From: an uncultured cyanobacterium
GTDB taxonomy: Bacteria > Cyanobacteriota > Cyanobacteriia > PCC-6307 > Cyanobiaceae
Length of the DNA stretch: 64,000 nucleotides
Assembly: GCA_963697335.1 (NCBI GenBank)
Contig: CAVONQ010000018.1
Location: forward strand, 352,001-416,000
Direction: 5' to 3'
Shown: positions 1 to 64,000 of the stretch, piece by piece
Layout: each line of letters begins with the position of its first letter
Position numbering within the stretch: position 1 is the first letter of the stretch
Program-made: the position numbers and the translations under genes
Notes under the pieces: model-generated
Database searches by the model: none
What the model was told of the DNA's origin: nothing
Seen by the model: the letters and a program-made list of their open reading frames with translations, nothing else

Positions 1-381
1 CGCGAACATGCCCCCCAGGCGTTGATGCGCTGGGGGATCCGCGCGCTGGTGGGGGAGAGCTTTGCCGAGATCTTCTACGGCAACTGCCTCGCCCTGGGCC
101 TTCCCTGCCTCACGGCCCCCCATGGGCTGATGCTGGCCATCCAGGAGGCTGCCTCAACCGCCCCCGCCACGGTCTTGAGCCTGACGGTGTCCTCGGCCAC
201 ATTGCAGGCGCCGGGCCAGAGCTGGCCCCTGGAGCTGCCTGCCGGTCCGCGCCAGATGCTCAGCACCGGCCAGTGGGATGCCACCAGCCAGTTGCTGTCC
301 CATCAGAGCGAACTCAGCCGCACCTTGGCGGCGCTGCCCTACGCCAACGGGTTTGCTCCCCTGGATGCCCTGATGGCCTGA
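1..381 (+). CDS. leuD: 3-isopropylmalate dehydratase small subunit, 5'-truncated by window edge
   Basis: Frame from base 1 reads REHAPQALMRWGIRALVGESFAEIFYGNC, the LeuD signature. Confidence 0.93.
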   Translation, partial: REHAPQALMRWGIRALVGESFAEIFYGNCLALGLPCLTAPHGLMLAIQEAASTAPATVLSLTVSSATLQAPGQSWPLELPAGPRQMLSTGQWDATSQLLSHQSELSRTLAALPYANGFAPLDALMA

Positions 382-415
382 GCCAGGGTCTGCAGGAGCT
401 CAGCCACCTCCCTTA

Positions 416-3018
416 TCACCCCCCTCGGTGCTGGGGTCGAGGCACGAACGGGGTGCCGCTGCCGTTGAAGTCGAAGTCGTTGAGGCGGATGCGGATGCCG
501 CCGATGCCGTCATAGGGGCTGTAGAAAACGCCCAGTTCGTAGGCCCTCTGCTGCAGCTTCAGCTCCACGTAGGAGTAGCTCACATCGCCGTAGAAGGTGG
601 AGCCGTTGTCGATGTTGATCGTGGCGCCTGCCTCCAGTACCAGGGGCCCGTAGATCTGCTGGGCGGCGTAGAAGCTCACGGTGCGCAGGTCGACGGCCCG
701 ATCGAAGCCGAAGGGGCTGCCGCCATCAAGGAGGGTGCCCGCCAGGGAGGCGGAGAAGCGGGTGTAGTCGAGCACAGGGCGCTCGAAGCGTCCGATGGTG
801 AAGGAGGGGCCTGCCGCCATGGTGAGGGTGTTCTGCTGGGCACCGTCCTGGTAGAAGGCCGTGCTGCCGTTGATGCCGAAATCCAGGCCGAGGCCGGGAA
901 TCACCGGGATCGGCGCGTAGCGCAGCTGGGCCATGGTGTCGGGGTTGGCGCCATCGCGGTTTTCCCACAACCGCAGGGAGCCGTTCACTCCCCCCGCAGC
1001 ACGCTGCGCCACTGGGTGTCGAGGCTGTCGGTGTCGAACAGGGCTGCCTGATAGTTGCCGCTGAGGGCCCGCCAGTTCAGGCGCAGGGGGGTGAAATAGG
1101 GGGTGCCCTGAGGGGGCTCGTCATCGGCTCGGCTACCAGTCAGCTGAGCCTCGCCCTGGAGCTCGGCCCCATAGGAATACACCAGGGTCTGCAGGCCAAG
1201 GCTGCCGTTGTAGATGCGCTCCCGATAGCTGCCGAACAGCGCCCCCTGGGAGCTGCTGTGGCCCGGCAGGCCCAGAGGGGTGCTCAGCTGGGCGTTGCTG
1301 CGGGTGCCGGCGCGGAAGTTGTCCGGATTGAAGGTGGAGAGGCTGGCATCACCGAGCAGCCGGAAGCGCCCCACGGGCACATCCAGCAGGGTGGCCAGGC
1401 CGAAGAGGTCGCCGAAGCTGGCTTGCTGCTCCACGTCCGGTCCGGCCAGGGAGCTGCCGGGGCGCACGTAGCTATCCGTGCGATCTTCGATCGCACGCTG
1501 GATCATCAGCTGGGGTTGCAGCCGCAGCACCCCTTCCTGGCCCAGCCGCAGCGGGGGCAGGTTGTAGCCCAGGAAGATACCGTCCCGGTCCCGACGGTCG
1601 GAATTCAGGCTGAAGGCGCTCTGCTGCTGGCCGATCTGGGCATCGCGCAGGCCCCGCACCGAGAAGCGATCCCCCAGCAGGATGCGACTGTCGCGACTGC
1701 TGATGCTGGTCACCCCGTCGGGGCGGATCCGGGCCTCCACCCCGCGGGCATAGATCCAGGCCTTGGCGGGGGTGAAGGGGTCGTTGGTGAAGGCCACGGC
1801 ATCAGCGAACCAGCCATCGCGCTGGATGCGGATGCTGGTGGCCTGGAAGCGCAGGCGGGTCAGCGGGCCCTCCTTCGGCGGCTGGGGCCGGTAGCTGCCG
1901 AAGCCTCCAGGGGCGTCGTTCTGCTGCTCGATCAGGGGGGCCAGGTCGATTTTGATCGTGGTGTCCTGGCTCTGGCGGTAGCGCACGCCGCTCACCCGCT
2001 GGTCGATCGGAAGGTCGGGCTCTGTTGGTCCGCTGCTGCCGCTCCGCCGTTCGCCCTGCTCGCCCGCCGCCTGGTCGCCCGTGCCGACGCTCTCGCCGGG
2101 GGCGCGGGGCTCCAGTGCCACGTCGTTGAGGATCTGGCCCAGGGAGCTGTGGCGCGGGCTGGCATCACCCCCGGGGCAGCCCACCGGTGCGGGCATGGTG
2201 GGCTGCGAGCGGCGCCCCGGGGGGAGCAGTTCCAGCAGCGGGCGCGCCTGCGGATCGGCGGTCAGCTCCGGGCAGGCGAAGCTGTCGTCAAGGACCACGG
2301 CGGGTTCGCTGGGAGCTGGCGCTTGGGCAGCGGCGCTGGCTTCGCCCCCTCCCGGCGCGGCACCCCCCACTCCCATCGGCCGCAGGGCCCCGAAGTCGCG
2401 GGCGAGGGTGTCCTGATCCAGCACCCCGTAGACGTCGGTGATGGTGCCGGAGCCCTCCCAGTCGTTGTAGCGGAGGCTGCCGGCCTGCAGCATCTGGTCG
2501 CCACGGACCAGCCGCAACTGGCCGGTGGCCAGCACGCTGCGCCGCCCGTCGCGCAGCTCGATGCGGTCGGCCAGCAGCCGCCAGCCGGCAAAGCGGGCCT
2601 CCACGTTGCCGCTCACCGTCAGGGTGCCCGAAGCGCGGTCGTAGCTCTGCCGATCCGAGCGAACCACCAGCAGCCGTGGCTCCGCAGGTTGCTGGCCGGT
2701 GCCGGCTGCTGGTGGTTCGCTCGGGTCACTCGGTGAGTCGGCCGGGGCTTCGGCGGCCCCCACTGCAGGGGCCAGAGCACTCAGCACCACAAGGGCTGCC
2801 AGCCAGGTCCCGCGCCACTGGCGCCGGCGCCCTGGGCGGGGCCTCATCCTCATCAGGGCGCTGGCTGAAAGACGACGTGCATCAGGTCCGCGGGAGGGGG
2901 GGGCGGTGCATCGGCAGGACCCACAGTGCTGGCTCATGGGCGGAGCAGGGACCGTCGGGGGACGGGCATTCAACTGATCGCCCGCTGGCTGACCGCCCGG
3001 TCGCCGAGCACTGCCCAT
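416..3018 (-). CDS. LptD/OstA-like DUF3769 outer-membrane protein, split by an apparent 1-nt frameshift at 990-995; true start probably near 2853
   Basis: Signal-peptide-like N-terminus, OstA-like segment SDRQSYD...GNVEARF...ADRI, and beta-barrel-like C-terminus (YSPYDGIGGIRIRLNDFDF) spread over ORFs 985..3018 and 416..1012. Confidence 0.7.
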
Positions 3019-3162
3019 GACCTACTCACCCCTCTGGGGGATTCAGGCCTGTCTCAACACGTCGGTCCCCGGACAGAACGGCCTGCGGCCTCGCTGATTC
3101 CGGCTCAGCTGCGCCAACCTGAGGTTTCTCCCAGCCCTGGCCCTACCCGCTGAGCCACCCAG

Positions 3163-3282
3163 TCACTCTTCGAGGTCTTTGCGGCTTGGGGTGCGACTCG
3201 GATCGCTCGCCAGGAAACCGAACACAAAAATCCCGATGAAAAAGAAGACGACCGAATAAACCGAGATCTTGAGAGCGAGCAT
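3163..3282 (-). CDS. psbI: Photosystem II reaction center protein I
   Basis: [39 protein letters not shown] (39 aa). Confidence 0.97.
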
Positions 3283-3441
3283 GGTTCGGTCTTGTGCGGA
3301 GCGGGCAGGTAACAGGGAGTGACGGCCATCTCTGAGGACCTCGTCGACCCTCAGGCAGCGGCCCCATCCTATGGGACCTGGCCTGCCATCCAACGATGCC
3401 CAGGGCCATGACCGCTGGCCTGCAGCCTCACAAGCCTCACT

Positions 3442-6363
3442 TTGAAACGAATCAGTCCCGTTCCCGCTCCGCTCGACCTGCAGGCCCGCTGGCACTGTCC
3501 CCAGCCCGACGGTGGCGCGGGCTCCGCCCTGGAGCATCCCTGGGGAGCGCGTCATCGTCCGGATTGGCAGGCCCGAGGCCTGGTGATCTGGCCCCGGGGA
3601 GGCCAGTGGACCTGCCTGACCCTGCAGCTGCCCTGCCCCGGGACGTGGCAGTTGGCCCAGGCGGAGACGGCTGGCCTGCGGGCCCGGCTGGCCCTGCGCT
3701 GGTGGGCCGATCAGGCCGAGTTGTGGGTCGATGGCGCCCTGGTGCACCGCGGCGATCTCTTTGACACGGCCTGCCGCTGGCCCTTGCCCCAGCGCTGGTG
3801 GCGGGGGGAGGCGCTGCGGCTCGAGCTGCGACTGCGCAGCCCCCTGCACGACGACGGTGCCCTGATCCACAGCAGCATCGACCTCGAACCCCTGGATCCT
3901 GAAGATCCCCTGGGGGTGCTGCAACCGGCCCGGGAGGCCCTGCTGGCCCTGCGTCAGCAGGCCGGCCAGCCCGAGGAGCTGCCCCCTGGGGCGGGGCTGC
4001 ACGTGCTGGGCCACGCCCATCTCGATCTGGCCTGGCTGTGGCCCGTGGCCGACACCTGGCAGGCGGCGGAGCGCACCTTCAGCTCGGCCCTGGATCTGAT
4101 CGATCGCTTCCCCGACCTCCACTTCGCCCACTCCACCCCGGCGCTCTACGCCTGGCTGGAGCGCCAGCGCCCTGCCCTGCTGCGGCGCCTCCAGGCGGCC
4201 GTGCGCGCCGGCCGCTTTGAGCCGATCAACGGCCCCTGGGTGGAAACCGACTGCGTGCTGATCAGCACCGCCTCGCTGCTGCGCCAGTTCCAGGAGGGCC
4301 AGCACGACAGCCGCCGCCGCTTCCCGGGTCTGAGCCATCAGCTGGCCTGGCTGCCCGACAGCTTCGGCTTTGGGGCGGGTCTGCCGGCGGTGGCCGCGGC
4401 CACCGATGTGCGCTGGTTCTGCACCCACAAACTGTTCTGGAATGCCACCAACGCCTTCCCGCACCGGCTGTTTCGCTGGCGCAGCCGCTGTGGCAGCGAG
4501 CTGCTGGCCCTGATGAGCGCGCCGATCGGCACCGATGGCGATCCCCTCGCCATGGAGCGGCACCGGCTGGAGTGGCAGGGGGCCACCGGGCTGCCCCAGG
4601 CCCTCTGGCTGCCGGGGGTCGGCGACCACGGCGGCGGCCCCACCGCCGAGATGCTGGAGCAGCTGGAGCTGTGGCGGCACCAGCCCGATGCGGCGCCCCA
4701 GAGCCACGGCAGCCTCCGCTCCTTCCTGGCGGGCCTCGAGCCCCTGCGCCCGCAGCTGCCGGTGTGGCGCGATGAGCTCTATCTCGAACTGCACCGGGGC
4801 TGCGCCACCACCCGGCCCGACCAGAAACGCCACAACCGCACCCTGGAGCGGCTGCTCCGGGAAGCTGGGCTGGCCGCCGTGCTGGCAGGGGCGCGCCAGC
4901 AGCCCGATTGGCAGCCCCTGCTGTTTCAGCAGTTCCACGACATCCTTCCGGGCACGGCGATCCCGGAGGTGTTCGAGCAGGCTGAGCCCGTCTGGCGCGC
5001 TGCTCGACGCCAGGCCCGGGCTGCCCGCGATCGCCATCTCCAGCAGTGGCTGGGCCTCACCCCTGCCGGGCCGCCTGCTGCTCGCCAGGGCGGCCCAGAG
5101 CGGTGGTGGGCCGTTCAGATGCAGCCACTTTCGGCGCGTCGCCGGGTGCGGAGGCTGCCGGCGGGGCTCTGGAGCGCTGCCGGAGCCCTGTTGCCCCAGC
5201 AGGGGGCTGCCGCCGGTGGCGACTGGGTGCAACTCCCCGCCCTGGCTGGCGTGGTGGCCCAGCCCCTGGAGCGCCATGCGGCCGTGGCTGCCGCCCAGCC
5301 GCTGGAGCCGCAGTCGGCGGTGGTGGAGCAGCCGGTCTGGACCGCCGGCCAGCGGGCCGGCAACGGCCTGATCGCCGTGGAGCTCGGCCAGCACGGCGTG
5401 GAGCAGCTCTGGGACCAGGACGGCCGCAGCCTGCTGGCCGAGCCCCTGCGCTGGTGCCGCTACGCCGATCGCGGTCAGTTCTGGGACGCCTGGGACCTGG
5501 CCCCTGACCACGCCGACCACCCGCTCCCCTGGACCTGGCAGGGGGCACCGGTGTGGCGTGAGCGGGGGCCGCTCTGTGCCAGCTTCGTGTGGCGGGGCCG
5601 ATTCGGCCGCAGTCGGGTGCGGCTGGAGGGGCGGCTGCTCGCCGCGACCCCCTGGCTCGAGCTGATGTTGAGCATCGACTGGCACCAGCGCCATGAGCTG
5701 CTGCGGCTGGAGCTGCCCCTGGCAGAGCCCGCCCAGCGCTGGGCGGCCGACACGTCCGGTGGGGTGCTGGAGCGTCCGGCCGTGGCCGTGACCGCCCGTG
5801 AGCAGGCCCGCTGGGAGGTGGCCGCGATCAGTTGGCTGGCCTCCGCGGGCCGCGGCGGCGGTCTGGCGGTGCTGCTGGATGGGCCCCAGGGGGTGTCCTG
5901 TGATGCCGGGCGGCTTGGGGTGTCCCTGCTGCGGGCTCCCACCTGGCCCGACCCCGGTGCCGACAACGGCCGCCGCCGCCAGCGGCTGGCCCTGATGGCC
6001 GCAGCCCCCACCTGGGCCCAGGCCGCCATCCCCGACCACGCCCAGGTTTTCCGCGAGCCGCTCTGGCTGGGGCGCGCTGCGGCAGCGGGGGATGGGCGGG
6101 CGGCCCCCCGGGAGGGTTTGCCCCCCCTGGCCGAGGGGCTCGCCCTGCTGGGGCTATGGCCCAGCAGGGCCAGCGAGGGGACGGCGGCCCAGGCCGTGAT
6201 CGCCGTGGCCAACCACTCGGCCTGTCGGCGCCGGCTTGAGCTGGGCCCCGGCTGGACGGTGCTGGCGAGGGTCAATGGACTTGAGGAGACCGTTGCAGCC
6301 GCCCAGGAGCACGAGCTTCAGCCCTGGCAGCTGGGGTTCTGGCGCCTGGGCCGCAACAGCTGA
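3442..6363 (+). CDS. Alpha-mannosidase, glycoside hydrolase family 38 (start uncertain)
   Basis: [36 protein letters not shown] and QFHDILPG motifs. Confidence 0.9.
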
Positions 6364-6429
6364 ACCTGGGCCCAGAAGGCTGTGCCAGAGGCGTTTCGAT
6401 GCCGCTGTTGATCCGCCCTCGCGGACGCC

Positions 6430-6579
6430 TCAGTCCTCGTGATCGTCGAAGGGATCGGTGAGCTGGCGGGAGGGCGGCCCAAAGGCCATGTAGATGCCGA
6501 AGCCGGTGAGCCCAAGCAACACGGCCAGCACGGCCAGGGCGACGGAGAGGGCAGGCGAGCCGCTGGTGCTGGGATCCAT
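6430..6579 (-). CDS. psbN: Photosystem II assembly protein PsbN
   Basis: One TM helix then GIYMAFGPPSRQLTDPFDDHED; divergent from psbH. Confidence 0.95.
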   Translation of the reverse strand: MDPSTSGSPALSVALAVLAVLLGLTGFGIYMAFGPPSRQLTDPFDDHED

Positions 6580-6716
6580 GGGGGAAGGCAGGGGGGCGGG
6601 CGAACGGGAGGGAGGGCCCCAACGATCGGTCACATCTCTCGAAAGCCTGGCGCACAAGGCCTTGGAGAGCACTAGAGTAGCCATCCCAACACCTCAGGCG
6701 AGAGGCCCAAGCAGCC

Positions 6717-6917
6717 ATGGCTCAACGCACACCTCTCGGAGATCTGCTGCGTCCACTGAATTCCGAATACGGCAAAGTCGTGCCCGGCTGGGGTACCACC
6801 GCCGTCATGGGCATCTTCATGGCCCTGTTTCTGGTGTTCCTGCTGGTGATCCTGCAGCTCTACAACCAGTCACTTCTGCTCGAAGGCATCAACGTGAACT
6901 GGAACGGTGCAGGCTGA
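6717..6917 (+). CDS. psbH: Photosystem II protein H
   Basis: [18 protein letters not shown] motif. Confidence 0.97.
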
Positions 6918-6941
6918 GCCTGACCCCTACAGGTTCCTGCG

Positions 6942-7280
6942 ATGAACATCTTCGGAATCGGCCTGCCCGAGATGGCGGTGATCGCCGCCATCGGTTTGCT
7001 GGTGTTTGGGCCCAAGCGGCTGCCCGAGCTGGGCCGCACCCTGGGCCGGACGATCAAGGGCTTTCAATCGGCCTCCTCCGAATTTGAGCAGGAGTTCCGC
7101 ACCGCCATCAACAGCTTTGAAGCCACCGCTTCTGGGGCCGAATCTGCAGCACCCTCCGCCTCTCCTGCCCAGCTCTCGGTACCGCCAGCTGCTGTAGAGC
7201 CCGTTGTTGACACTGCCCCGACGCAAGCAGACTCTGCTGGGCACGACACTGGACCAGAGCCAGGGCCAAGCGCGATGTGA
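6942..7280 (+). CDS. tatA: Twin-arginine translocase subunit TatA/E
   Basis: MNIFGIGLPEMAVIAAIGLLVFGPKRLPELGRTLG. Confidence 0.92.
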   Translation: MNIFGIGLPEMAVIAAIGLLVFGPKRLPELGRTLGRTIKGFQSASSEFEQEFRTAINSFEATASGAESAAPSASPAQLSVPPAAVEPVVDTAPTQADSAGHDTGPEPGPSAM

Positions 7281-7332
7281 TCCCCGGCGCCAGCCTGAGG
7301 CTAGGGTCGCCAGCCTTCCCACGACGCGGTCC

Positions 7333-7968
7333 TTGCCGGTAGATCCGTCCACCAACAGTCCTCCCCTGCAGTTGGTGGTGGGGCTTGGGAACCCCGGCTC
7401 CCGCTATGCCGGCACCCGGCACAACGTCGGCTTCATGGCCCTGGAGCGCCTGGCCGCGGCCGCAGGCGTGACCTTCCGTCAGCAGGCCAAACTCCATGGC
7501 CTGCTGGCGGATCTGGGCCACGGAGATCAGCGCCTGCGGCTGCTGATGCCCCAGACGTTCATGAATGAGAGCGGCCGCTCGATTCGCGCTGCCCTCGGCT
7601 GGTTTTCAGTTGAGCCCGGCCAGCTGCTCGTGCTCGTGGATGACATGGACCTGCCCCTGGGCCGGCTGCGCCTGCGCGTCAGCGGCAGTGCCGGCGGCCA
7701 CAACGGCCTGCGCAGCACCATCAGCCAGCTCGGCACCCAGGATTTCCCCCGGCTGCGGATCGGTATCGGTGCCCCGGCCGACAATCCCGCCGAGCGACGC
7801 GCCCGCACCGTGGGTCACGTGTTGGGGCGCTTCTCCCCGGCCGAGCAGCCCTGCCTCGAGGACGTGCTCAGCGAGGTGGAGGCGGGCATCGGCCTGATCC
7901 AGCGCCAGGGTCTGGAACGGGCTGGTAATCGTTTGAACAGTTTTCAGCCCCAGCACCCCCCAGCCTGA
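7333..7968 (+). CDS. pth: Peptidyl-tRNA hydrolase (start uncertain; ORF open from 7204)
   Basis: LVVGLGNPG, TRHNVGF, PQTFMNESG, GSAGGHNGL motifs. Confidence 0.95.
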   Translation: MPVDPSTNSPPLQLVVGLGNPGSRYAGTRHNVGFMALERLAAAAGVTFRQQAKLHGLLADLGHGDQRLRLLMPQTFMNESGRSIRAALGWFSVEPGQLLVLVDDMDLPLGRLRLRVSGSAGGHNGLRSTISQLGTQDFPRLRIGIGAPADNPAERRARTVGHVLGRFSPAEQPCLEDVLSEVEAGIGLIQRQGLERAGNRLNSFQPQHPPA

Positions 7969-7972
7969 GCGG

Positions 7973-8230
7973 ATGGCCTCTCTGCCCCTCACCACGGCCC
8001 AGTTGCGGGTGTTGCACCAGAGCTTCAGCCATCGACGGCTGGAGGGGGAGGTGAGCGCCGGTGGCTTCCATTGGACCTTCAGCTGGGCCTTCGACCGCGG
8101 TGAATTGCAGGTGGAGCCCTCCCTCGGGCGGGCGCTGATCCAGGACGCCCTGTTGCGCTTCCTGCTCAAGGCCGACTACCAGCTCGAGCCCGGTGGCGAT
8201 TACGCCTTCACGGTGCGCGCCCGCTTCTAG
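7973..8230 (+). CDS. Conserved cyanobacterial protein (DUF3146-like)
   Basis: 85 aa with GEVSAGGF...PSLGRALI...YQLEPGGDY, at its usual position after pth. Confidence 0.7.
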   Translation: MASLPLTTAQLRVLHQSFSHRRLEGEVSAGGFHWTFSWAFDRGELQVEPSLGRALIQDALLRFLLKADYQLEPGGDYAFTVRARF

Positions 8231-8673
8231 GCGGGCCAGTGGCGCAGCAGCGGCGTGTCCTCCCGGCTGAGCGGGTGCCCCAGCCAGCGCTCCAGCAGCA
8301 GCTGGGCCACCACGTCGTCGACATCCCGGGGGGGCAGGCGCAGGCCGGGGGGCAGCAGCCGGCGCCAGCTGCCGGCCCCCTCCAGCTCCCAGAAGCGGCT
8401 GCGGGCCTCCAGGGTGGTGCCCCGCTCATCCACCGAATGGGGATCCAGGCCGCAGCCGCGGAGCTGGGACGGCCAGGGGCCACTACCGGTGCCGTTGCCG
8501 AGCACCACCTGCGCCAGACCGCGCTGCTGCTGCCAGTGCCGCAACAGGTTCAATGCCTCCGCCGGCGCCAGGATCGCAGCCTGCAGCAGCACCGACGCCC
8601 TGGAATCGGCCAGCACCACTCCGCACTTGCTGCGCCCGGGATCGAGCCCAGCCAGCAGGAACGCCCCGCTCAC
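8227..8673 (-). CDS. YqgF/RuvX-like RNase H-fold resolvase family protein
   Basis: GLDPGRSKCG, LGNGTGS, VDERGTTLEAR, DDVVA motifs. Confidence 0.8.
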   Translation of the reverse strand: MSGAFLLAGLDPGRSKCGVVLADSRASVLLQAAILAPAEALNLLRHWQQQRGLAQVVLGNGTGSGPWPSQLRGCGLDPHSVDERGTTLEARSRFWELEGAGSWRRLLPPGLRLPPRDVDDVVAQLLLERWLGHPLSREDTPLLRHWPA

Positions 8674-9908
8674 GGGCGGCCTGCCCCGGTGGTGCCTGAA
8701 ATCCTCAGCTCCACAGAGATCGGATCGGGGGTGTCGGCATCGCGCAGGGCCACCGCCTCGAGCTGCACCACCGAGGCGGCTGGGCGCTCCGCCAGGCGGC
8801 GGGTGAGCTGGTTGAAGCCGGCAGCATCGAACTGCAACCCATCTTCGATCGTGCCCTGGCGCTGGGCCTGGGCGTAGGCAGCCGCCAGCAGCAGGTTGAG
8901 CCTTCGGGCCAGCTGGTCGGGGTTGCGCAGGCCGGCCTCGATCGTGGTGCGGGCCATCACCTCACCGGCTGCCACCACCCGCCGGTTGGGGCGCAGGTCG
9001 GGGAAGGCCAGCACCTGCCTCTCGCCGCGCAGCACGTTGGCGGCCGAGAGAATGCTCACCACCCAGGTGCCGGGCCGCTCCAGCAGGCCCTCCAGGCGGT
9101 TGATGTCGTTGCTGGGCACCAGCAGGATCTGCCGATCCACCGCCTCCCCGGGCAGCACGCGCCTGAAGGCGTTGAGGTTGGCCTGCTGCAGCAACGCATT
9201 GATCACTTCTCTGGCCTGGCTGGGGTTCTCCAGCTTCACCTTGGCGCTGGCCAGGGGTTGGCCGGTGGTGATCACCACGTCGCCGCGCCGCAGGGCGATC
9301 AGGTTGTTCTCGAGCTCCCGCAGCTCCTGGGCCCCTGCCGCGATCCGCTCACGCACCGTGGCCAGCTCAGCCTCGGTGCGCTGGATCTCAGCGTCCCGGC
9401 CCCGCACCACCTCACTGAGACGAGCCCGTTGACCCTCCAGGCTCACGTTCTGCTTCTCGAGCGCCAGCTTGTCGCGCTCCAGCCTGGCGCGCTGGGCCTG
9501 CAGGGGGGCCAGCTCCTTGCGCAGGGCAGCACTGCGCCGTTCGGCCTGGGCCAGTTCCTGCTGCACCTTGCGTTGACCCGCCTGGGCCCGGGCCACCTCC
9601 GCCTGGCTGGTGCTGAGCCGCTGGCGGCTGGCCTCGAGCTGGTTGCGGGTGCCGCTGAGCCGCTCCTCTAGCTGGTCGAGCTCGAACAGGCCCGTGCGCA
9701 GACGCTCACTCACCAGCAGCATCAGCCCGAGGGACATGGCGCTGATCAGGCTGCCCGTGAGCACCGTGATCAGCACGGCAGTGCGCCGCGGCCGCAGGTT
9801 GAACAGGCTCAGCCTGGCCTTGCCGACCCGGCTGCCCAGTCGGTCGCCCAGGGTGGAGAGCACGCCGCCCAGAACCAGCAGCGCCAGGATCAGAATCCAG
9901 CCCGACAC
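8670..9908 (-). CDS. DUF3084-like membrane-anchored coiled-coil protein
   Basis: N-terminal TMs, GDRLGSRVGKARLSLFNLRPRRTA, long coiled coil; downstream of ntcA. Confidence 0.8.
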   Translation of the reverse strand: MSGWILILALLVLGGVLSTLGDRLGSRVGKARLSLFNLRPRRTAVLITVLTGSLISAMSLGLMLLVSERLRTGLFELDQLEERLSGTRNQLEASRQRLSTSQAEVARAQAGQRKVQQELAQAERRSAALRKELAPLQAQRARLERDKLALEKQNVSLEGQRARLSEVVRGRDAEIQRTEAELATVRERIAAGAQELRELENNLIALRRGDVVITTGQPLASAKVKLENPSQAREVINALLQQANLNAFRRVLPGEAVDRQILLVPSNDINRLEGLLERPGTWVVSILSAANVLRGERQVLAFPDLRPNRRVVAAGEVMARTTIEAGLRNPDQLARRLNLLLAAAYAQAQRQGTIEDGLQFDAAGFNQLTRRLAERPAASVVQLEAVALRDADTPDPISVELRISGTTGAGRP

Positions 9909-9963
9909 AGATGTCCTCGTATGGGGCCAGTATCCCGCCTTGGCCGTTGTGCTCCGGCTGAGG

Positions 9964-10704
9964 TCAGCTGAAGCGCTTGGCCAGGGCGATCGGATCGAAG
10001 ACGGTGATCTTCTTCCGGTCGATCTGCACCAGGCCCTCGTTGCGCAGGTCTCCCAGCAGGCGTGTGATCGTCACCCGGGTGGAGCCGATGGCCTCGGCGA
10101 TCGCCTGGTGGGAGAGGCGCAGGTCGATGGTGATGCCCTCTGAGCCCGGCACGCCGAAGTCGCGGCAGAGCACCAGCAGAAAGCTCACGAGCCGCGAACT
10201 CATGTCCCGGTGCGTCAGCGTCTCGATCATGGTTTCGGTCTGCAGGATCCGCGAGGAGAGCCCCTGCAGCAGCAGCAGGCCCACGCTGGCGTCCTGTTCG
10301 ATCGCCTTGCGCACCGAGGTGGCCGGTGCGCTCAGGAGCTCCACGCGGGTGAAGGCGATGGCGTGGTAGAAGCGATCGGAGCGTTGGCCCGTGAGCAGGG
10401 AGAGCACACCGAAGAGGCTGTTCTCCCGCAGTAGCGCCACGGTGATCTCCTCGCCAGATTCGTAGACCCGCGAGAGCCGGACGGCTCCACGCCGCAGCAG
10501 GTAAACCCGCTCGGCCGGATCCCCGGGGAAAAAGATCGTCTTGCTGCGCTCGATCGCCTCAACGCTGCTGCCCCCCAGGGCGCGGATCACCTCCAGCAGG
10601 GTCTGGTTGCCCTGGCCGGCGGCGCCCATGCCGCCTACCACCCCTGGTGCACCGCTGCTGGGGGTGTTGGCGGTACGGCTGAACCCGCGTGTGGCGCCAA
10701 CCAT
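9964..10704 (-). CDS. ntcA: Global nitrogen regulator NtcA (CRP family)
   Basis: [55 protein letters not shown]. Confidence 0.97.
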
Positions 10705-10727
10705 GGCTGGGTCAGACAGATCGGCGG

Positions 10728-10769
10728 ACCCTATAGATGCGCTGGGGCCCCCCATGTAGCAACGGGCAC
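10728..10769 (-). promoter_or_regulatory. NtcA-activated promoter of ntcA: GTG-N8-TAC box (10769-10756), 22 nt, then TA-N3-T -10 (TAGGGT, 10733-10728)
   Basis: Minus strand GTGcccgttgcTAC-N22-TAgggT; the spacing matches the canonical NtcA class II promoter. Confidence 0.75.
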
Positions 10770-10938
10770 GCTTTGGGGCCGGTGAACACGGGCGCACCGG
10801 CGCGGGTGCGGTTCCAACCAGGAGGCCCTGGCCCTGGAGACGGCCACTGACGTGCGCCTGCACCCACTACAGGTGGTGGTTGTGCCCAGCGCTACGCCAT
10901 GCGACCGCTACATTCAGTCCTGCGTCGCTGCAGGGTCC

Positions 10939-11586
10939 ATGACCGCCAGTCTCTCGAGCAGCCCCGGTTCCGGAGTCCGGCTTGAGGTGGTGGGCCCGGC
11001 GCCTGCTGAGGCCGCTGTGCTGCCGGCCCATCGGCCGGTAGCCCCCATGGCGCTCCCTGCGGCGTCCCTGCCGGCGACGGTGCGTCCGCTGCGCCTGCTG
11101 GTCCAGCCGGAGGGCATGCTGCAGGTGCACACCGCGCCGTTCCGGGGCAGCGTGGCTGCGGTGCTCAGCCTCGCCCTGCGCAGCGCCGGCCTCGGCAGCA
11201 GGGTGCTGGTGAGCCAGTTGCTCAAGGGTGGGGTGGAGCAGGGCCTGGCCGCGAGCCCGTGGCTGTGCGGGCGCCTCCAGTGGCTACGGCCGGCGGTGGC
11301 CACCTGCCTGGCCGAACCGGCCGCCACCCATGGTGGCGAGATCCTGGAGGCGGTGCAGGAGGTGTGGAGCTTCAGCCGCCAGCAGCTGCTCCAAGGCAAC
11401 GTCGATCTGATGGTGCTCGATGAGCTCGGCCTCGCCGTGGAGCTGGGCTACCTGCCGCTCCAGGAGGTGCTCACCACGCTGGAACAGCGTCCGCCCCACC
11501 TGGATGTCATTCTGACCGGACCCTCCATGGCACCTGAGCTGATGGCCCTGGCCGACCAGGTCACCCAGCTCCGCCGCGGCCACTAG
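10939..11586 (+). CDS. Cob(I)alamin adenosyltransferase family (CobO/BtuR-like) protein
   Basis: GMLQVHTAPFRG, QLLKGG, DLMVLDELGLAV, DVILTG. Confidence 0.8.
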   Translation: MTASLSSSPGSGVRLEVVGPAPAEAAVLPAHRPVAPMALPAASLPATVRPLRLLVQPEGMLQVHTAPFRGSVAAVLSLALRSAGLGSRVLVSQLLKGGVEQGLAASPWLCGRLQWLRPAVATCLAEPAATHGGEILEAVQEVWSFSRQQLLQGNVDLMVLDELGLAVELGYLPLQEVLTTLEQRPPHLDVILTGPSMAPELMALADQVTQLRRGH

Positions 11587-11597
11587 GCCGGCCTCCG

Positions 11598-12191
11598 ATG
11601 CTCAAGAACGACCGGTGGATCAAGCAGCAGGCGGCCAGCGGCATGCTGGAGCCCTTCCAGGCCACGCTGGTGCGCCACCTCGACCCCGTGCAGGCCAGCG
11701 GTCCGGTGCTCAGCTTCGGCTGCTCCTCCTACGGCTACGACCTGCGCCTCTCGCCCCGGGAGTTCCTCATCTTCCGGCATGTGCCGGGAACGGTGATGAA
11801 TCCGAAGCGCTTCAACCCTGCCAACCTGGAGCCCGCATCCCTGCACGAGGATGAGGATGGTCGTTACTACATACTCCCGGCCCATTCCTATGGCCTCGGG
11901 GTGGCTCTGGAGCGGCTCACGGTGCCGCCCAACATCACCGTGATCTGCCTGGGCAAGAGCACTTACGCCCGCCTGGGCATCATCGTCAACACCACACCGG
12001 CCGAGGCCAGCTGGGAGGGCCACCTCACCCTGGAGTTCAGCAACTCCTCAGGGGCGGATTGCCGCATTTATGCGGATGAGGGAATCTGTCAGCTGCTCTT
12101 CTTTGAGGGCGATCCCTGTGACACCACCTATGGCGACCGGGCCGGCAAGTATCAACACCAGCCGGAACGGGTGACTCTCGCCAGGGTGTGA
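11598..12191 (+). CDS. dcd: dCTP deaminase
   Basis: SFGCSSYGYDLRL, GKSTYARLGII, WEGHLTLE, GKYQHQ. Confidence 0.95.
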   Translation: MLKNDRWIKQQAASGMLEPFQATLVRHLDPVQASGPVLSFGCSSYGYDLRLSPREFLIFRHVPGTVMNPKRFNPANLEPASLHEDEDGRYYILPAHSYGLGVALERLTVPPNITVICLGKSTYARLGIIVNTTPAEASWEGHLTLEFSNSSGADCRIYADEGICQLLFFEGDPCDTTYGDRAGKYQHQPERVTLARV

Positions 12192-12194
12192 TCC

Positions 12195-12989
12195 TCAGGG
12201 TGCCAGACGCGCCTTGTGCAGGCGGCTGCGCTCATACCAGTCGGCGACCTGAGGGGCCCACAGCTGCAGGTGGGGCCAGATCAGATCACAGAGGGCGCGG
12301 ATCTCCTGCTGGGCATCGCGTTTGGCCCGCAGATCGAGAAAGTGCAGCAGGGCCCGCAGGGTGAAACTCACCACGAAATGCTGGCGGTAGTCGAAGGGAA
12401 GGATGCCGCGGGCATGCTCTTCGGCAAAGCCGGCCGCCAGCAGATCGGCGTAGCGTTCGGCTGCCCGGCGGCAGAGGTCCAGGTCGATGGCCCGCTGTTC
12501 GGTGGTGTAGGCATATTTTTTGCCCTGACGGTCGCTGTAGCTGCCGAGCGGGCGCAGGTAGAACACCTCCTCAAGATCAAGCTCGCCGCTGGCAGCCTTG
12601 GTGATGCGATCGCCGGTGTAACGCATCGACTGCACATCAAAACTCACTCCCACGCGGTGGGTGCGGGCCTGCTGCATCACCGAGTGGGGAAACCAGCCCA
12701 CGTTGAGCACGATCTGGGCGTGCTCCAGCGGGCCGTAGTGACCCCGCTCGCCGGCAAGCAAGCGCTTCACGCAGATCTCGCCCGCCTGCTGCTCATCGGG
12801 CCAGGCGGCGCGCTCGGCCGCCACGAAGCCCTCGCTGTAGTCCTGGTGCATGGCGGCATACACGCACAGCTGGGGGCTGGGGGTGGCCGCCAGCAGCTCG
12901 ACGCGAAAGCGCGGGTCCATCACCTCCGCCTCGGGTGACGGGGCCGCTGTGGGTGCGGGCCCGGACGGTGGGGTGGAGGGGGCTGGCAT
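12195..12989 (-). CDS. thyX: FAD-dependent thymidylate synthase (start may be 12921)
   Basis: GHYGPLEH, QQARTHRVGVSFDVQSMRY, AQQEIR. Confidence 0.95.
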   Translation of the reverse strand: MPAPSTPPSGPAPTAAPSPEAEVMDPRFRVELLAATPSPQLCVYAAMHQDYSEGFVAAERAAWPDEQQAGEICVKRLLAGERGHYGPLEHAQIVLNVGWFPHSVMQQARTHRVGVSFDVQSMRYTGDRITKAASGELDLEEVFYLRPLGSYSDRQGKKYAYTTEQRAIDLDLCRRAAERYADLLAAGFAEEHARGILPFDYRQHFVVSFTLRALLHFLDLRAKRDAQQEIRALCDLIWPHLQLWAPQVADWYERSRLHKARLAP

Positions 12990-12997
12990 GGCAGACC

Positions 12998-13570
12998 TCA
13001 GCCGTGGCTGCGCGGGCCTGCCATCGTGCCAGGCGTCGCATCGGTGCCGGCCGGCTGGCCTTCGCCTGTGGCCAGGGGGCTGACCGCCCCCACTCCGGCC
13101 AGGGCCGGCAGCGCTCGCCCCTGGGTGAGGGCCAGGGCCAGGGCCTCGAGTTCCTCGGCGCTGCGGGCCCCGATCGAGCGGCCCACCGGATCGCCGCCCC
13201 CATCGAAGAGCTCCAGCTGGGGGATGCCATTCACCGCATAACGCTCCAGCTCCGGCTGCCAGCGGGGGTTGTCCACGTTCAGGAGCACCAGATCGAGCTC
13301 ACCGCGGTAGTGCCGCTCAAGGCCGTCCATCGCCGGGGCCATGGCGCGGCAGGCCTCGCACCAGTCGGCGTAGAACTCGACCAGGGTGGGGCGTCCGTTG
13401 GCCAGGGCCACGGACAGCTCGGGGGAGCGGCGGGCCAGGGCGTCCAGCGGCGCCTGGGGCTTCAGGCCGCCCCGCAGCCAGAACACCGCCGCTGCCAGCA
13501 CCACGCCGATCAGCACGAGCACCAGGCGCTCGCGCTGGCCGAGGCCCTGGGCCGGTGAAGAGCTGCTCAT
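12998..13570 (-). CDS. txlA: Membrane-anchored thioredoxin-like protein TxlA
   Basis: N-terminal TM, EFYADWCEAC, LNVDNPRW. Confidence 0.8.
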   Translation of the reverse strand: MSSSSPAQGLGQRERLVLVLIGVVLAAAVFWLRGGLKPQAPLDALARRSPELSVALANGRPTLVEFYADWCEACRAMAPAMDGLERHYRGELDLVLLNVDNPRWQPELERYAVNGIPQLELFDGGGDPVGRSIGARSAEELEALALALTQGRALPALAGVGAVSPLATGEGQPAGTDATPGTMAGPRSHG

Positions 13571-13640
13571 CGTGGATAGGGTTGGGGAGATGTGCGCTGC
13601 CTGCGGTGCACTCTGCCAGCCCTGACCCGCCACCGGTTCC

Positions 13641-14054
13641 GTGAAGCGGCGACTCACCCTCCACTTCCCCCGCGAGGCTGTGCACCAGCCGATCACCTAC
13701 CGGCTGGCGGTGGACTTCGATGTGGCGGCCAAGATCCTCCGCGCCCAGATCGCTCCCAACCAGAGCGGCACCATGGTGGTGGAGCTCTCCGGCGACATCG
13801 ACGAACTCGAGGCGGCCGAAGTGTGGCTGGAGAGCCAGGGGCTCGGCCTCAACCGGGCACCCGGGCAGATCGCCGTGGATCGCGACCGCTGCGTGGACTG
13901 CGGCATCTGCTCCAGTGTCTGCCCCAGCGGCGCCCTCGGGTTCAGCGCTCCAGCCTGGAGCCTGCACTTCGATGCCCCCCGCTGCCTGGTCTGTGAGCAG
14001 TGCATCCCCAGCTGTCCGCTGGACGCGATCTCCCTGGTGCTGGACCCGCTGTGA
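13641..14054 (+). CDS. NIL-domain / 2x[4Fe-4S] ferredoxin protein
   Basis: QPITYRL...ILRA NIL region; CVDCGICSSVCP and CLVCEQCIPSCP. Confidence 0.88.
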   Translation: MKRRLTLHFPREAVHQPITYRLAVDFDVAAKILRAQIAPNQSGTMVVELSGDIDELEAAEVWLESQGLGLNRAPGQIAVDRDRCVDCGICSSVCPSGALGFSAPAWSLHFDAPRCLVCEQCIPSCPLDAISLVLDPL

Positions 14055-14560
14055 TCGCCTCGCTGGCTGCGGCGCTGCTGTCGGCCCTGCGCCTGGTGGC
14101 GCTGCCCTTTCGGGCGCCGATGCTGCTGGTGCTGGGGGCGATCTCGGTCTATGAGGGGCTGCACTGGAGCCGGCCCCTGGCCGGCGGAACCCTGCCGCCG
14201 ATCGGCGCCCTCGATGCCGATGCCCTCTCCAGCCTGTTCTGGTCGATCGACTGCCTCCACGCCCTGGTGGTGGTGGTGGTGTGCACGATGCCGGAGCTGC
14301 TGATGCGCCAGCTCTCCAGCCTGATGGCCGCCAGCCGGGTGATGACCCTGGTGGTCACCTTGCTGCTGGTGATCACAGGTGGCCTCTACCTGCTGCACCT
14401 CAATGCCCTGGCCAACATGTTGATCCTCGCCTCAGCCGTGCTGCTGGCCCGGCTCGATCTGGCTCGGGTGCGCGTCGTGCCGCCACCCCAGAACCTGGCC
14501 CTGGCCCTGGGGGCGGTGGTGCTGCTCGGCGCGACGCTGGGCCGCTGGCTGGCGGCTTAG
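14051..14560 (+). CDS. Hypothetical integral membrane protein
   Basis: GTG start overlaps upstream stop; several hydrophobic helices. Confidence 0.65.
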   Translation: MIASLAAALLSALRLVALPFRAPMLLVLGAISVYEGLHWSRPLAGGTLPPIGALDADALSSLFWSIDCLHALVVVVVCTMPELLMRQLSSLMAASRVMTLVVTLLLVITGGLYLLHLNALANMLILASAVLLARLDLARVRVVPPPQNLALALGAVVLLGATLGRWLAA

Positions 14561-14567
14561 GGCACGT

Positions 14568-16637
14568 TCAGGGGCACACCGGCACCCCGTGGCCCTGCAC
14601 GTCCCAGAGATTGCCCAGCACCTTCTTCACGTAGATCCGGGTTTCCGGGAAGGGAATCGCCTCCACCCACAGCTCCGGGATCGTGTCCAGCCGGGGGCCC
14701 AGCCAGTCGGCCACGGCCGTGGGGCCGGCGTTGTAGCTGGCGGCCACCAGCAGCGGATTGTTCTCCCACTGGGTCATCAGCTGGCTCAGGTAGCGCGCCC
14801 CGAGATCAGCGTTGCGCTGGGGGTCTTCCAGGGCCCCAGGGGCAAGGGGGCCAGAGGCCAGCTCGGCGGCGGTCTCGGGCAGCAGCTGCAGCAGGCCCAC
14901 GGCCCCGGCCGCTGAACGCACCGCCGTGCTGAAGCGCGACTCCTGCCGGGCCACCGCCGCCAGCAGGGTCGGCGCCACCCCGGCCTGGCGCCCCGCCCGG
15001 TTGAGTTCGGCGCTGAAGGCGGGTTCGGCCAGGCTCTGAGCCACCTGTTTCACGCTGGGGCACTGGTCGGCGCGCAACTGCAGCTTCGCCTGCTCCAGCT
15101 GGCTCAGCCCGGTCCAGTGGTCACCGACGCCACGGCGCAGGCGCCCCTCGAGCAGCAGGCGCTCCGGTCCCTCCAGGTTCCGATCGGCGCGGTCGTCGCG
15201 CCATTGCTCCCAGGCCTCCAGCTGCTGGCCCAGGCGCCAGAGCTGGTCGAGATCCGCCAGGCCGCTGCCCAGGGGCCGCCATGGGGCTGCGAGCAGCGGT
15301 GGCGCCGTGGCGGGGTCGAGGTCGATGTCGCCGCGGCCGAGGCGCAGGGAGGCTCGCCAGCCGTAGTAGCCGCCGGGATGGCGGGCCAGCAAGGCCGCCC
15401 AGCCCGCCCTGGCTTCGGGACGCTGCCCCTGCTGCCACTGGCTCAGGGCCAGCCAGAACCGACGCCGGGCGTCCACGGGGGCCGGCAGGACCGCCGGATC
15501 GAGGGCACTGGTGCCCAGCAGCACCGCTGCCCCTCGCCAGTCCTCCCGCAGCAGGCGCTCCCGGGCCAGCTGCCACTGCAGCTCCCAGCTGGCAGGATCC
15601 CGAGGCCAGCGCTGCAGCACCGCCACGGCCGAAGAGGTCTGGCCCACCAGCAGGGCGCGGCGGGCCTGCACGGCAGCGCTCTCCTGAAGGGGAGCGGGCA
15701 GCTCCCCCAAACGCTCCAGGCTGGAGCTGCTGGTGCTCTCGGCCAGCAATGTCGCGGCCTGGCTGGCGGCGGGGCTGGTGGGGTGCTGCTGGGCCAGCGC
15801 CAGCAACAGGGCTTCGCCCTGGTCCCGGCTGTCAGGGTTGCGAATCAGCAGCCGCCCCTTCTCAAGCTGGGTGGCCGGGCTGCCTGCCTTGCCGTCGAGA
15901 CAGCGCTCGGCCGCCTCCAGGTTGCCCAGGCTCACCAGGCTCCGTGCCAGCAGATCCCTGTCCTGGCCGCTGAGGCTGGCCTGGCTGGGCTTGCCTTTCC
16001 GCTCCGGGTCGCAGGCGGAGGCGAGCACCGGGTCAGCGCCGGGCCAGCGGGCTCCCCAACGGGCCAGGTGCACGGCTCCCGCGGGCCCGGACTCCAGGGC
16101 GGCGGCCAGGGCGGCCGGGTGGGCCGGGAAGCGGCTGAGCAGGCGCTGGCGCAGGGCCGGCTGGTCCCGACCCAGGATGTAGAGGGCATCGGCGCTGGCT
16201 GGATGGCTGGGAAAGCGCGTCAGCAGCTGCTGCCACAGCCGGCCACTGCCGGCCTGGTCGCCCGTGCGGTTGGCGCTCTGGGCGGCCCGCTTGAGCACCA
16301 CGGCCGCGAGGGGATCGCGGCCCCAGCCCTGGTTGCGTAGCAGCCTGGCGATCTGTTGCGGGTCGCCGGCCTGTCCGTCTCCGGGCGGGTTGGCGCCGGC
16401 GTGCCCTGCCTGGCCGCCGCGGTCGGCCTCGTGGCGCGCCTCCTCAGCGGCCACCTGCAGCAGGGCCGCCTGGCGGCGCCTGGCAGGGTCAGGCTCGAAC
16501 CGCCGCTGGGCCTCCAGGGCCGCCGCCGGGGTGAGGGGATCGGGCCAGGGCCGCTGCTGCAACAGCTGACGGCCGAGCACCAGGGCTGCGCCGCTGCCCA
16601 GACAGGTCAGCGTGAGCAGCAGAGCGAGGGATCGCAA
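14568..16637 (-). CDS. Soluble lytic transglycosylase (Slt family) with TPR-like N-terminus
   Basis: AVARQESRF, AVGLLQLLPETA, ASYNAGP, IPFPETRIYVKKV. Confidence 0.9.
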   Translation of the reverse strand: MRSLALLLTLTCLGSGAALVLGRQLLQQRPWPDPLTPAAALEAQRRFEPDPARRRQAALLQVAAEEARHEADRGGQAGHAGANPPGDGQAGDPQQIARLLRNQGWGRDPLAAVVLKRAAQSANRTGDQAGSGRLWQQLLTRFPSHPASADALYILGRDQPALRQRLLSRFPAHPAALAAALESGPAGAVHLARWGARWPGADPVLASACDPERKGKPSQASLSGQDRDLLARSLVSLGNLEAAERCLDGKAGSPATQLEKGRLLIRNPDSRDQGEALLLALAQQHPTSPAASQAATLLAESTSSSSLERLGELPAPLQESAAVQARRALLVGQTSSAVAVLQRWPRDPASWELQWQLARERLLREDWRGAAVLLGTSALDPAVLPAPVDARRRFWLALSQWQQGQRPEARAGWAALLARHPGGYYGWRASLRLGRGDIDLDPATAPPLLAAPWRPLGSGLADLDQLWRLGQQLEAWEQWRDDRADRNLEGPERLLLEGRLRRGVGDHWTGLSQLEQAKLQLRADQCPSVKQVAQSLAEPAFSAELNRAGRQAGVAPTLLAAVARQESRFSTAVRSAAGAVGLLQLLPETAAELASGPLAPGALEDPQRNADLGARYLSQLMTQWENNPLLVAASYNAGPTAVADWLGPRLDTIPELWVEAIPFPETRIYVKKVLGNLWDVQGHGVPVCP

Positions 16638-16651
16638 GAGCGCGGCGGCGA

Positions 16652-16906
16652 ATGCAGGGCATTCTGGAGAGCAGTGATACGTGCGCTCCGGTGCGGTTGC
16701 CTACCCTGCCCCCCCAGCTCACGACCCTGCCGGGGGCGGGCCAGCGGCTCAGAACGCTGCGGGTGTGGGCCCTGGCAGGCGCTGTGCTGCTGCTGCGGCC
16801 CCTCTGGCCCCTCAGCCTGCTGCCTGGCTGGGTGGTGGGGGGGCTGCTGCTCTGGGGCGTGCTGGAGCTGCAGTGCTGGATCTGGTGGCCTAGGCGCTGG
16901 CGCTGA
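16652..16906 (+). CDS. Small hypothetical membrane protein
   Basis: Fills the gap between slt and glmM; Trp/Leu-rich helices ending WWPRRWR. Confidence 0.45.
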   Translation: MQGILESSDTCAPVRLPTLPPQLTTLPGAGQRLRTLRVWALAGAVLLLRPLWPLSLLPGWVVGGLLLWGVLELQCWIWWPRRWR

Positions 16907-16972
16907 GGCGGTTCGGGGGCTGGGAAGCGCCCCAAGGGCTGCACGTAACCTGCGACAAACTGAAGTGTTGCC

Positions 16973-18358
16973 ATGGCCGACACGGCTCCCCATCCGCTGG
17001 GCCAACCCCTTGGCGACGCGGTGGCCGGATTCGGCACGGACGGCATCCGAGGCCATGTCGGCACCCTGGTGACACCGGCCCTGGCCCTGCAGCTGGGCTA
17101 CTGGGCGGGCCAGGTTCTTCCCCCTGAAGGGCCGGTGGTGATCGGCATGGACAGCCGCCAGAGCGGGCCGATGCTCACGGCGGCCCTCACCGCCGGGCTC
17201 ACCGCCGCCGGTCGCAGCGTCTGGCAGCTCGGCCTCTGCCCCACGCCGGCGGTGCCCGGGGTGATCCGCCGGTGCGGCGCCGCCGGGGGCGTGATGGTGT
17301 CCGCCAGCCACAACCCTCCCCACGACAACGGCATCAAGTTGTTTGGGGCCTCGGGCGCCAAGATCAGCGCTGCCCAGCAGAGCGCCATCGAGGCTGGGCT
17401 GGCCGGCGAGGCCCCGGCCGGCTTCAGCGGCACCGGCACCGTCCTGCTGCGGGCCGACCTGATGGCCGACTACCGCCAGAGCCTGCTGGACAGCGTCGAG
17501 GGCCGCCGGCTGGATGGCTGCCGCATCGTGCTCGACCTCTGCCATGGCTCGGCCACCGCCTGTGGCGAGGAGGTGTTTCGGGCCCTGGGCGCAGACGTCA
17601 CCGTGCTGCACGGCGAGCCCGATGGCTCCCGGATCAATGTGGGCTGCGGCAGCACCCAGCTCGAGCCCCTGCGCCAGGCGGTGCTGGCCGAGGGTGCCGC
17701 GATGGGCTTCGGCTTCGATGGCGACGCCGACCGCATGCTTGCCGTCGACGGCCGCGGCCGCATCGTCGACGGCGACCAGATCCTCTACCTGTGGGGCTCG
17801 TCCCTGTTGGGCCATGGCCTGCTGCCCCAGCAGCGGATCGTGGCCACGGTGATGTCCAACCTGGGCTTCGAGAGGGCCTGGCAGGCCAAGGGCGGCGTGC
17901 TGGAGCGCACCCCCGTGGGGGATCAGCACGTCCACCGGGCGATGGAGGAGCTCGGGGCAGGGCTCGGCGGTGAGCAGTCCGGCCACATCCTCTCGGCCCG
18001 CCACGGCATGAGCGGCGATGGCCTGCTCACCGCCCTGCAGGTGGCCACCCTGCTGCACGGCGAGGGCCGCAGCCTGGCCGACTGGCTCGACGTCAGTTTC
18101 CAGCCCTATCCGCAGCTGTTGGTGAATGTGACCGTGCCGGATCGCCGCAGCCGCCAGCAGTGGCAGCTGTGTGAACCGCTGCGCCAGGCCGTGGAGCAGG
18201 CCGAGAGTGCCATGCAGGGTCAGGGCCGGGTGCTGGTGCGCGCCAGCGGCACCGAGCCCCTGCTCAGGGTGATGGTGGAGGCCTCCGAGCCGGCCGCGGT
18301 GGCCCATTGGGCCGAGCGGCTGGCGGGCCTAGCCGCCCAGCACCTCAACCCGGTTTAG
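16973..18358 (+). CDS. glmM: Phosphoglucosamine mutase
   Basis: FGTDGIRG, SASHNP, FDGDADR, GGEQSGH, RASGTEP. Confidence 0.95.
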   Translation: MADTAPHPLGQPLGDAVAGFGTDGIRGHVGTLVTPALALQLGYWAGQVLPPEGPVVIGMDSRQSGPMLTAALTAGLTAAGRSVWQLGLCPTPAVPGVIRRCGAAGGVMVSASHNPPHDNGIKLFGASGAKISAAQQSAIEAGLAGEAPAGFSGTGTVLLRADLMADYRQSLLDSVEGRRLDGCRIVLDLCHGSATACGEEVFRALGADVTVLHGEPDGSRINVGCGSTQLEPLRQAVLAEGAAMGFGFDGDADRMLAVDGRGRIVDGDQILYLWGSSLLGHGLLPQQRIVATVMSNLGFERAWQAKGGVLERTPVGDQHVHRAMEELGAGLGGEQSGHILSARHGMSGDGLLTALQVATLLHGEGRSLADWLDVSFQPYPQLLVNVTVPDRRSRQQWQLCEPLRQAVEQAESAMQGQGRVLVRASGTEPLLRVMVEASEPAAVAHWAERLAGLAAQHLNPV

Positions 18359-18421
18359 CCCCCGCTGCCGCCCGCCGGCCAGGCGGCCTGCGGCTTCCGG
18401 CACGGCTCCTGGGTGGCCCGC

Positions 18422-19780
18422 TCAGAGCAGCCGTGAGCCGCTGGCCCGGCGGCATTGCTGCGGATCGAACACGGCAGCGATGGTGCGGATCAACCAGCGG
18501 CCCTGGCTCGTCACCAGCACCCGGCCGCGGCCGCCGCTCTGCTGCAACTCCACCAGACCATCCCGCTCCAGGGCCTGCAGCCGCTGCCATTCGGTGCCGA
18601 AGCGCTGCAGATCCACCTCCACCGCGAAGCAGCACATCACCTGGCGGATCAGGTCACGCCGCTCCAGCACCTCCGGCTCCCGCACCTCCAGACCCCGTTC
18701 CACCGGCAGCCGACCCTGCTCCAGGGCCGCGGCCCACTGCTTGAGATCCCTCAGGTTCTGGGAGAACAGGTGGGGGAACTGGCTGATGGCCGTGGGCCCC
18801 ACCCCCAGCAGCTCCAGTTCGCCGCCGGTGGTGTAGCCCTGGAAATTGCGATGCAGGCGGCCCTGCCGTGCGGCCCTGGCCAGGCTGTCGCCGGCCAGGG
18901 CGTAGTGGTCCATGCCGATCGCCTCGTAGCCGTCGCCGCCGAGCCGCTGCTGGGCGTCTTCCAGCATGGTGATCCGATCGCGGGCCGTGGGCAGATCGGC
19001 CGCGGCAATCTTGCGCTGCAGCGGCAGCTGCTGGGGCAGGTAGGCGAAGGAGAACAGCGAGATGCGATCCGGATGCAGCTCCTGCACGAGATCCAGGGTG
19101 TGGCGGAAGCGCTCTGGCGTCTGCAGCGGCAGGCCGCAGATCAGATCCACATTCACGCTGGCGAAGGCGGCCTCCCGCAGCCAGCCCATCACCCGGCGCA
19201 GCTGTTCCACCGGCACCACCCGGTTCACCGCCTGCTGCACGCGGGGGTCGGCATCCTGGATGCCGAAGCTGAGGCGGTTGAAACCCAGCTGCCGCAGCTG
19301 CAGCACGGCGTCACGGCTGAGGAACTCGGGATTCACCTCGATGGAGGCCTCCAGCTCCGGCTCCAGATCGAAGTGCCGCTCGATCAGGGCCCAGAGCCGG
19401 GCCGTTTCCTGGGGATTGAGGTAGTTGGGCGTGCCGCCCCCCCAGTGCAGCTGGGCCAGCCGTCGCCGCTGGGGCAGCACGGCGCTGATCAGTTCCAGCT
19501 CCCGGGCCAGGGAATTCAGGTAAGGCTCCACCACCTTGGAGCCCAGTTGGGTGGTGACCCGGTTGCAGCCGCAGTACCAGCAGGCATGGCGGCAGAAGGG
19601 CACGTGCACATACAGCGACAGCGGTGCCGCGCTGGGCTGGGCCAGCTGGGCCTTCAGCTCGCCCTCCCCGACAGCGGCGCTGAAGGCCGCTGCCGTGGGG
19701 TAGCTGGTGTAGCGCGGCACGGGCTGGTCGTACTTGAGCAGCAGCTCAACCGGGCTGAGCGGGGAGGCGACGGGTGGCAT
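18422..19780 (-). CDS. hemN: Oxygen-independent coproporphyrinogen III oxidase (radical SAM)
   Basis: PRYTSYPTA, LYVHVPFCRHACWYCGC, HWGGGTP, IGMDHY, LHRNFQGYTT. Confidence 0.93.
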   Translation of the reverse strand: MPPVASPLSPVELLLKYDQPVPRYTSYPTAAAFSAAVGEGELKAQLAQPSAAPLSLYVHVPFCRHACWYCGCNRVTTQLGSKVVEPYLNSLARELELISAVLPQRRRLAQLHWGGGTPNYLNPQETARLWALIERHFDLEPELEASIEVNPEFLSRDAVLQLRQLGFNRLSFGIQDADPRVQQAVNRVVPVEQLRRVMGWLREAAFASVNVDLICGLPLQTPERFRHTLDLVQELHPDRISLFSFAYLPQQLPLQRKIAAADLPTARDRITMLEDAQQRLGGDGYEAIGMDHYALAGDSLARAARQGRLHRNFQGYTTGGELELLGVGPTAISQFPHLFSQNLRDLKQWAAALEQGRLPVERGLEVREPEVLERRDLIRQVMCCFAVEVDLQRFGTEWQRLQALERDGLVELQQSGGRGRVLVTSQGRWLIRTIAAVFDPQQCRRASGSRLL

Positions 19781-19809
19781 CGGGGCAAGGGGTGGGGGTT
19801 GGATGGGGC

Positions 19810-20538
19810 TCAGGCGGGCAGGGGGGTGGGCGCCAGGTCGCCCAGTTCCGCCAGCAGCCGCTGGGTGGCGTGGAAGGCCAGTTCCGCCTCCTCCAGCAGC
19901 TCCTCCTCCTGCTGCGGGTTCAGCGTGAGGGCTTCGATGCCGTCGTGCAGGGCCTGCTTGAGGGAGGGGATGTCGCGCTCAAAGGCCCAGAAGCTCACAT
20001 CGCTGAGCCCATGGCGCTTCAGGATCGCCCTGGCCTGCTGGGCCAGCTGCTGGCCGCCGGAGAGGTCGCCGCCGTAGCGCACATAGACGTGGGCCATCAG
20101 CCGGTGGGGAGCCTGCGCTGCCAGCACCCGCAACTGCTCCAGCCAGATGGCGGCCGCCGCCGAGGGGGGCGTGGCCGGCAGGCGGTTCAGCAGGGCCAGG
20201 TCGTGGGCCAGGGCGGTGGAGCGGGCCAGGGCCGGCCAGGGCAGCTCGGTGGCCCCCAGGGCCGCGGCGAGGGCTGGCGCGTCCTGCTCCAGCAGGGCGT
20301 AGGCGGGGCCCAGGGCCCGCAGCAGGGCGGCCAGGTGCAGGGGATCGGCTTCACCGGCCAGCAGGGCACGCGAGAAGTGCATCCCCTCGGCTTGGTGGTG
20401 GGCCTTGCCGATGCGGGCGTGCAGCCTGCGGACCCGGGGACCGAGCTGTCGGCGCCCCCGGGCGTCCTCAGGGCTGGCGTGGTCGGAAATGGAGGCGGGA
20501 TGGGCGGTGACCATGGCGAATTCGGTAATCAATGGCAT
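19810..20538 (-). CDS. Biliverdin-producing heme oxygenase (HO2-like; start may be 20514)
   Basis: Proximal His in AHHQAE, HVYVRYGGDLSGGQ, EEAELAF; lies between acsF and hemN. Confidence 0.85.
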   Translation of the reverse strand: MPLITEFAMVTAHPASISDHASPEDARGRRQLGPRVRRLHARIGKAHHQAEGMHFSRALLAGEADPLHLAALLRALGPAYALLEQDAPALAAALGATELPWPALARSTALAHDLALLNRLPATPPSAAAAIWLEQLRVLAAQAPHRLMAHVYVRYGGDLSGGQQLAQQARAILKRHGLSDVSFWAFERDIPSLKQALHDGIEALTLNPQQEEELLEEAELAFHATQRLLAELGDLAPTPLPA

Positions 20539-20623
20539 AACAGTAGCGTTTTAACGCCCTATCGCCAGGATGGCGGCGGCGCCTGTTGTCTTGTGTCATG
20601 CGCCGCCTGATGGGCTGGGGTCC

Positions 20624-21655
20624 TCATGCGGGGGCCGACCCTGCGGCCACCATCGGCTGGCAGAACTGGCGCAGCAGCAGCACCGCGAAGCGCCCCTGCA
20701 GCACCAGACGACGCAGCGGCCTGCCCTTGGCCTGGCGCAGCTCCCGAAAGGTGGCCACCAGGCGATCGCGCAGGGCCAGGAACGCGCCCCCCTCCAGGTC
20801 GAACACCACCGGAAAGGCTCGGCGGGCTGTGCGGTTGGTCTGCCGCAGCACCTCGGCGTCGAAGTGGTTGGGATCGAGGCCCAGCAGCCGGTAGAAGTCG
20901 CCGCGTTCACACACGGTGAGGCTGTGGGTGAGAAATACGCTCCAGAGGAAAAAGCGACTCAGCAGGCGGCCGTGCCAGCCGCTGTTCAGCCCTGGCCAGC
21001 AGCGGATCAGCATGTTGAAGATGTCACCGTGGCGGTTCTCGTCCTGACACCAGGGCTCGAAGAAATCAAACAGCGGCGCGAACGAATGCTGCGGATGGAG
21101 CTTGAGGTGCCGATCGATCAGGATGTAACGCCAATAGCCAATCTTCTCGGAGAGGTACACCGAATAGAGCACCCAGTTGAGGGGGAACCAGGTGACCGGC
21201 CGCCTGCCGCCCATGGCCGGCAGGTCGATCTCGATCCCCTCCGCCACCAGGGCCCGGTTGAGAAAGCCGGCGTGGCGGGCCTCATCGCGGGCCATCAGGC
21301 TGAACAGGCGGCTGAGCTCCGGGCGCTGGGCCCGTTGCAGCTGGCGGGAGAGCTCCTTGAACAGCAGGAAGCCGGAGAACTCCGACACGCAGGAGCGCAC
21401 CAGATAGCTCTCATAAGCTGTTTGTTCGGCATCGTTGAGGCCCGAGAGCCGGCCCAGGGGAGCCCGACGATCGAAGTGGTCGCGGTTGTAATCCGTTTCC
21501 ATCTCCTGGAGCATCGCCTCGAACGACGCCCGCTGCTGCTCCAGATCGGTGCGGGCGGCCTTGCCGATCTCGGTGGTGTAGAAGCGCGGCGTCAGCAGGT
21601 CGTCCCGCAGGTGGGGGGCGGGGCCGGCTGCAGCGGTTGCTGGGGCTTTGGTCAT
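20624..21655 (-). CDS. acsF: Mg-protoporphyrin IX monomethyl ester oxidative cyclase (ChlAII/AcsF2-like)
   Basis: LLTPRFYTT, DYNRDHF, EFSGFLL, RDEARHAG, SEKIGYWRY, DENRHGD di-iron motifs. Confidence 0.95.
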   Translation of the reverse strand: MTKAPATAAAGPAPHLRDDLLTPRFYTTEIGKAARTDLEQQRASFEAMLQEMETDYNRDHFDRRAPLGRLSGLNDAEQTAYESYLVRSCVSEFSGFLLFKELSRQLQRAQRPELSRLFSLMARDEARHAGFLNRALVAEGIEIDLPAMGGRRPVTWFPLNWVLYSVYLSEKIGYWRYILIDRHLKLHPQHSFAPLFDFFEPWCQDENRHGDIFNMLIRCWPGLNSGWHGRLLSRFFLWSVFLTHSLTVCERGDFYRLLGLDPNHFDAEVLRQTNRTARRAFPVVFDLEGGAFLALRDRLVATFRELRQAKGRPLRRLVLQGRFAVLLLRQFCQPMVAAGSAPA

Positions 21656-21725
21656 GGCCGAGACGGGAGCAGGGAGAGAGGGGGCGCGGGCAGACAGCGC
21701 CCAGGCACTGGCCACAGCCTATAAC

Positions 21726-21739
21726 GACATCGTGATGTC
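21726..21739. promoter_or_regulatory. Perfect inverted repeat GACATC-GT-GATGTC, candidate operator between divergent acsF and ArsR genes
   Basis: 6-2-6 palindrome in the AT-richer intergenic region, next to a minus-strand TATAGG/TAGGCT -10-like element. Confidence 0.45.
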
Positions 21740-21807
21740 ACGTCATCTGCAAGACGCTTAATTGCGTTAGGCTTGTAACTCCGGTTCCCGATCCCCGGCG
21801 CCTGCCC

Positions 21808-22113
21808 ATGGAGCACCTGGCCGACTACTTCAAAGTGTTCTCTGAGCCCAACCGCCTGGCGGTGCTTGAGGCCTTGCGGTCCGGTCCGCTCAACGTCACG
21901 GCCGTGGTGGAGGCCACTGGCCTCAGCCAGGCCCTGGTGTCGAAGCACCTGAAGCTGCTCACCATCGCCGGCGTGGTGCAACGCCGTCCCGAGGGCGCCC
22001 TTGTGTATTACTCCGTGATCGATCCGGCCGTGTTCCAGCTGATGGCCGAGGCCCAGCGCCTGCTGCTGGAGTCCCGGCGGCAGCAGCTCGACGCCCTGGC
22101 CGCCATCCTGTGA
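21808..22113 (+). CDS. ArsR/SmtB family transcriptional regulator
   Basis: FKVFSEPNRL, LNVTAVVEATGLSQALVSKHLKLL, VYYSV winged HTH. Confidence 0.9.
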   Translation: MEHLADYFKVFSEPNRLAVLEALRSGPLNVTAVVEATGLSQALVSKHLKLLTIAGVVQRRPEGALVYYSVIDPAVFQLMAEAQRLLLESRRQQLDALAAIL

Positions 22114-22787
22114 TGGCCCCTTGTCCCGGCGCCCGCCCGCTGCCGAGCACGCTGGGCGAGCTGCGCGCGGCCCTGGCCGCCGGCGTGCGTGAGTTCGGCG
22201 GCCTGCAGCTGGCTGAGCTGGATGCCCACGACCTCAACCTCTCCAGTTGCGACCTGCGCGGCGGCTGTTTCAAGGAGGCCCGCTTCGGGCGCGCCAACCT
22301 CAGCCAGGCGAGCGTGGAGGGCTGCCGCTTCCAGCGGGCCCTGATCTGGGGCGCCGACCTCTCCGGCCTCAAGGCCGCCCATTCCTTCTGGCAGGAGGCC
22401 GACCTCTCCGGCTCCCGCCTCCAGGCCGCCGACTTCTCGGCGGCCCAGTTGCACCGCTGTTGCCTGCGCGGGGTGGTGGCCGCAGGCAGCTGCTGGGCCC
22501 AGGCCCGGCTGGTGGAGGCCGACTTCCGCTCCGGCCTAGACCAGCTCACCGACCTGGGCCAGGCCGATTTCCGGGGCGCCGACCTCTGCTTTGCGCTCCT
22601 GCAGGGCGCCAACCTGCATGCCGCCAGCCTGCAGGGCAGCAGCCTCTATGGCGCCAGCCTGGCCGGCGCCGACCTGCGCCAGGCGGACCTGCGCGGCTGT
22701 GACCTGCGGGAGACCGATCTGGCAGGGGCCCAACTGGAGGGCGCCCTGCTCGATGGGGCCCTGCTGCCGCGCCACCTCACGGCCTAG
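22113..22787 (+). CDS. Pentapeptide repeat protein
   Basis: Many A(D/N)Lxx repeats; ATG overlaps the ArsR stop (TGATG). Confidence 0.88.
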   Translation: MAPCPGARPLPSTLGELRAALAAGVREFGGLQLAELDAHDLNLSSCDLRGGCFKEARFGRANLSQASVEGCRFQRALIWGADLSGLKAAHSFWQEADLSGSRLQAADFSAAQLHRCCLRGVVAAGSCWAQARLVEADFRSGLDQLTDLGQADFRGADLCFALLQGANLHAASLQGSSLYGASLAGADLRQADLRGCDLRETDLAGAQLEGALLDGALLPRHLTA

Positions 22788-22821
22788 GGCGCGGCAGGCC
22801 GGTGAATGGGCACCGTCGCGC

Positions 22822-23838
22822 TTAGAGCTGCTCAGCGGCGAGGGCCAGGGCCCCGGCACAGGCGTCGCCGGCGGGAGCGGCGAGGCTGGCCAGGGGCAGT
22901 TGGCTCTCCAGGGCCAGCTCCAGTTGCCGGCGCAGGCCTCTGAGGTGCTCCAGGGCCCCGCCCATGGGCCAGATCCGCGGCTGCTCCAGGTTCAACTCCC
23001 GGGCGATGGTGGCCGCCATCGTCGCCAGGGCCTCGGCATGGCGGCGCACGATCGCCAGGGCCGCGCCATCGCCGGCTTCGGCGCAGGCCACCACCACCGG
23101 GGCCAGCCGCGCGAATCCAGCCGGGCCGAATTCAGGCGTCACCACCAGGGCTTTGATGGCCTGGGGGCTGTCGGGCTGGTCCGGATCGAGGCCCAGCTCA
23201 TCCCATAGCCGCCGCCTCAGGTCGCTGCCAGGCCGGCGTCCATCGGCCATCTCCAGGGACACACCCAGCCCATCGCGGCCGATGTCCATGGCCGAGCCCA
23301 TTCCGTCGAGCAGCCAGCCCCAGCCGGCGCAGCGGTGCTCCCGGCCCTCGCGGTTGCGGCCCACGGCAATCGTGCCGGTGCCGCTGATCAGCACCAGCCC
23401 CTCCTGGGCGACCCCCATGGCGCCGCGCAGGGCGGCCCGCTCATCCCCGGTCACCAGCAGGCGCCCGTGGGGCAGTTGCAGCGCCTCGGCGGCCAGCCGG
23501 GTGCCCTCGGCCTGGATGCCGCTGCCCACTTCGATGCCGCTGGCGCCGATGCCCACTGCCTCCAGCAGGGGATGGTGGCCCGGCAGGTGCTGCTGGCGCG
23601 CTCCGGCCGGCACGGGGGCCCCGTCACTGAGGCCGGAGGCCGCCAGGGCCAGGGCCAGGCTGGTGCGCAGGGCCTGGCAGAAGGCCTCGGGGCCGCCCGG
23701 GGCCGCGAGATGGCGAACGCCCGGGCCCTCGCCCTGGGCGAGGCAGGACCAACTGCCGTCAGGGTGGCGCTCGGCCAGCCGGCAGGTGGTGTGGGTCTGG
23801 CCGGCGTCGAAACCGGCGATCAGGGCTGCAGGCGTCAT
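22822..23838 (-). CDS. BadF/BadG/BcrA/BcrD-type ATPase, N-acetylglucosamine kinase-like
   Basis: GFDAGQTHT, LISGTGTI, GWGWLLDGMGSA. Confidence 0.85.
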   Translation of the reverse strand: MTPAALIAGFDAGQTHTTCRLAERHPDGSWSCLAQGEGPGVRHLAAPGGPEAFCQALRTSLALALAASGLSDGAPVPAGARQQHLPGHHPLLEAVGIGASGIEVGSGIQAEGTRLAAEALQLPHGRLLVTGDERAALRGAMGVAQEGLVLISGTGTIAVGRNREGREHRCAGWGWLLDGMGSAMDIGRDGLGVSLEMADGRRPGSDLRRRLWDELGLDPDQPDSPQAIKALVVTPEFGPAGFARLAPVVVACAEAGDGAALAIVRRHAEALATMAATIARELNLEQPRIWPMGGALEHLRGLRRQLELALESQLPLASLAAPAGDACAGALALAAEQL

Positions 23839-23842
23839 CGGC

Positions 23843-25162
23843 TCAGCCCTGCTGGCGCCGCCGCTGGCTGGCGGCAGCCAGGGTGGCCACGCTGAACCAG
23901 GCGCTCAGCTGAACCTCCGGCCGGAAGAAGATCGTGTCGGTGAGCCCCTGCACCCCCAGGCCCGCGATCACGGCCAGGGCAGCCAGGGCGGGCAGGGCGT
24001 CGCTGCCGGCCGCGCCCCAGCTCCGCAGCCCCTCCCGCAGGCTCGTGAGCACCAGGCCCACCCCCACCATCAGGCCCGGAATGCCCGCCTCCACGGCCAG
24101 TTCCAGGGGGATCGAGTAGGCGCTCAGGGCGTTGAACTTGGGCTGCTGGAACAGCGGGTAGATGCGGTTGAAGGCCTCGTTGCCAGGCCCGATCCCCAGC
24201 CAGGGACGGGCCTGGATCATGTCCAGGGCGGCCAGCCACACATTGATGCGGAAGTTGTTGGAGCTGTCCTCGCGACCCGCCACCAGGCTCATCACCCGCA
24301 CCCGCAGGGGCTCCACCTGGGTCACCAACACCACCAGCAGGGCCGTGGCCAGCAGCAGCAGCAGCAGCGGCACCAGCCGCCGCCACAGCAACGGCCAGCT
24401 GCGGGTGAGCCCCAGGGCGAGCAGCAGCAACATCACCGCCGCCTGCGCCACCAGGGCCATCCAGGCGCCGCGGCTGTAGGTGAGCACCAGGGCTGCCGTG
24501 CCCAGGCCCAGGGCACTGAGGGCAAACAGCCTGGAGGGCCAGCCCTGCCACCGCAACAGGGCCGCCACCGCCAGGGGCAGGATCGGCAGCAGGTAGCCCC
24601 CCAGCAGGTTGGGGTTGCCCAGGGTGCTGTAGATGCGCACCGTGCCGTCACTCACCGAGTTGGGATCGGCCCAGCGGGCCAGGGCACCGGTGTCGGCATA
24701 GAGCTGGCGCAGCCCGATCACCGAGGCCAGCAGCTGGCCGCCCAGCAGGGCCGCCACCAGGCGGTCCCACCAGGCGGGCGCCTGCACCAGCAGCTCCTGC
24801 ATCAGGGCGTAGACACCCAGATAGCTCACCAGCTTGAGCAGTCCCTTGGTGGCCTCCACCGGCACTGGTGAGAATCCGGTGGCCAGCAGGGCCACCGCCA
24901 GGATGGCCAGGATCCAGCCCTGCAGGGCGCCGATGCCCCCCGGCGGCCGGCGCAGGGCCAGCAGCAGCCACAGCAGGCCACAGGCCAGGATCAGCAGCGA
25001 CATCCCCGCCCTTGTGAGGAAGGGGAGCCCGGCCAGCAGCGCACAGAGCGTGAGGCCGGCGATCGGCAGCAGCCGCTGGGCCAACGGTCCGCCGCCCTGC
25101 CCCAGAAGCCCCTGCCAGCGCAGCAGCAGCGGGGGCGGGGCGGGCCGGATGGAATCAGCCAC
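23843..25162 (-). CDS. ictB: IctB family membrane protein (O-antigen ligase-like)
   Basis: RIYSTLGNPNLLGGYL, LTYSRGAW, REDSSNNFRINVW, GIGPGNEAFN, LSAYS. Confidence 0.88.
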   Translation of the reverse strand: MADSIRPAPPPLLLRWQGLLGQGGGPLAQRLLPIAGLTLCALLAGLPFLTRAGMSLLILACGLLWLLLALRRPPGGIGALQGWILAILAVALLATGFSPVPVEATKGLLKLVSYLGVYALMQELLVQAPAWWDRLVAALLGGQLLASVIGLRQLYADTGALARWADPNSVSDGTVRIYSTLGNPNLLGGYLLPILPLAVAALLRWQGWPSRLFALSALGLGTAALVLTYSRGAWMALVAQAAVMLLLLALGLTRSWPLLWRRLVPLLLLLLATALLVVLVTQVEPLRVRVMSLVAGREDSSNNFRINVWLAALDMIQARPWLGIGPGNEAFNRIYPLFQQPKFNALSAYSIPLELAVEAGIPGLMVGVGLVLTSLREGLRSWGAAGSDALPALAALAVIAGLGVQGLTDTIFFRPEVQLSAWFSVATLAAASQRRRQQG

Positions 25163-25188
25163 GGCGGCGATCGAAGTGTCTGGCGGGA

Positions 25189-25886
25189 TTATGGGCGGGG
25201 GGCGTTGGCGGCCATCGGACCCGGCTCCAACTCCGCCAGCGGCGGCACGGGTTGGCCATTGCGCTTGTAGAGCACCCGGTAGACCGGCAGGCCCCGGGCC
25301 AGCACGAAACTCTCCCGTTCGGTGGGCACCGGCAGCGGGTTGGTGGGGCGCCAGGGCCTCGGATCGGCAGCGGGGCGCGCGAAGCAGCCGCTCGCCTCGA
25401 TCAGCGTCACCATCGGCAACACCACGTCCTGTACATCGCTCTGAATGAACAGCTCGCGGCCCGGCAGCAGGCCGCCGGCCAGGGCGTGCAGCAGGGCGGG
25501 TTGCAGCACCCGCCGCTTGTGGTGCCGGTGCTTGAACCAGGGATCGGGAAACTGGATCGAGACGCGCTCCAGCTGCCCCGGCTCCAGCTGGGCCAGCCAT
25601 GCTCCCAGGCTCACGTTGGCATTGGCGTAGAGGATCCGGGCATGGCCCAGCTGGCGGGCCTCGCGCTCGGCTTCGGCGGCCTCCACCAGGGGCAGGCGGA
25701 TCTCCAGGCCCAGGTAGTTGCGCTGGGGTTCGGCCTCGGCCATGGCCAGCAGAAAGCGGCCCCGGGCACAGCCGATGTCGAGATGGATCGGCCGCTTCGG
25801 CTGCTCGAACAGCTCCTCGGGCGGCGGCAGCGGAACGGGGTAGCCTGGTGGTAGCTGCTGAGGGGGTTGACGTGCTGGCGCACCAT
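25189..25886 (-). CDS. trmB: tRNA (guanine-N7)-methyltransferase, apparent frameshift near 25830-25850
   Basis: N-terminus [10 protein letters not shown] in one frame; body [35 protein letters not shown] in another. Confidence 0.88.
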
Positions 25887-27190
25887 CAGCCGCGTTCCTG
25901 CCCGGCGGCAGGAGGCACTTGGACGTCAGCACGGGGCACCACGAAACCCCAGCTGGCCGTGTAGCCATGCAGCTGGGTGCTGCCGGCAATCGGGCCGATC
26001 TCGCCGTTGCAGAAGGCCCCGGCCACCGGCAGGCTGCCGAAGGCCTCGCGGCACAGCGTCACATCGCCATCGGCCTCGCCGTAGAGCCCCTGGCCCCGGC
26101 CCAGGCAGGCGAACAGCAGGGTGGCCAGCGGCTGGGCCTGGCGGCCTTGCTGCAGCGCCAGCAACTGGCGCAGTTCCTGGCGTGAGGCGGTGGCATCCCG
26201 CAGCTGGAACTGCACCTGCTGGCCCACCCGCATCCGCTCCGCCACCGCCACGGCGCCGTTGCGGGGATCGACCCCGATCAGATTGCGCACCAGGAAGGCC
26301 GTCGGCTCCTTGTTCTCGCCGCTCTCAAGGCTGAAGCTGTTGCGGCCCACGCCGAGGAAGAGAGAGTGCTTCACCAGGTCCCGTTCCTGGGCTGAAAGGC
26401 CGATCAGGATGTCCTGCAGGGCGGCCACCGGGCTGTTGCGGCGGCTGTTCTGGCTCACTTCCAGCACCACGTTGCGCTCGGCCTGCTCCACCTCGAAGAT
26501 CGGCCCGATCGGCCTGCAGCCCTGGGCCACCACCGGATCGAGCCCCCAGGCGCCACCGATCAGGCAGCCCACCACGCCGCTGACCACCCGGTCGCCCAGC
26601 AGCAGCGAGCCGTGGCGAGCACTGTGCTGGCCGGCGATGCCCCCCACCTTCACGGCTGCGGGACAGGCGTAGTCGAGGCCACTGATCAGGTCGTTGATGG
26701 CGGGGAAGGCCGGGTCGATCAGCAGCAGCATCGAGTGGGCCGTGCGGGGATCGGGATCCCCCAGCAAGGCCAGCCAGGGCTCGGCCGGCCCGTCGAGATC
26801 CGGCAGGCTGTCGCCCTCGATCGCGAAGGGCTGCAGGCTCGCCCCCGGCAGCCGCAGCAGCATCACGCTGATGCCGGGCTCCTGCTCCAGCTCGCAGCTG
26901 AGTCCGTCCGCCGGGGTGCCCACCACGCCGCCGCCCAGGCAGCCGAGCCAGTGGCTGGCCCTGATGCGTTGCTGCAGCAGGGGTAGCAGGCGGGGCAGAT
27001 CACTGGCGTAGCTCGCGGACACGAACACCAGGGCCAGGTCGGCAGGGCCGACCCCGCGCAGCTGTTGGCTGATCTCCTGAAGACTGCCGTCGAGGGAGGC
27101 TTCTCTGGACAGGGCTGTGCGGCACCAGGGGGCGTTGGGGCCGGGCCCCTGACGCGGGATCAACCAACGGGGCAGTGAGAACGCAGCCAT
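25886..27190 (-). CDS. FIST N/C domain protein
   Basis: [55 protein letters not shown]. Confidence 0.88.
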
Positions 27191-27242
27191 GGGCGGACCC
27201 TATCGCCAGCAGCACATGCGGATAATGGCGCCTTACCGAACC

Positions 27243-27866
27243 ATGCTTGTGCCGGATTCGCTGTACCGATCCCTGGTGTGGCTGGATGTCCGTTTAGCGG
27301 TGCTGTTCACCGTGGGACTGCCGCTGGTGCTGCTGCTCTGGGCCACCCTGCGGCGGGAGAGGGCGTTGCTGCGGCTGCTGGGGATCTACTGGAAGGTGTC
27401 GAGCCTGCTGCTGATCGCCGTGCTGCTGCTCACCGACCGCCGCCCCGCCGGGCTGCTGCTGGCCCTGATCGGCCCCTTGCTGGTAGCGGTGAGCCTCTGG
27501 CTGTGGGTGGATCTGAACGAGGAGCTCGCCGACCTTCCCCCCTGGCGCCCGCTGCCGCTGACCCTGCGCATCTGGCGCTGGTCGATCACCTTCTGGGCGC
27601 CGATCAGTGCCCTGTTCAGTGCCACGGCCCTCGGCTGCATGGCCCCGGCGCGGCTGGGGGAGGCCCGCTGCCTGGCCTGGCTGCAGGCCCCCCAGGAGCT
27701 GCATCGCCATGGGGCTGCCGTGTTCGGCTTCGTGTTCGGGGGGCAGTGGACGCCTGCAGTGGCGGCCTTCGTGGGCTATCTGGCCCTGGTGGGCTACGCC
27801 GTGGGCCTGCTGCAGTGGCTGCTGGTGCGCCTGCCGCGCCAGGGGAGGGTGGCCGGTGACTTCTGA
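27243..27866 (+). CDS. DUF3177-like membrane protein
   Basis: LVWLDVRLAVLFTVGLPLVLL, YWKVSSLL, WVDLNEE. Confidence 0.75.
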   Translation: MLVPDSLYRSLVWLDVRLAVLFTVGLPLVLLLWATLRRERALLRLLGIYWKVSSLLLIAVLLLTDRRPAGLLLALIGPLLVAVSLWLWVDLNEELADLPPWRPLPLTLRIWRWSITFWAPISALFSATALGCMAPARLGEARCLAWLQAPQELHRHGAAVFGFVFGGQWTPAVAAFVGYLALVGYAVGLLQWLLVRLPRQGRVAGDF

Positions 27867-28149
27867 GCTGCTGCCCCGCCTGGAAGAGCTCAGCCGCGCC
27901 CGGCCGGATCGGGTGCTGCGCCTGCGGGGCGCCCTCGACGCTGAACCGCTGGAGCTGCTGATCTTCCGGGGCTTCTCCTGCAGCACCACCCACCCCACGG
28001 CCTTCGATCCCGACCAGCCCGTGCTGCCCGCCGCCGGCAGTGTGGAGTCGGCGGAGCTGCTCCAGGGTCCCCTGACCCCAGGCACCGAGCTGCTGCTGGC
28101 CGGGCCGCTGCCCCCCAGTGATTTTCTGGAGCCCCAGGCCTGGCTCTGA
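27856..28149 (+). CDS. Conserved hypothetical protein
   Basis: GTG overlaps the upstream gene; LEELSR...LLIFRGFSCSTTHPTAFDPDQPVLP. Confidence 0.7.
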   Translation: MTSELLPRLEELSRARPDRVLRLRGALDAEPLELLIFRGFSCSTTHPTAFDPDQPVLPAAGSVESAELLQGPLTPGTELLLAGPLPPSDFLEPQAWL

Positions 28150-28173
28150 GGCGCGCCGAGCCTGGGCCCCCGT

Positions 28174-31161
28174 TCAGCCCAGGGCGGTGACGCAGCGGCC
28201 GCAGAGGCTGGGGTGGGCGCTGTGCTGGCCGATGTCCTGGGTGTAGTGCCAGCAGCGCTCGCACTTCTGGCCTTCGGCCCGGGCAATCCCCACGCTGATC
28301 CCCTGCTCCTGGGCCGCGGCCAGCACGGTGTCGAAGGGGCTGCCGCCGAGCTGCAGGCTGGACACCAGCAGCCAGTCGGCCAGGTTGTCCACCTCGGGGC
28401 AGGGGCTGGCCTCGAGCCAGGCGAGGGCCTGGCGCAGGGGCTCGGCCTCGCTGCCGAGCTCCAGCTGCACCCGGGCCTCCAGGGAAGCCCCCAAGGCGTC
28501 GGCGCCGCCCTCGGATTGAGGCCCCTTGCCGCCCTGTTTGCGGCAGCTCTCCAGCTGGCGGTTCACCAGGGCCCGCAGGGCCAGGATCTGGTCCATGGGC
28601 TCCTCCAGGGCCGGCTGGCGCCAGCTGGCCGGTGCCGTGGGCCAGCCCCGCTCGAACACCGAGGCCTCGGCCACCGCATAGGGCAGGTTCTGCCAGATGT
28701 CCTCCGCCATGTGGCACAGCACCGGGGCGATCAGGCCGGCCAGCCGCTCCACCACCAGGCTCAGCACCGTCTGGCAACTGCGGCGCCGAAACGCCCCCGC
28801 CGCGCTCACGTAGAGCCGGTCCTTGGCGATGTCGAGGTACACGTTCGAGAGATCCACCACGCAGAAGTTCTGCAGGGCCTGGAAGAAGCGATAGAACTCG
28901 AAGCGCTCGAAATCGGCGGTCACCGCATCGATCAATGAGGCCGTGCGCTGCAGCATCCAGCGATCCAGTAGGGGCAGCTCCTCGTAGGCCACCGCGTTAC
29001 CCCCGGCCGTGGCGGGGCGCGGGTCGAAATCGTGCAGGTTGCCGAGCAGATAGCGGGCCGTGTTGCGCACTTTGCGGTACACATCGGCCAGTTGCTTGAC
29101 GATGCCGGGGCCCAGGGGCACGTCGGCGGAGTAGTCCACCGAGCTCACCCACAGGCGCAGCACATCGGCGCCGTAGGCGGGCTCCTGCTTTTCATTCCTG
29201 CCGCCCTCCACCAGCACAGTGGGATCCACCACGTTGCCCAGGGATTTGCTCATCTTGCGTCCTTTCTCATCGAGGGCGAAGCCGTGGGTGAGTACCCGCC
29301 GGTAGGGGGCCGTGCCGTTCACCGCCACGGAGGTGAGCAGGCTGCTCTGGAACCAGCCCCGGTGCTGGTCGCTGCCTTCCAGGTAGAGGTCGGCGGGATA
29401 GGTGAGTTCCGGGGCCCTCGCCTGGCCGCCGTCCAGGCCGCCCAGCACCCCGGCCCAGGAGGAGCCGGAATCGAACCACACGTCCATGGTGTCGCTGCCC
29501 TTGCGCCACTCGGCCGCTTCAGCGGCATGGGCGGGCGGCAGCAGCTCGGCCTCACTGCGCTGCCACCACACGTCGGCGCCGTGCTCGGCGATCAGGGCCT
29601 CGATGTGGGCGAGGGTGTCGGCGTTGAGCAGCACATCGCCCCGCTCGCGGTGGAAGAACACCGGAATCGGCACCCCCCAGGTGCGCTGGCGCGAGATGCA
29701 CCAGTCGCCCCGCTCGCGCACCATCGCCTCGATCCGGTTGCGGCCGCTGGCGGGCAGCCACTCCACCGCGGCGATGGCCTCGAGGGCCAGGCTGCGGAAG
29801 CCCTCCACCGAGGCGAACCACTGTTCGGTGGCCCGGAAGATGGTGGGTTTCTTGGTGCGCCAGTCGTAGGGGTAGCGGTGGGCATAGGGCTCCTGCTTGA
29901 GCAGCAGGCCGCTCTGCTCCAGGGCCGCCAGGATGGCCGGGTTGGCGTCCTTGAGCACGTTGGTGCCCGCGAACGGCCCCGCCTCCGCCGTGAGGGTTCC
30001 GGCCTCGTCCACCGGACAGAGCACCGGCAGGCCGTACTTGCGGCCGGTGTTGAAGTCGTCCACGCCGTGGCCCGGGGCCGTGTGCACCAGGCCGGTGCCG
30101 GCCTCGGTGGTGATGTAGTCGCCGCCGAGCACTACTGGGCTGGTGCGCTCCAGCAGGGGATGGCGGTAGCGCACACCCTCCAGCTCGGCCCCCTTGAGCT
30201 GCATCAGGGGCGCCAGGCCCAGGCCGAGACTGGCCTCCAGCTGCTCCCGCAGCGCGCTGGCCACCACCAGATGGCTGGCCCCCGCAGCAGGCCCGCTCGC
30301 CTCCCCGGGCGGTTGGCTCACCGCACACACCGTGTAGTCGAGCCGGCCATTCACGGACACCGCCAGGTTGGCCGGCAGGGTCCAGGGGGTGGTGGTCCAG
30401 ATCGCCACCGCCAGGCCGCCGGGGGCGGTGGCGGCCTCGGCGGTCAGCCCCGCCTCGCCCAGGCCCGCCGCCAGGGCGGGCGGCAGCTCCACCACCGGGA
30501 AGGCCACATAGGCGCTCGGCGAGGTGTGGCCATCGGGGTAGTCCAGTTCGGCTTCGGCCAGGGCGGTGCGGGAGCTGGGGCTCCAGTGCACCGGCTTCAG
30601 GCCCCGGTAGATGTGGCCGGCCAGCACCATCTGGCCGAACACCCGGATCTGGGCCGCCTCATAGCTCTTTTGCAGGGTGAGGTAGGGCTGCTGCCAGTCG
30701 GCCCAGATGCCCCAGCGCTGGAAGCCGCGCTTCTGGCCCTCCACCTGCTCGAGGGCATAGGCGTGGGCCTTCTCGCGCAGGCTCAGCGGCGTCAGGGCGG
30801 CCCGCTCGCTGCTGCTGAGTGCCTGCAGCACCTTCAGCTCGATCGGCAGGCCATGGCAGTCCCAGCCGGGGACGAAGCGCGCCCGACGGCCCTGCAGCAG
30901 GGCTGTCTTGTTGATGATGTCCTTGAGGATCTTGTTGAGGGCGTGGCCCACATGCAGGGCCCCATTGGCGTAGGGGGGGCCATCGTGGAGAGTGAAGGTC
31001 TCGCCGGGGTTGCTGCGGCTGAGGCGCTCGTAGAGCTGGGTTTCGGCCCAGAACGCCTGGATCTCCGGCTCGCGCTGCTTGGCGTTGGCCCGCATCGCAA
31101 ACGCCGTCTGCAGCAGGTTGAGGGTGTCCTTGTAGGAGGCGGGCGCGGAGCTGGCGGTCAC
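28174..31161 (-). CDS. ileS: Isoleucine--tRNA ligase
   Basis: HDGPPYANGALHVGH, WCISRQR, EGSDQHRGWF, KMSKS, C-terminal KCERCW zinc finger. Confidence 0.98.
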   Translation of the reverse strand: MTASSAPASYKDTLNLLQTAFAMRANAKQREPEIQAFWAETQLYERLSRSNPGETFTLHDGPPYANGALHVGHALNKILKDIINKTALLQGRRARFVPGWDCHGLPIELKVLQALSSSERAALTPLSLREKAHAYALEQVEGQKRGFQRWGIWADWQQPYLTLQKSYEAAQIRVFGQMVLAGHIYRGLKPVHWSPSSRTALAEAELDYPDGHTSPSAYVAFPVVELPPALAAGLGEAGLTAEAATAPGGLAVAIWTTTPWTLPANLAVSVNGRLDYTVCAVSQPPGEASGPAAGASHLVVASALREQLEASLGLGLAPLMQLKGAELEGVRYRHPLLERTSPVVLGGDYITTEAGTGLVHTAPGHGVDDFNTGRKYGLPVLCPVDEAGTLTAEAGPFAGTNVLKDANPAILAALEQSGLLLKQEPYAHRYPYDWRTKKPTIFRATEQWFASVEGFRSLALEAIAAVEWLPASGRNRIEAMVRERGDWCISRQRTWGVPIPVFFHRERGDVLLNADTLAHIEALIAEHGADVWWQRSEAELLPPAHAAEAAEWRKGSDTMDVWFDSGSSWAGVLGGLDGGQARAPELTYPADLYLEGSDQHRGWFQSSLLTSVAVNGTAPYRRVLTHGFALDEKGRKMSKSLGNVVDPTVLVEGGRNEKQEPAYGADVLRLWVSSVDYSADVPLGPGIVKQLADVYRKVRNTARYLLGNLHDFDPRPATAGGNAVAYEELPLLDRWMLQRTASLIDAVTADFERFEFYRFFQALQNFCVVDLSNVYLDIAKDRLYVSAAGAFRRRSCQTVLSLVVERLAGLIAPVLCHMAEDIWQNLPYAVAEASVFERGWPTAPASWRQPALEEPMDQILALRALVNRQLESCRKQGGKGPQSEGGADALGASLEARVQLELGSEAEPLRQALAWLEASPCPEVDNLADWLLVSSLQLGGSPFDTVLAAAQEQGISVGIARAEGQKCERCWHYTQDIGQHSAHPSLCGRCVTALG

Positions 31162-31185
31162 GGCGCCTCGGGAAGCAAAGGGCGA

Positions 31186-32109
31186 TTATCCCGTTTCGCC
31201 TGGAGCGAGCGGAGGCTCTGCGGGAGGGCGCGGGGTGTTCTGAGGGGCTTCTGGGGAGGCTGTTGGGGGCTCTTCCGGGGGGGCTTCCAGCTCCTGCAGC
31301 AAGGCCTCGACGCCCTCGAGGGAGTCGACCACCACCACGGTGGCCGCGGGATCTGCTGTCTCCGCAGCGGCGGTGGGGTCAGATCCCGCGGCTGCTTCCG
31401 GTCCGGTGGAGGTCTCGGCGCCGGCGGCTGGAGCCGAACCTTCAGCGCCTTGAACCACCTCTGGTGTTCCGAACGTCACCGACTCGCTCGCCTCTGCCCT
31501 CGCCGTCTCCTGGGCCTCGGCCTCCTCCCCTGTCTGCGCCGCCTCTGTCTCCGGGATCTCCTGCTCCGGCACCACCTCTGCCTCCCCAGTGTCATCGGCC
31601 GCTTCTGAGGCCCGTGGCGCTTCACTCACCGCTGCAGCGGCCCCGGCCCCGGCCTCGACCGCTGCCGTGGTCTCGGAGGGCTCAAGGCGCACCCAGCGCT
31701 TGGTCGTCTGGCGAGGCTGTGTCTTCTGGCGCATCCAGCCCAGCAGGCCCGCCCCCAGGCCTCCGGTCAGCTCCAGCAGGCGGGCCAGGCTGGCGCCCAG
31801 TTCCGCCAGGCTCTGCTGCCAGCGCTCGGACGACCACAGGCGCTGCTGCTCCTCGGCAGTCAGCTGGCGCCAGCGGGCCTGTCCCACCTCCAGGCCCAGC
31901 CGGCCCACCAGCAGTCCACCGCAGAGCACGGCCAGCATCGGCGCTCCCCTGAGCCGCTCGGCACTGGTGACCAGCACCAGGCCCAGCAGCAGCACCACGC
32001 CGCCCCAGAGGGAGTCGCGGGGGCGGCTCAGCTCCGTGGCCAGCACCGGCAGCAGCAGCACGGTGAGCCCGAGCATCAGGGCCAGGGCTCCCCCCAAGGT
32101 CGCGAGCAT
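31186..32109 (-). CDS. Ycf66 family protein with acidic low-complexity tail
   Basis: N-terminal TMs with ELSRPRD motif; Ala/Glu/Pro-rich C-terminus. Confidence 0.7.
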   Translation of the reverse strand: MLATLGGALALMLGLTVLLLPVLATELSRPRDSLWGGVVLLLGLVLVTSAERLRGAPMLAVLCGGLLVGRLGLEVGQARWRQLTAEEQQRLWSSERWQQSLAELGASLARLLELTGGLGAGLLGWMRQKTQPRQTTKRWVRLEPSETTAAVEAGAGAAAAVSEAPRASEAADDTGEAEVVPEQEIPETEAAQTGEEAEAQETARAEASESVTFGTPEVVQGAEGSAPAAGAETSTGPEAAAGSDPTAAAETADPAATVVVVDSLEGVEALLQELEAPPEEPPTASPEAPQNTPRPPAEPPLAPGETG

Positions 32110-32240
32110 GGCGTCGGGGCAAGGGTCCCCATTTTGAGCCGACTCCGTGCCAGGCGCTGGTGGCTGGGGCCCGGTGTCGGTGACCGGGGAGGCCCGGCCG
32201 TGGGCCTGACACGGGGGTGTTGCTTACAGTTGCCTTACCT

Positions 32241-32323
32241 GCCCACCTGGCGGAATTTGGTAGACGCGCTGGGTTTAGGTTCCAGTGGCCTTGGTCGTGG
32301 GGGTTCAAGTCCCCCGGTGGGCA
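32241..32323 (+). tRNA. tRNA-Leu (anticodon TAG)
   Basis: Acceptor GCCCACC/GGTGGGC, D-loop TGGTAGA, anticodon arm CTGGG-TTTAGGT-TCCAG, long variable arm, T arm GGGGG-TTCAAGT-CCCCC. Confidence 0.95.
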
Positions 32324-32378
32324 TCAACCTTTGCTTAAGTTGCAGGCCATCTGATTGCTTCGCGGCCCGTCCCAGTCC

Positions 32379-33401
32379 ATGACCCAGGCTTCCGCCGTTG
32401 AGCGCCACCTGGCTGTGGGCCCGCTCGGTCGGTCTCCGTCCAGCTCCGTTCCCCGGCAATATCTCGATGCTCCGGCCGCCTGGAATCCCACGGTTGGCCT
32501 CTTTCTGGGCGGCTTTGCCCTGGCGGGGCTCACGATCTGGGGCTGGTTCGTGGGGCAGTGGCCCCTAGGGGTGCTGTTGATCACCGGTTTTCTGGCCCTG
32601 CACCTGGAGGGCACCGTGATCCACGACGCCTGCCATAACGCAGCCCATCCCAGCCGCTTCTGGAATGCGGTGATGGGCCACGGGGCGGCTCTGCTGCTGG
32701 GCTTCAGCTTCCCGGTGTTCACCAGGGTGCATCTCCAGCACCACGCCCATGTGAACGATCCGAAGCACGATCCGGATCACATCGTCAGCACATTTGGGCC
32801 GCTATGGCTGATTGCGCCGCGGTTTTTCTACCACGAGTTGTTCTTCTTTCGCCGCCGCCTGTGGCGACGGTATGAATTGCTGGAGTGGGGAATCGCTCGG
32901 GCCATCTTCTTCTCGATTGTTTTGGCGGGCGCCAAATATGGATTCATGCCCTTCATCTTCAACTGCTGGTTTGCGCCGGCGCTGATGGTGGGTGTCACCT
33001 TGGGCCTTTTCTTTGACTACCTGCCCCACCGGCCGTTCCAATCGCGCAATCGCTGGCACAACGCCCGCGTGTATCCCAGCAGGCTGATGAACTGGCTGAT
33101 CATGGGTCAGAACTATCATCTGATCCATCACCTCTGGCCCTCCATCCCCTGGTTTGAATACAAGCCCGCATATCACGCCACCAAGCACATTCTCGATGCG
33201 AAGGGATCGCCCCAGCGCCTGGGCTTGTTTGAAACTCGCTCCGACAGTCTCAACTTCCTCTATGACATCCTGCTGGGAGTCCGCAGCCACCGCAAGCGCC
33301 GCAGCAAGTTGCGCCCCCTGGCGGCCCTGATGCCCACGCGCCATGCCCGGCGGCGTGTCCTCGAGGTTCTGCATCGCACGGCCATCTCGCCGGTGCGCTG
33401 A
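32379..33401 (+). CDS. crtR: Beta-carotene hydroxylase
   Basis: His boxes HDACH, HLQHHAH, HLIHH; FFDYLPHRPF. Confidence 0.93.
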   Translation: MTQASAVERHLAVGPLGRSPSSSVPRQYLDAPAAWNPTVGLFLGGFALAGLTIWGWFVGQWPLGVLLITGFLALHLEGTVIHDACHNAAHPSRFWNAVMGHGAALLLGFSFPVFTRVHLQHHAHVNDPKHDPDHIVSTFGPLWLIAPRFFYHELFFFRRRLWRRYELLEWGIARAIFFSIVLAGAKYGFMPFIFNCWFAPALMVGVTLGLFFDYLPHRPFQSRNRWHNARVYPSRLMNWLIMGQNYHLIHHLWPSIPWFEYKPAYHATKHILDAKGSPQRLGLFETRSDSLNFLYDILLGVRSHRKRRSKLRPLAALMPTRHARRRVLEVLHRTAISPVR

Positions 33402-33453
33402 CCCAGGAGCTCACGGGGCCATCGCCCCCATCAGCCCATGGCGCCGATAGGTG

Positions 33454-33747
33454 TCAGCCCGCCAGGATCTGGGGCACCCGGAAGAAATCGCCTTCCCGGT
33501 GCGGCGCTAGATCCAGCAGCTCTTCCCGCACAGGCGTTGGCAACACCGCATCCTCGCGGGTGACATTCACCACTTCCACGGCCCGGGTGGTGGCAGGGAC
33601 CCCTTCAGTGTCCACGCTTTCAAGGTGGGCCACGTATTCGAGGATGCGCTCCAGCTGGGCCGTGTAGGTGGTGATCTTGTCCTCCGGCAGGGCGAGCCGG
33701 GCCAGCTGGGCCACCTTGCGCACGTCATCCGTGGTGATCTGGCTCAT
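33454..33747 (-). CDS. gatC: Asp/Glu-tRNA amidotransferase subunit C
   Basis: [15 protein letters not shown]...FFRVPQIL. Confidence 0.95.
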
Positions 33748-33785
33748 GCGGCGATCCGCTCCGGCAGGGGTGCTGAGTTCTGAAA

Positions 33786-34604
33786 CTAGCTGTCGGATGC
33801 CAGGAAGCGTTCCAGATCGGCGCTGAGGGCGGTGGCCGCCAGGTCGAGGAAGTGCTGGCCATGCTCCGGCTGAGCCAGGAATGGATCGGAGCCCATGCGG
33901 CCATCGGGGTGGCGGCGGCGGAAGTCGGCCGGGCCGTGGATCGGCCCGGCGGGGGCGGCCTCCGGCAGGGGCCGCTGCTTGCTCTGCAGGCTGGGCTCGA
34001 GGTGGAGTGTGAGGGCGATCTCACTGGGGGTGGCGTGGTGGCCCTCCCGGTCGCCGTACAGCTCCCGCGCCTTCTGGAACACCGGCGCCGCCATGAACCA
34101 GTTGGCCATGCGGCAACGCAGCCGTTCCGCCCCTGGCAGACCCCGACTGGCCGCCGTGGCGTAGGCCTGGGCAAAGGCGGCCTTGCCGGTGGCGATGTTG
34201 CCGCCGTGGCCATTGACCACGAAGATCCGCTCAAAGCCATGGCCCGCCAGGGAGAGCACGATGTCGTGCAACACGGCGATCAGGGTGCTGGGCTGGAGGC
34301 TCACCGTGCCGGCGAAGCCCAGGTGGTGTTCCGCCATGCCGAAGGCCTGGGCCGGTGTCACCAGCACGCCGCTGCGACGGCCCACTTCCAGGGCGACGGC
34401 TTCAGCCGTGAGGGCATCGGTGCCGATGGCGCCGGTGGGCCCGTGCTGCTCGGTGGAGCCCAGCGGCACGATCACGCCTCGGCAGCGCTCCAGATAGGTC
34501 TCCACCTCAGGCCAGCTGCGCAGTTGCAGGCGGATGGCCTCAACACTGGCGGAGCCGCTCTCGGAGGGGGCTGGGTCGGGGGTGGCAGTGGCTGGAAGGG
34601 TCAC
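33786..34604 (-). CDS. Creatininase family amidohydrolase
   Basis: [21 protein letters not shown]...E motifs. Confidence 0.9.
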
Positions 34605-34703
34605 AGGCAGGGCTGAGCTGCGTTCATCCTGGCGGGGTCATGGTGAACAGCGGGATGACGGCATGCACTGCCTAGAGTTATCGGGCGCTGCGTCGCTGTG
34701 CCC

Positions 34704-34994
34704 ATGCTGCACCGCAAGCTCTATCAGTTCTGTGCTGAAAAACGGCCCGTCTGGGTGTTCCTGCGCGATCAACAGCGCTGGATCGAGGAGGCCCTGATCA
34801 CGGAGATCGAAGGCGACCTGGTGACCCTCCACTACGACGCCGAGGAGGACGACGAGACCCACAGCTGGGAAGAAAGCGTGCGGTTGGACTCGATCGGAGC
34901 CGTGAGCACACGCCTTTCGTATGTGAGTCGCAGCGGCATGGACGACCTTCCCACCGCTGAAGACTGCCCGGAGGCCGAACGGCTCAGCAGCTGA
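34704..34994 (+). CDS. Conserved acidic hypothetical cyanobacterial protein
   Basis: MLHRKLYQF...VFLRDQQRWIE...SWEESVRLDSIGAV. Confidence 0.75.
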   Translation: MLHRKLYQFCAEKRPVWVFLRDQQRWIEEALITEIEGDLVTLHYDAEEDDETHSWEESVRLDSIGAVSTRLSYVSRSGMDDLPTAEDCPEAERLSS

Positions 34995-35007
34995 TCTCAG
35001 CTGCTGA
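34984..35007. terminator. Hairpin between convergent genes (possible bidirectional terminator)
   Basis: TCAGCAGCTGA-TC-TCAGCTGCTGA perfect inverted repeat; no U-tract. Confidence 0.45.
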
Positions 35008-35145
35008 TCAGTGGGCGGTGCCGTTGCCGTCATAGGCGTCGGTGTCGTAGTAGCCACCCTTGGTTCCGAAGAACAGGGTGGAGAGGCAGAACAGGCCACT
35101 GGTGAACAGCAGCACGGTGCCCAGGGTGAAACCGGAGGAGTCCAT
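35008..35145 (-). CDS. ndhP: NDH-1 complex subunit P (45 aa, not in ORF track)
   Basis: Hand translation [45 protein letters not shown]; the FFGT-GGYYD-Y-GNG-AH tail is characteristic of NdhP. Confidence 0.9.
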
Positions 35146-35182
35146 GGCGAAGCGGCTGGAAAGCCCTGATGGTGCCACCAGT

Positions 35183-35767
35183 GTGCTCCCTGCCGCCTTC
35201 TTTGGCAGGCCTGCCGAGCAAGTGGCTCCGCAGCTGGTGGGCTGCTGGCTGATCCGCCGGCTCGAGACGGGCGAGCACCTGCGCGGCCTGATCGTGGAAA
35301 CGGAGGCCTACGCCCAGCAGGAGCCGGCCTGCCATGGCGCCCGCCGCCGCTCCCCCCAGAACGAAACCCTGTTTGGTGAGCCCGGCCACTTTTATGTGTA
35401 TCTCACCTACGGCATCCACCACTGCGTGAATCTGGTGACCGGCTGCCAAGGTGAGGCCAGCGGCGTGCTGCTGCGGGCGGTGCAGCTCCCCGATGAGCCT
35501 GCGCGGGTGGCGGCCGGTCCGGGGCTGCTGGCCAGGCGGTTCGGCATCGATCGCCGCCACGACGGCCTGCCGGCGCTGCCGGACTCCGGCCTCTGGCTGG
35601 CACCGCGCCGGCTGCCGGCCGGGATGGATCCCCAGCTCACCCAGACCACGCGCATCGGCATCAGCCAGGCCCGGGAGCTGCCCTGGCGCTGGTACCTGCG
35701 CGCCAGCCCCTGTGTCAGCCGCCGCGCCCGCGGCGATCGGCTGCCCCGCCCGGGGGCAGGCCTCTAG
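35183..35767 (+). CDS. 3-methyladenine DNA glycosylase (AAG/MPG family; start uncertain)
   Basis: [41 protein letters not shown]. Confidence 0.9.
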
Positions 35768-35778
35768 GTTGAACGCGT

Positions 35779-36816
35779 TTGCGCCTCCTTGGATTGGGCA
35801 GCTGGGGTCATCGCCATGTGATTGATCTGGCGACCTTTTCGCTGGCCGATCTGGCCATGGTGCTGGAGTTGGCGCAGCGCTTCCGAGCTATGCCGGTCAG
35901 CGGCGCCCGCAAGCTGCCGGCGTTGCAGGGGCGCCTGATGACCAGCCTGTTCTTTGAGCCGAGCACCCGCACCCGCAGCAGCTTTGAGCTGGCGGCCCGG
36001 CGCCTCTCCGCCGATGTGCAGAGCTTCTCGCCCTCGTCGAGCTCCCTGGCCAAGGGGGAGAGCCTGCTGGACACGGCCCGCACCTACGTGGCCATGGGGG
36101 CCGACGTGCTGGTGGTGCGGCATCGCTGCGCGGGCATTCCGCAAGTGCTGGCGGAGCACCTGGATCAAGCCGGCGAGCGGGTGGCGGTGCTCAATGCCGG
36201 CGATGGCCTGCACAGCCACCCCAGCCAGGCCCTGCTGGACCTGTTCACCATGGCGCGCCACTTCGATCCCCTGTCCCCCACGCCCGAGAGCCTGCGGGGC
36301 CGGCGCATCGTGATCGTGGGGGATGTGCTCCATTCCCGGGTGGCCCGCTCCAACCTCTGGGCCCTCACCGCCTGTGGAGCCGAGGTGGTGCTGTGCGGGC
36401 CGGCCACCCTGCTGCCGGAGAGCTTTGCGGCCTTCGTGGCGGCTCCCCCGCCCGGCCAGGCCTGTGATCCGGTGCCGGAGAGGGGAGGCGTGACGGTGCT
36501 GCGCGATCTCGATGCCGCCCTCGACGGTGCCGACGCGGTGATGACCCTGCGCCTGCAGAAGGAGCGCATGCGCAGCCACCTGCTCACCAGCCTGGACTCC
36601 TACCACCGGGCCTATGGCCTCAGCCACGAGCGCCTCAGGCGCTGTGGCCGTGCCGTGCCCGTGCTCCATCCCGGCCCAGTGAACCGCGGCGTGGAGATGG
36701 CCTCGGCCCTGCTGGATGACCCCGCCGTGTGTGTGGTGGAGGAGCAGGTGCGCAACGGCATCCCGGTGCGGATGGCGCTGCTGTATCTGCTGGCGACTGA
36801 AGCGATGGCGGCCTAG
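35779..36816 (+). CDS. pyrB: Aspartate carbamoyltransferase catalytic subunit
   Basis: [39 protein letters not shown]. Confidence 0.97.
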
Positions 36817-36820
36817 GGCC

Positions 36821-37189
36821 TCACAACAGCTTGAAGCCATCCAGCAGCAGCCCGTAGAGGAGGCCAAACCTGGCCATGTCCAGCAGGTTGAGGCCGAGCC
36901 GCTGTTCGGCGTGGCGCAGCAGGGGCCCCCGGGCCCGGACCGCGAGCTCGATCAACAGCACGCAGATCACGGCGCCGATCGGGTCGATCTGGGCGAGCTG
37001 ACCGCTGATCGAGGCGACCACACCACCGATCGAAAAGCTCGTCAGCAGCACGATCAGCTGCAGGGAGAGCCGGCGCCACGGATTGCTGGCCCAGCGCTGC
37101 AGCCTGCCGCCGGCCTGGGCGATGGTCTGCTGGAAGCGGGTCTGCTGAAGGCGGGTCTGCTGAGCGGGCCGTTGCTGGAGGTTGGCCAC
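36821..37189 (-). CDS. DUF565 / Ycf20-like membrane protein
   Basis: QQTR...NPWRRLS...GLLYGLLLDGFKL. Confidence 0.8.
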   Translation of the reverse strand: MANLQQRPAQQTRLQQTRFQQTIAQAGGRLQRWASNPWRRLSLQLIVLLTSFSIGGVVASISGQLAQIDPIGAVICVLLIELAVRARGPLLRHAEQRLGLNLLDMARFGLLYGLLLDGFKLL

Positions 37190-37335
37190 GGACGGGTCGG
37201 GGGAGTCAGCGGCAAGAGGTGGGCAGGACGGTTGAGCTGGCGATCCCCATCACCCGGCCCGGTCCTGCCTGCCATGGTCTACACCATCTCTGGAGCCTTG
37301 ACAGCCCCTTGACGCTACTGATAGGGGATTCCAAT

Positions 37336-37363
37336 AAAAAAGCCCGGGGCCAGGGGCCCGGGC
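37336..37363 (-). terminator. Intrinsic terminator
   Basis: GCCCGGG/CCCGGGC stem followed on the minus strand by T6. Confidence 0.75.
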
Positions 37364-37483
37364 GGGTGATGGGGACTCCGTAAAGAAAGCGATCGATGAC
37401 GGCCGGATCAAGGGGCCTGGGTCGTTTGACGGAGCGTCCATTGACACCCTTGACGCCAAGCCCGGGGCTGCTCAGGCCGGGAC

Positions 37484-37681
37484 TCAGCTGTCGCTTTCCT
37501 TCTTGCGCGATGACTTGCCCTCCAGCAGTTCGAGCAACGCCTCCATCTGGGCCATCACTCCCCGCACTTCACCGGCTTCCGGCAGCAGACCGTCCTCCAT
37601 GACCCCCTGATGCATCTCACGGAGCTCCTGGCGGATGTAGCGCAGGTGGCTCACCACCTGTTCGCGCTTCGACTGCGACAT
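37484..37681 (-). CDS. Conserved small hypothetical protein
   Basis: 65 aa MSQSKREQVVSHLRYIRQELREMHQG..., with coding-like codon usage. Confidence 0.75.
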   Translation of the reverse strand: MSQSKREQVVSHLRYIRQELREMHQGVMEDGLLPEAGEVRGVMAQMEALLELLEGKSSRKKESDS

Positions 37682-37759
37682 GGATGGGCAGAAACTGTCA
37701 CGTCTCTTTTACAACATCGCCTGTTTCGCATCGATCGGGGCCTGGATCAGCTTCCGGGA

Positions 37760-37933
37760 TCACTTCTGGCCGAACCGGGCCCGGGCCTCGGCGTAGAAGG
37801 CCCGATCCACTTGCTCCAGGCCAGCTTCAGCGGCCATGGCCTCAATGCGTCTGCGTACGGCAGGCCGCACAAAGAAGGGCACTTCCTTGAGGGCGGCCTC
37901 GGCCTCAGCTGTCCATGACACGGGGGCTGGCAT
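37760..37933 (-). CDS. PCP_red (protochlorophyllide reductase C-terminal-like) domain protein
   Basis: WTAEAEAALKEVPFFVRPAVRRRIEAMA motif. Confidence 0.8.
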   Translation of the reverse strand: MPAPVSWTAEAEAALKEVPFFVRPAVRRRIEAMAAEAGLEQVDRAFYAEARARFGQK

Positions 37934-37982
37934 CGGCGGTGGGGCCTGCGGTGCGACGCAAGCCAGCCTGCCAGACTCGCAA

Positions 37983-38055
37983 TGGAGAATAGGGGACTCG
38001 AACCCCTGACCTCTGCGGTGCGATCGCAGCGCTCTACCAGCTGAGCTAATTCCCC
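37983..38055 (-). tRNA. tRNA-Ala (anticodon CGC)
   Basis: GGGGAATTAGCTCAGCTGGTAGAGCGCTGCGATCGCACCGCAGAGGTCAGGGGTTCGAGTCCCCTATTCTCCA; G3:U70 pair. Confidence 0.96.
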
Positions 38056-38120
38056 CCAGGGGGCCATTATCGCCCCAGACCCTCCATCGGCCAGTCCCTT
38101 CAACTGCCAGCCCCTCCGCC

Positions 38121-38339
38121 ATGGCCTCCCTGTCTGAGTCAATCACTCCGGAACGGCTTGCCGCCTTTGACGAGGCAATGACCGCCGTGCTGGCCCAGCG
38201 CCTGGACGACGACGATTACCCCACCCCCTTCGACGGCCTCGCGGACTGGCACCTGATGCGGGCCCTGGCGATCCACCGGCCCGAGCTGGCGCGTCCCTAC
38301 GTGCACTTGGTGGACCAGGAGCCCTTTGATGAGGACTGA
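38121..38339 (+). CDS. DUF2555-like small protein
   Basis: LAQRLDDDDYPTPFDGLADWHLMRALA. Confidence 0.75.
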   Translation: MASLSESITPERLAAFDEAMTAVLAQRLDDDDYPTPFDGLADWHLMRALAIHRPELARPYVHLVDQEPFDED

Positions 38340-39606
38340 GCGGCAGGGCCCGCCCCAGTCTCACCCCGCCCATGCCTCCATCCCCCCCGCCGACCCCCTC
38401 AGCGGGCGACACATCCTGGTGGGGATCAGCGGCAGCATCGCGGCGGTCAAGCTGCCGCTGCTGGTGAGCGCCCTGGTGCAGCGGGGGGCCGAGGTGCGCT
38501 GTGTGCTCACCCCCAGCGCCGAGCGCCTGGTGAGCGCCGCCTCCCTGGCCTGCCTCAGTCGCCAGCCCTGCTGCCTGGATGTCGATCAGTGGAGCCACCG
38601 GGCGCCCCGGCCCCTGCACGTGGAGCTGGCCGAGTGGGCGGAGCTGGTGCTGCTGGCTCCCCTCAGCGCCACCACCCTGGCCCGCTGGGTGCAGGGCCTC
38701 GGCGACACCCTGCTGGCCAGCACCCTGCTGGCCTGTGAGGCGCCGGTGCTGGCGGCCGCCGCCATGAACACCTCCATGTGGGCCTCGCCGGGGGTGCGGG
38801 CCAACTGGCAGGCCCTGCAGAGCTTCCCCACCGTGTTGCCCCTGGGCCCGGAGGCCGGACTGCTGGCCTGCGACCGCCAGGGCCAGGGCCGCATGGCCGA
38901 CCCCGAGCTGCTGCTGCTGGCGCTGGAATCCCTCGCCCTCTGGGGTCCGCAGCGGGACTGGCAGGGGCGGGGGCTGCTGGTGAGCGCCGGCCCCACCCGC
39001 GAGCCCCTGGATCCGGCCCGCTGCCTCACCAACCCGAGCACGGGTCGCATGGGCGTGCTGCTGGCCCAGGCGGCCCGGCTGCGGGGGGCCCGGGTGGAGC
39101 TGGTGCATGGTCCGCTGGCGCTGCCGGCCGGCTGGCTGGAGGGGCTTCACGCCGAGGCGGTGCTCACGGCGGCCGAGATGCGGGTGGCCCTGCTGGCCCG
39201 CCAGCCGGGGGTCCAGGCCGTGGCGATGGTGGCGGCCGTGGCCGACCACCGCCGCAGCGAGCCCATGCACACCAAGCTTGACAAGCAGGCCCTGGAGCAG
39301 GCCCTCGCCAGCGGCTGGGAGCCGGTGCCGGATCTGCTGGCCGAGCTGGTGAGCCGCCGGCCGCCGGGGCAGCGCATCCTCGGCTTCGCGGCCCAGACGG
39401 GCGATGTGCTCCCCCAGGCCCGGGCCAAGTTCGCGCGCAAGGGCTGCGATCTGCTGTTCGCCAACCCCATCGACCAGCCCCAGGCGGGCTTCGGCGGGCT
39501 CAGCACCAGCGGCTGGTTGCTCGGCCCTGGCGATCAGGTGAGCGTGTTGCCGGTCGCCCGCAAGCTGGCCGTGGCCCACCGTCTGCTCACGGCCCTGGCC
39601 GCCTGA
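38326..39606 (+). CDS. coaBC: Bifunctional phosphopantothenoylcysteine decarboxylase/synthetase
   Basis: GISGSIAAVK, AAMNTSMW, LACDRQGQGRM, SAGPTREPLDPAR, NPSTGRMG. Confidence 0.95.
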   Translation: MMRTERQGPPQSHPAHASIPPADPLSGRHILVGISGSIAAVKLPLLVSALVQRGAEVRCVLTPSAERLVSAASLACLSRQPCCLDVDQWSHRAPRPLHVELAEWAELVLLAPLSATTLARWVQGLGDTLLASTLLACEAPVLAAAAMNTSMWASPGVRANWQALQSFPTVLPLGPEAGLLACDRQGQGRMADPELLLLALESLALWGPQRDWQGRGLLVSAGPTREPLDPARCLTNPSTGRMGVLLAQAARLRGARVELVHGPLALPAGWLEGLHAEAVLTAAEMRVALLARQPGVQAVAMVAAVADHRRSEPMHTKLDKQALEQALASGWEPVPDLLAELVSRRPPGQRILGFAAQTGDVLPQARAKFARKGCDLLFANPIDQPQAGFGGLSTSGWLLGPGDQVSVLPVARKLAVAHRLLTALAA

Positions 39607-39624
39607 GCCAGGGCCAGGGGGCGT

Positions 39625-40077
39625 TCAGGCGGCCTGGTCCTGGTCCTGGTCAACATCGCTGGCGGGAGCTTCAGGCCGGGCGGCCTCCTCCTCCGCGGCG
39701 TCGACCTGCAGCAGATCGATGAACGTGCGCAGCTGCAGGCGGGGGATGTAGGGCCAGCCGCCGCTCTGTTCCATGCGGCGCAGCAGGTTGAACAGCAGGT
39801 TGCGGTCGGCGGGGAGGCTGCTCCTGAAGGCCCCGTCCTGAATGCTGCGATGCAGCATTTCAAGCTGCCGCAGCAGGTCGAGCAGCTGCTCGGGATCGCC
39901 TTTGATCTCTTCGGCCAGGCTGGCCATCTGGCTGAGCAGGCTTTCGAGCCGCTGCTGGCGCCCCTCCGTGAGGGTGGAGGGCTGGGGGGCTGCCTGGGCA
40001 GCGGGTTGGGTCGTGGGCTGTGGTGTGCTGATCGGAACCTTCGGCTCTCGCATACAGGTTGTTGAGAGCCGCGACAT
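39625..40077 (-). CDS. Conserved hypothetical protein (start uncertain)
   Basis: LLRQLEMLHRSIQDGAFRSSLP...EQSGGWPYIPR. Confidence 0.7.
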   Translation of the reverse strand: MSRLSTTCMREPKVPISTPQPTTQPAAQAAPQPSTLTEGRQQRLESLLSQMASLAEEIKGDPEQLLDLLRQLEMLHRSIQDGAFRSSLPADRNLLFNLLRRMEQSGGWPYIPRLQLRTFIDLLQVDAAEEEAARPEAPASDVDQDQDQAA

Positions 40078-40155
40078 CGTACGGGGAATCAGGGTTTTGC
40101 ACCGGTAGGATCCGCCCCGGCCCAGTTACTGCCCACTCTCTGCGGCGTTCTCCCC

Positions 40156-40977
40156 ATGCGTTTTCGTCCTCTGCTGGCCCTCGCGCTGGCGCTGTGTCTG
40201 ACCCTGGTGACCGCCTGCAGCGGTGGGGCCAAGGCCGTGGATCGCGCCAATCTCACCTACGAAGACATTCACAACACCGGCCTGGCCAACGACTGCCCCT
40301 CCCTGCCCGAATCGGCCCGCGGTTCGATCCCCCTGGATGCCGGCACCTCCTACCAGCTCAGGGAGATCTGCATGCACCCCGCGGAGGTGTTCGTGAAGGG
40401 CGAACCCGCCAACAAGCGCCAGGAGGCCCAGTTCGTCGCTGGCAAGATTCTCACCCGTTTCACCACCAGCCTCGATCAGGTCTTTGGCGACCTGACCGTC
40501 TCGGGTGACTCGCTCAACTTCAAGGAGCAGGGCGGTCTCGACTTCCAGATCGTCACCGTGCTGCTCCCCGGCGGTGAAGAGGTGCCCTTCGTGTTCTCCA
40601 GCAAGCAGCTCACGGCCAGTGCCGATGGCGCCGCCATCAGCACCAGCACGGATTTCACCGGCACCTACCGGGTGCCCAGCTACCGCACCTCGAACTTCCT
40701 CGATCCCAAGGCCCGGGGCCTCACCACCGGCGTGGACTACACCCAGGGCCTGGTGGGCCTCGGTGCCGATGGTGATGGTCTGGAGCGCGAGAACATCAAG
40801 AGCTATGTGGATGGCACCGGCTCGATGGAGCTTGCGATCACCCGGGTGGATGCCGCCACTGGTGAGTTCGCCGGGGTGTTCACCGCCGTGCAGCCCTCCG
40901 ACACCGACATGGGCTCCAAGGATCCCCTTGACGTGAAGATCACCGGTGAGGTCTACGGCCGTCTGGAGCAGGCCTGA
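40156..40977 (+). CDS. psbO: Photosystem II manganese-stabilizing protein
   Basis: LTYEDIHNTGLANDCP, LPGGEEVPF, VPSYRTSNFLDPKARG, QPSDTDMG. Confidence 0.97.
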   Translation: MRFRPLLALALALCLTLVTACSGGAKAVDRANLTYEDIHNTGLANDCPSLPESARGSIPLDAGTSYQLREICMHPAEVFVKGEPANKRQEAQFVAGKILTRFTTSLDQVFGDLTVSGDSLNFKEQGGLDFQIVTVLLPGGEEVPFVFSSKQLTASADGAAISTSTDFTGTYRVPSYRTSNFLDPKARGLTTGVDYTQGLVGLGADGDGLERENIKSYVDGTGSMELAITRVDAATGEFAGVFTAVQPSDTDMGSKDPLDVKITGEVYGRLEQA

Positions 40978-41019
40978 TCCGGCCAGCCCGCGGCCAGGTG
41001 CGTCTGACCGATCAACCTG

Positions 41020-41047
41020 AGAGGGGCCCTGCGGGCCCCTCTTTTTT
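41020..41047 (+). terminator. Intrinsic terminator after psbO
   Basis: AGAGGGGCCC-TGC-GGGCCCCTCT followed by a T tract. Confidence 0.85.
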
Positions 41048-41121
41048 GCCCATGCCGGCAGCAGCAACTCCGGGCCCGGGCCCGTCTGGGAGAATCGGGC
41101 ACCATCTACGCCGTCGTCCCG

Positions 41122-42282
41122 ATGTCCTCCTCCACCCTGGCTGGCCTGATCGCGCCCCACGGAGGCACCCTGGTGGATCTGATGGTGCCCGCGGCGGAGC
41201 AGGAGGCCGTGCGTGCCGGGGTGGATCGGGTGCTCGAGTGCAGCGATCGCAACGCTTGCGACGTGGAGCTGCTGGTGGTGGGCGGCTTCTCGCCGTTGCG
41301 GGGCTTCATGCACCAGGAGGACTACGACGCCGTGGTGGCCGGCCATCGCACCACGAGCGGCCTCCTGTTCGGTCTGCCGATCGTGTTCGACACCGATGAG
41401 GTGAGCGTGGCCGTCGGCGAGCGGCTGCTGCTCACCTACCAGGGCCAGGACCTGGCCGTGCTCACGGTGGAGAGCAAGTGGGAGCCCGACAAGGCCCTTG
41501 AGGCCCAGGGCTGCTACGGCACCACCTCGATCGAGCACCCCGCCGTGCGCATGATCACCGGCGAGCGAGGCCGCTTCTACCTCGGTGGCCGGCTGCAGGG
41601 GTTGGCCCTGCCAGAGCGGGTGTTCCCCTGCAAGACCCCGGCCGAGGTGCGGGCCACCCTGCCGGAGGGCCAGAGCGTGGTGGCGTTCCAGTGCCGCAAC
41701 CCGATTCACCGCGCCCACTACGAGCTGTTCACCCGGGCCCTGGAGGCCGGCAACGTGAGCGAACAAGCCGTCGTGCTCGTGCACCCCACCTGCGGCCCCA
41801 CCCAGGACGACGACATCGCCGGCGCCGTGCGCTTCCAGACCTATGAGCGCCTCGCCGCGGAGGTGAACAACCCCCGCATTCGCTGGGCCTACCTGCCCTA
41901 CTCGATGCACATGGCCGGCCCCCGCGAGGCGCTGCAGCACATGATCATCCGCAAGAATTACGGTTGCACCCACTTCATCATCGGCCGGGACATGGCGGGC
42001 TGTAAGTCGAGTCTCAACGGCAGCGACTTCTACGGCCCTTACGAAGCCCAGGACTTCGCCCGCGACAACGCCCCCGAACTGGGCATGGAGACGGTGCCCT
42101 CCCTCAACCTCGTCTACACCGAGGAGGAGGGCTATGTCACGGCGGAGCACGCCGAGGCCCGTGGGCTGCACATCCGCAAGCTGAGCGGCACCCAGTTCCG
42201 CCAGATGCTGCGTGGCGGCGAGGAGATCCCGGAATGGTTCGCCTTCCGTAGTGTGGTGGAGGTGCTGCGGGCTGCGGCCTGA
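41122..42282 (+). CDS. sat: Sulfate adenylyltransferase
   Basis: GGFSPLRGFM, FQCRNPIHRAH, AGPREA, HFIIGRDMAG. Confidence 0.96.
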   Translation: MSSSTLAGLIAPHGGTLVDLMVPAAEQEAVRAGVDRVLECSDRNACDVELLVVGGFSPLRGFMHQEDYDAVVAGHRTTSGLLFGLPIVFDTDEVSVAVGERLLLTYQGQDLAVLTVESKWEPDKALEAQGCYGTTSIEHPAVRMITGERGRFYLGGRLQGLALPERVFPCKTPAEVRATLPEGQSVVAFQCRNPIHRAHYELFTRALEAGNVSEQAVVLVHPTCGPTQDDDIAGAVRFQTYERLAAEVNNPRIRWAYLPYSMHMAGPREALQHMIIRKNYGCTHFIIGRDMAGCKSSLNGSDFYGPYEAQDFARDNAPELGMETVPSLNLVYTEEEGYVTAEHAEARGLHIRKLSGTQFRQMLRGGEEIPEWFAFRSVVEVLRAAA

Positions 42283-42353
42283 GGCGCCGGCGCATCGGGC
42301 GGCTCACCGCCGGTTAACATTCCGTTACTAAATCTCTCAGCTGAGGCGAGGCC

Positions 42354-44198
42354 GTGAACAAACGCTGGCGCAACGCGGGGCTGTACGTGCTCCTGGTGAT
42401 CGTGGTGATCGCCGTGGGCACCGCTTTCCTCGACCGTCCGGATCCCGCCAACGCGCCGCGCACCCTGCGCTACAGCGACTTTGTGGAAGCCGTGCAGGAC
42501 AACGAAGTGTCCCGGGTGCTGATCGCCCCAGACCGCGGCACCGCCCAGGTGGTGGAAAACGATGGCCGCCGCGCCGTGGTCAACCTGGCTCCCGACAAGG
42601 ACCTGCTCAAGCTGCTCACGGACCACAACGTGGACATCGCTGTACAGCCCAGCCGGGAGCCTGCCGCCTGGCAGCAGGCCGCCGGCAGCCTGATCTTCCC
42701 GCTGCTGTTGCTGGGAGGACTGTTCTTCCTGCTGCGGCGGGCCCAGGGGGGTGGCGGCAACCCGGCCATGAGCTTCGGCAAGAGCAAGGCGCGGGTGCAG
42801 ATGGAGCCCCAGACCCAGGTGACCTTCGGCGATGTGGCCGGCATTGAGGGCGCCAAGCTGGAGCTCACCGAAGTGGTGGACTTCCTCAAGAATCCGGATC
42901 GCTTCACCGCCGTTGGCGCCAAGATCCCGAAGGGCGTGCTGCTGGTGGGCCCCCCCGGCACCGGCAAGACCCTCCTGGCCAAGGCCGTGGCCGGTGAGGC
43001 CGGCGTGCCCTTCTTCTCGATTTCCGGTTCGGAATTTGTGGAGATGTTTGTGGGCGTGGGTGCCAGCCGGGTGAGGGATCTGTTCGAGCAGGCCAAGAAG
43101 AGCGCCCCCTGCATCGTCTTCATTGATGAGATCGACGCCGTGGGGCGTCAGCGGGGCGCTGGCCTCGGCGGCGGCAACGACGAGAGGGAGCAGACGCTCA
43201 ACCAGCTGCTCACCGAGATGGATGGCTTCGAGGGCAACACCGGCATCATCATCGTGGCGGCCACCAACCGCCCCGACGTGCTGGATGCCGCGCTGCTGCG
43301 CCCGGGCCGTTTCGATCGTCAGGTGGTGGTGGATCGCCCCGATTACAGCGGTCGCCTCCAGATTCTCGAGGTGCATGCCCGCGGCAAGACCCTGGCCAAG
43401 GATGTGGACCTCGACAAGGTCGCTCGCCGCACGCCTGGCTTCACCGGTGCCGATCTGGCCAACCTGCTGAATGAGGCGGCCATCCTCGCGGCCCGGCGCC
43501 AGCTCACCGAGGTGTCGATGGACGAGGTCAACGACGCGATCGAGCGGGTGATGGCCGGTCCGGAGAAGAAAGACCGGGTAATGAGCGAGAAGCGCAAGCG
43601 CCTGGTGGCTTACCACGAATCCGGCCACGCTCTGGTGGGGGCCCTGATGCCCGATTACGACCCCGTGCAGAAGATCTCGATCATTCCCCGCGGCCAGGCC
43701 GGTGGCCTCACCTTCTTCACCCCCAGTGAGGAGCGCATGGAATCGGGGCTCTATTCCAGGGCTTATCTGCAGAACCAGATGGCCGTGGCCCTGGGTGGCC
43801 GCGTGGCCGAGGAACTGGTCTACGGCGACGATGAGGTCACCACCGGTGCCTCCAACGACCTGCAGCAGGTGGCTCGGGTGGCGCGCCAGATGGTCACCCG
43901 CTTCGGCATGAGCGAGCGCATCGGTCCCGTGGCCCTCGGCCGCAGCCAAGGGGGCATGTTCCTCGGCCGCGACATCGCAGCCGAGCGCGACTTCTCCGAG
44001 GACACCGCCGCCACCATCGATGAGGAGGTGAGCCAGCTGGTGGAAGACGCCTACCGCCGGGCCACCGAAGTGCTCAGCAACAACCGGGCCGTGCTCGATC
44101 AGCTGGCCGAGCTGCTCGTGGAGAAGGAAACCGTGGATGCCGAGCAGCTCCAGGAGCTGCTTCTGCAGAGCGATGTGCGGGTGGCCGAGTACGTCTGA
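42354..44198 (+). CDS. ftsH: ATP-dependent zinc metalloprotease FtsH (FtsH3-like)
   Basis: Two TMs, [28 protein letters not shown]. Confidence 0.97.
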
Positions 44199-44220
44199 GC
44201 CCCTCGGCTGATCAGGCCTG

Positions 44221-44847
44221 TTGATCGCCTCTTTCCCCCCGCTTCTCGATGCGCTGCACCACCAGCCCCTGCTGGTGGTGCTTCGGGCTGAGCAGCCACG
44301 GCAGCTCGAGCCGGCCTTGACGGCCCTCGAGGCGATGGGGCTGGTCCACGTGGAGATCAACTGGCAACCTCACCCTGACTGGGCAGCCCAGTGCCGCGCG
44401 CTGCAGCAGGCCCACCCACGGCTGAGGTTGGGGGCGGCGTCGCTCTGCAGCCTGGAAGCGATCCGGGCCACGGCCGCCGCCGGTCTGGGCTACGGCATGT
44501 CGCCCGTTCTGGCACCGGAACTCTGGCAGGAGGCCTGCCGCCTGGGGCTGGCCCTCGTGCCCGGGGTGTTCACGCCCAGCGAAGTCCTGCAAGCCAGGCA
44601 GCTGGGCTGTCCGGCCGTGAAGCTGTTTCCCGCGGTCACCGTTGGGCCCCAATACTGGGGCCGTCTACGCGGGCCCCTGGGCGCCCTGCCGATCTGCATC
44701 GCTGCAGGCGGCCTGGCCCCCCACGACGTGCGGCCCTGGCTGCAGGCTGGCGTCGATGCCGTGGCCCTGGGCGGCAGCCTCGACCAGGACGGTGCCATGG
44801 GCGCGCTGAAGGCCCTGATCAGCGACCTGCGCCCAACCTCCGCCTGA
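44221..44847 (+). CDS. eda: KHG/KDPG aldolase family protein
   Basis: LVVLR, VEI, PGVFTPSE, VKLFPA, AAGG. Confidence 0.8.
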   Translation: MIASFPPLLDALHHQPLLVVLRAEQPRQLEPALTALEAMGLVHVEINWQPHPDWAAQCRALQQAHPRLRLGAASLCSLEAIRATAAAGLGYGMSPVLAPELWQEACRLGLALVPGVFTPSEVLQARQLGCPAVKLFPAVTVGPQYWGRLRGPLGALPICIAAGGLAPHDVRPWLQAGVDAVALGGSLDQDGAMGALKALISDLRPTSA

Positions 44848-44853
44848 GTCCCT

Positions 44854-45945
44854 TCACCACAGGCTGCACTGTCCTTGCTGGCGCAGCAGGTGATCAGCCA
44901 GCACCAGGGCCACCATCGCCTCCACCATCGGCACCGCCCTGGGCAGCACACAGGGGTCGTGGCGTCCCTTGGCGGCCAGGGTGGTGGCGGCGCCGCTGAC
45001 ATCGATGGTCTGCTGCTGCTTGCGGATCGTGGCGGTGGGTTTGAACGCCACCCGGATCACGATCATCTCGCCGTTGCTGATCCCGCCCTGGATGCCGCCT
45101 GAATTGTTGGTGGCCGTGTGCAGGCTGCCGTCGTCCGTGGGCAGGAAGGCGTCGTTGTGCTCACTGCCCTTCAGCAGGGTGCCGGCGAAGCCGGAGCCGA
45201 TCTCGAAGCCCTTGGTGGCCGGCAGCGACATCACCGCCTTGGCCAGATCGGCCTCCAGCTTGTCGAACACCGGCATGCCCAGCCCCACCGGCGGCCGCCG
45301 CACCACGCATTCGATCACGCCGCCGCAGGAATCGCCTTCCCGGCCGATCGCCTCGATCCGCTCCACCATCCGCTCGGCGGTCTCGGGGTCGGGGCAGCGC
45401 ACGATGGTCGCCTCCACGTCGTCGAGGCTGACGCTGGCCGGGTCGATCCCATGGGCCTCGATGGTGTGGATCCGCTTCACCCAGGCCAGCACCTCGGTGC
45501 CGCCCGCCCTGGCCAGCAGTTGTTTGGCGATGGCGCCTGCGGCCACGCGACCGATGGTTTCCCGTGCTGAGGCTCGACCGCCGCCGCTGCGGGCCTGGAT
45601 GCCGTACTTGGCCTGGTAGGTGGCATCGGCGTGGGAGGGGCGGAAGGCCACCGCCATCTCCTGGTAATCCCCAGGGCGCTGGTCCTTGTTGCGCACCACC
45701 ATGGCGATGGGCGTGCCGAGGGTCTGCCCGTCCAGCAGGCCGCTGAGAATCTCGACGCGATCGTCTTCCTTGCGCGGGGTGGTGATCTTGCTCTGGCCGG
45801 GTTTGCGGCGATCGAGATCCCGCTGGATGTCCTCCAGGGCGAGGGCCAGCCGCGGCGGGCAGCCATCCACGATCACCCCCACGCCACCACCGTGGGATTC
45901 GCCAAAGGTGCTGATGCGAAAGAGCTGGCCGAAGCTGCTTCCCAT
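44854..45945 (-). CDS. aroC: Chorismate synthase
   Basis: [39 protein letters not shown]. Confidence 0.97.
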
Positions 45946-46086
45946 GGCTGCCACACAGTGCTGCGAGCGTAGGGGCTGGGCCCTGGCAACGGTCTCGGCC
46001 GCTCCGCTACACCGCTGCAGAAGCTTCCGCCAAGGTTCAGCGGCTGAAACCAAGCTGATCAGGGGCTGCCACCTGGGTCCAACAAT

Positions 46087-46111
46087 AAAAACCCCCCTCG
46101 TGAGAGGGGGG
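46087..46111 (-). terminator. Intrinsic terminator after psbA
   Basis: CCCCCCTC-GTGA-GAGGGGGG stem with T5 on the minus strand. Confidence 0.8.
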
Positions 46112-46143
46112 CATGGGGTCCCGTCCGATCGAAGCTGGTGGCC

Positions 46144-47223
46144 TCAGCCGATCGCCGGGGCGGTCAGAGCCACGGGGGTGGCTTCTGCTGCAGCCAGGTC
46201 GAGGGGGAAGTTGTGAGCGTTGCGCTCGTGCATCACTTCCATACCCAGGTTGGCGCGGTTCAGCACGTCGGCCCAGGTGTTCACCACGCGGCCTTGGCCA
46301 TCGAGGATCGACTGGTTGAAGTTGAAACCGTTCAGGTTGAAGGCCATCGTGCTCACGCCCAGGGCGGTGAACCAGATGCCGACCACCGGCCAGGCAGCCA
46401 GGAAGAAGTGCAGGCTGCGGCTGTTGTTGAAGCTGGCGTATTGGAAGATCAGGCGACCGAAGTAACCGTGGGCAGCCACGATGTTGTAGGTCTCTTCCTC
46501 TTGGCCGAACTTGTAGCCGTAGTTCTGGCTCTCGCTCTCGGTGGTTTCACGCACCAGGGAGGAGGTCACCAGCGAGCCGTGCATGGCGGAGAACAGGGAG
46601 CCACCGAACACACCGGCCACACCCAGCATGTGGAAGGGGTGCATCAGGATGTTGTGCTCAGCCTGGAACACCAGCATGAAGTTGAAGGTGCCGCTGATGC
46701 CGAGGGGCATTCCGTCGGAGAAGGAGCCCTGACCGAAGGGATACACCAGGAACACAGCCGAAGCAGCAGCCACGGGGGCGCTGTAGGCAACACAGATCCA
46801 GGGGCGCATGCCCAGGCGGTAGGAGAGTTCCCACTCACGACCCATGTAGCAGAAGATGCCGATCAGGAAGTGGAAGACAACCAGCTGGTAAGGACCGCCG
46901 TTGTAGAGCCACTCATCGAGGCTGGCAGCTTCCCAGATGGGATAGAAGTGCAGGCCGATGGCGTTGCTGGAGGGCACAACAGCACCGGAGATGATGTTGT
47001 TGCCGTAGATCAGCGAACCGGCAACCGGCTCACGGATGCCGTCGATGTCAACAGGGGGAGCGGCGATGAACGCCACGATGTAGCAGATGGTCGCAGCCAG
47101 CAGGGTGGGGATCATCAGCACGCCGAACCAGCCCACGTAGAGGCGGTTGTTGGTGGAGGTGACCCACTCGCAGAACTGCTGCCAGCTGGAGGCGCCGGAG
47201 CGCTGCTGGAGAGTGGTGGTCAT
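46144..47223 (-). CDS. psbA: Photosystem II D1 protein (Glu130, D1:2-type)
   Basis: [36 protein letters not shown]; 359 aa. Confidence 0.99.
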
Positions 47224-47436
47224 GAGAACAGGTGATGGGTGCTCGAAAGAGCAGGTAAGTAGGACGGCAGAAGCACTGCAGGGCAAAACCCGGAAGCAGG
47301 AACGGCCGCGGGACGGAACCCCGTCGCTGCTTAACGTAACAGAACGTTGCGGGGTTTGTGAAGAGGGGTTGAGTGTGGTGAACCCACCTTGCGCCTGGCG
47401 CCGGCCCTCAGGGCGCCTCCGTTCAGGCGGCGGGCG

Positions 47437-48411
47437 ATGAGGGGTCGCTCAAAGCTGGTCACCTGGAGCCCGAGCCTCACCCTGGTGCCCACCTCCAGCT
47501 GCTTCAACCGCTGCGGCTACTGCGGTTTTCGCCAGGAGCCCGACCCGCAGGATCCTCTGGCGGACGCGCTCACACAGCCTGAAGCGCAGGCCAGCCTCGA
47601 TCGCCGCCCCAGGGCGGGAGAGGTGCTGCTGCTCAGTGGCGAGGTGGCTCCAGAGGCGCCCCAGCGGCGGGCCTGGTTTCTGTTGTTGCTGCGCCTCAGC
47701 CGCCTCGCCCTGGCCAATGGCCGCCTGCCCCACACCAATGCCGGCCCCCTCTCGCTCCAGGAGATGGCGGCCCTGGGGCGCCTCAATCCCTCCATGGGCC
47801 TGATGCTCGAAGGCCTGGGGCCGGCCTGGCAGCGCTGGCATCGCCAGGCCCCCAGCAAGCGGCTGGAGCTGCGCTTGCTGCAGCTGGAGCAGGCCGGCCG
47901 CCTCGGTATCCCCTTCACCACCGGCCTCCTGCTCGGGGCGGGCGAGAGCTCCAGGGATCGGCGCCAGGCCCTGGAGTTGATCACCCAGCTTCACGTCACC
48001 TGGGGCCACGTGCAGGAGGTGATCCTGCAGCCTTTCCGTCCTCCAGGTCCGTCGCCGGCGGAGCTCGATCCGCCCAGCTGCAATGAGCTGCTGGAGCTGA
48101 TCGCCGAGGCGCGCCACATCCTGCCGCCCGAGGTGCACCTGCAGCTGCCCCCCAACCTCTGGCCGCGTCAGCGGCTGGTGGAGGCCCTCGAGGCCGGCAT
48201 CGATGACCTCGGCGGTATCGACGGCGAGGGGGATGTGATCAATCCCGCCTATTCCCAGCCGTCGCCCCAGGCGCTGACGCGGCAGTTGGTGGCGGCCGGC
48301 TGGGAGCTGCGCCCGCGGCTCTGCGTGCACCGCCCCTGGCTCGCCTGGTTGCCGGCGCCCCTGCGGCAGCGGGCGCAGGCCATGGCCCAGCGGCTCGATC
48401 GCTCTGGTTAG
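47437..48411 (+). CDS. cofG: 7,8-didemethyl-8-hydroxy-5-deazariboflavin synthase subunit CofG
   Basis: [47 protein letters not shown]. Confidence 0.9.
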
Positions 48412-48443
48412 TGTCGCGCCATCACCAACGTGAGTGACGGACC

Positions 48444-50024
48444 TTGAGCACCACCAGTCCCCACCGGGTGCTGCTCGTGAGGCTGCCCTGCAATCCGATT
48501 TTTCCGATCGGCCCCGTCTACCTCGCCGACCATCTGCACAAGCAGTTCCCTGATCTGCAGCAGCGGTTTCTCGACCTCGCCGCTCTGCCGGTGCTCGATG
48601 TGGAGCGCATTCTGGCCGCCGTGGTGGACAGTTTCCGCCCCACCCTGCTGGTGTTCTCCTGGCGTGACATCCAGATCTATGCCCCGGTGGATGGCCGCAG
48701 TGGCAACCCGCTGCAGCACTCCTTCGAGGTGTTCTACGCCCGCAACCCGCTCAAGCGGCTGCGCGGAGCCCTGGGGGGCCTGGGCCTGATGCGCGCTTTC
48801 TACGCCGAGCTCTGGCGCAACCTGCGGCTGGTGCGGCAAGGGGTGAAGCGGGCCCGGCGCTATCAGCCCGAAGCCCGCGCCGTGATCGGGGGCGGTGCCG
48901 TGAGTGTGTTCTATGAGCAGCTCGGGCGCCAGCTGCCCCCCGGCACGGTGGTGTCGGTCGGCGAGGGCGAACCCCTGCTGGAGAAGTTGGTCAGGGGCGA
49001 CTCCCTGGCCGGAGAGCGCTGCTTTGTGGCCGGCGAAGAGCCCCGCCCGGGTCTGATCCATGAGCAGCCCGGCAGTCTGGAGAAAACGGCCTGCAACTAC
49101 GACTACATCGCCTCGATCTGGCCCCAGCTCGACTGGTACCTCGAGGGGGGTGACTTCTACGTGGGGGTGCAGACCAAGCGGGGCTGTCCCCACAACTGCT
49201 GCTACTGCGTGTACACGGTGGTGGAGGGCAAGGCGGTGCGGGTGAATCCGGTGGAGGAGGTGATCGCTGAGATGGGGCAGCTCTACCGCCGGGGGGTGCG
49301 CGGCTTCTGGTTCACCGATGCCCAGTTCATCCCGGCCCGCCGCTACATCGAGGATGCCAAGGAATTGCTGCGGGCGATCCTGGCCGAAGGCTGGCACGAC
49401 ATCCGCTGGGCCGCCTACATCCGCGCCGACAATCTCGATGCCGAGCTGGCCGAACTGATGGTGGCCACCGGCATGGAGTATTTCGAGATCGGCATCACTT
49501 CGGGTTCCCAGGAGCTGGTGCGCAAGATGCGCATGGGCTACAACCTGCGCACCGTGCTGGAGAACTGCCGGCTGCTGGCCAGGGCCGGATTCCGCCACCA
49601 TGTGTCGGTGAACTACTCGTTCAATGTGATCGATGAGCGCCCCGAAACCATCCGCCAGACGGTGGCCTACCACCGCGAGCTGGAGCGCATCTTCGGCGCC
49701 GACAAAGTGGAACCGGCGATCTTCTTCATCGGCCTGCAGCCCCACACCCACCTGGAGCAATACGGCTTCGAACAGGGCCTGATCAAGCCGGGCTATAACC
49801 CGATGAGCATGATGCCCTGGGCGGCGCGCAAGACGCTCTGGAACCCCGAGCCGATGGGCAGCACCTTTGGGCGCATCTGTCTGGAGGCGTTTGACCGCAA
49901 CCCCGGCGACTTCGGCCGCACGGTGATGGACCTCCTGGAGCGGGATTACGGCCTGGCGCCCCTGGATGAGGCCCTCAGGGCTCCGGTGGAAGGCCGTCGC
50001 GCCCTCGCCAACGCGGTGCGCTGA
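48444..50024 (+). CDS. B12-binding radical SAM protein (cyanobacterial PSII high-light acclimation type)
   Basis: RLPCNPIFPIGPVYLADH, SWRDIQIYAP, KRGCPHNCCYC. Confidence 0.88.
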   Translation: MSTTSPHRVLLVRLPCNPIFPIGPVYLADHLHKQFPDLQQRFLDLAALPVLDVERILAAVVDSFRPTLLVFSWRDIQIYAPVDGRSGNPLQHSFEVFYARNPLKRLRGALGGLGLMRAFYAELWRNLRLVRQGVKRARRYQPEARAVIGGGAVSVFYEQLGRQLPPGTVVSVGEGEPLLEKLVRGDSLAGERCFVAGEEPRPGLIHEQPGSLEKTACNYDYIASIWPQLDWYLEGGDFYVGVQTKRGCPHNCCYCVYTVVEGKAVRVNPVEEVIAEMGQLYRRGVRGFWFTDAQFIPARRYIEDAKELLRAILAEGWHDIRWAAYIRADNLDAELAELMVATGMEYFEIGITSGSQELVRKMRMGYNLRTVLENCRLLARAGFRHHVSVNYSFNVIDERPETIRQTVAYHRELERIFGADKVEPAIFFIGLQPHTHLEQYGFEQGLIKPGYNPMSMMPWAARKTLWNPEPMGSTFGRICLEAFDRNPGDFGRTVMDLLERDYGLAPLDEALRAPVEGRRALANAVR

Positions 50025-50098
50025 AGCCGCGAGCCAGCCGGGACTGGGTCTGCGGCTGGCCACCTCCCTAGCTTGGAGCTCCCTGATTTCGCTGCCCG

Positions 50099-52243
50099 GT
50101 GCGTTACGAGTGGGTCGAGCAACACGCCGAGGAGGATTGCGGCGCGGCCTGCCTGGCCACAGTGGCCCGCTACCACGGCCGCCGGCTGGCCCTCTCCCGG
50201 GTGCGCGAACTGGTGGGCACGGGGACCCGAGGCACCACCTTGCTGGGCCTGCGGCGGGGAGCCGACGCCGTCGGTTTCCATGCCCGGGCGGTGCGGGCCG
50301 ATGGGGCCCTGCTCGACCGCCTCGAGGCGCTGCCCCTGCCGGCGATCTGTCACTGGCAGGGAAACCACTGGGTGGTGCTGTACGGCCGGAAGGGCCGCAA
50401 GCTGGTGATTGCGGATCCGGCTGTCGGGATCCGCAGGTTGTCACCTGAGGAGTTTCGAGCCGGTTGGGGCAACGGGGTGCTGTTGCTGCTTGAGCCGGAT
50501 CTCAACCGTCTGCTGGAGCAGCCGCAGGAGGAGCGGCTGCCGTTTCTGCGCTTCCTGCGGCTGAGCTGGCCCTACCGGGGTTTGCTGCTGCAGGCCCTTG
50601 GCATCAACGTGGTGATCGGCCTGCTGGCCCTGGCCATGCCGCTGTTGATGCAGCTGCTCACCGATGATGTGCTGGTGCGCCGGGATAGCCAACTGCTCAC
50701 CAGCCTTGGCCTGGCGATGCTGTTTCTGTTTGTCTTTCGCAGCGCCATCAGCCTGATCCAGGGCCACATAGTGGGTCATTTCGCCCAGCGCCTTCAGCTG
50801 GGGATGGTGCTGGAGTACGGCCATCGGCTGCTGCGCTTGCCGATGACCTATTTCGACAGCCATCGCAGTGGCGAGGTGGTGAGCCGGATTGGCGACATCA
50901 GCCGGATTAATGCCCTGATCAGCGATCTGGTGTTGGGCCTGCCCAGTGACTTCTTCATTGCTGCCATCTCGCTGGTGGTGATGCTGATCTACAGCCCTCC
51001 ACTGACGGTCGTGTCCCTGTTGGCGTTTGGAATTTTGATCGCTTCCGGACTGCTATTTCTGCCAGCTCAATACGAAAAAAGCCGCCGCGTGATTGTGGAA
51101 TCCGCGGAGAATCAGGGGTTTCTGGTGGAGATCTTCCGTGGCGCCCAGGTGCTTAAAACCACCGAGGCGTTGCCCCAGGCCTGGGACGAGTACCAGCGCA
51201 ATTTCGGCAGCGTTGCGCACCTGCGTTGGGATGCACTGCAGTTGTCGTTGTTCAGTGGCACCACCACCGGGCTGCTGTCGCGGGTCACCACCCTGGCCCT
51301 CCTCTGGTATGGCAGCAGCTTCGTGATTTCTGGTCAACTCTCCATCGGCCAGTTGCTTGCTTTCAGCGGTATGAGCGGCAATGTGCTCGGTTTTCTGGAA
51401 TCCCTCGTGGACTTCACCGACGACTACCTGACCGCCAACGTGGTGATCAGGCGGCTCTCGGAGGTGCTGGAGGGCAGCCTGGAGGACCCTAAGGCGATCG
51501 ACAAGCCATGGGTGGCCCTGCCGCAGCCGTGCGAGATCCAGTGCCGCAATCTCAGCTTCCACCATGCCGGCCGGCTGGACCTGCTCAGCAACCTTCACCT
51601 CACCATTCCCGCCGCCTGCTGCACCGCCGTGATCGGGGAATCTGGCTGCGGCAAGAGCACCCTGGTGAAGCTGCTGGCCGGCCTCTATCCACCCCAGAGC
51701 GGCTCGATCCACTACGGACCCTACGGCCGTCACGACATCTCCCTGGACTGCCTGCGGCGGCAGGTGGTGCTGGTGCCCCAGGAGGCCCAGTTCTTCAACC
51801 GCACGATCTTCGAGAATTTTCGCTTCGCCTATCCCGACGTCAGCTTCGATCAGGTGGTGGCGGCCTGCGAGCGGGCACTGGCCGACGAATTCATCCGCGA
51901 CCTGCCGGACGGTTACCAGACCGTGCTGGGAGAATTCGGCGCCAACCTCTCGGGTGGTCAGCGCCAGCGCCTGGCGATCGCGCGCGCCCTGGTGTCCTGT
52001 CCGGCCGTGCTGATCCTGGATGAATCCACCGCCGCGTTGGACCCGGTGCTGGAGCGGCGCCTGATGGACAACCTCCTGCAGCATCGCAAGGGTTTGACCA
52101 CGGTGATGATCAGTCACCGCCCGAGCGTCATCCAGCGCTGTGATTGGCTGGTGTACCTGGAGCGAGGCCACGTCGTGTCCCAGGGTCGACCCCAGGACCT
52201 GGGCAACAGTGCACCACTGGCCCCCTACCTGCTGACGGCATGA
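50099..52243 (+). CDS. Peptidase C39-containing ABC transporter (PCAT, double-glycine leader exporter)
   Basis: QHAEEDCGAAC, NHWVV, IADP catalytic residues; TM domain; GESGCGKST, LSGGQ, ILDES, ISH. Confidence 0.95.
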   Translation: MRYEWVEQHAEEDCGAACLATVARYHGRRLALSRVRELVGTGTRGTTLLGLRRGADAVGFHARAVRADGALLDRLEALPLPAICHWQGNHWVVLYGRKGRKLVIADPAVGIRRLSPEEFRAGWGNGVLLLLEPDLNRLLEQPQEERLPFLRFLRLSWPYRGLLLQALGINVVIGLLALAMPLLMQLLTDDVLVRRDSQLLTSLGLAMLFLFVFRSAISLIQGHIVGHFAQRLQLGMVLEYGHRLLRLPMTYFDSHRSGEVVSRIGDISRINALISDLVLGLPSDFFIAAISLVVMLIYSPPLTVVSLLAFGILIASGLLFLPAQYEKSRRVIVESAENQGFLVEIFRGAQVLKTTEALPQAWDEYQRNFGSVAHLRWDALQLSLFSGTTTGLLSRVTTLALLWYGSSFVISGQLSIGQLLAFSGMSGNVLGFLESLVDFTDDYLTANVVIRRLSEVLEGSLEDPKAIDKPWVALPQPCEIQCRNLSFHHAGRLDLLSNLHLTIPAACCTAVIGESGCGKSTLVKLLAGLYPPQSGSIHYGPYGRHDISLDCLRRQVVLVPQEAQFFNRTIFENFRFAYPDVSFDQVVAACERALADEFIRDLPDGYQTVLGEFGANLSGGQRQRLAIARALVSCPAVLILDESTAALDPVLERRLMDNLLQHRKGLTTVMISHRPSVIQRCDWLVYLERGHVVSQGRPQDLGNSAPLAPYLLTA

Positions 52244-53385
52244 GCGAGCTTCCCGTCCGGGTGGCTGACGCCACCGAGAGCCAGCAGCTGCGCCCGGCCT
52301 CTGTTCAGGAGTTCCTGCCCTCGGTACGCCCCTGGGTGCGGCTGGCCGGCGTCGTGCTGGTGGGGAGTTTTGTGGCCGGCGTGGCGTTGATGGCGGTGTG
52401 GCCCTACCGAGTGGTGGTCAGAGCAGCAGGGTCTGTGCGGCCCAGTGGCGAGACCAGCCTGGTGCATGCGCCGCGGGATGGGCGGGTGAGGGAGATCCGC
52501 ATCCAGCCCAATCAGGAGGTCGAACGGGGTGAGGTGCTGGCGGTGATGGATCCCGCCGATCTGGAGGGCAGGGAGCTGAAGCTGCGGCAGGGCGGCACAT
52601 CGCTCGATGACCAGCTGGCGGCGCAGCGCAGGGAGAACACGGCTGCACTGCAGGCGGCACGACTGGAGGTCGAGAAGGCCCGGGCCACCCTTGATCTGGC
52701 CCGCTCGGAGTACCAGCGCTACAGCCAGCTCGTCAGCAGCGGTGCCGCCTCCCGGGAGCAGATGGAGGAGAAGCGTGCCAGTCTGAGCGTGGCGTCATCC
52801 AACCTGGCCAAGGCCCAGCGGGATGTGGAGCAGCAGCAGTCCCGGGGCGAGACTGCCCTGGCGAGACTGGGACAGCAACAGGTTGAAAACCAGGCGGAAC
52901 GGGCCCAGCTCGGCCGTGATCTCGGACGCCAGCTGATCAGGGCGCCCGTAGGGGGTGTGATCTTCTCCCTCACCCTCCGCAACCCCCTCCAGGTGGTCAC
53001 GGCCGGCCAGGAGCTGGCGCAGATCGCGCCCGAGGGGGCGCCGTACCTGGCGAAGGTGCAAGTGTCATCAGCGGACATCGCCAATGTGGAGGTGGGCCAG
53101 CGGGCCGATCTGCGCCTGGCGGGCTGTCCCTTCCCCGATTTCGGGACCCTGCGGGCCGAGGTGGTGTCCGTGGCTCCTGATGCGGCTGCGGTTCCGTCTG
53201 CTCCCGGTGGCGCGGGGGCCAGTGGCTATGCGGTGACACTGCGCCCGGAGCAGACCCAGCTGCGCTCGTCGTCCCGAAGCTGTGAGCTGCGGCTGGGCAT
53301 GGACCTCACAGCTGACATCACCACCCGGGTCGAGACCGTGCTCCAGTTCCTGTTGCGCAAGACCCGGCTGCTGGTGGGGCTGTGA
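52240..53385 (+). CDS. HlyD-family membrane fusion (periplasmic adaptor) protein
   Basis: ATG overlaps the PCAT stop (ATGA); one TM, GSVRPSGE, coiled coil, IRAPVGG, PFPDFGTL, LRLGM. Confidence 0.92.
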   Translation: MSELPVRVADATESQQLRPASVQEFLPSVRPWVRLAGVVLVGSFVAGVALMAVWPYRVVVRAAGSVRPSGETSLVHAPRDGRVREIRIQPNQEVERGEVLAVMDPADLEGRELKLRQGGTSLDDQLAAQRRENTAALQAARLEVEKARATLDLARSEYQRYSQLVSSGAASREQMEEKRASLSVASSNLAKAQRDVEQQQSRGETALARLGQQQVENQAERAQLGRDLGRQLIRAPVGGVIFSLTLRNPLQVVTAGQELAQIAPEGAPYLAKVQVSSADIANVEVGQRADLRLAGCPFPDFGTLRAEVVSVAPDAAAVPSAPGGAGASGYAVTLRPEQTQLRSSSRSCELRLGMDLTADITTRVETVLQFLLRKTRLLVGL

Positions 53386-53517
53386 TGCTGTGGCGACCCC
53401 CCTGGGCGGGACGCTTCCTCCTGCTGGGCGTGGGATTCATCGCAGTTCAGGCGTGGTGGGCTCCGCGCTGGGTTCTGCCAGCAGCCAGCACAGCCCCATG
53501 GGGGAGCAACAGCAGGG

Positions 53518-53572
53518 GTAAGAGTTTTCTTGCCGCTTTCCTGCCAATCTCTTACCGCCCATCTTGTAGTTT
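53518..53572 (+). promoter_or_regulatory. Operator/promoter of precursor 1: GTAAGA-N4-TCTTGCC-N4-TCCTGCC-N4-TCTTACC-N10-TAGTTT
   Basis: Three heptads at 11-bp period (53528, 53539, 53550) and a -10-like hexamer at 53567; same layout as 54095-54149. Confidence 0.7.
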
Positions 53573-53711
53573 ACGATCAGAACAGTCCCTTGGACTGATC
53601 AACCGATGGGCCAAACATGACCCACGTCTTGATCGCCAGAGGTCGGACGTCCGTCTGTTCAGGCCTTTCTGAATACAGAGTCTGATTTAAGTTCATCAAG
53701 AGGAGCAATCC

Positions 53712-53942
53712 ATGAACACAGAATCCATAGCAGACATGAGCCTGCCGGGGCTCAATCTGCTCTCGGGAGCAGAGAGCTTCATCCACGATCTCAACCCTGA
53801 AGATGAGGCCTCGATCGCGGGCGGCAGTGGCAGGCGCAGCCGTCTGCGCAGCCGCCGCAGCCGCCTTCGCAGCCGCCTCCGCAACCGCCGCAGCCGTTTG
53901 CGCAGTCGCCGCAGCCGTCTGCGCAGCCGCCGCAGGCGTTAG
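53712..53942 (+). CDS. Double-glycine leader precursor peptide A1 with Arg/Ser/Leu repeat core
   Basis: AGGAG RBS; 38-aa leader ending DLNPEDEASIAGG; core SGRRSRLRSRRSRLRSRLRNRRSRLRSRRSRLRSRRRR. Confidence 0.88.
   Translation: MNTESIADMSLPGLNLLSGAESFIHDLNPEDEASIAGGSGRRSRLRSRRSRLRSRLRNRRSRLRSRRSRLRSRRRR
53830..53939 (+). repeat. Imperfect 21-bp coding tandem repeat (RRSRLRS x4)
   Basis: CGCCGCAGCCGTCTGCGCAGC-like units with synonymous variation. Confidence 0.8.
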
Positions 53943-54094
53943 GAGGGTGGGTGGCCAGGTCTCCCAACAGGGGCTGTGCCCCCCGATGTTCACAAGGGGG
54001 CGCGCACCTCTCGAGGGTTGCATGGCTGGGGTGATGAAGTCACCTCGCTTGGCGTGACGGGAGCCCTACCCCATGGCGGTCACGCAGGGGAACA

Positions 54095-54149
54095 GTAAGA
54101 CTACTCTTACCATTCTCCTGCCATTCTCTTACTGTTCACCTGTTACATT
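54095..54149 (+). promoter_or_regulatory. Operator/promoter of precursor 2: GTAAGA-N4-TCTTACC-N4-TCCTGCC-N4-TCTTACT-N10-TACATT
   Basis: Heptads at 54105, 54116, 54127; extended -10 TGtTACATT at 54141-54149. Confidence 0.7.
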
Positions 54150-54300
54150 CCTATTAGTCCAGCCAAGAAGGCCGGACTGGTGGACAGGGCCGAAAGCCGC
54201 ACACAGATCACAGATCACAGAGCACTGATGGTCTTGTTGCCTACGGTTCTCTCCATCGCTCAATCAACCCTGGCACTTTGCCGAAACGGAGGAATACCGC

Positions 54301-54528
54301 ATGAACACACAAACCACAGCCGATGTTGCGTTGCTGGGCCTCGACCTGCTGCTCGGGCCCGATAGCCTCATCAGTGAGCTCAGTCCTGAGGATGAGGCCT
54401 CGATCTCGGGTGGCCGCCGTCGCCGCAGCCGCAGCGGCATCAGCCGTCCCAGCCGCAGCCGTCCCAGCCGCCGCAGCCGTCCCAGCCGTCCCAGCCGTAG
54501 CTTCCGGCGCAACCGCAGGCGCCGTTGA
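54301..54528 (+). CDS. Double-glycine leader precursor peptide A2 with Arg/Ser/Pro repeat core
   Basis: GGAGG RBS; 38-aa leader ending ELSPEDEASISGG (23/38 identical to A1); core RRRRSRSGISRPSRSRPSRRSRPSRPSRSFRRNRRRR. Confidence 0.88.
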   Translation: MNTQTTADVALLGLDLLLGPDSLISELSPEDEASISGGRRRRSRSGISRPSRSRPSRRSRPSRPSRSFRRNRRRR

Positions 54529-54573
54529 GCAAGTGACTGACCGGGGAACTTCTCCCCCTGTCGAGAGCTTCAG

Positions 54574-54609
54574 ACCCCGGGGCTGCTGGATGCCAGCCTC
54601 GGGGTTTTT
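54574..54609 (+). terminator. Intrinsic terminator/attenuator after precursor 2
   Basis: ACCCCGGGGCTG-N8-CAGCCTCGGGGT 12-bp stem (one G:U) followed by a T tract. Confidence 0.75.
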
Positions 54610-54671
54610 CTATAGCCTTGATCAAGTCCCTTGGGGCTGGAGCTTGTTGTTGCCGTGGTGAGTCTGGGGTC

Positions 54672-57164
54672 ATGGTCGTTCGTTTGAATTCGGAGGGCAT
54701 CCACGAGTATTTGATGCATCAGGGTCTGTGCGATTCAACGGATGTCGTTGAAGACGTTCAACAGTTGATTGGCAAAAATATGAATCTGCTGGTTCAACTC
54801 ACAAAGCCTGATGCTCAACCTTCAAGAGCCCGTCACTTGCTGATCAAGCAGGGACCGATCGGGCGATCGGAGCTGCCCAAACAGGATTTTGAAGAGGAAT
54901 GGAGAATTCATCAGCTGCTGGCTGGCCACGAACAGCTGTTTCCCCTGCAGGCCTTGCTGCCAGAGGGGATCAAGTTTGACGTCGCCAATGCCATTCAGAT
55001 CTTTCGATATCTTGAATCGTATGGCGATCTTGGCGACTTCTATGACGATGCCAAGCGGTTTCCCACCAAGGTCCCTGTGGCCCTCGGCAGTGCCCTAGCC
55101 GCGCTGCATCAGGCAACGTTCAGCCGCCAAGACTATCTTCTCCAATTAGATCCAGAGAGTGCTGATGAGGGATGTGAAAAGCCTGACTTTCGCGATGAGC
55201 TTGAGAATCTCACTCCAGAGATCTTCCGGCAGATCTCGATTGATGGTTTGCAATTCTACAGATTGTACAACCGATCAGAAGAGCTCTCGAAGGCCATAGC
55301 TCAGCTGGAGCATGACTATGAACCATGCTGCTTGATCCACAATGACCTGAAGTTTAGAAATATCCTGCTTCATGATGATTGGTCCCGCTGGCAGCCCCCG
55401 TCGTCCCTTCCTGCTTCTGTCCATGAGTTGTGTCTGCCCGATGCTCAGGGCCTTGTGCGTCTGATTGATTGGGAGCAATGGGCATGGGGTGACCCGGCCT
55501 TTGATGTGGGCGCCCTTGTGGCTGAGTATCTGCGGCTGTGGTTAAAGAGTCTGGTGCTCAGCCGCGATGTTGACCTGGTGGTGGCGTTGCAGCTTGCTGC
55601 CGTGCCCCTGGACACGCTGCAGCCCTCCCTTGCGGCCTTCATGCAGGCCTATCTGGCCCAGTTCCCCGGCATCCTGGCGGCGTTTCCCGCCTTCCCAGCA
55701 CGGGTGCTGCGCTTCGCCGGCCTCGGTTTGATTGGGGCGATTCAGGACAGGCTGCACTATCGGGAGTCCTGTGGAAATCTGGAAATTGCGATGCTGCAAG
55801 TGGCCAGATCATTGCTCTGCAATCCGGAAGCCGCCATGGTCACGGTGTTCGGCTGCAGGGATGTTCAACCTGATGGCTTTCAACCTTCTGGCCTTGAACC
55901 TGACCTTGCACCTGGCCTTGAACGTGACGTTGGAGACAGCGGCAGCCCTTCTCCCGCCCAATCCCCACGCGACAAGTGTGAACTGCAGGGCCAGGTGCCT
56001 CTGCCCCTTTGGGTGCAGCGTGGCCCTAGTGAGGAGGCTCTCGCTGACCTGATCACCAATGTTCGAATTGAGCCTCCACTGATTTTTCATCCGGCCTACC
56101 AGGTCCTTGATCTGGTCCATCCAGGGGAACCTCAGAGCACGGGGATGGATCAACGCCAGCAATGCTTGAGCAAGTTGCCTGACGACCTTCGCCAGGCCTA
56201 TCTGGTGCGTCAGGTGAGAAACTATCTGCATGATATCTACTTCAGTGGCGAGCGGGAAAGGAAGGGGCCTGGGATTGCGGCGACCAAGGAGTTCAAGAAC
56301 GATTCTGTTTCTGGACTCAACGTGGATTACTTTCATCGGATCGAGCTGGCCAATGGCGGCACAGGCTTTCCTGACCCCGACTGGATGATCCTTCGCTGGG
56401 ATGGCGATCGTGCTCAGGTGGAAAAAGATGGTCTGCGACTCTGGGTTAATCCCTGCGTTGACCTTGTGAAGGATGAGGCCTTGAAGCTGAGCTCCATCCG
56501 GCGTGAGGGTCCACCATCAGTAACTGTGGGTGCAGCAGTGGGTGCAGCAATGGCTGTGGGAACAACGGTGGTGTTACGGTTGCCCAATGCAGTTTTGACT
56601 GAAGAGAGCTACAGCGCGATCGGCAATGGAGGAGAGCCTGCTCCTGATCAGCCTTGCATCATCATCTACTTCAATATCAGTGCTGAAGGTGCTCTTCTGC
56701 TGATGGATGTTCTGACCAAGGCCCTGAATCTGCAGGGATGCCCCTTCGCTTTGACCATCCTGACTGATCCTGCCTGCTATGGCCGATTCAACAGTGTCAC
56801 CTTGATGATCGAGGCTACTCACTATCAGGACGTACGCACCATTCTCTGTGAGCTTCAGGCCAGGCTTCAGCCCCATCTGAGCCATCCGATTCCCCTGTTC
56901 ACCTGGCCTCTGGCCCCGGGCATCGGTCTGGCCGAATGCCCGCAGGACGAGGATGACTTTGGTCTGTCTCGATGCCAGATCCTGGCCGAAGCCCTGATCC
57001 TGGCTGATGCCAGTCCCGAGTCCCGGCGGCAAGCCATGCGAGCAAAGTTTTCCGAGCGCAAGCTGAACTGGCAACATCCCCACCTCAATCCTGAATCAGA
57101 CTCCCACTACCCACCCCTGCCGCCACGGGACCGTAGCCAGGCGGCGAATGTCCATCTCAACTAG
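54672..57164 (+). CDS. Fused APH-family phosphotransferase + HopA1-like domain protein (putative RiPP maturase), 830 aa
   Basis: N-half: GKNMNLLV, LLIKQ, IHNDLKFRNIL, LIDWE...GDPAFD. C-half: IYFN, YGRFNS, PLFT..LAPGIGLAE, FGLSRCQ, HPHLN resembling HopA1 family. Confidence 0.8.
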   Translation: MVVRLNSEGIHEYLMHQGLCDSTDVVEDVQQLIGKNMNLLVQLTKPDAQPSRARHLLIKQGPIGRSELPKQDFEEEWRIHQLLAGHEQLFPLQALLPEGIKFDVANAIQIFRYLESYGDLGDFYDDAKRFPTKVPVALGSALAALHQATFSRQDYLLQLDPESADEGCEKPDFRDELENLTPEIFRQISIDGLQFYRLYNRSEELSKAIAQLEHDYEPCCLIHNDLKFRNILLHDDWSRWQPPSSLPASVHELCLPDAQGLVRLIDWEQWAWGDPAFDVGALVAEYLRLWLKSLVLSRDVDLVVALQLAAVPLDTLQPSLAAFMQAYLAQFPGILAAFPAFPARVLRFAGLGLIGAIQDRLHYRESCGNLEIAMLQVARSLLCNPEAAMVTVFGCRDVQPDGFQPSGLEPDLAPGLERDVGDSGSPSPAQSPRDKCELQGQVPLPLWVQRGPSEEALADLITNVRIEPPLIFHPAYQVLDLVHPGEPQSTGMDQRQQCLSKLPDDLRQAYLVRQVRNYLHDIYFSGERERKGPGIAATKEFKNDSVSGLNVDYFHRIELANGGTGFPDPDWMILRWDGDRAQVEKDGLRLWVNPCVDLVKDEALKLSSIRREGPPSVTVGAAVGAAMAVGTTVVLRLPNAVLTEESYSAIGNGGEPAPDQPCIIIYFNISAEGALLLMDVLTKALNLQGCPFALTILTDPACYGRFNSVTLMIEATHYQDVRTILCELQARLQPHLSHPIPLFTWPLAPGIGLAECPQDEDDFGLSRCQILAEALILADASPESRRQAMRAKFSERKLNWQHPHLNPESDSHYPPLPPRDRSQAANVHLN

Positions 57165-57181
57165 CCAGCAATCAGGATGCG

Positions 57182-57886
57182 ATGAGAATTCTAGTGGTTG
57201 AAGATGATGCTGGGATTTCCAGATTCATCCAGCAAGGACTGAGCGAGGCTGGCTACGCTATCGACGTGGCTTCTGATGGTCCCGAAGGATTGCGATTTGC
57301 CGAGGCCGCTGACTACGATGCCGTAGTGCTCGACGTGTTGCTGCCTGGTCAGGATGGCTTGAGCGTCCTGAAGAGCCTGCGCCAGCAGGGCCTTCAGACC
57401 CCGGTGCTGCTGTTGACGGCCCTGGATACCGTCGAAGACCGAGTGCTGGGTTTGGATGCAGGGGCTGATGACTACCTGATCAAACCATTTGACTTCACAG
57501 AACTACTGGCTCGCCTGCGCGCATTGCTCCGGCGCCCGCCCTTGCATGCCGATGTCGTGCTCAGAGTGGGTCGTCTGCAGATGGACACAGTCCACAGGAT
57601 TGTCAAGCGGGATGACCATCCGATTGAGCTCAGCCCACGGGAGTATTCCCTGCTGGAATATCTGATGCGCAATGCGGATCACGTTCTCAGCCGCACCCAG
57701 ATCGCCCAGCATGTCTGGAGTTTTGACTTTTATGGAGACTTCAAGGTGATTGATGTCTATATTGGCTATCTGCGTCGAAAAATCGATCAGCAGGGATCGC
57801 CGTCGTTGATCAGAACCGTGCGTGGTGTGGGTTATTCGATGAACGCTCATGTGGAGGCTTCCCCTGCTGAAGGAGTCGGCCCCTGA
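57182..57886 (+). CDS. OmpR/PhoB family response regulator
   Basis: ILVVEDD, VLDVLLP, LLTA, GADDYLIKPF, LSPREY, IRTVRGVGY. Confidence 0.96.
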   Translation: MRILVVEDDAGISRFIQQGLSEAGYAIDVASDGPEGLRFAEAADYDAVVLDVLLPGQDGLSVLKSLRQQGLQTPVLLLTALDTVEDRVLGLDAGADDYLIKPFDFTELLARLRALLRRPPLHADVVLRVGRLQMDTVHRIVKRDDHPIELSPREYSLLEYLMRNADHVLSRTQIAQHVWSFDFYGDFKVIDVYIGYLRRKIDQQGSPSLIRTVRGVGYSMNAHVEASPAEGVGP

Positions 57887-57911
57887 TCCCATTACCTTCC
57901 ATGTTTAGATC

Positions 57912-59375
57912 ATGGTGATGCAGCGAAAGTCCTGGCAAAGTCTGCGCTTGAGGCTGGTGGCCTGGTACAGCTTGTTGGCCGGCGTTTCGATGCTTGTTTC
58001 CGATGGCTATACCTATCTGGAGTTTCGACAGACCCTGCTGGCCCAGATTGACCGTTCTCTGGAGGTCAGCGCAATTCAGGCCCGCAAGAATCTTGACGAT
58101 GAAGTTGATGCGCTGGTGTTTGACCCCCGCCGGGACGCGCCGCTGCTGGCCTCCCTGCTTAATGATGCGGGCGTAGAAATCTATTTGATCAGTTTGGATG
58201 GTTCGATCAAGGAGCAGTTCGGAGACTCGCTCTCATCCCTCAGCACATCCAACCTCGAACCTGGATACCATACCGTCGCCAGGTCCAGTGGGCGTTGGCG
58301 AACCTATACCAAGGAACTTCTTGCCAGTGGGGGTGATCCCTCGGGATGGCTGAAGGTGGCTCAGTCGCTCAAGCCCATGGATGCCACCTTGGCCAGGGTG
58401 TTTCAGCGCAATCTTCTCAAGCTACCCATTCTGCTTGGCATGATTGCCCTTGGCGGACTGTTTCTGGCCAACCGTGCCCTGCAACCCATCGCCCGAATCA
58501 CAAGAACGATTCAGCATATTCGGGTGAGTGGAGATCTCGCCCAGCGCATTCACTACAAGAGCAGTGCTGCTGATGAACTGGCGCGCCTGGCTACTCTCAT
58601 TGATGGGATGCTGGATTCCATTCAGTCCACCTTTGACCACGAAAGACGATTCACTGCCGATGCATCCCATGAGCTTCGCACCCCGCTGACAGCCATGAAG
58701 GGTCGTCTGCAGGTGACCCTGAGCCAACTCCGCACGGTCGACACTTACGAAGAGACCCTCAGGGCGATCGGGCTGGAAGTGGATCGTTTGATTCGTCTCA
58801 GCAATGATCTGCTGCTGCTCTCCCGTCTGGAGCAGAACCACATCAATCCTCCCATGGAAAAGGTGGATCTTGGCCATTTACTCGCCGAGTCGGCTGCCCA
58901 GATTCAGCCGCTGGCTGAACTTCGCCATCTCCATCTGACGACGACCCTTGAGCCCGATCTTTTTATCCAGGGATACCCAGACCATCTGATTCGTTTGTTT
59001 CTGAACCTGCTCGATAATGCCGTCAAAAATACTCCCGATGAGGGCTCTGTGGGTGTGCAGGCCCTGACCTTCTCAAGCATGGTGCAGGTCACCCTTCGTG
59101 ACAGCGGCGTCGGCATCCCCTCTGAGCACCTGCCCCATCTGTTTGAACGCTTTTATCGCGTCGAGAAATCCCGTTCACGCGCCTTGGGTGGCACAGGTCT
59201 GGGCCTGGCCATTGCCCAGGAAATCGTCCATCGCCACCACGGCACGATCTCCGTGGCGAGTCAGCCTGGCCTGGGGACGACCTTCACGATCAGATTTCCA
59301 TGTCATCGCGATGCCGCAGCCGATTCCCATGCCCCTCAGCCCAGGCACCGACTGGGATCAGCAGAGTCCAGCTAG
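57912..59375 (+). CDS. Membrane sensor histidine kinase (2 TM, HAMP, HisKA, HATPase_c)
   Basis: DELARLA, FTADASHELRTPL, NLLDNAVK, DSGVGI, FERFYR, GTGLGLAI. Confidence 0.95.
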   Translation: MVMQRKSWQSLRLRLVAWYSLLAGVSMLVSDGYTYLEFRQTLLAQIDRSLEVSAIQARKNLDDEVDALVFDPRRDAPLLASLLNDAGVEIYLISLDGSIKEQFGDSLSSLSTSNLEPGYHTVARSSGRWRTYTKELLASGGDPSGWLKVAQSLKPMDATLARVFQRNLLKLPILLGMIALGGLFLANRALQPIARITRTIQHIRVSGDLAQRIHYKSSAADELARLATLIDGMLDSIQSTFDHERRFTADASHELRTPLTAMKGRLQVTLSQLRTVDTYEETLRAIGLEVDRLIRLSNDLLLLSRLEQNHINPPMEKVDLGHLLAESAAQIQPLAELRHLHLTTTLEPDLFIQGYPDHLIRLFLNLLDNAVKNTPDEGSVGVQALTFSSMVQVTLRDSGVGIPSEHLPHLFERFYRVEKSRSRALGGTGLGLAIAQEIVHRHHGTISVASQPGLGTTFTIRFPCHRDAAADSHAPQPRHRLGSAESS

Positions 59376-60250
59376 CCGCTCCTCCCATGGGCCTGTTCAT
59401 TGCTGCCCTGGCACCGGGGAGGGCCTTGGCGCTGTTGAACGAGCAGCACAGCCAGCAGCCCCAGCCAGCCGATCGCACCCCCCAGTGGGTTGGTGCCTGA
59501 GCCCACACCGCCGGGCCCGGCCCACCAGCCGGGCGCCTCGGCCGACACCGCCAGCAGCCCGCTCTGCACCAGGAACCAGCCGCCCACGAGGCCACCGTGC
59601 AGCGCCGCCGGCCCCCACAGCAGGCCGTTCCCCCCTTGCCTCTCCCGGGCCAGCACCACCCCCAGCAGGATCAGGCCCCCCAGCAGGCTGAATGCCAGGA
59701 GCCCATTCTCCTGATACCAGGGGTGCACCAAGCCAAACACCAGGGCCTGCAGCAGCAGCGCCAGGGGATCCTTCAGCCCCAGCCGCAGTTCACCCCAGAG
59801 CCAGCCGCGAAATAGCAGCTCCTCCGCCAGGCCCACGCCGCAGGCCAGCAGCAGGGCATTCACGAGCAGGCCCCCATCCAACCTGCCCAGCCAGCGGGCC
59901 TGCCCGCTGAGCAGCAGCGCCACGCTCACCAGTGCCAGCAAGGCCAGGGCTTTGGCCAACCCCCTGGCGGCGCTGGCCAGGGCTCGGCGGGGGCTGCAGA
60001 TGAGGCCAAGGGTCCTCCAGGGTCGCGACACCCCCCAGGCGGTGCGCAGACGCCACGGCAGCGTGGCCAGCAGAAGGGCAAAGGAGAGCGACACGCCGGC
60101 CAGGTCCACCTGGTCAGGCCGCCAGCCAGGTGCCAGCCAGCCCAGGGGCCGGGAGAGCAGGAAGCCCACGCCATAGAGCACGGGCACATAGAGCACCGTG
60201 CCCCACCAGCGGGGCATGGGTGCAGGCCCAGCCGGGCCTGGCGCCGCCAT
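59372..60250 (-). CDS. CPBP (CAAX protease/Abi) family intramembrane metalloprotease
   Basis: AEELLFRG, FGLVH, LHGG motifs; multiple TMs. Confidence 0.88.
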   Translation of the reverse strand: MAAPGPAGPAPMPRWWGTVLYVPVLYGVGFLLSRPLGWLAPGWRPDQVDLAGVSLSFALLLATLPWRLRTAWGVSRPWRTLGLICSPRRALASAARGLAKALALLALVSVALLLSGQARWLGRLDGGLLVNALLLACGVGLAEELLFRGWLWGELRLGLKDPLALLLQALVFGLVHPWYQENGLLAFSLLGGLILLGVVLARERQGGNGLLWGPAALHGGLVGGWFLVQSGLLAVSAEAPGWWAGPGGVGSGTNPLGGAIGWLGLLAVLLVQQRQGPPRCQGSNEQAHGRSG

Positions 60251-60573
60251 CAGGTTTCCGGTTCGAGGCTGCTGGTGAGCCCCTTGCCCTTGAGGGTTTC
60301 GCAGTAGAACTCCGCCGGTTCCAGATCGCAGACGATCACCAGGCCCACGCCGGTGTTGTGGGCCTCCAGCATCACCGCGATCGCGTCCTGCTCACTGAGC
60401 GAGGGCACCACCTGGCGCAGGGTGGTGACCACATAGTCCATCGCGTTGACGGGGTCGTTGTGGAGAAGGACTTTGTAGCGGGGTGATGGCTTGCGCACCC
60501 GCTGCGGGGCCTTCTCCATCACCGCAGCGCCGCCGCCCTCGCGGCCCGGGGCCGCCGTGGCTGTGGTTCGCAT
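60250..60573 (-). CDS. clpS: ATP-dependent Clp protease adaptor ClpS
   Basis: YKVLLHNDPVNAMDYV, MLEAHNTG, AEFYCE. Confidence 0.93.
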   Translation of the reverse strand: MRTTATAAPGREGGGAAVMEKAPQRVRKPSPRYKVLLHNDPVNAMDYVVTTLRQVVPSLSEQDAIAVMLEAHNTGVGLVIVCDLEPAEFYCETLKGKGLTSSLEPET

Positions 60574-60626
60574 GGCTGCCTCCTCGGTCACGACTGCTTT
60601 CACGACTGCCCTATTTAAGGATGGGA

Positions 60627-61853
60627 TCAAAGTCTGCGGATCCGCTGCATGGCCTCATCCACGTTGGCGCGGCTGTTGAAGGCTGAGAGGCGGAAATAGC
60701 CCTCTCCGGCGGCGCCGAAGCCGCTGCCCGGCGTGCCCACCACATGGGCCTGGCTCAGCAGCTTGTCGAAGAAGCCCCACGAATCCAGCCCGGCGGGTGT
60801 CTTGAGCCACACATAGGGCGCCTGCTCGCCGCCATACACCTGCAGGCCCGCCGCCGCCAGCTCGCGCCGGATGATCGCGGCGTTTTCCATGTAGAAGGCC
60901 ACCAGGTCCTTCACCTGGGTCTGCCCCTCGGCGGAATAGACCGCCTCGGCCCCGCGCTGCACGATGTAGCTGACGCCGTTGAACTTGGTGCTCTGGCGCC
61001 GGTTCCAGAGGCCCCAGAGCTCCACGGCTTCGCCGTTGGCCGCCGTGCCCATCAGGCCCCGCGGCACCACCGTGAAGGCGCAGCGGGTGCCGGTGAAGCC
61101 GGCGTTTTTGGAGAAGGAGCGGAACTCGATCGCGCACTCCCGGGCCCCCTCGATCTCGTAGATCGAATGGGGCAGCTCCGGATCCTGAATGAAGGCCTCG
61201 TAGGCGGCGTCGAACAGAATCAGGGCGCCGTGGGCGCGGGCGTAGTCCACCCAGGCCTTGAGCTGTTCCTTGCTGGCCACCGCACCGGTGGGGTTGTTAG
61301 GGAAGCAGAGGTAGATCAGATCCACCGGCTCGTTGGGGATCTGGGCGCTGAAGCCGTTCTCGGCATTGATCGGCAGGTAGGTGAGGCCGCCGTACTGGCC
61401 GCTCTCATCGGCCTCGCCGGTGCGGCCCGCCATCACGTTGCTGTCCACATACACCGGATACACCGGATCGGTCACGGCGATGCGGTTGTCCGGTCCGAGG
61501 ATGTCGAGGATATTGCTGCTGTCGCACTTGGAGCCGTCGGAGACGAAGATCTCCTCGGCGCTCACCTGGCAGCCGCGGGCCTGGAAATCGTGGGCGGCGA
61601 TCGCCTCGCGCAGCCAGCCGTAGCCCTGTTCCGGGCCATAGCCATGGAAGCCCTCGGCGGTGCCCATGGCATCGATCGCCGCCTTCATGGCGCTGCGGCA
61701 GGCCGCCGGCAGCGGTTCGGTGACATCGCCGATGCCGAGGCGGATCAGAGCGGCCCCGGGATGGGCCTCGCCGAAGGCCTTCACCCTCCGGGCGATCTCT
61801 GGAAACAGATACCCCGCCTTGAGCTTGAGGTAGTTGCCGTTGACCTGCACCAC
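60627..61853 (-). CDS. dapL: LL-diaminopimelate aminotransferase
   Basis: [41 protein letters not shown]. Confidence 0.96.
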
Positions 61854-61951
61854 AGGGTTGCTGCCGAACTCCAGCGGGCATCCTGCTACGTCAGCTGGCT
61901 GCCGCGTGGCCCCGGGCTGCATACCATCGGCCCAGGCCTGCCCGCGCCCCC

Positions 61952-64000
61952 ATGACCGCCACTCCGACTGTCGTGGCCGCCGCGACCGAGCCGATCGACT
62001 TCGATGCCCTGATCGACCTCTCCATCAGCAAGCCGGCCCGCTACCTCGGCAACGAGCTCGGCGTGGAGCCCCGCGACTGGCACGCCGCCGCCGTGCGCTG
62101 GGCCCTCACCTACCCCGAGGTCTACGAGGTGGGGGCCAGCAACCTGGGCCACATCATTCTCTATTCCCTGCTCAATGCCGTTCCCGGCCAGCTCTGCGAC
62201 CGCGCCTACCTGCCGGCGCCCGACCTGGCCGAGCGGCTGCGGGAGCGGCAGCAGGCTCTGTTCGCGGTGGAGAGCCGCCGCCCCCTGCCGGCCTTCGACA
62301 TCCTCGGCTTCAGCCTCAGCTACGAGCTTGGCGGCACCAACATCCTCGAGATGCTGGACCTGGCCCGCTTGCCCCTTTGGGCCGACCAGCGCGGCGATCT
62401 GCCCCTGGGCCATCCCGGGGCGCCGCCCCTGATCTTCGCCGGGGGGCCCACGGCCACCAGCAACCCCGAGCCCTTCGCCGCCTTCTTCGACTTCATCGCC
62501 CTGGGCGATGGCGAGGAGCTGCTGCCGGAGATCGGCCTGGTGGTGGCCGAGGCCAAGGCGGCCGGCCTCAGCCGCCGCGACACCTTGCGGGACCTGGCCC
62601 AGGTGCCGGGCGTGTACGTGCCCGCTCTCTACGGGCCGGGCCCCGATGGAGTGGCGATCGTGCCCCTGGAACCCGGGCTGCCGCCGCGGATCCAGCGGCG
62701 CACCGCCAGCCCCATGCCCCACTACGCCATGGGGCTGGTGCCCCACATCGAAACGGTTCACGACCGCCTCACGGTGGAGATCCGGCGGGGCTGCACCCGC
62801 GGCTGCCGCTTCTGCCAGCCCGGCATGCTCACCCGGCCGGCCCGGGATGTGGAGCCCGAGGCGGTGATCGAGGCGGTCGAGGAGGGGATGCGCCGCACCG
62901 GCTACAGCGATTTCTCCCTGCTCTCGCTCAGCTGCTCCGACTACCTGGCTCTGCCGGCGGTGGGGGTGGAACTGCGCAACCGTCTGGCCGAGCAGAACGT
63001 GAGCCTCACCCTGCCCAGCCAGCGGGTGGATCGCTTCGACGATGACATCGCCCACATCCTCGGTGGTACCCGCAGGGCCGGGCTCACTTTTGCCCCGGAG
63101 GCCGGCACCCAGCGCCTGCGCGACATCGTCAACAAGGGCCTCACCGACGCCGAGCTGCTGCGGGGCCTGCGCACGGCCATGCAGAACGGCTACAGAAAGG
63201 TGAAGCTCTACTTCATGATCGGCCTGCCCGGCGAGAGCGACGCCGACGTGCTCGGCATCGCCGACACCTGCCGCGCTCTGCAGGAGCAGTGCCGCGATCT
63301 GGGCCGCCTGGAGTTGAACCTCACGATCAGCACCTTCACGCCCAAGCCCCACACCCCGTTCCAGTGGCACAGCGTCAGCGGCGAGGAATTGCGGCGCCGC
63401 CAGGGGCTGGTGCGCCAGGCCCTGCGCCAGCTGCGCGGCGTCAAGACCAACACCACCGACCTGCGCCTCTCCGCCGTCGAAGACTTCGTGGGCCGGGGCG
63501 ACCGGCGCCTGGCGCCGGTGATCGAGGCGGCCTGGCGGGCCGGCGCCGGCCTGGACGCCTGGTTTGAGTCGGCGGAGCGCAGCCATGCCGCCTGGACCGG
63601 GGCGATCGAGGCGGCCGGCCTGGGCGGCCGCTATCGCGCCCTGGAGATGGGGGCCTGGAGCGCCGCGGAAGCCCTCAGCGCCGATGACCTCGACGCCTTC
63701 TGCCGCCAGAGCCTGCCCTGGGACCACATCGACACCGGCGTCGACAAGCGCTGGCTCGCTGAAGACCTGCAGCGGGCCCTGGCCGCCACCGTGGTGCCGG
63801 ACTGCTCCTTCGAGGGCTGCAGCAGCTGTGGAGTGTGTGGACCGGAGCTGGGCCACAACGTGGTGATCCCGGCGCCCCCGGTACCGCCCCAGCTGCCGCC
63901 GCGGGCCCCCGCCTCGGAGCGGGTGCTGCGGCTGCGCTTCGGCTTTGCCAAGACCGGCAGCCTCGCCCTGATCAGCCACCTCGACACATTGCGTCTGCTG
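61952..64000 (+). CDS. B12-binding radical SAM protein (TIGR03960-like, fused TIGR03936-like domain), truncated by window end
   Basis: Hand translation MTATPT...[38 protein letters not shown], ending [19 protein letters not shown]; absent from ORF track because it has no stop. Confidence 0.88.

Follow-up and report, generated by a model that had tools for sequence, protein, structure and literature searches.

Seven open reading frames in one orientation make up the island in the window, by which we mean the whole 64-kb stretch of DNA analysed here. They lie where the first-pass annotation had placed them, and each is backed by Pfam (Table 1) except the two precursors, for which neither Pfam nor NCBIfam holds a family match. 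Both Arg/Ser cores, the doubled operators and the terminator were likewise found as claimed. The proposal of a RiPP-type island holds as well, given the GG-leader precursors, an intact PCAT/HlyD pair, a kinase/HopA1 maturase and a two-component system of its own.

Table 1. Features of the island and their positions in the 64-kb window
Feature	Position	Strand	Details
Short-type PCAT, 714 aa	50099..52243	+	Pfam Peptidase_C39 2.2e-35, ABC_membrane 2e-36, ABC_tran 1.3e-29
HlyD-family periplasmic adaptor	52237..53385	+	ORF opens at 52144, likely start ATG 52237; Pfam HlyD_3 4.5e-22
Operator 1, 11-bp-periodic TCTTRCC-like direct repeats (putative)	53518..53575	+	Core 53528-53555; ~157 nt upstream of A1
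Precursor A1	53712..53942	+	38-aa GG leader, 38-aa core (core 53826-53939)
Operator 2 (putative)	54095..54152	+	Core 54105-54132; ~169 nt upstream of A2
Precursor A2	54301..54528	+	38-aa GG leader, 37-aa core (core 54415-54525)
Intrinsic-terminator-like hairpin + U5	54575..54609	+	Hairpin 54575-54604; between A2 and enzyme gene
Fused LxmK-like kinase + LxmY/HopA1-like lyase-fold protein, 830 aa	54672..57164	+	Pfam HopA1 6.2e-38, APH 1.6e-6
OmpR/PhoB-family response regulator	57182..57886	+	Pfam Response_reg 1.1e-27, Trans_reg_C 4e-27
Sensor histidine kinase, HAMP/HisKA/HATPase	57912..59375	+	Pfam; extracytoplasmic loop ~135 aa

The island is an accessory insertion, a 9.5-kb block that is absent from the otherwise collinear site of several genomes of the same genus, in which window position ~50025 is joined directly to ~59510. 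Of the genus's 32 genomes, 5 contain the fused enzyme. The window's host has psbA and is similar to picocyanobacterial relatives. Neither the open reading frame list nor Pfam gave further enzyme genes between 50099 and 59375, and no phosphatase or immunity gene was found within the island. Two flanking genes were considered and rejected, the CPBP/Rce1-like gene (59372-60250, minus strand) as an immunity gene and the B12/radical-SAM gene (48444-50024) as a cluster member, since same-genus genomes without the island also carry them; the GC content of the former equals that of the host.

Precursors, operators and export

The core of A1 contains 22 Arg and 9 Ser, that of A2 19 Arg, 10 Ser and 4 Pro, and both are free of Cys and Thr. 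The two precursor leaders, which end in IAGG and ISGG, follow a conserved and acidic consensus (...LGLxLLSGxxSF..DLxPEDE.SIxGG); the leader of A1 is common to relatives, and the same motif occurs in precursors beside split kinase/HopA1 pairs. A leader-alignment search of the genome returned no precursors beyond A1 and A2, one match (E 0.93) being disregarded. The combination of leader and cationic core recurs elsewhere, in 12 of 103 surveyed loci and in 5 from the genus, 17 in all, showing at the sequence level that the Arg/Ser reading frame is not due to chance. Alternative frames of the core DNA, with Ala/Cys-rich or Gln/Pro-rich strings, were rejected because the leader continues in frame through the Arg/Ser core to the stop codon, and because the 17 other loci keep the design with different nucleotide repeats. 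In the related G412 cluster, which is 86-90% identical and has two precursors, the differences are in-frame repeat indels only. Given the lack of Cys in either core and of a cyclase or decarboxylase in the island, lanthionine and AviCys products are excluded, as had been proposed.

The operator pattern, TCTTRCC-N4-TCNTRCC-N3-CTCTTAC, has two matches in the window versus 0.01 expected, and the whole 2.58-Mb genome contains these same two only, one upstream of each precursor gene. The operator block is conserved in an alignment of four upstream regions from three genomes. With up to 4 mismatches allowed, 9 of 10 related loci with a fused enzyme have it upstream of their precursor genes, the background being 3 matches, all with 4 mismatches, in 1.23 Mb from 124 other loci. 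The hairpin after A2 has a dG of -31.3 kcal/mol (z -3.7, with none of 200 shuffles as stable) and would hold the precursor mRNA above the enzyme mRNA; no significant hairpin follows A1 (z -0.4). A simple scan for terminators and promoters yielded nothing above shuffle level and overlooked the bulged hairpin after A2.

The regulator is co-conserved with the fused enzyme in five loci (L002, L003, L056, L057, and L058). Its receiver and winged helix, the HisKA kinase next to it and the tandem, ~11-bp-spaced putative binding sites are those of an OmpR/PhoB-type system, suggesting that a dedicated two-component system would drive both precursor genes via a three-heptamer, 11-bp-periodic operator. 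The sensor kinase has a transmembrane-like segment at 167-190, and the best NCBIfam models for regulator and sensor are of the heavy-metal type, just below their cut-offs (response regulator, 264 bits, cut-off 279; histidine kinase, 241 bits, cut-off 293). This proximity to the CopRS/CusRS subfamily would allow for a metal-response phosphopeptide, and nisin, which is sensed by NisRK, is the model for an autoinducer. A dedicated two-component system, with operators upstream of the two precursor genes only, and the lack of an immunity gene in the island would also suit a peptide whose main task, instead of antimicrobial activity, is to signal to the island's kinase or to handle minerals or metals. 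However, CusS uses His and Met as metal ligands, and the sensor loop offers few such candidates (1 His, 1 Met, 0 Cys); nor does its net charge of about -2 (18 D+E, 16 K+R) point to an obvious acidic patch for a polycation. We consider a signaling or metal-handling role unlikely, and an extracellular role as a polycationic antimicrobial or allelopathic peptide most likely.

The C39 match of the PCAT covers profile positions 2-130 of 133, and its N terminus contains ...EEDCGAACL... and ...GNHWVVL..., in which we take DCG and NHW to be the catalytic Cys and His motifs. Both exporter components match NCBIfam models under the cut-off (bacteriocin_ABC, 1.4e-109, for the PCAT; type_I_hlyD, 2.6e-37, for the adaptor), and the genome has two TolC-like genes outside the island. 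As the C39 domain and the GG-ending leaders are the sequence features expected of double-glycine export, the PCAT would, like its family, cut after GG and export the core in concert with HlyD and a TolC-like protein from another locus.

The fused enzyme and the fate of the core serines

The kinase occupies approximately residues 1-395 of the fused enzyme and the lyase-fold half residues 456-820. The best PDB match of each half is to the LxmKY crystal structure, both in sequence (9dk1_A, E 0.0039; 9dk1_B, E 0.0013) and in fold, for which an AF2 model (pLDDT 85.3, pTM 0.85) was matched by Foldseek to 9dk3_A (TM 0.80) and 9dk3_B (TM 0.73) at E values of ~1e-12; the score with the NCBIfam LxmK equivalog is 85.8 bits versus a cut-off of 315. 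Kinase residues K59, E76, H223/D225/N230, and D266 show little or no variation across 60 fused homologues, so that sequence and model indicate an APH-fold Ser/Thr kinase whose catalytic set is intact, as expected of a LanK.

Complex prediction placed residues 10-31 of the A1 leader on the kinase C-lobe, with a predicted interface formed by enzyme residues 194-202, 290-317, and 368-391. The docking score, which rests on our own alignments and measures likeness, not binding, was 0.73 versus at best 0.01 among three controls; among solved complexes, 116 of 157 attain this mark, compared with 2 of 215 mismatched pairs. The runs had no less than 44% of contacts in common, and the pLDDT of the partner was at least 44. 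The same kinase lobe is reported in a review for LxmA in an AF3 model with LxmK (PMC12141560). Taking sequence, fold and predicted leader-binding interface together, we conclude that the 830-aa protein unites in one chain both subunits of the class V lanthipeptide dehydratase, LxmK kinase and LxmY lyase, and that the acidic leader would dock on its kinase C-lobe.

PCAT and HlyD suffice to export unmodified GG-leader bacteriocins, and no modified product of a cyanobacterial member was found in the literature searched. The peptides might thus leave the cell unmodified, as class-II-like cationic bacteriocins, with the fused enzyme acting on another target or merely chaperoning the precursor. This is very unlikely given the predicted docking of the leader and the near invariance of the kinase catalytic residues. 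Moreover, all fused loci have cationic cores (8 of 8 in the 103-locus survey and 5 of 5 in the same genus), the enzyme gene lies directly downstream of the cationic precursor in 13 of 13, and each of the 13 surveyed cationic loci retains a Ser or Thr content of 18-42% in the core although the repeats turn over rapidly.

What becomes of the phosphorylated serines depends on the other half. According to the available portions of the work on CaoY, its catalytic residues are R187, K219, R229, and Y236, and K219A yields phosphorylated peptide only, while R187A almost abolishes elimination (PMC9486802). Sequence alignments at ~20% identity map these positions to I664, T695, R705, and M712 in the window, so this half has the HopA1 fold of a LanY (TM 0.73; Table 1) but lacks three of its four catalytic residues. 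The canonical R-K-R-Y set is found in 0 of 13 cationic-core loci versus 66 of 83 others, and Arg at the first position in 2 of 13 versus 78 of 83. The Lys position is T, S, or A in the window and its five closest homologues. In the tree, the remodelled pocket goes along with substrate charge at least twice, on different branches. The first-pass annotation had left phosphoserines and dehydroalanines side by side; the balance has since shifted, and we lean, on these alignments, toward phosphoserine, because the lost residues include the Lys whose Ala mutant in CaoY only phosphorylates.

A working lyase that uses other residues or the substrate's flanking Arg would instead leave the exported product a linear poly-Arg peptide carrying as many as 9-10 dehydroalanines. 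Its HopA1 domain is well recognized by Pfam, and within the close clade the lyase-fold half is 67-90% identical, compared with 34-72% for the linker, as would suit a scaffold and, just as well, a functional lyase whose residues have moved. All 60 homologues keep R705, which corresponds to R229. Across the branch, the site looks remodelled rather than decayed (23 of 60 have Glu in place of R187), which could be an adaptation to cationic substrates. Most of the fused branch may still eliminate phosphate, since the Lys is retained in 44 of 60 homologues, and the window's subclade could compensate through another base, e.g., the nearly invariant K585. In addition, every characterized LanK/LanY pair dehydrates, as far as the available parts of these sources cover them (PMC9486802, PMC8153245, PMC10880069). 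On the other hand, the replaced Lys corresponds to a lyase-dead CaoY mutant, the R187 and Y236 equivalents are missing too, and a reductase, cyclase, or thiol partner that could use or stabilize ten dehydroalanines is lacking. Elimination by the window's enzyme is therefore rather doubtful.

Our preferred reading, to which we give about an even chance, is a LanK/LanY-type (class V-type dehydratase) RiPP pathway in which the kinase phosphorylates the core, the lyase-fold half is a scaffold and the core is exported. By homology, the kinase would phosphorylate the 9-10 Ser of the poly-Arg core stepwise. With three of four catalytic residues lost, including the proton-abstracting Lys, the lyase-fold half would most likely be a scaffold or substrate clamp, so that phosphoserines would largely persist, and phosphorylation within the producer would take the core from a charge of about +22 almost to neutrality. 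In short, a mobile gene island of a small cyanobacterium probably makes and exports two extremely Arg-rich peptides, phosphorylating them beforehand.

Charge masking by phosphorylation has an analogy in protamines and SR proteins, which are phosphorylated by SRPK-type kinases, and aminoglycoside producers make phosphorylated pro-antibiotics. We tentatively propose that the product is a secreted poly-Arg peptide with many phosphoserines, and that the APH-fold kinase and catalytically retired lyase form a charge-masking maturase that neutralizes a self-toxic, protamine-like polycation until export. The exported peptide may be activated by dephosphorylation and may feed back on the sensor kinase. 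If true, this would be the first RiPP class defined by multi-site Ser phosphorylation, and a lanthipeptide dehydratase that evolved back to a pure kinase, with the second half-reaction lost in nature. Persisting phosphates would constitute a new modification logic for RiPPs, phosphorylation being termed rare in natural-product biosynthesis in the accessible part of one source (PMC12639078); dehydration would give unusually dehydroalanine-dense linear polycations. Either way, these peptides are candidate allelopathic or signaling agents of picocyanobacteria, which are abundant in water, and a private two-component system with a two-site regulon would switch them. Owing to simple-repeat cores, a single fused enzyme and a yes/no readout of +80 Da versus -18 Da, the cationic branch is the easiest entry to cyanobacterial kinase/HopA1 products.

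Comparison with known systems

By analogy, the peptides resemble eukaryotic protamines and SR proteins and the proline/arginine-rich antimicrobial peptides Bac7 and PR-39 in composition, with more than 50% Arg, regularly spaced Ser and, in A2 and relatives, RPSRP or RRRP repeats; the island also has a dedicated Ser kinase. There is no homology to any of these; the window's peptides differ in being bacterial, leader-directed and predicted to be secreted. The regulation recalls autoregulated lantibiotic operons with LanRK (NisRK, SpaRK) and three-component class II bacteriocin loci, with which the window shares the cluster-encoded OmpR-type regulator and sensor kinase, the direct-repeat operators upstream of the precursors and the terminator that splits the precursor from downstream genes. 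Unlike these systems, the island has no LanFEG or LanI immunity genes, and, its host being Gram-negative, export would take a PCAT/HlyD/TolC route.

The pairing of an APH-fold kinase with a HopA1-fold partner is that of LxmK/LxmY and CaoK/CaoY (lexapeptide and cacaoidin) and of TvaC/TvaD (thioamitides), and the predicted position of the leader on the kinase C-lobe is shared with LxmK/LxmY. In contrast to these systems, the two subunits form one chain, three of four lyase residues are replaced and the system is cyanobacterial, not actinobacterial. Class V lanthipeptide pathways differ further, as they combine a Cys-containing core with a LanX-type cyclase or LanD decarboxylase; the window's cores lack Cys and Thr, and the island lacks a cyclase, decarboxylase, and reductase.

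Also among the closest known systems are those in the survey of Eyles et al. (2021), which, in the portions available, totals 183 cyanobacterial kinase/HopA1 clusters with 570 peptides and catalogues clusters with this GG leader (PMC8153245). The island's kind of cluster was thus already on record, and the label "undescribed" is not borne out for it as a whole. Supplementary file 2 of that survey, as far as accessible, lists Arg/Ser and Lys/Ser cores beside HopA1 genes without comment, the cationic ones coming from Cyanobium PCC 7001, Leptolyngbya ohadii, CCP1, Chroococcidiopsis PCC 6712, Stanieria, Pleurocapsa, and Scytonema; "arginine," "cationic," and "basic" have 0 occurrences in its main text (PMC8153245). 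In the same accessible material, Arg/Ser peptides fall partly into peptide similarity network 1 (Chroococcidiopsis, Stanieria, Pleurocapsa) and partly into networks 103, 118, and 142; the Cyanobium peptide belongs to network 118, not network 1, and the window's peptides are outside the table (PMC8153245). The first-pass statement that no RiPP with such cores had been characterized agrees with our literature search, which covered subscription journals thinly and found no characterized Arg/Ser-core RiPP or product of a cyanobacterial kinase/HopA1 cluster.

With its GG leader beside a HopA1/phosphotransferase pair in a cyanobacterial host, the window fits the cluster design of Family 1A in that survey. 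It shares the leader motif of the xSELFxDSESFLNEL...GG type, the GG site, the kinase/HopA1 pairing, the hypervariable cores and the confinement to cyanobacteria. Unlike Family 1A, the window's branch combines enzyme fusion with repetitive polycationic cores, a PCAT of the short type and a lyase site that departs from the canonical one, and the window's own clade of 6 loci adds a dedicated two-component system; the survey's text discusses none of these traits. This branch is separate in the kinase tree, where a 99% branch has 12 of the 13 cationic loci together on the same side. What is undescribed is this branch, combining the fused enzyme, polycationic Ser/Thr-repeat cores and the short PCAT, to which the window's clade adds the two-component system, together with the two-site, 11-bp-periodic operator and the remodelled lyase site.

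Gene content and insertion of the island

The ORF reading of the window confirms the seven co-oriented genes that the first-pass annotation had proposed, each of the named families being backed by Pfam and the C39-peptidase transporter being intact (see the table below). Its description of two GG-leader Arg/Ser precursors holds as well: the leaders of A1 and A2 are 38 amino acids each and end in GG, and the cores comprise 38 residues with 22 Arg and 9 Ser in A1 and 37 residues with 19 Arg and 10 Ser in A2, with Cys and Thr absent from both. The gene content is thereby established.

Features of the island and of the loci compared with it (positions in the window unless a genome or locus is named)
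Feature	Position	Description
Island	50099-59375	Seven ORFs, all in the same orientation
Transporter genes	50099-53385	GC 0.60-0.68
ABC transporter		714 aa; C39 peptidase domain nearly full-length (Pfam)
HlyD adaptor		After ABC transporter (Pfam)
Precursor-enzyme-sensor part	53500-59400	GC ~0.56
A1	53712-53942	Small ORF between HlyD and 830-aa protein
A2	54301-54528	Small ORF between HlyD and 830-aa protein
Fused enzyme gene	54672-57164	830 aa; APH kinase and HopA1 matches (Pfam)
OmpR-type regulator		After 830-aa protein (Pfam)
Sensor kinase		HAMP/HisKA/HATPase; last of seven genes (Pfam)
psbA	46144-47286	Host gene
Flanks joined in genome G408	~46141-50024 and ~59510-63000	Equivalents separated by 66 bp
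Fused-enzyme copies in genome G427	C2:1606632-1609019 and C2:1617889-1620348	Divergent, ~9 kb apart
Exporter in locus L003	L003:14694-17686	DevB/DevC/DevA-like tripartite ABC exporter
Precursor in locus L131	L131:343-525	Acidic Pro/Thr-rich core

The host is a picocyanobacterium carrying psbA, with a genome of 2.58 Mb in 18 contigs. GC content drops from ~0.68-0.70 to ~0.56 across 53.5-59.4 kb of the window, and the flanks of the island are contiguous in several genomes of the same genus, as in G408. Since these genomes lack the island, the whole block has been inserted, with a radical-SAM gene on one side and a CPBP protease gene on the other; we rejected both genes as island members because they also occur, as contiguous flanks, in the island-free genomes. 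The system is real and sharply bounded. Within the genus, 5 of 32 genomes encode the fused enzyme (5/25 among those at least 90% complete); outside it, none of the 29 sampled genomes of the family does. The cluster recurs in one relative (G412) at 86-90% DNA identity, its two precursors included. In a further relative (G415), identity is 77% for the transporter part in DNA and only 50% for the enzyme in protein, a contrast suggesting that the precursor-enzyme-sensor module is swapped on a more stable transporter backbone.

The two parts of the island also differ in base composition, giving it a mosaic appearance. DNA identity of the transporter genes to those of the relatives that carry them (G415 and G401) is 77-84%; on contig C26 of G415, the precursor-enzyme-sensor part at the same site is only 50% identical at the protein level. 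In G427, from the same genus, two copies of the fused enzyme are each paired with a separate cationic precursor, and the repeat core of one of these precursors is of the (SRP)n type.

Two operators and a private two-component system

Duplicated operators and a terminator after the precursors had also been proposed, and both were recovered. The operator, three TCTTRCC-like heptamers at 11-bp spacing (28 nt in total), lies within 53518-53575 and 54095-54152, 157 and 169 nt 5' of the start codons of A1 and A2, respectively; these are the only two matches in the window (0.01 expected), and no further match was found anywhere in the 2.58-Mb genome. The pattern stands upstream of the precursors in 9/10 related fused-enzyme loci when up to 4 mismatches are allowed, compared with three matches, each with 4 mismatches, in 1.23 Mb from 124 other loci, some of them overlapping; its uniqueness in the genome and its conservation in related loci are both established. 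The regulator, encoded at 57182-57886, and the sensor kinase have close homologues in all six loci of the window's clade, three more cationic loci have a weaker regulator match adjoining the precursor, and the 83 other loci contain just two matches, weak and distant. The hairpin 3' of A2, at 54575-54609, is GC rich and has a U5 tail (dG -31.3 kcal/mol, z -3.7). Judging from their families, the regulator would control the precursor promoters and the hairpin would attenuate read-through from the precursors.

A single-chain LanK/LanY-like protein with a remodelled lyase site

A phmmer search of the PDB with the 830-aa protein matched only lexapeptide dehydratase, LxmKY: its kinase chain aligned to the N-terminal half and its lyase chain to the C-terminal half. 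An AlphaFold2 model built from 60 homologues is confident (pLDDT 85.3, pTM 0.85) except for the linker at 413-440, and its top Foldseek matches are LxmY (TM 0.73) and LxmK (TM 0.80), above methylthioribose and choline kinases. Together, these alignments and predicted folds indicate that the protein is a single-chain version of the LanK/LanY heterodimer. In a complex prediction, the enzyme with A1 scored 0.73, against a best value of 0.01 among three controls; such a score was attained by 116 of 157 solved complexes and by 2 of 215 mismatched pairs, and the runs had at least 44% contact agreement and a partner pLDDT of at least 44. The confident contacts lie between residues 10-31 of the A1 leader and helices in the C-lobe of the kinase, the same lobe that a review reports for LxmA in an AF3 model with LxmKY (PMC12141560). 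This predicted docking supports the notion that the precursors are substrates of the fused enzyme.

The kinase's catalytic residues are invariant or nearly so across the family. For the lyase, work on the class V enzyme CaoY names R187, K219, R229 and Y236: K219A yields phosphorylated peptide only, R187A nearly abolishes elimination, and R229Q is inefficient (PMC9486802). A HMMER alignment to LxmY, consistent in its K-to-R (+10), K-to-Y (+17) and R-to-K (-32) spacings, gives I664, T695, R705 and M712 as the window's equivalents. All 60 fused homologues have the second Arg, Lys is present in 44, the first Arg in 7 (with Glu there in 23), and Tyr in 1; Lys is missing from the window enzyme and its five closest homologues. 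With CaoY K219A as precedent and three of the four residues substituted in the window, we tend to favor persistent phosphoserine over dehydroalanine as the product, with about even confidence; dehydroalanine is a possible but less likely product. The lyase half is conserved well above the level of the linker and so retains some function. The K subunit of LxmKY depends on Y for its solubility, and Y also helps to form the substrate cavity (PMC12141560).

In the proposed route, assembled from the known families, the leader would guide stepwise phosphorylation of the core Ser residues, followed by cleavage at GG; export would run through PCAT/HlyD and a TolC-like protein, for which the host genome has two genes outside the island. 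Nine or ten phosphates would roughly cancel the charges of 19-22 Arg residues, and such masking could account for the producer's tolerance of a protamine-like peptide in the absence of an immunity gene. The extracellular role could be that of an antimicrobial, a signal, or something else.

Cationic cores across the family and comparison with known clusters

Our survey took in 103 loci, comprising the window itself, two genome contigs, 20 regions of sampled cyanobacterial genomes and 80 metagenome contigs; 96 of them have a lyase ORF. Thirteen have leader-bearing precursors with cationic Ser/Thr-repeat cores (e.g., RRTRTRTRGRTRTRTRTGRR, KSKSKSKS... and RRRPRRRRPRRRR...), and all eight fused enzymes in the survey lie within this set; five fused loci of the same genus add five further cationic cores. 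The full R-K-R-Y signature is found in 0/13 cationic-core loci versus 66/83 others, and Arg at the first position in 2/13 versus 78/83. In the kinase-domain tree, 12 of the 13 fall to the same side of a branch supported at 99%; the exception (L103) is nested in canonical loci, next to two further loci whose sites are altered. The apparent association of cationic cores with altered lyase sites thus requires at least two changes, and, because the cationic-core loci are mutually related, it is a pattern rather than a statistic. The short-type PCATs of the cationic loci are much nearer to the window's (750-1375 bits) than are canonical-locus transporters (~200-430).

Several variants stand beside this pattern. 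Lys/Ser-repeat cores from the metagenome contigs L070, L101 and L103 and from Stanieria and Pleurocapsa (the latter two from the Eyles supplement) start or end with short Cys-rich motifs (…CCYCH, …CGYCH, GCCYC…, …CGCGYGC), so that some cationic cores, unlike those of the window, could have termini that form a thioether or bind metal. The L131 precursor, whose locus falls within the small clade of L103, bears a leader and an acidic Pro/Thr-rich core (TAETPGPDETPPPTPDETPGTT) and adjoins a lyase with a W-K-C-C signature. Split kinase/HopA1 pairs also form a second paralogue group (L039-L043, L045, L048-L050, L117, L119; from cyanobacterial genomes that we sampled and from metagenome contigs), in which Gln or Glu replaces the catalytic Lys (RQRY, RQRH, RERH, RERD, QQRY); a motif scan found no leader-bearing precursor within ~7 kb of these pairs. 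In one cyanobacterial family, all 45 genomes sampled had at least one kinase/HopA1 match. L003, a 137-kb contig filed under a Mesorhizobium MAG that groups with picocyanobacterial loci in the tree, may be mis-binned; it has an Arg/Ser precursor, a fused enzyme (54% identical), and the operator and two-component system as in the window. No PCAT was found within 10 kb of this locus, and the DevB/DevC/DevA-like exporter directly 3' of its sensor kinase could provide another means of export or of immunity.

Our literature search found no characterized RiPP with such Arg/Ser cores, in agreement with the first-pass annotation. Its broader claim of an undescribed RiPP system stands for the branch and not for the kind, which genome mining by Eyles et al. 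in 2021 had already reached as "Family 1A" (570 peptides in 183 clusters), confined to cyanobacteria, with a conserved GG leader, variable cores and products unknown there (PMC8153245). Arg/Ser and Lys/Ser cores next to HopA1 genes are listed in supplementary file 2 of that study, from Cyanobium PCC 7001, strain CCP1, Leptolyngbya ohadii, Chroococcidiopsis PCC 6712, Stanieria, Pleurocapsa and Scytonema, and go unmentioned in its main text (PMC8153245). Wang et al. classified cyanobacterial PCAT clusters in 2011, and the words "kinase" and "arginine" do not occur in the main text of that article (PMC3140520). The branch has not been described before; it is marked by a fused enzyme, polycationic Ser-repeat cores, a remodelled lyase site, and a private two-component system whose regulon has two sites.

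Follow-up and report, generated by a model that had tools for sequence, protein, structure and literature searches.

An accessory secretion island of a cyanobacterium encodes Arg/Ser-repeat RiPP-type precursors beside a putative peptide kinase fused to a HopA1-like domain

Within a 64,000-nucleotide stretch of cyanobacterial DNA (hereafter the window), we identified a 9.3-kb accessory island (50099-59375) of seven genes, which encode, in order, a peptidase-containing ABC transporter (PCAT), an HlyD adaptor, two Arg/Ser-repeat precursor peptides (A1 and A2), a kinase/HopA1 fusion protein (KH), an OmpR-type response regulator and a histidine kinase (Table 1). Our best explanation for this arrangement, to which as a whole we assign a probability of roughly 0.5, is that the island produces Arg/Ser peptides that are phosphorylated, cleaved after a GG motif and exported. 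The parts of this explanation carry different weight: that the A1 and A2 precursors are processed by KH and exported is highly probable, the modification retained on them would, judging from the enzyme's residues, have an even chance of being phosphoserine, and dehydroalanine is a distinctly weaker candidate.

Table 1 Features of the accessory island and its precursor promoters, in window coordinates
Feature	Position	Strand	Details
PCAT, peptidase-containing ABC transporter	50099..52243	+	Pfam Peptidase_C39 2.2e-35, ABC_membrane 2e-36, ABC_tran 1.3e-29
HlyD-family periplasmic adaptor of the exporter	52144..53385	+	Pfam HlyD_3 4.5e-22; NCBIfam type_I_hlyD 3.9e-37, below cut-off
A1 regulator box	53519..53572	+	TAAGA-N4-TCTTGCC-N4-TCCTGCC-N4-TCTTACC, then N10 and -10-like TAGTTT
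A1 precursor	53712..53942	+	76 aa; leader 53712-53825, core 53826-53939, then stop codon
A2 regulator box	54096..54149	+	TAAGA-N4-TCTTACC-N4-TCCTGCC-N4-TCTTACT, then N10 and -10-like TACATT
A2 precursor	54301..54528	+	75 aa; leader 54301-54414, core 54415-54525, then stop codon
Intrinsic-terminator-like hairpin between A2 and KH	54572..54616	+	~15 pairs, then UUUUUCUAU
KH, 830-aa kinase/HopA1 fusion	54672..57164	+	Pfam HopA1 6.2e-38, APH 1.6e-06; NCBIfam LxmK 3.2e-24, below cut-off
OmpR/PhoB-family response regulator	57182..57886	+	Pfam Response_reg 1.1e-27, Trans_reg_C 4e-27
Sensor histidine kinase	57912..59375	+	Pfam HAMP, HisKA, HATPase_c; hydropathy

Comparison of gene orders identifies 50099-59375 as an accessory island; in two same-genus genomes without KH, DapL-ClpS-CPBP lies directly beside an slr0320-type radical SAM gene, CofG and psbA. 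Two upstream radical SAM genes were considered as tailoring enzymes and set aside: the one at 47389-48411 is CofG (288 bits, cut-off 209) and the one at 48444-50024 is the slr0320-type photosystem II acclimation protein (968 bits, cut-off 775), and neither belongs to the cluster because both are retained in genomes without the island. A CPBP/Rce1-like gene on the minus strand (59372-60250), considered as an Abi-type immunity gene, likewise proved to be a backbone gene, present at 58-66% identity in 5/5 same-genus genomes without KH and still beside ClpS in them. None of the island's seven genes encodes a cyclase, decarboxylase or reductase (LanC, LanX, LanD, LanJ, HFCD). Nor does the island hold an immunity gene travelling with the cluster, which makes a self-toxic antimicrobial less likely.

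The exporter appears equipped for leader removal: the N-terminus of PCAT has the motifs of both catalytic residues, Cys (DCG) and His (NHWVV), and the protein, which scores below cut-off against the NCBIfam bacteriocin/NHLP exporter models, is predicted to remove the leader at the GG motif and to export the core. An orthologue with 74% identity or more occurs in 7/7 other KH genomes and in 0/5 same-genus genomes without KH. The HlyD gene adjoins PCAT at 5/8 related KH loci, and its start codon is uncertain because its ORF overlaps the end of PCAT. The exporter, the fused kinase/HopA1 gene and the regulator box had all been missed in a first-pass annotation of this DNA.

Both precursors consist of a conserved leader followed by a variable core. 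The leaders are 38 aa each, identical in translation at 23/38 positions, with 7 acidic and no basic residues apiece, and end in the motif (D/E)LxPEDEASI(A/S)GG, read as IAGG in A1 and ISGG in A2. The A1 core (38 aa: 22 Arg, 9 Ser, 5 Leu, 1 Gly, 1 Asn) contains RRSRLRS four times, and the A2 core (37 aa: 19 Arg, 10 Ser, 4 Pro, and one each of Gly, Ile, Phe and Asn) contains four copies of SRP; both end in RRRR, and the translated cores hold no Lys, Cys, Thr, Asp or Glu. Our translations thus reproduced the leader figures (length, identity, acidic residues and ending motif) as well as the core compositions, repeats, RRRR ends and missing residues reported in the first-pass annotation, and its reading of A1 and A2 as RiPP-type precursors is strengthened by the dedicated modifying enzyme and peptidase-exporter that adjoin them. 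At the DNA level, the A1 core is a tandem repeat of a 21-bp unit (4.2 copies, 53847-53935) and the A2 core one of a 9-bp unit (6.8 copies, 54441-54498). A1 and A2 are the only two copies in their own genome; neither matched a Pfam or NCBIfam family at E <= 0.01, and an Rfam scan over the repeats gave one sub-threshold chance match (mir-3960, 28.6 bits vs. a gathering score of 73).

We also weighed whether A1 and A2 might be frames left open by chance across tandem repeats rich in GC, and not genes at all, given that a GC content of ~0.67 leaves every frame open across them and that they overlap with an Ala-rich frame and with antisense ORFs. Several lines of evidence oppose this. The leaders show a pN/pS of 0.37 in the proposed frame vs. 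1.09 and 1.29 in the other two (calculated for 10 of the 11 family leaders, excluding that of locus L017, whose N-terminus is 3 aa longer), leader conservation spans 5 genera, and 20 true leader matches were found among 1.84 billion representatives. In addition, a GGAG-type ribosome-binding site precedes the ATG of each gene by 6-8 nt, and the locus supplies dedicated promoter boxes and a terminator. Chance frames are therefore extremely improbable, and on this comparative evidence A1 and A2 are real, selected reading frames.

Our survey set comprised 301 same-family genomes, of which 8 carry KH, at 9 loci in total with the window's included. An Arg/Ser-core precursor with the leader lies directly 5' of KH at 9/9 of these loci. 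The leader-based HMM search suggested by the first-pass annotation was run and yielded a family of precursors, with 11 matches (E 2.7e-10 to 2.1e-27; next match E 0.61), all confined to the proposed frame 5' of the kinase/HopA1 gene, at the window locus and at 8/8 related loci. The GG at leader positions -2/-1 is invariant (11/11 leaders), and the leaders share a conserved amphipathic pattern, LxGLxLLSGxxSFIxDLxPEDE. Every family core contains basic residues together with Ser or Thr, and summed over the 11 cores, 200 basic residues stand against 2 x 99 Ser+Thr = 198 potential charges from phosphate. Two distant cyanobacterial loci repeat this pairing of precursor and enzyme: L052 has a fused KH (33% identity) and a precursor with an Arg/Thr core, and L053 has separate K and H genes and a precursor with a Lys/Ser/Gly core.

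The survey also bears on an idea raised from the window's sequence, namely that A1 and A2 form an obligate two-peptide pair. Two different cores do lie next to each other, both under a box promoter of their own, and the closest relative likewise holds both core types. Yet two precursors occur only in these two genomes, a single one being found at 7/9 loci, and one relative genome carries two whole clusters with a single precursor in each. Pairing is thus not a family trait, and an obligate pair is unlikely.

Protamines, the RS domains of SR proteins and diatom silaffins contain Arg/Ser or Lys/Ser repeats, in which Ser phosphorylation switches charge. The likeness of the cores to protamines and RS domains, proposed in the first-pass annotation, held for composition but not for homology (0 Pfam or NCBIfam families), and the Lys/Ser/Gly core of L053 similarly resembles silaffins in composition. 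Unlike all of these, A1 and A2 are bacterial, leader-dependent and predicted to be exported. We treat the compositional likeness as a lead only.

The gene that follows the precursors encodes KH, which begins with an LxmK-like Ser/Thr kinase (residues 19-415); a linker of low conservation (416-465) joins this to an LxmY/HopA1-like domain (~466-838). Residues are numbered from a TTG at 54618. We set the start at the ATG at 54672: homologues are ~800-830 aa long, and the closest relative has a stop just 5' of the equivalent ATG. The stops seen in that relative's KH fall ahead of its start and at its genuine end, and the gene is intact. The window's KH reaches 85.7 bits against the NCBIfam LxmK model (cut-off 315). 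A profile of 36 KH sequences matched PDB entries 9dk1_B 'Lyase' (2.2e-08) and 9dk1_A 'Kinase' (1.9e-04), and 9DK1 is the lexapeptide Ser/Thr dehydratase LxmK/LxmY (PMC12141560). Fold comparison agreed: for the AlphaFold model of KH (pLDDT 80.1), the two LxmKY chains account for the top 6 PDB matches (E 4.4e-12 to 1.1e-10, TM 0.71-0.80 by target), and its kinase half matches 9dk2_A with a TM of 0.80 by target.

By alignment, the kinase half of KH is intact. Residues H241, D243, N248, D284 and E286 are invariant in 36/36 KH sequences, and the HxDxxxxN and DWE motifs align with HCDLRF and VDWE of LxmK; a hint of phosphate in the first-pass annotation agrees with these features of the neighbouring enzyme. 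Mean pairwise identity is 0.55 for the kinase half vs. 0.48 for the HopA1 half. The net charge of KH (-38 in the window, family mean -29) is not discriminating, since standalone HopA1 proteins are similarly acidic.

We modeled the complex of KH with A1 and obtained an ipSAE of 0.72, compared with 0.02 for the best control, on a score whose mark is reached by 116/157 solved complexes and 2/215 mismatched pairs; contacts agreed in at least 35% across runs, and the partner pLDDT was 44. The model places leader residues 11-31 on kinase residues 212-220, 308-335 and 386-409. This predicted site on the C-lobe of the kinase is the same location as in published models of the CaoA and LxmA leaders (LxmA: PMC12141560). 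A docking score of this kind can pass through likeness to related leader-kinase complexes.

These results have to be set against another reading, in which A1 and A2 are an unmodified, class-II-like cationic bacteriocin or autoinducing pheromone that is only cleaved and exported, and KH acts elsewhere. We count in its favor that a GG leader with PCAT, HlyD and a two-component system is the classic layout for unmodified bacteriocins and pheromones, and a box unique to the precursor promoters (see below) fits autoinduction, which is known for other bacteriocin and lantibiotic systems. The island indeed resembles GG-leader/PCAT-HlyD bacteriocin export in its GG site, its C39 Cys and His, its HlyD and the two-component pair beside the precursors. 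It differs from class II bacteriocin and lantibiotic loci in having no immunity gene and in its regulator, which is of a heavy-metal/RppA-like OmpR subfamily (below cut-off), and from class II bacteriocins in that the precursor would be enzymatically modified under our proposal. An unmodified product is also hard to square with KH lying directly 3' of the precursor at 9/9 loci and at two distant ones, with the predicted docking of the leader on KH, or with the pairing of basic residues with Ser or Thr in every core, and we judge it quite unlikely.

In the HopA1 half, sequence comparison points to a degenerate lyase. Of the residues studied in CaoY (PMC9486802), Y236 is conserved; K219A yields nothing but phosphorylated peptide, elimination is almost lost in R187A, and R229Q works inefficiently. 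The LxmY sequence has the same spacing of these four residues (-32, 0, +10, +17), and we mapped the catalytic columns by sequence alignment together with this equal spacing in CaoY and LxmY. At the columns of R187, K219, R229 and Y236, the window's KH has I682, T713, R723 and M730. Across the 36 KH sequences, the respective residues are found in 6/36, 22/36, 36/36 and 0/36, and all four together in 0/36, compared with 30/30, 25/30, 30/30 and 29/30 in standalone cyanobacterial HopA1 proteins, a set of 30 obtained by searching 401 genomes of the phylum with Pfam. The distant loci read Q, G, R, R (L052) and E, A, R, S (L053), and a search for short standalone relatives of the KH HopA1 half returned one fragment only. 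Substitution at the Tyr column leans acidic (E in 18/36 KH sequences), and such changes could represent adaptation to an Arg-rich substrate instead of loss of function. Because the HopA1 half is still under constraint (0.48 identity; K603, Y665, E773 and R785 invariant and common to standalone HopA1 proteins), it does something, and this could be elimination via other residues.

KH may then be a working class-V-type dehydratase, in which case the product would be a linear, Arg-rich poly-dehydroalanine peptide, ringless because the window's cores have no Cys. Consistent with such activity, both KH halves are homologous to LxmK/LxmY, the lyase half is conserved at a mean identity of 0.48 and shares its four invariant residues with intact standalone proteins, R723 and the catalytic Lys are kept in 36/36 and 22/36 sequences, and the cores of a few relatives (L013, L017, P0052 and P0059) do contain Cys. 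The window's KH, however, has I, T and M at the three positions, two of which (R187 and K219) cannot be mutated in CaoY without complete or near-complete loss of elimination (PMC9486802), Tyr is missing in 36/36 and Arg in 30/36 KH sequences, and the island offers no cyclase, decarboxylase or reductase. Moreover, the sampled HopA1 genes with an intact triad sit near hydrophobic, non-basic cores (4 peptides, at 3/30 short loci searched). On balance, a working dehydratase is possible but doubtful.

Among known systems, KH is closest to the class V LanK/LanY pairs (LxmK-LxmY, PDB 9DK1; CaoK-CaoY), which combine an APH-like kinase with a HopA1-like partner and give the best PDB matches by profile and fold, and its substrate, as for class V dehydratases, would be a GG- or leader-bearing ribosomal peptide. 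Unlike these pairs, KH fuses both halves in one 830-aa chain, and unlike CaoY it has other residues at the R187, K219 and Y236 equivalents, so its LanY residue set is incomplete. The island also departs from class V lanthipeptide clusters in lacking LanX, LanD and LanJ and in having cores without Cys; lanthionine cannot form from A1 or A2 because Cys is absent, and elimination is doubtful. By contrast with KH, the catalytic residues persist in the standalone HopA1 proteins sampled from filamentous cyanobacteria, and the cores close to these are hydrophobic.

The general cluster type was already catalogued in 2021, a point that the first-pass annotation had missed. The HopA1/phosphotransferase clusters of Eyles et al. 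2021 ('Family 1A' and related; PMC8153245) are likewise cyanobacterial, with a GG leader and variable cores. Supplementary table 2 of that work includes a peptide identical to that of L017 (row 1529, network 118) and three further Arg-rich cores whose leaders are similar (rows 843, 1528 and 1576). Network 118 has two members and is not Family 1A, and the Arg-rich peptide of row 843 falls in network 1, the Family 1A network (40% identity cut-off). The text calls the cores only highly variable, and the passages of it at hand make no mention of Arg/Ser repeat cores, the fusion or the loss of lyase residues.

Compared with known phosphorylated RiPPs, A1 and A2 would stand out by their ~9-10 sites within a polyarginine repeat and by a kinase that is a LanK with an apparently disabled LanY. 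Phosphorylated lasso peptides retain their phosphate. Phosphate is also kept in the mature products of a cyanobactin kinase domain (PMC12639078) and in salivaricin 10, with pThr (PMC10235938), and as far as the excerpts of these two papers go, these RiPPs carry one or few phosphates on ordinary scaffolds, placed by unrelated kinases.

Upstream of each precursor gene lies a box of three heptamers with an 11-bp period. When as many as 2 mismatches are allowed, TAAGA-N4-TCTTRCC-N4-TCYTNCC has 2 sites in the 2.58-Mb genome, at the A1 and A2 promoters only, and its reversed-pattern control has 0 sites. The box is found 5' of 9/11 family precursors, with TAnnnT exactly 10 nt past the third heptamer in 8/9. 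Promoters activated by PhoB/OmpR-type regulators have direct heptamer repeats with an 11-bp period, which replace the -35 element and lie ~10 bp before the -10 hexamer; the A1 and A2 promoters, with three heptamers, N10 and a -10-like hexamer, fit this architecture. From this match of architecture, we infer that the island's response regulator is a candidate binder of the boxes and probably has both genes under its control.

The nearest NCBIfam model to this response regulator is that of a heavy-metal response regulator subfamily (264 bits vs. a cut-off of 279). Its gene adjoins KH at 7/8 related loci and lies within 6 kb at the eighth, L017; the L013 contig ends before it. The histidine kinase, conserved along with the response regulator across KH loci, has by hydropathy two membrane segments flanking a ~130-aa periplasmic domain. 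As for the hairpin between A2 and KH, the RNA of 54529-54620 folds at -42 kcal/mol (z -3.11), with 2/200 shuffles folding as well, and a promoter and simple terminator scan returned no entries, this hairpin included.

In the pathway that we propose, A1 and A2 would each be transcribed from their own promoter, with the three TCTTRCC heptamers standing for the -35 element and the island's OmpR/PhoB-type regulator and sensor kinase most likely acting as activators; transcripts are predicted to begin ~7 nt past the TAGTTT and TACATT hexamers. The leader would dock on the C-lobe of the KH kinase half, which would phosphorylate the Arg-flanked core serines one by one. These phosphates are most likely kept and not eliminated to dehydroalanine, because the HopA1/LanY half is without the beta-elimination residues of class V dehydratases; full phosphorylation would roughly cancel the core charge of +19 to +22. 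By analogy with their families, the C39 peptidase ABC exporter and HlyD would cut after the GG and export the core. Outside the cell the core could be a cationic antimicrobial whose charge is masked, could signal to the sensor kinase, or could act on surfaces or minerals as a zwitterionic peptide.

We propose more tentatively, at clearly less than even odds, that these systems form a distinct RiPP class, in which a LanK iteratively phosphorylates an Arg/Ser (or Lys/Ser, Arg/Thr) repeat, the phosphates are retained, and the fused LanY has turned non-catalytic or been re-purposed. If true, this class would be a bacterial counterpart of the protamine/SR-domain phospho-switch. Phosphates would neutralize a peptide of ~+20 for safe handling and export, and the peptide could be armed when the phosphatases of phosphate-scavenging neighbors remove them; alternatively, it may be a zwitterion that self-assembles and, in the manner of silaffins, acts on surfaces or minerals.

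The island represents a compact system of seven genes and a promoter box of its own, carried by picocyanobacteria that are important ecologically and whose allelopathy and signaling are poorly known. Should only the kinase half be active, KH would offer nature's own way to polycationic peptides with dense phosphorylation—phosphorylation being rare chemistry among peptide natural products—and would clearly exemplify a RiPP enzyme pair of which one half has become a pseudo-enzyme. If the lyase works, the product would be an unusual linear, Arg-rich poly-dehydroalanine peptide. Either outcome would define the product of a catalogued but uncharacterized branch of HopA1/kinase clusters.

The precursors A1 and A2, paralogous peptides with an acidic double-glycine leader and an Arg/Ser repeat core, form a real and coherent feature. 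By translation they are 76 and 75 amino acids long, and their composition proved to be as the first-pass annotation had described it: the leaders are 38 residues each, identical at 23/38 positions, with seven acidic and no basic residues and a C-terminal PEDEASI(A/S)GG. The A1 core comprises 38 residues (22 Arg, 9 Ser, 5 Leu, 1 Gly and 1 Asn, with RRSRLRS four times) and the A2 core 37 (19 Arg, 10 Ser, 4 Pro and single Gly, Ile, Phe and Asn residues, with SRP four times); both close in RRRR and contain no Lys, Cys, Thr, Asp or Glu. Both cores are encoded by tandem repeats, with units of 21 bp (4.2 copies) and 9 bp (6.8 copies), respectively. Because GC content in this region is ~0.67 and all reading frames are open, we put the reading frame itself to the test. 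Across 10 of 11 orthologous or paralogous leaders (excluding the one at locus L017, with an N-terminus 3 aa longer), pN/pS was 0.37 in the proposed frame vs. 1.09 and 1.29 in the alternative frames. Both ATGs are preceded by GGAG-type ribosome-binding sites, and A1 and A2 are the sole copies in their genome (2.58 Mb, 98.8% complete).

The precursors belong to a seven-gene accessory island, as shown by two same-genus genomes that lack KH (the kinase/HopA1 fusion protein encoded downstream of A2) and in which the flanking genes directly adjoin one another as DapL-ClpS-CPBP-radical SAM-CofG-psbA. Upstream of the island lie two radical SAM genes, CofG and an slr0320-type photosystem II protein, and downstream a CPBP protease, ClpS and LL-diaminopimelate aminotransferase; the CPBP gene was rejected as an island member, being found in 5/5 genomes without KH. 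GC content dips to 0.56-0.57 at 54-58 kb (A2, KH and response regulator) vs. 0.65-0.74 across most of the window, consistent with horizontal acquisition of part of the island. KH likely starts at ATG 54672, since homologues are ~800-830 aa long and the closest relative carries a stop codon just 5' of the equivalent ATG; residues are numbered here from TTG 54618.

Features of the island, in gene order, and of its surroundings (positions in the window, except for the L053 rows)
Feature	Position	Strand	Remark
Adjoining backbone	46144-50024		psbA (D1 protein, - strand), CofG, slr0320-type PSII high-light acclimation radical SAM protein
Accessory island	50099-59375	+	seven genes
C39-peptidase ABC transporter	50099-52243	+
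HlyD adaptor	52144-53385	+
A1	53712-53942	+	precursor
A1 core repeat	53847-53935
CACAGAT repeat	54202-54229		four copies
A2	54301-54528	+	precursor
A2 core repeat	54441-54498
Hairpin and U-run	54572-54616		3' of A2
KH ORF	54618-57164	+	848 codons; APH-like kinase half, C-terminal HopA1 domain
OmpR-type response regulator	57182-57886	+
HAMP/HisKA sensor kinase	57912-59375	+
L053 precursor	3984-4367	-	in distant locus L053
L053 HopA1	~4700-5692
L053 kinase	~5737-6855

Each precursor is preceded, ~190-205 nt 5' of its ATG, by a triple-heptamer box (TAAGA-N4-TCTTRCC-N4-TCCTGCC-N4-TCTTACY); a hexamer, TAGTTT for A1 and TACATT for A2, comes exactly 10 nt after it. With up to two mismatches, this pattern occurs at just these two sites genome-wide (reversed-pattern control, 0), and in the family the box stands 5' of 9/11 precursors, with TAnnnT 10 nt past the third heptamer in 8/9. 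Promoters activated by PhoB/OmpR proteins have heptamer direct repeats, with an 11-bp period, where a -35 element would otherwise stand; based on this similar architecture, and on the presence of such a regulator in the island, we infer that the regulator acts on the predicted boxes. The predicted hairpin 3' of A2 (~15 pairs with a U-run; folding z -3.11) would leave precursor transcripts more abundant than that of KH. A 7-bp tandem repeat also lies between the box and ATG of A2, within what is predicted to be the 5' leader of its transcript; a comparable CAGATCGCAGATCACAGAG stretch occurs in the closest relative.

KH is a class V LanK/LanY (kinase/lyase) pair in single-chain form, given its profile and fold matches to 9DK1, described in PMC12141560 as the LxmK/LxmY heterodimer, the enzyme responsible for Ser and Thr dehydration in the lexapeptide precursor. 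KH matched 40 clusters of a 5.8-billion-protein collection (E <= 1e-10), 38 of which hold both Pfam domains in one ~800-aa chain, under source names limited to 'phosphotransferase', 'HopA1 family' and 'hypothetical'. A profile of 36 sequences, i.e., the window's KH and 35/40 clusters (leaving out P0005, 99% identical; P0008 and P0017, shorter; P0034 and P0043, HopA1 part only), matched 9dk1_B ('Lyase', 2.2e-08) and 9dk1_A ('Kinase', 1.9e-04) and no other chain among PDB sequences at E <= 0.001. For the AlphaFold model (mean pLDDT 80.1, pTM 0.77, linker 429-459 disordered), the six best PDB matches were the two LxmK/LxmY chains in each of three entries, with E-values of 4.4e-12 to 1.1e-10 and target-length TM scores of 0.71-0.80. 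The kinase half looks active by its motifs: all 36 KH sequences preserve H241-x-D243-x4-N248 and D284-W-E286, which align with those of LxmK.

Complex prediction of KH (19-848) with A1 gave an ipSAE of 0.72 (median of three runs) vs. 0.02 for the best control, a mark reached by 116/157 solved complexes and 2/215 mismatched pairs, counts that are rough with our own alignments supplied. At least 35% of contacts agreed between runs, with a partner pLDDT of 44, and the confident contacts placed leader residues 11-18, 21-24 and 26-31, which make up the conserved block, against residues 212-220, 308-335 and 386-409 of the kinase C-lobe. The modelling thus supports binding of the A1 leader to the kinase half, although the result may partly reflect likeness to published models, which place the leaders of the lanthipeptide precursors CaoA and LxmA on the same kinase lobe.

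The lyase half presents a different picture. According to the mutant results in PMC9486802, CaoY (the LanY partner of kinase CaoK) yields phosphorylated peptide only as K219A, nearly loses elimination as R187A and is inefficient as R229Q, with Y236 conserved across LanY, OspF and LanL lyases. LxmY has a stretch with Arg, Lys, Arg and Tyr at the CaoY spacings (-32, 0, +10, +17), and the ungapped block (I/V)L(S/T)DPxx(Y/F)xRx(D/N) anchors KH to it, so that CaoY R187, K219, R229 and Y236 correspond to KH 682, 713, 723 and 730. We compared these columns with standalone HopA1 proteins from 30 loci of a 401-genome phylum sample.

Residues at the lyase columns, numbered as in KH
Set	682	713	723	730
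30 standalone cyanobacterial HopA1	R 30/30	K 25/30, Q in 5	R 30/30	Y 29/30
36 KH sequences	R 6/36	K 22/36	R 36/36	Y 0/36, E in 18, R in 7
Window KH	I	T	R	M
L052, distant locus	Q	G	R	R
L053, distant locus	E	A	R	S

All four residues occurred together in 0/36 KH sequences, suggesting that canonical beta-elimination chemistry has been lost. The HopA1 domain probably still serves as a structural partner, handles substrate or carries out altered chemistry: mean pairwise identity among KH sequences is 0.48 in the HopA1 half vs. 0.55 in the kinase half, and W589, K603, Y665, E773 and R785 are shared with standalone HopA1 proteins. Near intact-triad HopA1 genes, we found four GG-leader peptides at 3/30 short loci, with hydrophobic cores and 1-3 basic residues, which in this small, non-independent sample points the same way as the lyase loss. 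All 45 genomes sampled from one cyanobacterial family carried standalone HopA1 genes, often with 2-3 copies each, and five of the 30 aligned proteins carry Gln for the catalytic Lys.

We propose a pathway in which precursor genes would be transcribed in a box-dependent manner, the leader would dock on the kinase, and Arg-flanked serines would be phosphorylated iteratively, with elimination absent or inefficient; the C39 domain, which has both its Cys and its His motif, would then cleave after GG, and the product would leave via the ABC/HlyD system. Summed over 11 cores, 200 basic residues face 99 Ser+Thr, or 198 potential negative charges at ~2 per phosphate, so full phosphorylation would, by this arithmetic on related sequences, roughly neutralise the peptide. 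The lack of an island-borne immunity gene argues against an exported form toxic to the producer.

KH was present in 8/301 sampled genomes of the same taxonomic family (nine loci), spanning 5/64 genera and 3/16 other same-genus genomes. A leader-based HMM search for further members, as the first-pass annotation had suggested, recovered 11 peptides at the nine KH loci (E 2.7e-10 to 2.1e-27; next match E 0.61), with at least one precursor (leader plus Arg/Ser-rich core) directly upstream of KH at 9/9. The regulator and sensor kinase adjoin KH at 7/8 related loci and lie within 6 kb at the eighth, L017; the L013 contig stops short of these genes. The exporter pair adjoins at 5/8 and otherwise has an orthologue (74-76% identity) elsewhere in the genome, with such an orthologue in 0/5 same-genus genomes without KH and a 56-57% paralogue in 2/5.

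Searching 1.84 billion representatives with the 11-leader profile returned 21 matches at E <= 0.001, namely 20 small GG-leader peptides and one false positive (P0065); 19/20 have an Arg- or Lys-rich core with Ser or Thr. The remaining one, P0063, has a clearly homologous GG leader but an Asp/Lys/Tyr repeat core (..KDDDDKDDDDKYDDDKYDDDKYDDK..), opposite in kind to Arg/Ser. Two distant cyanobacterial loci were also found, L052 with a fused KH (33% identity) and an Arg/Thr core, and L053 with separate kinase and HopA1 genes. At L053 the core of the precursor is rich in Lys, Ser and Gly and ends in Cys-Lys-His, recalling the composition of diatom silaffins, and the lyase triad of the HopA1 protein is lost too (E/A/S). 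A minority of family cores contain Cys (L013:7200-7397, minus strand; L017:8192-8452, plus strand; P0046, P0052, P0059; e.g., RSRSRSRCRSRSRSRCRSR) and may form rings or disulfides. One relative genome, G132, carries two complete clusters (L017 and L019, whose stretches overlap on a single contig) in inverted orientation to either side of the radical SAM genes for CofG and the slr0320-type protein, each with its own exporter pair, one precursor and one KH (51% and 46% identity to the window's), and its sole regulator/sensor-kinase pair sits between them.

Cyanobacterial clusters of HopA1, phosphotransferase and GG-leader peptide were catalogued by Eyles et al. 2021 (PMC8153245), who describe the cores as highly variable and without conserved Ser, Thr or Cys. 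Row 1529 of their supplementary table 2 (network 118) lists a peptide identical to that of L017, annotated solely with a low-complexity Pfam hit, and rows 843, 1528 and 1576 add three more peptides that combine an Arg-rich core with a leader of similar sequence. Wang et al. 2011 (PMC3140520) counted picocyanobacterial bacteriocin clusters, with kinases and arginine unmentioned in the table passage, and the open-access literature searched yielded no description of Arg/Ser-repeat cores, fused kinase-HopA1 proteins or degenerate LanY. Assignment as a lanthipeptide system was rejected, as neither of two defining features tested was found (the full set of LanY catalytic residues; core Cys with cyclase/decarboxylase genes). 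Compared with the catalogued kinase/HopA1 clusters, the A1/A2-KH system is a distinct variant, set apart by fusion, lyase-triad loss, basic hydroxyl-rich repeat cores and a dedicated box. These points are new as far as our literature search extends, and they allow sharp, cheap discrimination: +80 Da vs. -18 Da.

Follow-up and report, generated by a model that had tools for sequence, protein, structure and literature searches.

Does an enzyme that joins an intact kinase to a lyase-like domain with replaced catalytic residues still dehydrate its peptide substrate, or does it stop at phosphorylation? This question is raised by the gene at 54672-57164 (+) of the window, by which we mean the whole 64,000-nucleotide stretch of DNA from an uncultured cyanobacterium (contig CAVONQ010000018.1, positions 352,001 to 416,000) to which all coordinates refer. 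Translation of this open reading frame gives 830 amino acids without internal stops, and profile searches place a LanK-type kinase and a HopA1/LanY-type domain in this one chain. A sequence-only reading had proposed that the lyase half is a pseudo-lyase kept as a scaffold or leader-binding domain, and that the protein works as a dedicated peptide poly-kinase; every motif that it quoted was found at its position.

Gene content of the island

The gene lies in an island (50099-60250) with the following features:

50099..52243, forward strand: peptidase C39-ABC exporter (Pfam Peptidase_C39 2.2e-35, ABC_membrane 2e-36, ABC_tran 1.3e-29; NCBIfam bacteriocin/NHLP exporter families)
52237..53385, forward strand: HlyD-type membrane fusion protein (Pfam HlyD_3 4e-22; NCBIfam type_I_hlyD 2.6e-37)
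53712..53942, forward strand: precursor 1, 76 amino acids, leader ending in EDEASIAGG, 38-residue core with 22 Arg and 9 Ser (leader HMM match)
54301..54528, forward strand: precursor 2, 75 amino acids, leader ending in EDEASISGG, 37-residue core with 19 Arg and 10 Ser (sequence)
54672..55862, forward strand: kinase half, residues 1-397, LanK/LxmK type (Pfam APH, NCBIfam LxmK, VIA-align)
54846..54848, forward strand: K59 in LLIKQ (kinase motif)
55338..55361, forward strand: H223-x-D225-x4-N230, HNDLKFRN from residue 223 (kinase motif)
55467..55475, forward strand: D266-W-E268, DWE (kinase motif)
55863..55994, forward strand: variable Pro/Ser/Asp/Gly linker, residues 398-441 (alignment, pLDDT, dN/dS, repeats)
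55995..57164, forward strand: HopA1/LanY-like half with replaced lyase site, residues 442-830 (PF17914, VIA-align)
57182..57886, forward strand: OmpR-type response regulator (Pfam Response_reg 1.1e-27, Trans_reg_C 4e-27)
57912..59375, forward strand: HAMP histidine kinase (Pfam HATPase_c, HisKA, HAMP)
59372..60250, reverse strand: Rce1-like/CPBP intramembrane protease homologue (Pfam Rce1-like 6.4e-12; also in L169 and L172)

The C39-ABC gene is predicted to provide double-glycine leader cleavage and export, and an immunity-type role may be assigned to the CPBP homologue. The start of the HlyD gene is uncertain (TTG at 52144 or ATG at 52237), and the ATG was used. The response regulator/histidine kinase pair also adjoins related picocyanobacterial and Drouetiella loci, and the histidine kinase recurs in L169, L170, L171, L173, L008 and L004. 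A B12-radical SAM gene (48444-50024) was considered as a further cluster member and rejected, because each of the 11 genomes of the genus carries it at about 90% identity, also those that lack the kinase-HopA1 gene. A scan of 53300-57400 returned one promoter-like and no terminator-like site, which is not above shuffled sequences, and the 17 sequencing runs listed included no RNA data.

No second HopA1 domain was found in the window genome (98.8% complete), where the single match is the fusion protein itself. Pfam searches of 48 neighbour ORFs from 10 related loci detected no lyase, LanC, LanD or phosphatase. The LanD, LanX and LanC families were likewise missing from the island and from the neighbour ORFs scanned, and no cyclase was present. 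The combination of a Cys-containing core with LanD/LanX or LanC that marks a class V lanthipeptide pathway is not found here, and neither window core contains Cys.

The island is patchily distributed (6 of 201 genomes of the family) and GC content falls to 0.56-0.57 at 54-58 kb, against 0.65-0.74 elsewhere; both features would fit a decaying, non-functional remnant in which residues were lost by drift. This explanation is very improbable, given that all genes of the island are intact, that cyanobacteria of different orders have kept this gene set, that the kinase motifs are invariant and that both halves of the protein give dN/dS values well below 1. In a single pairwise comparison with a same-genus homologue, dN/dS was 0.15 for the kinase, 0.27 for the HopA1 half and 0.38 for the linker; the HopA1 half is under purifying selection. 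That genome (G106) holds the only close locus readable as DNA, and a stop inside its homologue was rejected as the sign of a broken gene, the ORF ending about 22 residues earlier (808 amino acids). The closest database relatives of the fusion protein are 70-89% identical (P0003-P0007); they were not among the matches of a metagenome scan.

Architecture of the fusion protein

Pfam HopA1 (PF17914) matches residues 638-805 over profile positions 2-170 of 170 (E 6e-38), and APH (PF01636) matches the protein with E 1.7e-6 (28.4 bits, cut-off 23.2). The NCBIfam equivalog for the class V kinase LxmK also matches (E 3e-24), but its 85.8 bits lie far below the cut-off of 315. The structure model (pTM 0.80) was compared with solved structures by VIA-align, and the kinase half was superimposed on LxmK (9dk3_A) with Z 31.1 and an rmsd of 3.3 over 334 residues. 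The best match of the HopA1 half was LxmY (9dk1_B; Z 23.4, rmsd 3.1 over 290 residues), and further matches were the Pseudomonas syringae HopA1 effector (4rsw, Z 15.1), the lyase domains of CuvL, SalKC and ThurKC (Z 9-11) and SpvC (2q8y, Z 6.8 over 146 residues).

The two halves are joined by the linker, which has no consensus in the homologue alignment (A1), is disordered in the model at residues 411-441 (pLDDT below 50) and carries weak 15/12-bp tandem repeats in its DNA (55864-55932), in agreement with its earlier description as Pro/Ser/Asp-rich with short imperfect repeats. The fusion had been singled out as an exception to separate genes, a view that did not hold, fusion being the usual form in the subfamily (76 database proteins and 27 loci).

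The claim that the kinase motifs are intact was confirmed. The catalytic Lys, the HxDxxxxN motif and the DxE motif of an APH-fold LanK are represented by K59, H223/D225/N230 and D266/E268, and these residues are at least 90% conserved both in 94 canonical kinases and in 68 kinases of the group described below as SR type. The SR-type kinase halves are more acidic, with a median charge of -15 versus -10 in the canonical ones.

The lyase site

The columns of the lyase site were assigned by profile alignment to a solved lyase, LxmY (PDB 9dk1_B), whose RRIFLH, HAKVLSDP and FPRRDAVVLYL fall on the same columns as the window motifs at 664, 691 and 703:

56661..56663, forward strand: I664 (IIYFN at 664), column of CaoY/LxmY R187, the enolate-stabilising Arg (alignments to 9dk1_B)
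56754..56756, forward strand: T695 (PFALTIL at 691), column of CaoY/LxmY K219, the catalytic base (alignments)
56784..56792, forward strand: R705, column of CaoY R229, kept, followed by F706 and N707 (Asp in canonical proteins; N707 at 56790) (alignment)
56805..56807, forward strand: M712 (YGRFNSVTLMI at 703), column of CaoY Y236 and SpvC Y158 (alignments)

Other motifs of this half are PLFTW at 741, AECP at 754 and DDFG at 761. The cyanobacterial consensus against which they had been judged (RIYFN, PFxFKVL, YxRYDSGVLYF, AEEP, ESFG) proved to be the actual reading of split Nostocales-type HopA1 proteins. The HMM alignments to 9dk1_B span the C-terminal two thirds of LxmY and leave CaoY H57 outside, for which the invariant H473 is a candidate equivalent.

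The residues of a class V lyase at the R187, K219 and Y236 positions are thus replaced by I664, T695 and M712, and the K136 and Y158 of OspF/SpvC-type lyases by T695 and M712, whereas the phosphate-contacting Arg (CaoY R229) persists as R705. The replaced residues include ones that matter for elimination in CaoY: in the mutant data given in PMC9486802 CaoY K219A yields phosphorylated peptide only and CaoY R187A nearly abolishes elimination. The same data describe SpvC K136A as dead, with K136 and Y158 of SpvC having CaoY equivalents and K104 and H106 being already absent from LanY (PMC9486802). Alignment with a characterised lyase therefore upholds the loss of Arg, Lys and Tyr that had been read from the sequence, but the fourth replacement, of the Asp, is a common variant (D707N in 27 of 121 rows).

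A subfamily with polycationic precursors

The loss of the Arg and the Tyr is real but not private to the window gene, as the sequence-only reading had implied. It characterises an entire cyanobacterial subfamily, here called SR type, which includes fused and split enzymes and is associated with polycationic, Ser-rich precursors. In the fetched loci the set R-K-R-D-Y is complete in 111 of 111 split Nostocales-type HopA1 ORFs and in none of 27 fused kinase-HopA1 ORFs. It is also complete in 6 of 6 HopA1-LanC fusions, which need dehydration. Column 664 holds Arg in 61 of the 121 alignment rows, including every R-K-R-D-Y row, and column 695 holds Lys in 99, with Thr, Ser or Ala in the window's clade. 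Among 76 fused database proteins Lys is found in 54, Arg in 8 and Tyr in 2, and many SR-type members have Glu, Asp or Gln in place of the Arg and the Tyr. The subfamily spans picocyanobacteria to Nostocales.

The Lys is absent from 16 of 63 distinct SR-type rows, through at least nine changes on the tree, compared with 2 of 108 rows that keep the Arg and the Tyr (one change); the tree is unrooted and has no actinobacterial outgroup, so that R-K-R-D-Y as ancestral state rests on its being shared by LxmY and CaoY. An enzyme with a Lys-to-Asp change (L006/L170) and its Lys-keeping sisters (L081/L171) have an almost identical precursor. The alignment and tree indicate that the catalytic Lys is dispensable within the SR-type subfamily. 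Most of the 89 HopA1-half columns that are at least 95% conserved in canonical proteins are conserved in the SR type too, and the four that are least conserved there include columns 712 and 664; to judge from these columns, relaxation is site-specific.

Every SR-type enzyme in the fetched loci adjoins double-glycine precursors with protamine-like Arg/Lys and Ser cores, and the subtype is strictly paired with a C39-ABC/HlyD exporter as well. A search with an HMM that started from the two window leaders recovered 298 small ORFs in related loci, including the hydrophobic-core precursors of canonical loci. The association between enzyme subtype and cationic core is complete, although it reflects about two evolutionary transitions, or one to two independent pairs, and so carries no statistical weight. 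Both window precursor genes contain tandem DNA repeats (53834-53935 in precursor 1 and 54416-54501 in precursor 2). The 33 distinct SR-type cores have a median net charge of +15, which would become 0 if each Ser/Thr carried -2; under full phosphorylation 19 of the 33 fall within +-4, a descriptive pattern with no null model, and the window cores would end at +4 (starting from +22) and at -1 (starting from +19). Arg or Lys stands at -1 or +1 of 214 of the 265 Ser/Thr in SR-type cores.

Probable phosphorylation without elimination

Taken together, these findings make it somewhat probable that the 830-residue enzyme phosphorylates precursor serines without eliminating the phosphate, the likely product being Ser/Arg peptides that carry many charge-compensating phosphates and leave through the neighbouring C39-ABC/HlyD exporter. 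The intact LanK-type kinase would phosphorylate many Arg-flanked serines of both cores; since the HopA1-fold domain lacks the catalytic Lys, Arg and Tyr, phosphorylation without elimination is predicted. The HopA1 half would be kept for its structural role, building the substrate cavity together with the kinase in the way that LxmY does with LxmK, and R705 may still bind phosphoserine. According to published work, LanK is insoluble without LanY and the two together form the substrate cavity, which fits the scaffold role proposed earlier; a leader-binding role is less likely, because the published model of CaoKY shows the leader in contact with the kinase and not with the lyase. After cleavage at the GG site the peptides would leave the cell with their charge of about +19 to +22 largely cancelled by 9-10 phosphates, and this masking may protect the producer or tune peptide activity. 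The two-component system would serve regulation and the CPBP protein immunity.

The pseudo-lyase part of the earlier claim is supported by the residue losses, the conserved kinase motifs, the lack of a second HopA1 domain and purifying selection, but most members of the subfamily keep the Lys (54 of the 76 fused proteins), and the HopA1 half has, besides R705, many further invariant residues (H473, Y523, N561, Y647, N686, E755, R767 and R785), which could mean a working, rewired site. A divergent lyase of this kind would use the charges of the polycationic substrate in place of R187 (substrate-assisted catalysis) and another residue as base, giving a dehydroalanine-rich arginine peptide. The intact fold and the invariance of R705 and many polar residues in canonical and SR types alike speak for it, and the acidic residues or Gln at the Arg and Tyr columns, together with the more acidic kinase half, look like adaptation to a basic substrate, not decay; Cys residues in a few SR-type cores (L001, L018, L063, L136) could add to dehydroalanine, and one of several Arg or His residues fixed in the window's clade (R465, R507, R530, H555, R580, H804) may reach the site. 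Against this, the window protein and its clade also lack the Lys, and no clade-specific Lys was gained there as a compensating base. The repeated loss of the Lys, the dead Lys mutants of CaoY and SpvC, the Cys-free window cores and the cyclase-free island point the same way, and we regard a rewired lyase as unlikely, if the more serious of the alternatives.

It is less probable still that the HopA1 half has taken on another activity or a specific binding function, for instance as a 'reader' of phosphoserine that lets the kinase move processively along the repeat, or as the site of other chemistry on the phosphopeptide. Such a role would account for purifying selection on this half, for retention of the phosphate-contacting R705 despite the loss of the base and enolate residues, and for the finding that no SR-type locus surveyed has a kinase without a HopA1 part. 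However, 7 of the 63 SR-type rows have Cys, Thr or Tyr in place of R705, no specific new chemistry is suggested by the data, and the idea overlaps with the preferred reading, from which sequence alone hardly separates it.

If phosphorylation without elimination is right, what was once a kinase-lyase dehydratase now acts purely as a multi-site kinase, and nature has supplied a clear example of a pseudoenzyme retained as partner domain; widespread cyanobacteria would also secrete an unrecognised class of polycationic phosphopeptides. More tentatively, at a little under even chance, we propose that cyanobacteria secrete protamine-like Arg/Ser and Lys/Ser repeat peptides whose charge is switched off by a poly-serine kinase that derives from a dehydratase and is fused with its own pseudo-lyase. 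These polyphosphopeptides would then be a new class of RiPP, and the system would parallel in bacteria the phosphorylation of SR proteins, protamines and silaffins. As the end-point of a RiPP pathway phosphorylation is rare; here it may be a charge mask for safe export or the functional group itself, and the enzyme would be a natural tool for putting many phosphoserines into Arg/Ser repeats.

Comparison with known systems

The cluster type was already catalogued in 2021 as the cyanobacterial 'Family 1A' (Eyles et al. 2021, PMC8153245), described in the relevant sections of that paper as uncharacterised, confined to cyanobacteria and having a conserved double-glycine leader, variable cores and adjoining phosphotransferase and HopA1 genes. 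The window locus shows this arrangement of GG-leader precursors beside phosphotransferase and HopA1. A polycationic-core subtype is not separated in those sections, which mention neither the kinase-HopA1 fusion nor the loss of lyase residues (PMC8153245). In the literature, no paper was found on Arg/Ser-core precursors with a degenerate LanY, and the words kinase, phosphotransferase, arginine and serine are absent from the available text of a 2011 bacteriocin catalogue (PMC3140520).

The closest characterised systems are the class V LanK/LanY pairs (LxmK-LxmY, PDB 9DK1-9DK3; CaoK-CaoY), which share the APH-fold kinase with its motifs, the HopA1-fold partner (the best structural matches on both sides) and the R229 equivalent. 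They are heterodimers, whereas the window enzyme is one polypeptide with Ile, Thr and Met at the R187, K219 and Y236 positions, an Arg/Ser repeat substrate without Cys, no LanD, LanX or LanC in the island and an LxmK score far under the cut-off. Class III/IV LanKC/LanL enzymes (ThurKC, SalKC, CuvL) also combine lyase and kinase in one chain with a related lyase fold, but run in the order lyase-kinase-cyclase with a Ser/Thr protein kinase, intact lyase residues and a cyclase; the window protein has an APH-type kinase followed by the lyase-like domain, and no cyclase. OspF/SpvC and the P. syringae HopA1 effector share the fold, whereas the window domain lacks the K136/Y158 equivalents and belongs to a peptide-modifying enzyme, not to a secreted effector. 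The kinase domain of the cyanobactin macrocyclase of the dolichospermamides, as described in parts of PMC12639078, likewise adds phosphate as the last modification of a cyanobacterial RiPP, but is unrelated, prefers Tyr and acts on single sites of small cyclic peptides.

Outside bacteria, Arg/Lys-Ser repeats have their charge switched by Ser phosphorylation at many sites, as in SR proteins (by SRPK), protamines and silaffins. These eukaryotic systems share no homology with the window enzyme and act in another cellular context, but would be alike in their working if the present reading is right.

Organisation of the island and of the kinase-HopA1 protein

The kinase-HopA1 gene is housed in an island flanked by housekeeping genes, where GC content falls to 0.56-0.57 at 54-58 kb compared with 0.65-0.74 elsewhere, and which also carries a C39-peptidase ABC exporter and an HlyD protein.

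50099-60250, island containing the features below
53712-53942, small precursor gene 1
54301-54528, small precursor gene 2
54672-57164 (+), kinase-HopA1 ORF, encoding 830 residues
57182-60250, OmpR-type regulator and HAMP histidine kinase, then a Rce1-like/CPBP protein, directly 3' of the kinase-HopA1 gene

The set formed by regulator, histidine kinase and CPBP protein also accompanies one Drouetiella locus and related loci of picocyanobacteria, and its recurrence suggests peptide-responsive regulation and immunity. The radical SAM gene directly upstream was rejected as part of the island because it is present at about 90% identity in 11/11 genomes of the genus, including those that lack the island. 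Distribution of the island is patchy (in a sample of 201 genomes of the taxonomic family, 6 have a homologue), and the window's own genome (98.8% complete) holds no further HopA1 domain. Both precursors have double-glycine leaders, ending in ...EDEASIAGG and ...EDEASISGG, followed by cores of 38 residues (22 Arg, 9 Ser) and 37 residues (19 Arg, 10 Ser), respectively, neither of which contains Cys. Alternative frames that are open across the GC-rich core repeat DNA (53803-54057 and 54323-54661, +) would encode Ala-rich peptides; these were discarded, because only the Arg/Ser frame is continuous with conserved leaders in all relatives. The spacer between the precursor genes contains a 7-bp tandem repeat (CACAGAT x4, 54202-54229).

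The ATG of the kinase-HopA1 ORF agrees with the N-terminus of all homologues in the alignment. Pfam identified a complete HopA1 domain (residues 638-805, E 6e-38) and, in the kinase half, a weak APH kinase match above threshold, while the top NCBIfam match, LxmK (E 3e-24), is the kinase of class V lanthionine synthetases and scored far under the equivalog cut-off. AlphaFold2, applied to the whole chain (pLDDT 82.9, pTM 0.80), gave two folded halves linked by a disordered stretch at 411-441. Structural superposition matched the N-terminal half of the model to LxmK (Z 31.1, rmsd 3.3, 334 residues) and the C-terminal half, modelled separately (pLDDT 78.4), to LxmY (Z 23.4, rmsd 3.1, 290 residues), ahead of the P. 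syringae HopA1 effector (Z 15.1), the CuvL, SalKC and ThurKC lyase domains (Z 9-11) and SpvC (Z 6.8); Foldseek was consistent with this list. By its domain matches and these modelled superpositions, the protein is a single-chain form of LanK/LanY, the heterodimeric dehydratase of class V lanthipeptides.

Loss of lyase residues next to an intact kinase

Profile alignments placed the LxmY (9dk1_B) segments RRIFLH, HAKVLSDP and FPRRDAVVLYL on the window segments IIIYFN, ALTILTDP and YGRFNSVTLMI. With an offset of two residues, a count along the printed LxmY chain arrives at R187 and K219, the numbers in use for CaoY, and the K-to-R (+10) and R-to-Y (+7) spacings are the same in CaoY numbering and in the LxmY chain. 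Because motifs, offset and spacings agree, I664 corresponds to CaoY R187, T695 to K219, R705 to R229 and M712 to Y236. According to PMC9486802, CaoY K219A yielded phosphorylated peptide only, R187A almost abolished elimination, R229Q was no more than inefficient, and the base has Y236 as its conserved partner. The replacement of Arg, Lys and Tyr proposed by the sequence-only reading was thus upheld against a solved lyase; every motif and coordinate quoted there proved correct, and its consensus matched exactly the R-K-R-D-Y found in 111 split ORFs. Its intact kinase was likewise borne out: K59, E76, H223, D225, N230, D266 and E268 are all there, and each shows conservation of 90% or more both in the 94 canonical kinases and in the 68 of SR type.

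A subtype with arginine- and serine-rich substrates

Relatives comprised 67 homologous database proteins, cyanobacterial wherever a source was named, together with 80 loci kept of 493 relatives in species genomes, 80 kept of 166 in metagenomes and five further stretches from relatives' genomes; some loci are one contig fetched twice (e.g. L006/L170, L008/L086, L058/L094). In most loci kinase and HopA1 protein are adjacent separate genes, and the single-ORF form is confined to picocyanobacterial and Leptolyngbya-like loci and a few others. When the columns aligned with window residues 664, 695, 705, 707 and 712 were read across 154 loci, R-K-R-D-Y was found in 111 split ORFs and in none of 27 fused ORFs. 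Among 76 fused database proteins, 54 keep Lys, eight Arg, two Tyr and one the full R-K-R-D-Y. The fusion, regarded at first as notable, is therefore ordinary within this subtype. In HopA1-LanC fusions, whose rings cannot form without dehydration, the site reads R-K-R-D-Y in 6/6. Seven proteins of 750-825 aa (P0067, P0068, P0186, P0191, P0200, P0203, P0208) have an N-terminal HopA1 and another module, which in P0067 and P0068 belongs to the LanC Pfam family; the six with a readable site are all R-K-R-D-Y.

With the two window leaders as seed, a leader HMM picked up 298 small ORFs. All 38 cores (33 distinct) beside enzymes departing from R-K-R-D-Y, taken from 35/43 such loci plus L102, contain at least 21% Arg+Lys (median 48%, Ser+Thr 22%), whereas only 1/234 cores beside purely canonical enzymes (91/100 loci) reaches 20% (median 7%). 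This split of core composition by site state indicates, at the level of sequence, that the altered site is the mark of a distinct subtype, here called SR type, whose substrates would be protamine-like Arg/Ser or Lys/Ser repeats. The association is complete but phylogenetically shallow, with two changes of site state and three of core type on the tree; since only one or two pairs are independent, the count has no statistical weight. A small clade inside the canonical clade (L111, L136, L141; S-K-C-D-S/Y, GCCYCSYSGSKSKSK... cores) makes up one of these two site-state transitions and appears to have turned to cationic cores independently, losing the Arg; its cores are Cys-flanked Ser/Lys repeats (GCCYCSYSGSKSKSKSKSKSKSYS).

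Other arrangements were observed among the relatives. One same-genus genome (G132) carries a pair of SR-type islands (L172, L173) that lie on opposite strands with about 10 kb between them; one has an enzyme without Lys (L-S-R-D-E) and a Lys/Arg/Ser/His core with a C-terminal Cys, the other a Lys-keeping enzyme (E-K-R-N-H) and an (SRP)n core. In several Nostocales loci (L017, L023, L038, L047, L048, L054, L058, L094, L104, L130) a second kinase and HopA1 pair (e.g. L023:10878-13200) lies downstream of the canonical pair, with a distinct precursor ending in ...S(L/V)LLC(N/Q) between them; its HopA1 reads x-E-L-N/D-K (Lys to Glu, R705 to Leu), and it may be a pseudo-pair in a non-lyase role. A small split-pair clade (L150, L151, L154, L160; HopA1 ORFs from about 7186-7481) reads R/Q-Q-R-D-Y, with Gln for the catalytic Lys and with R705, Asp and Tyr retained; the leader HMM yielded no precursor with a GG leader in any of the four.

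Fate of the HopA1 half

Several observations argue for a dead lyase. Canonical proteins show conservation of 95% or more at 89 columns of the HopA1 half; in the SR type most of these columns remain conserved, but those of Arg and Tyr belong to the four with the lowest conservation. The catalytic Lys is absent in 16/63 distinct SR-type rows, through at least nine changes on the tree, compared with 2/108 rows that keep Arg and Tyr (one change), and nearly identical precursors are served by a Lys-to-Asp enzyme and by Lys-keeping sisters. The window's clade (P0001-P0007 and the same-genus locus L169) reads I/T/M/S - T/S/A - R - N - M/A/T and has no clade-specific Lys in its HopA1 half. The 48 neighbour ORFs scanned around ten SR-type loci included no lyase, cyclase or phosphatase; the recurrent neighbours were the exporter, HlyD, the two-component pair and at times the CPBP protein.

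Against this, the HopA1 half shows no decay: in a single pair, with the same-genus homologue, its dN/dS was 0.27, between the values of the kinase (0.15) and the linker (0.38). That the island is dead is accordingly very improbable. Several Arg/His are also fixed in the HopA1 half of the window's clade. A lyase still active but rewired keeps a minor share of the probability, and a new role for this half is a distinctly less likely outcome. The proposal of a pseudo-lyase turned poly-kinase stood in part: three catalytic residues are gone and no other HopA1 is present, but most SR-type members keep Lys and many polar residues of the half are invariant in both subtypes.

The reading that we prefer, by a modest degree of confidence, is phosphorylation without elimination by the HopA1 half, followed by export of a charge-masked product. 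It builds on direct observations: the architecture and fold, the residue states, the presence of precursors and exporter alongside, and the selection acting on each half. The kinase half would bind the leader, as published AlphaFold models of CaoKY and LxmKY suggest, which leaves the proposed leader-binding role of the HopA1 domain as the weaker half of the earlier interpretation. The kinase would then phosphorylate Arg-flanked serines; Arg or Lys adjoins 214/265 Ser/Thr in SR-type cores. Elimination would no longer occur, and what would keep the HopA1 half in place is the kinase's need of it to fold and to form a shared substrate cavity, with R705 possibly still holding phosphoserine. The C39-ABC/HlyD system would cut off the leader and export the product. 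SR-type cores range in charge from +6 to +26, the median being +15. If each Ser/Thr is assigned two negative charges, this median drops to 0 and 19/33 cores come to lie within ±4; for the two window peptides the calculation lowers +22 to +4 and +19 to -1. This arithmetic, which is descriptive only, would fit a masking role.

Comparison with known systems

The literature search found no paper on Arg/Ser-core precursors paired with a degenerate LanY. Cyanobactins are phosphorylated by a different, unrelated kinase domain, as the available part of PMC12639078 describes. Clusters of the window's kind were listed in the 2011 catalogue of cyanobacterial bacteriocins, whose accessible text nowhere mentions kinases (PMC3140520). 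The window cluster is a member of the cyanobacterial Family 1A clusters, which are uncharacterised and, in the portion of the article available, not subdivided by core type or lyase state (Eyles et al., 2021, PMC8153245). For a specialist, the surprise would be a dehydratase turned poly-kinase with protamine-like substrates. Although the window system is without the Cys, LanD, LanX and LanC that a lanthipeptide needs, and its protein lacks the catalytic residues that define the class V LanK/LanY dehydratase, this protein works like that dehydratase and descends from it.
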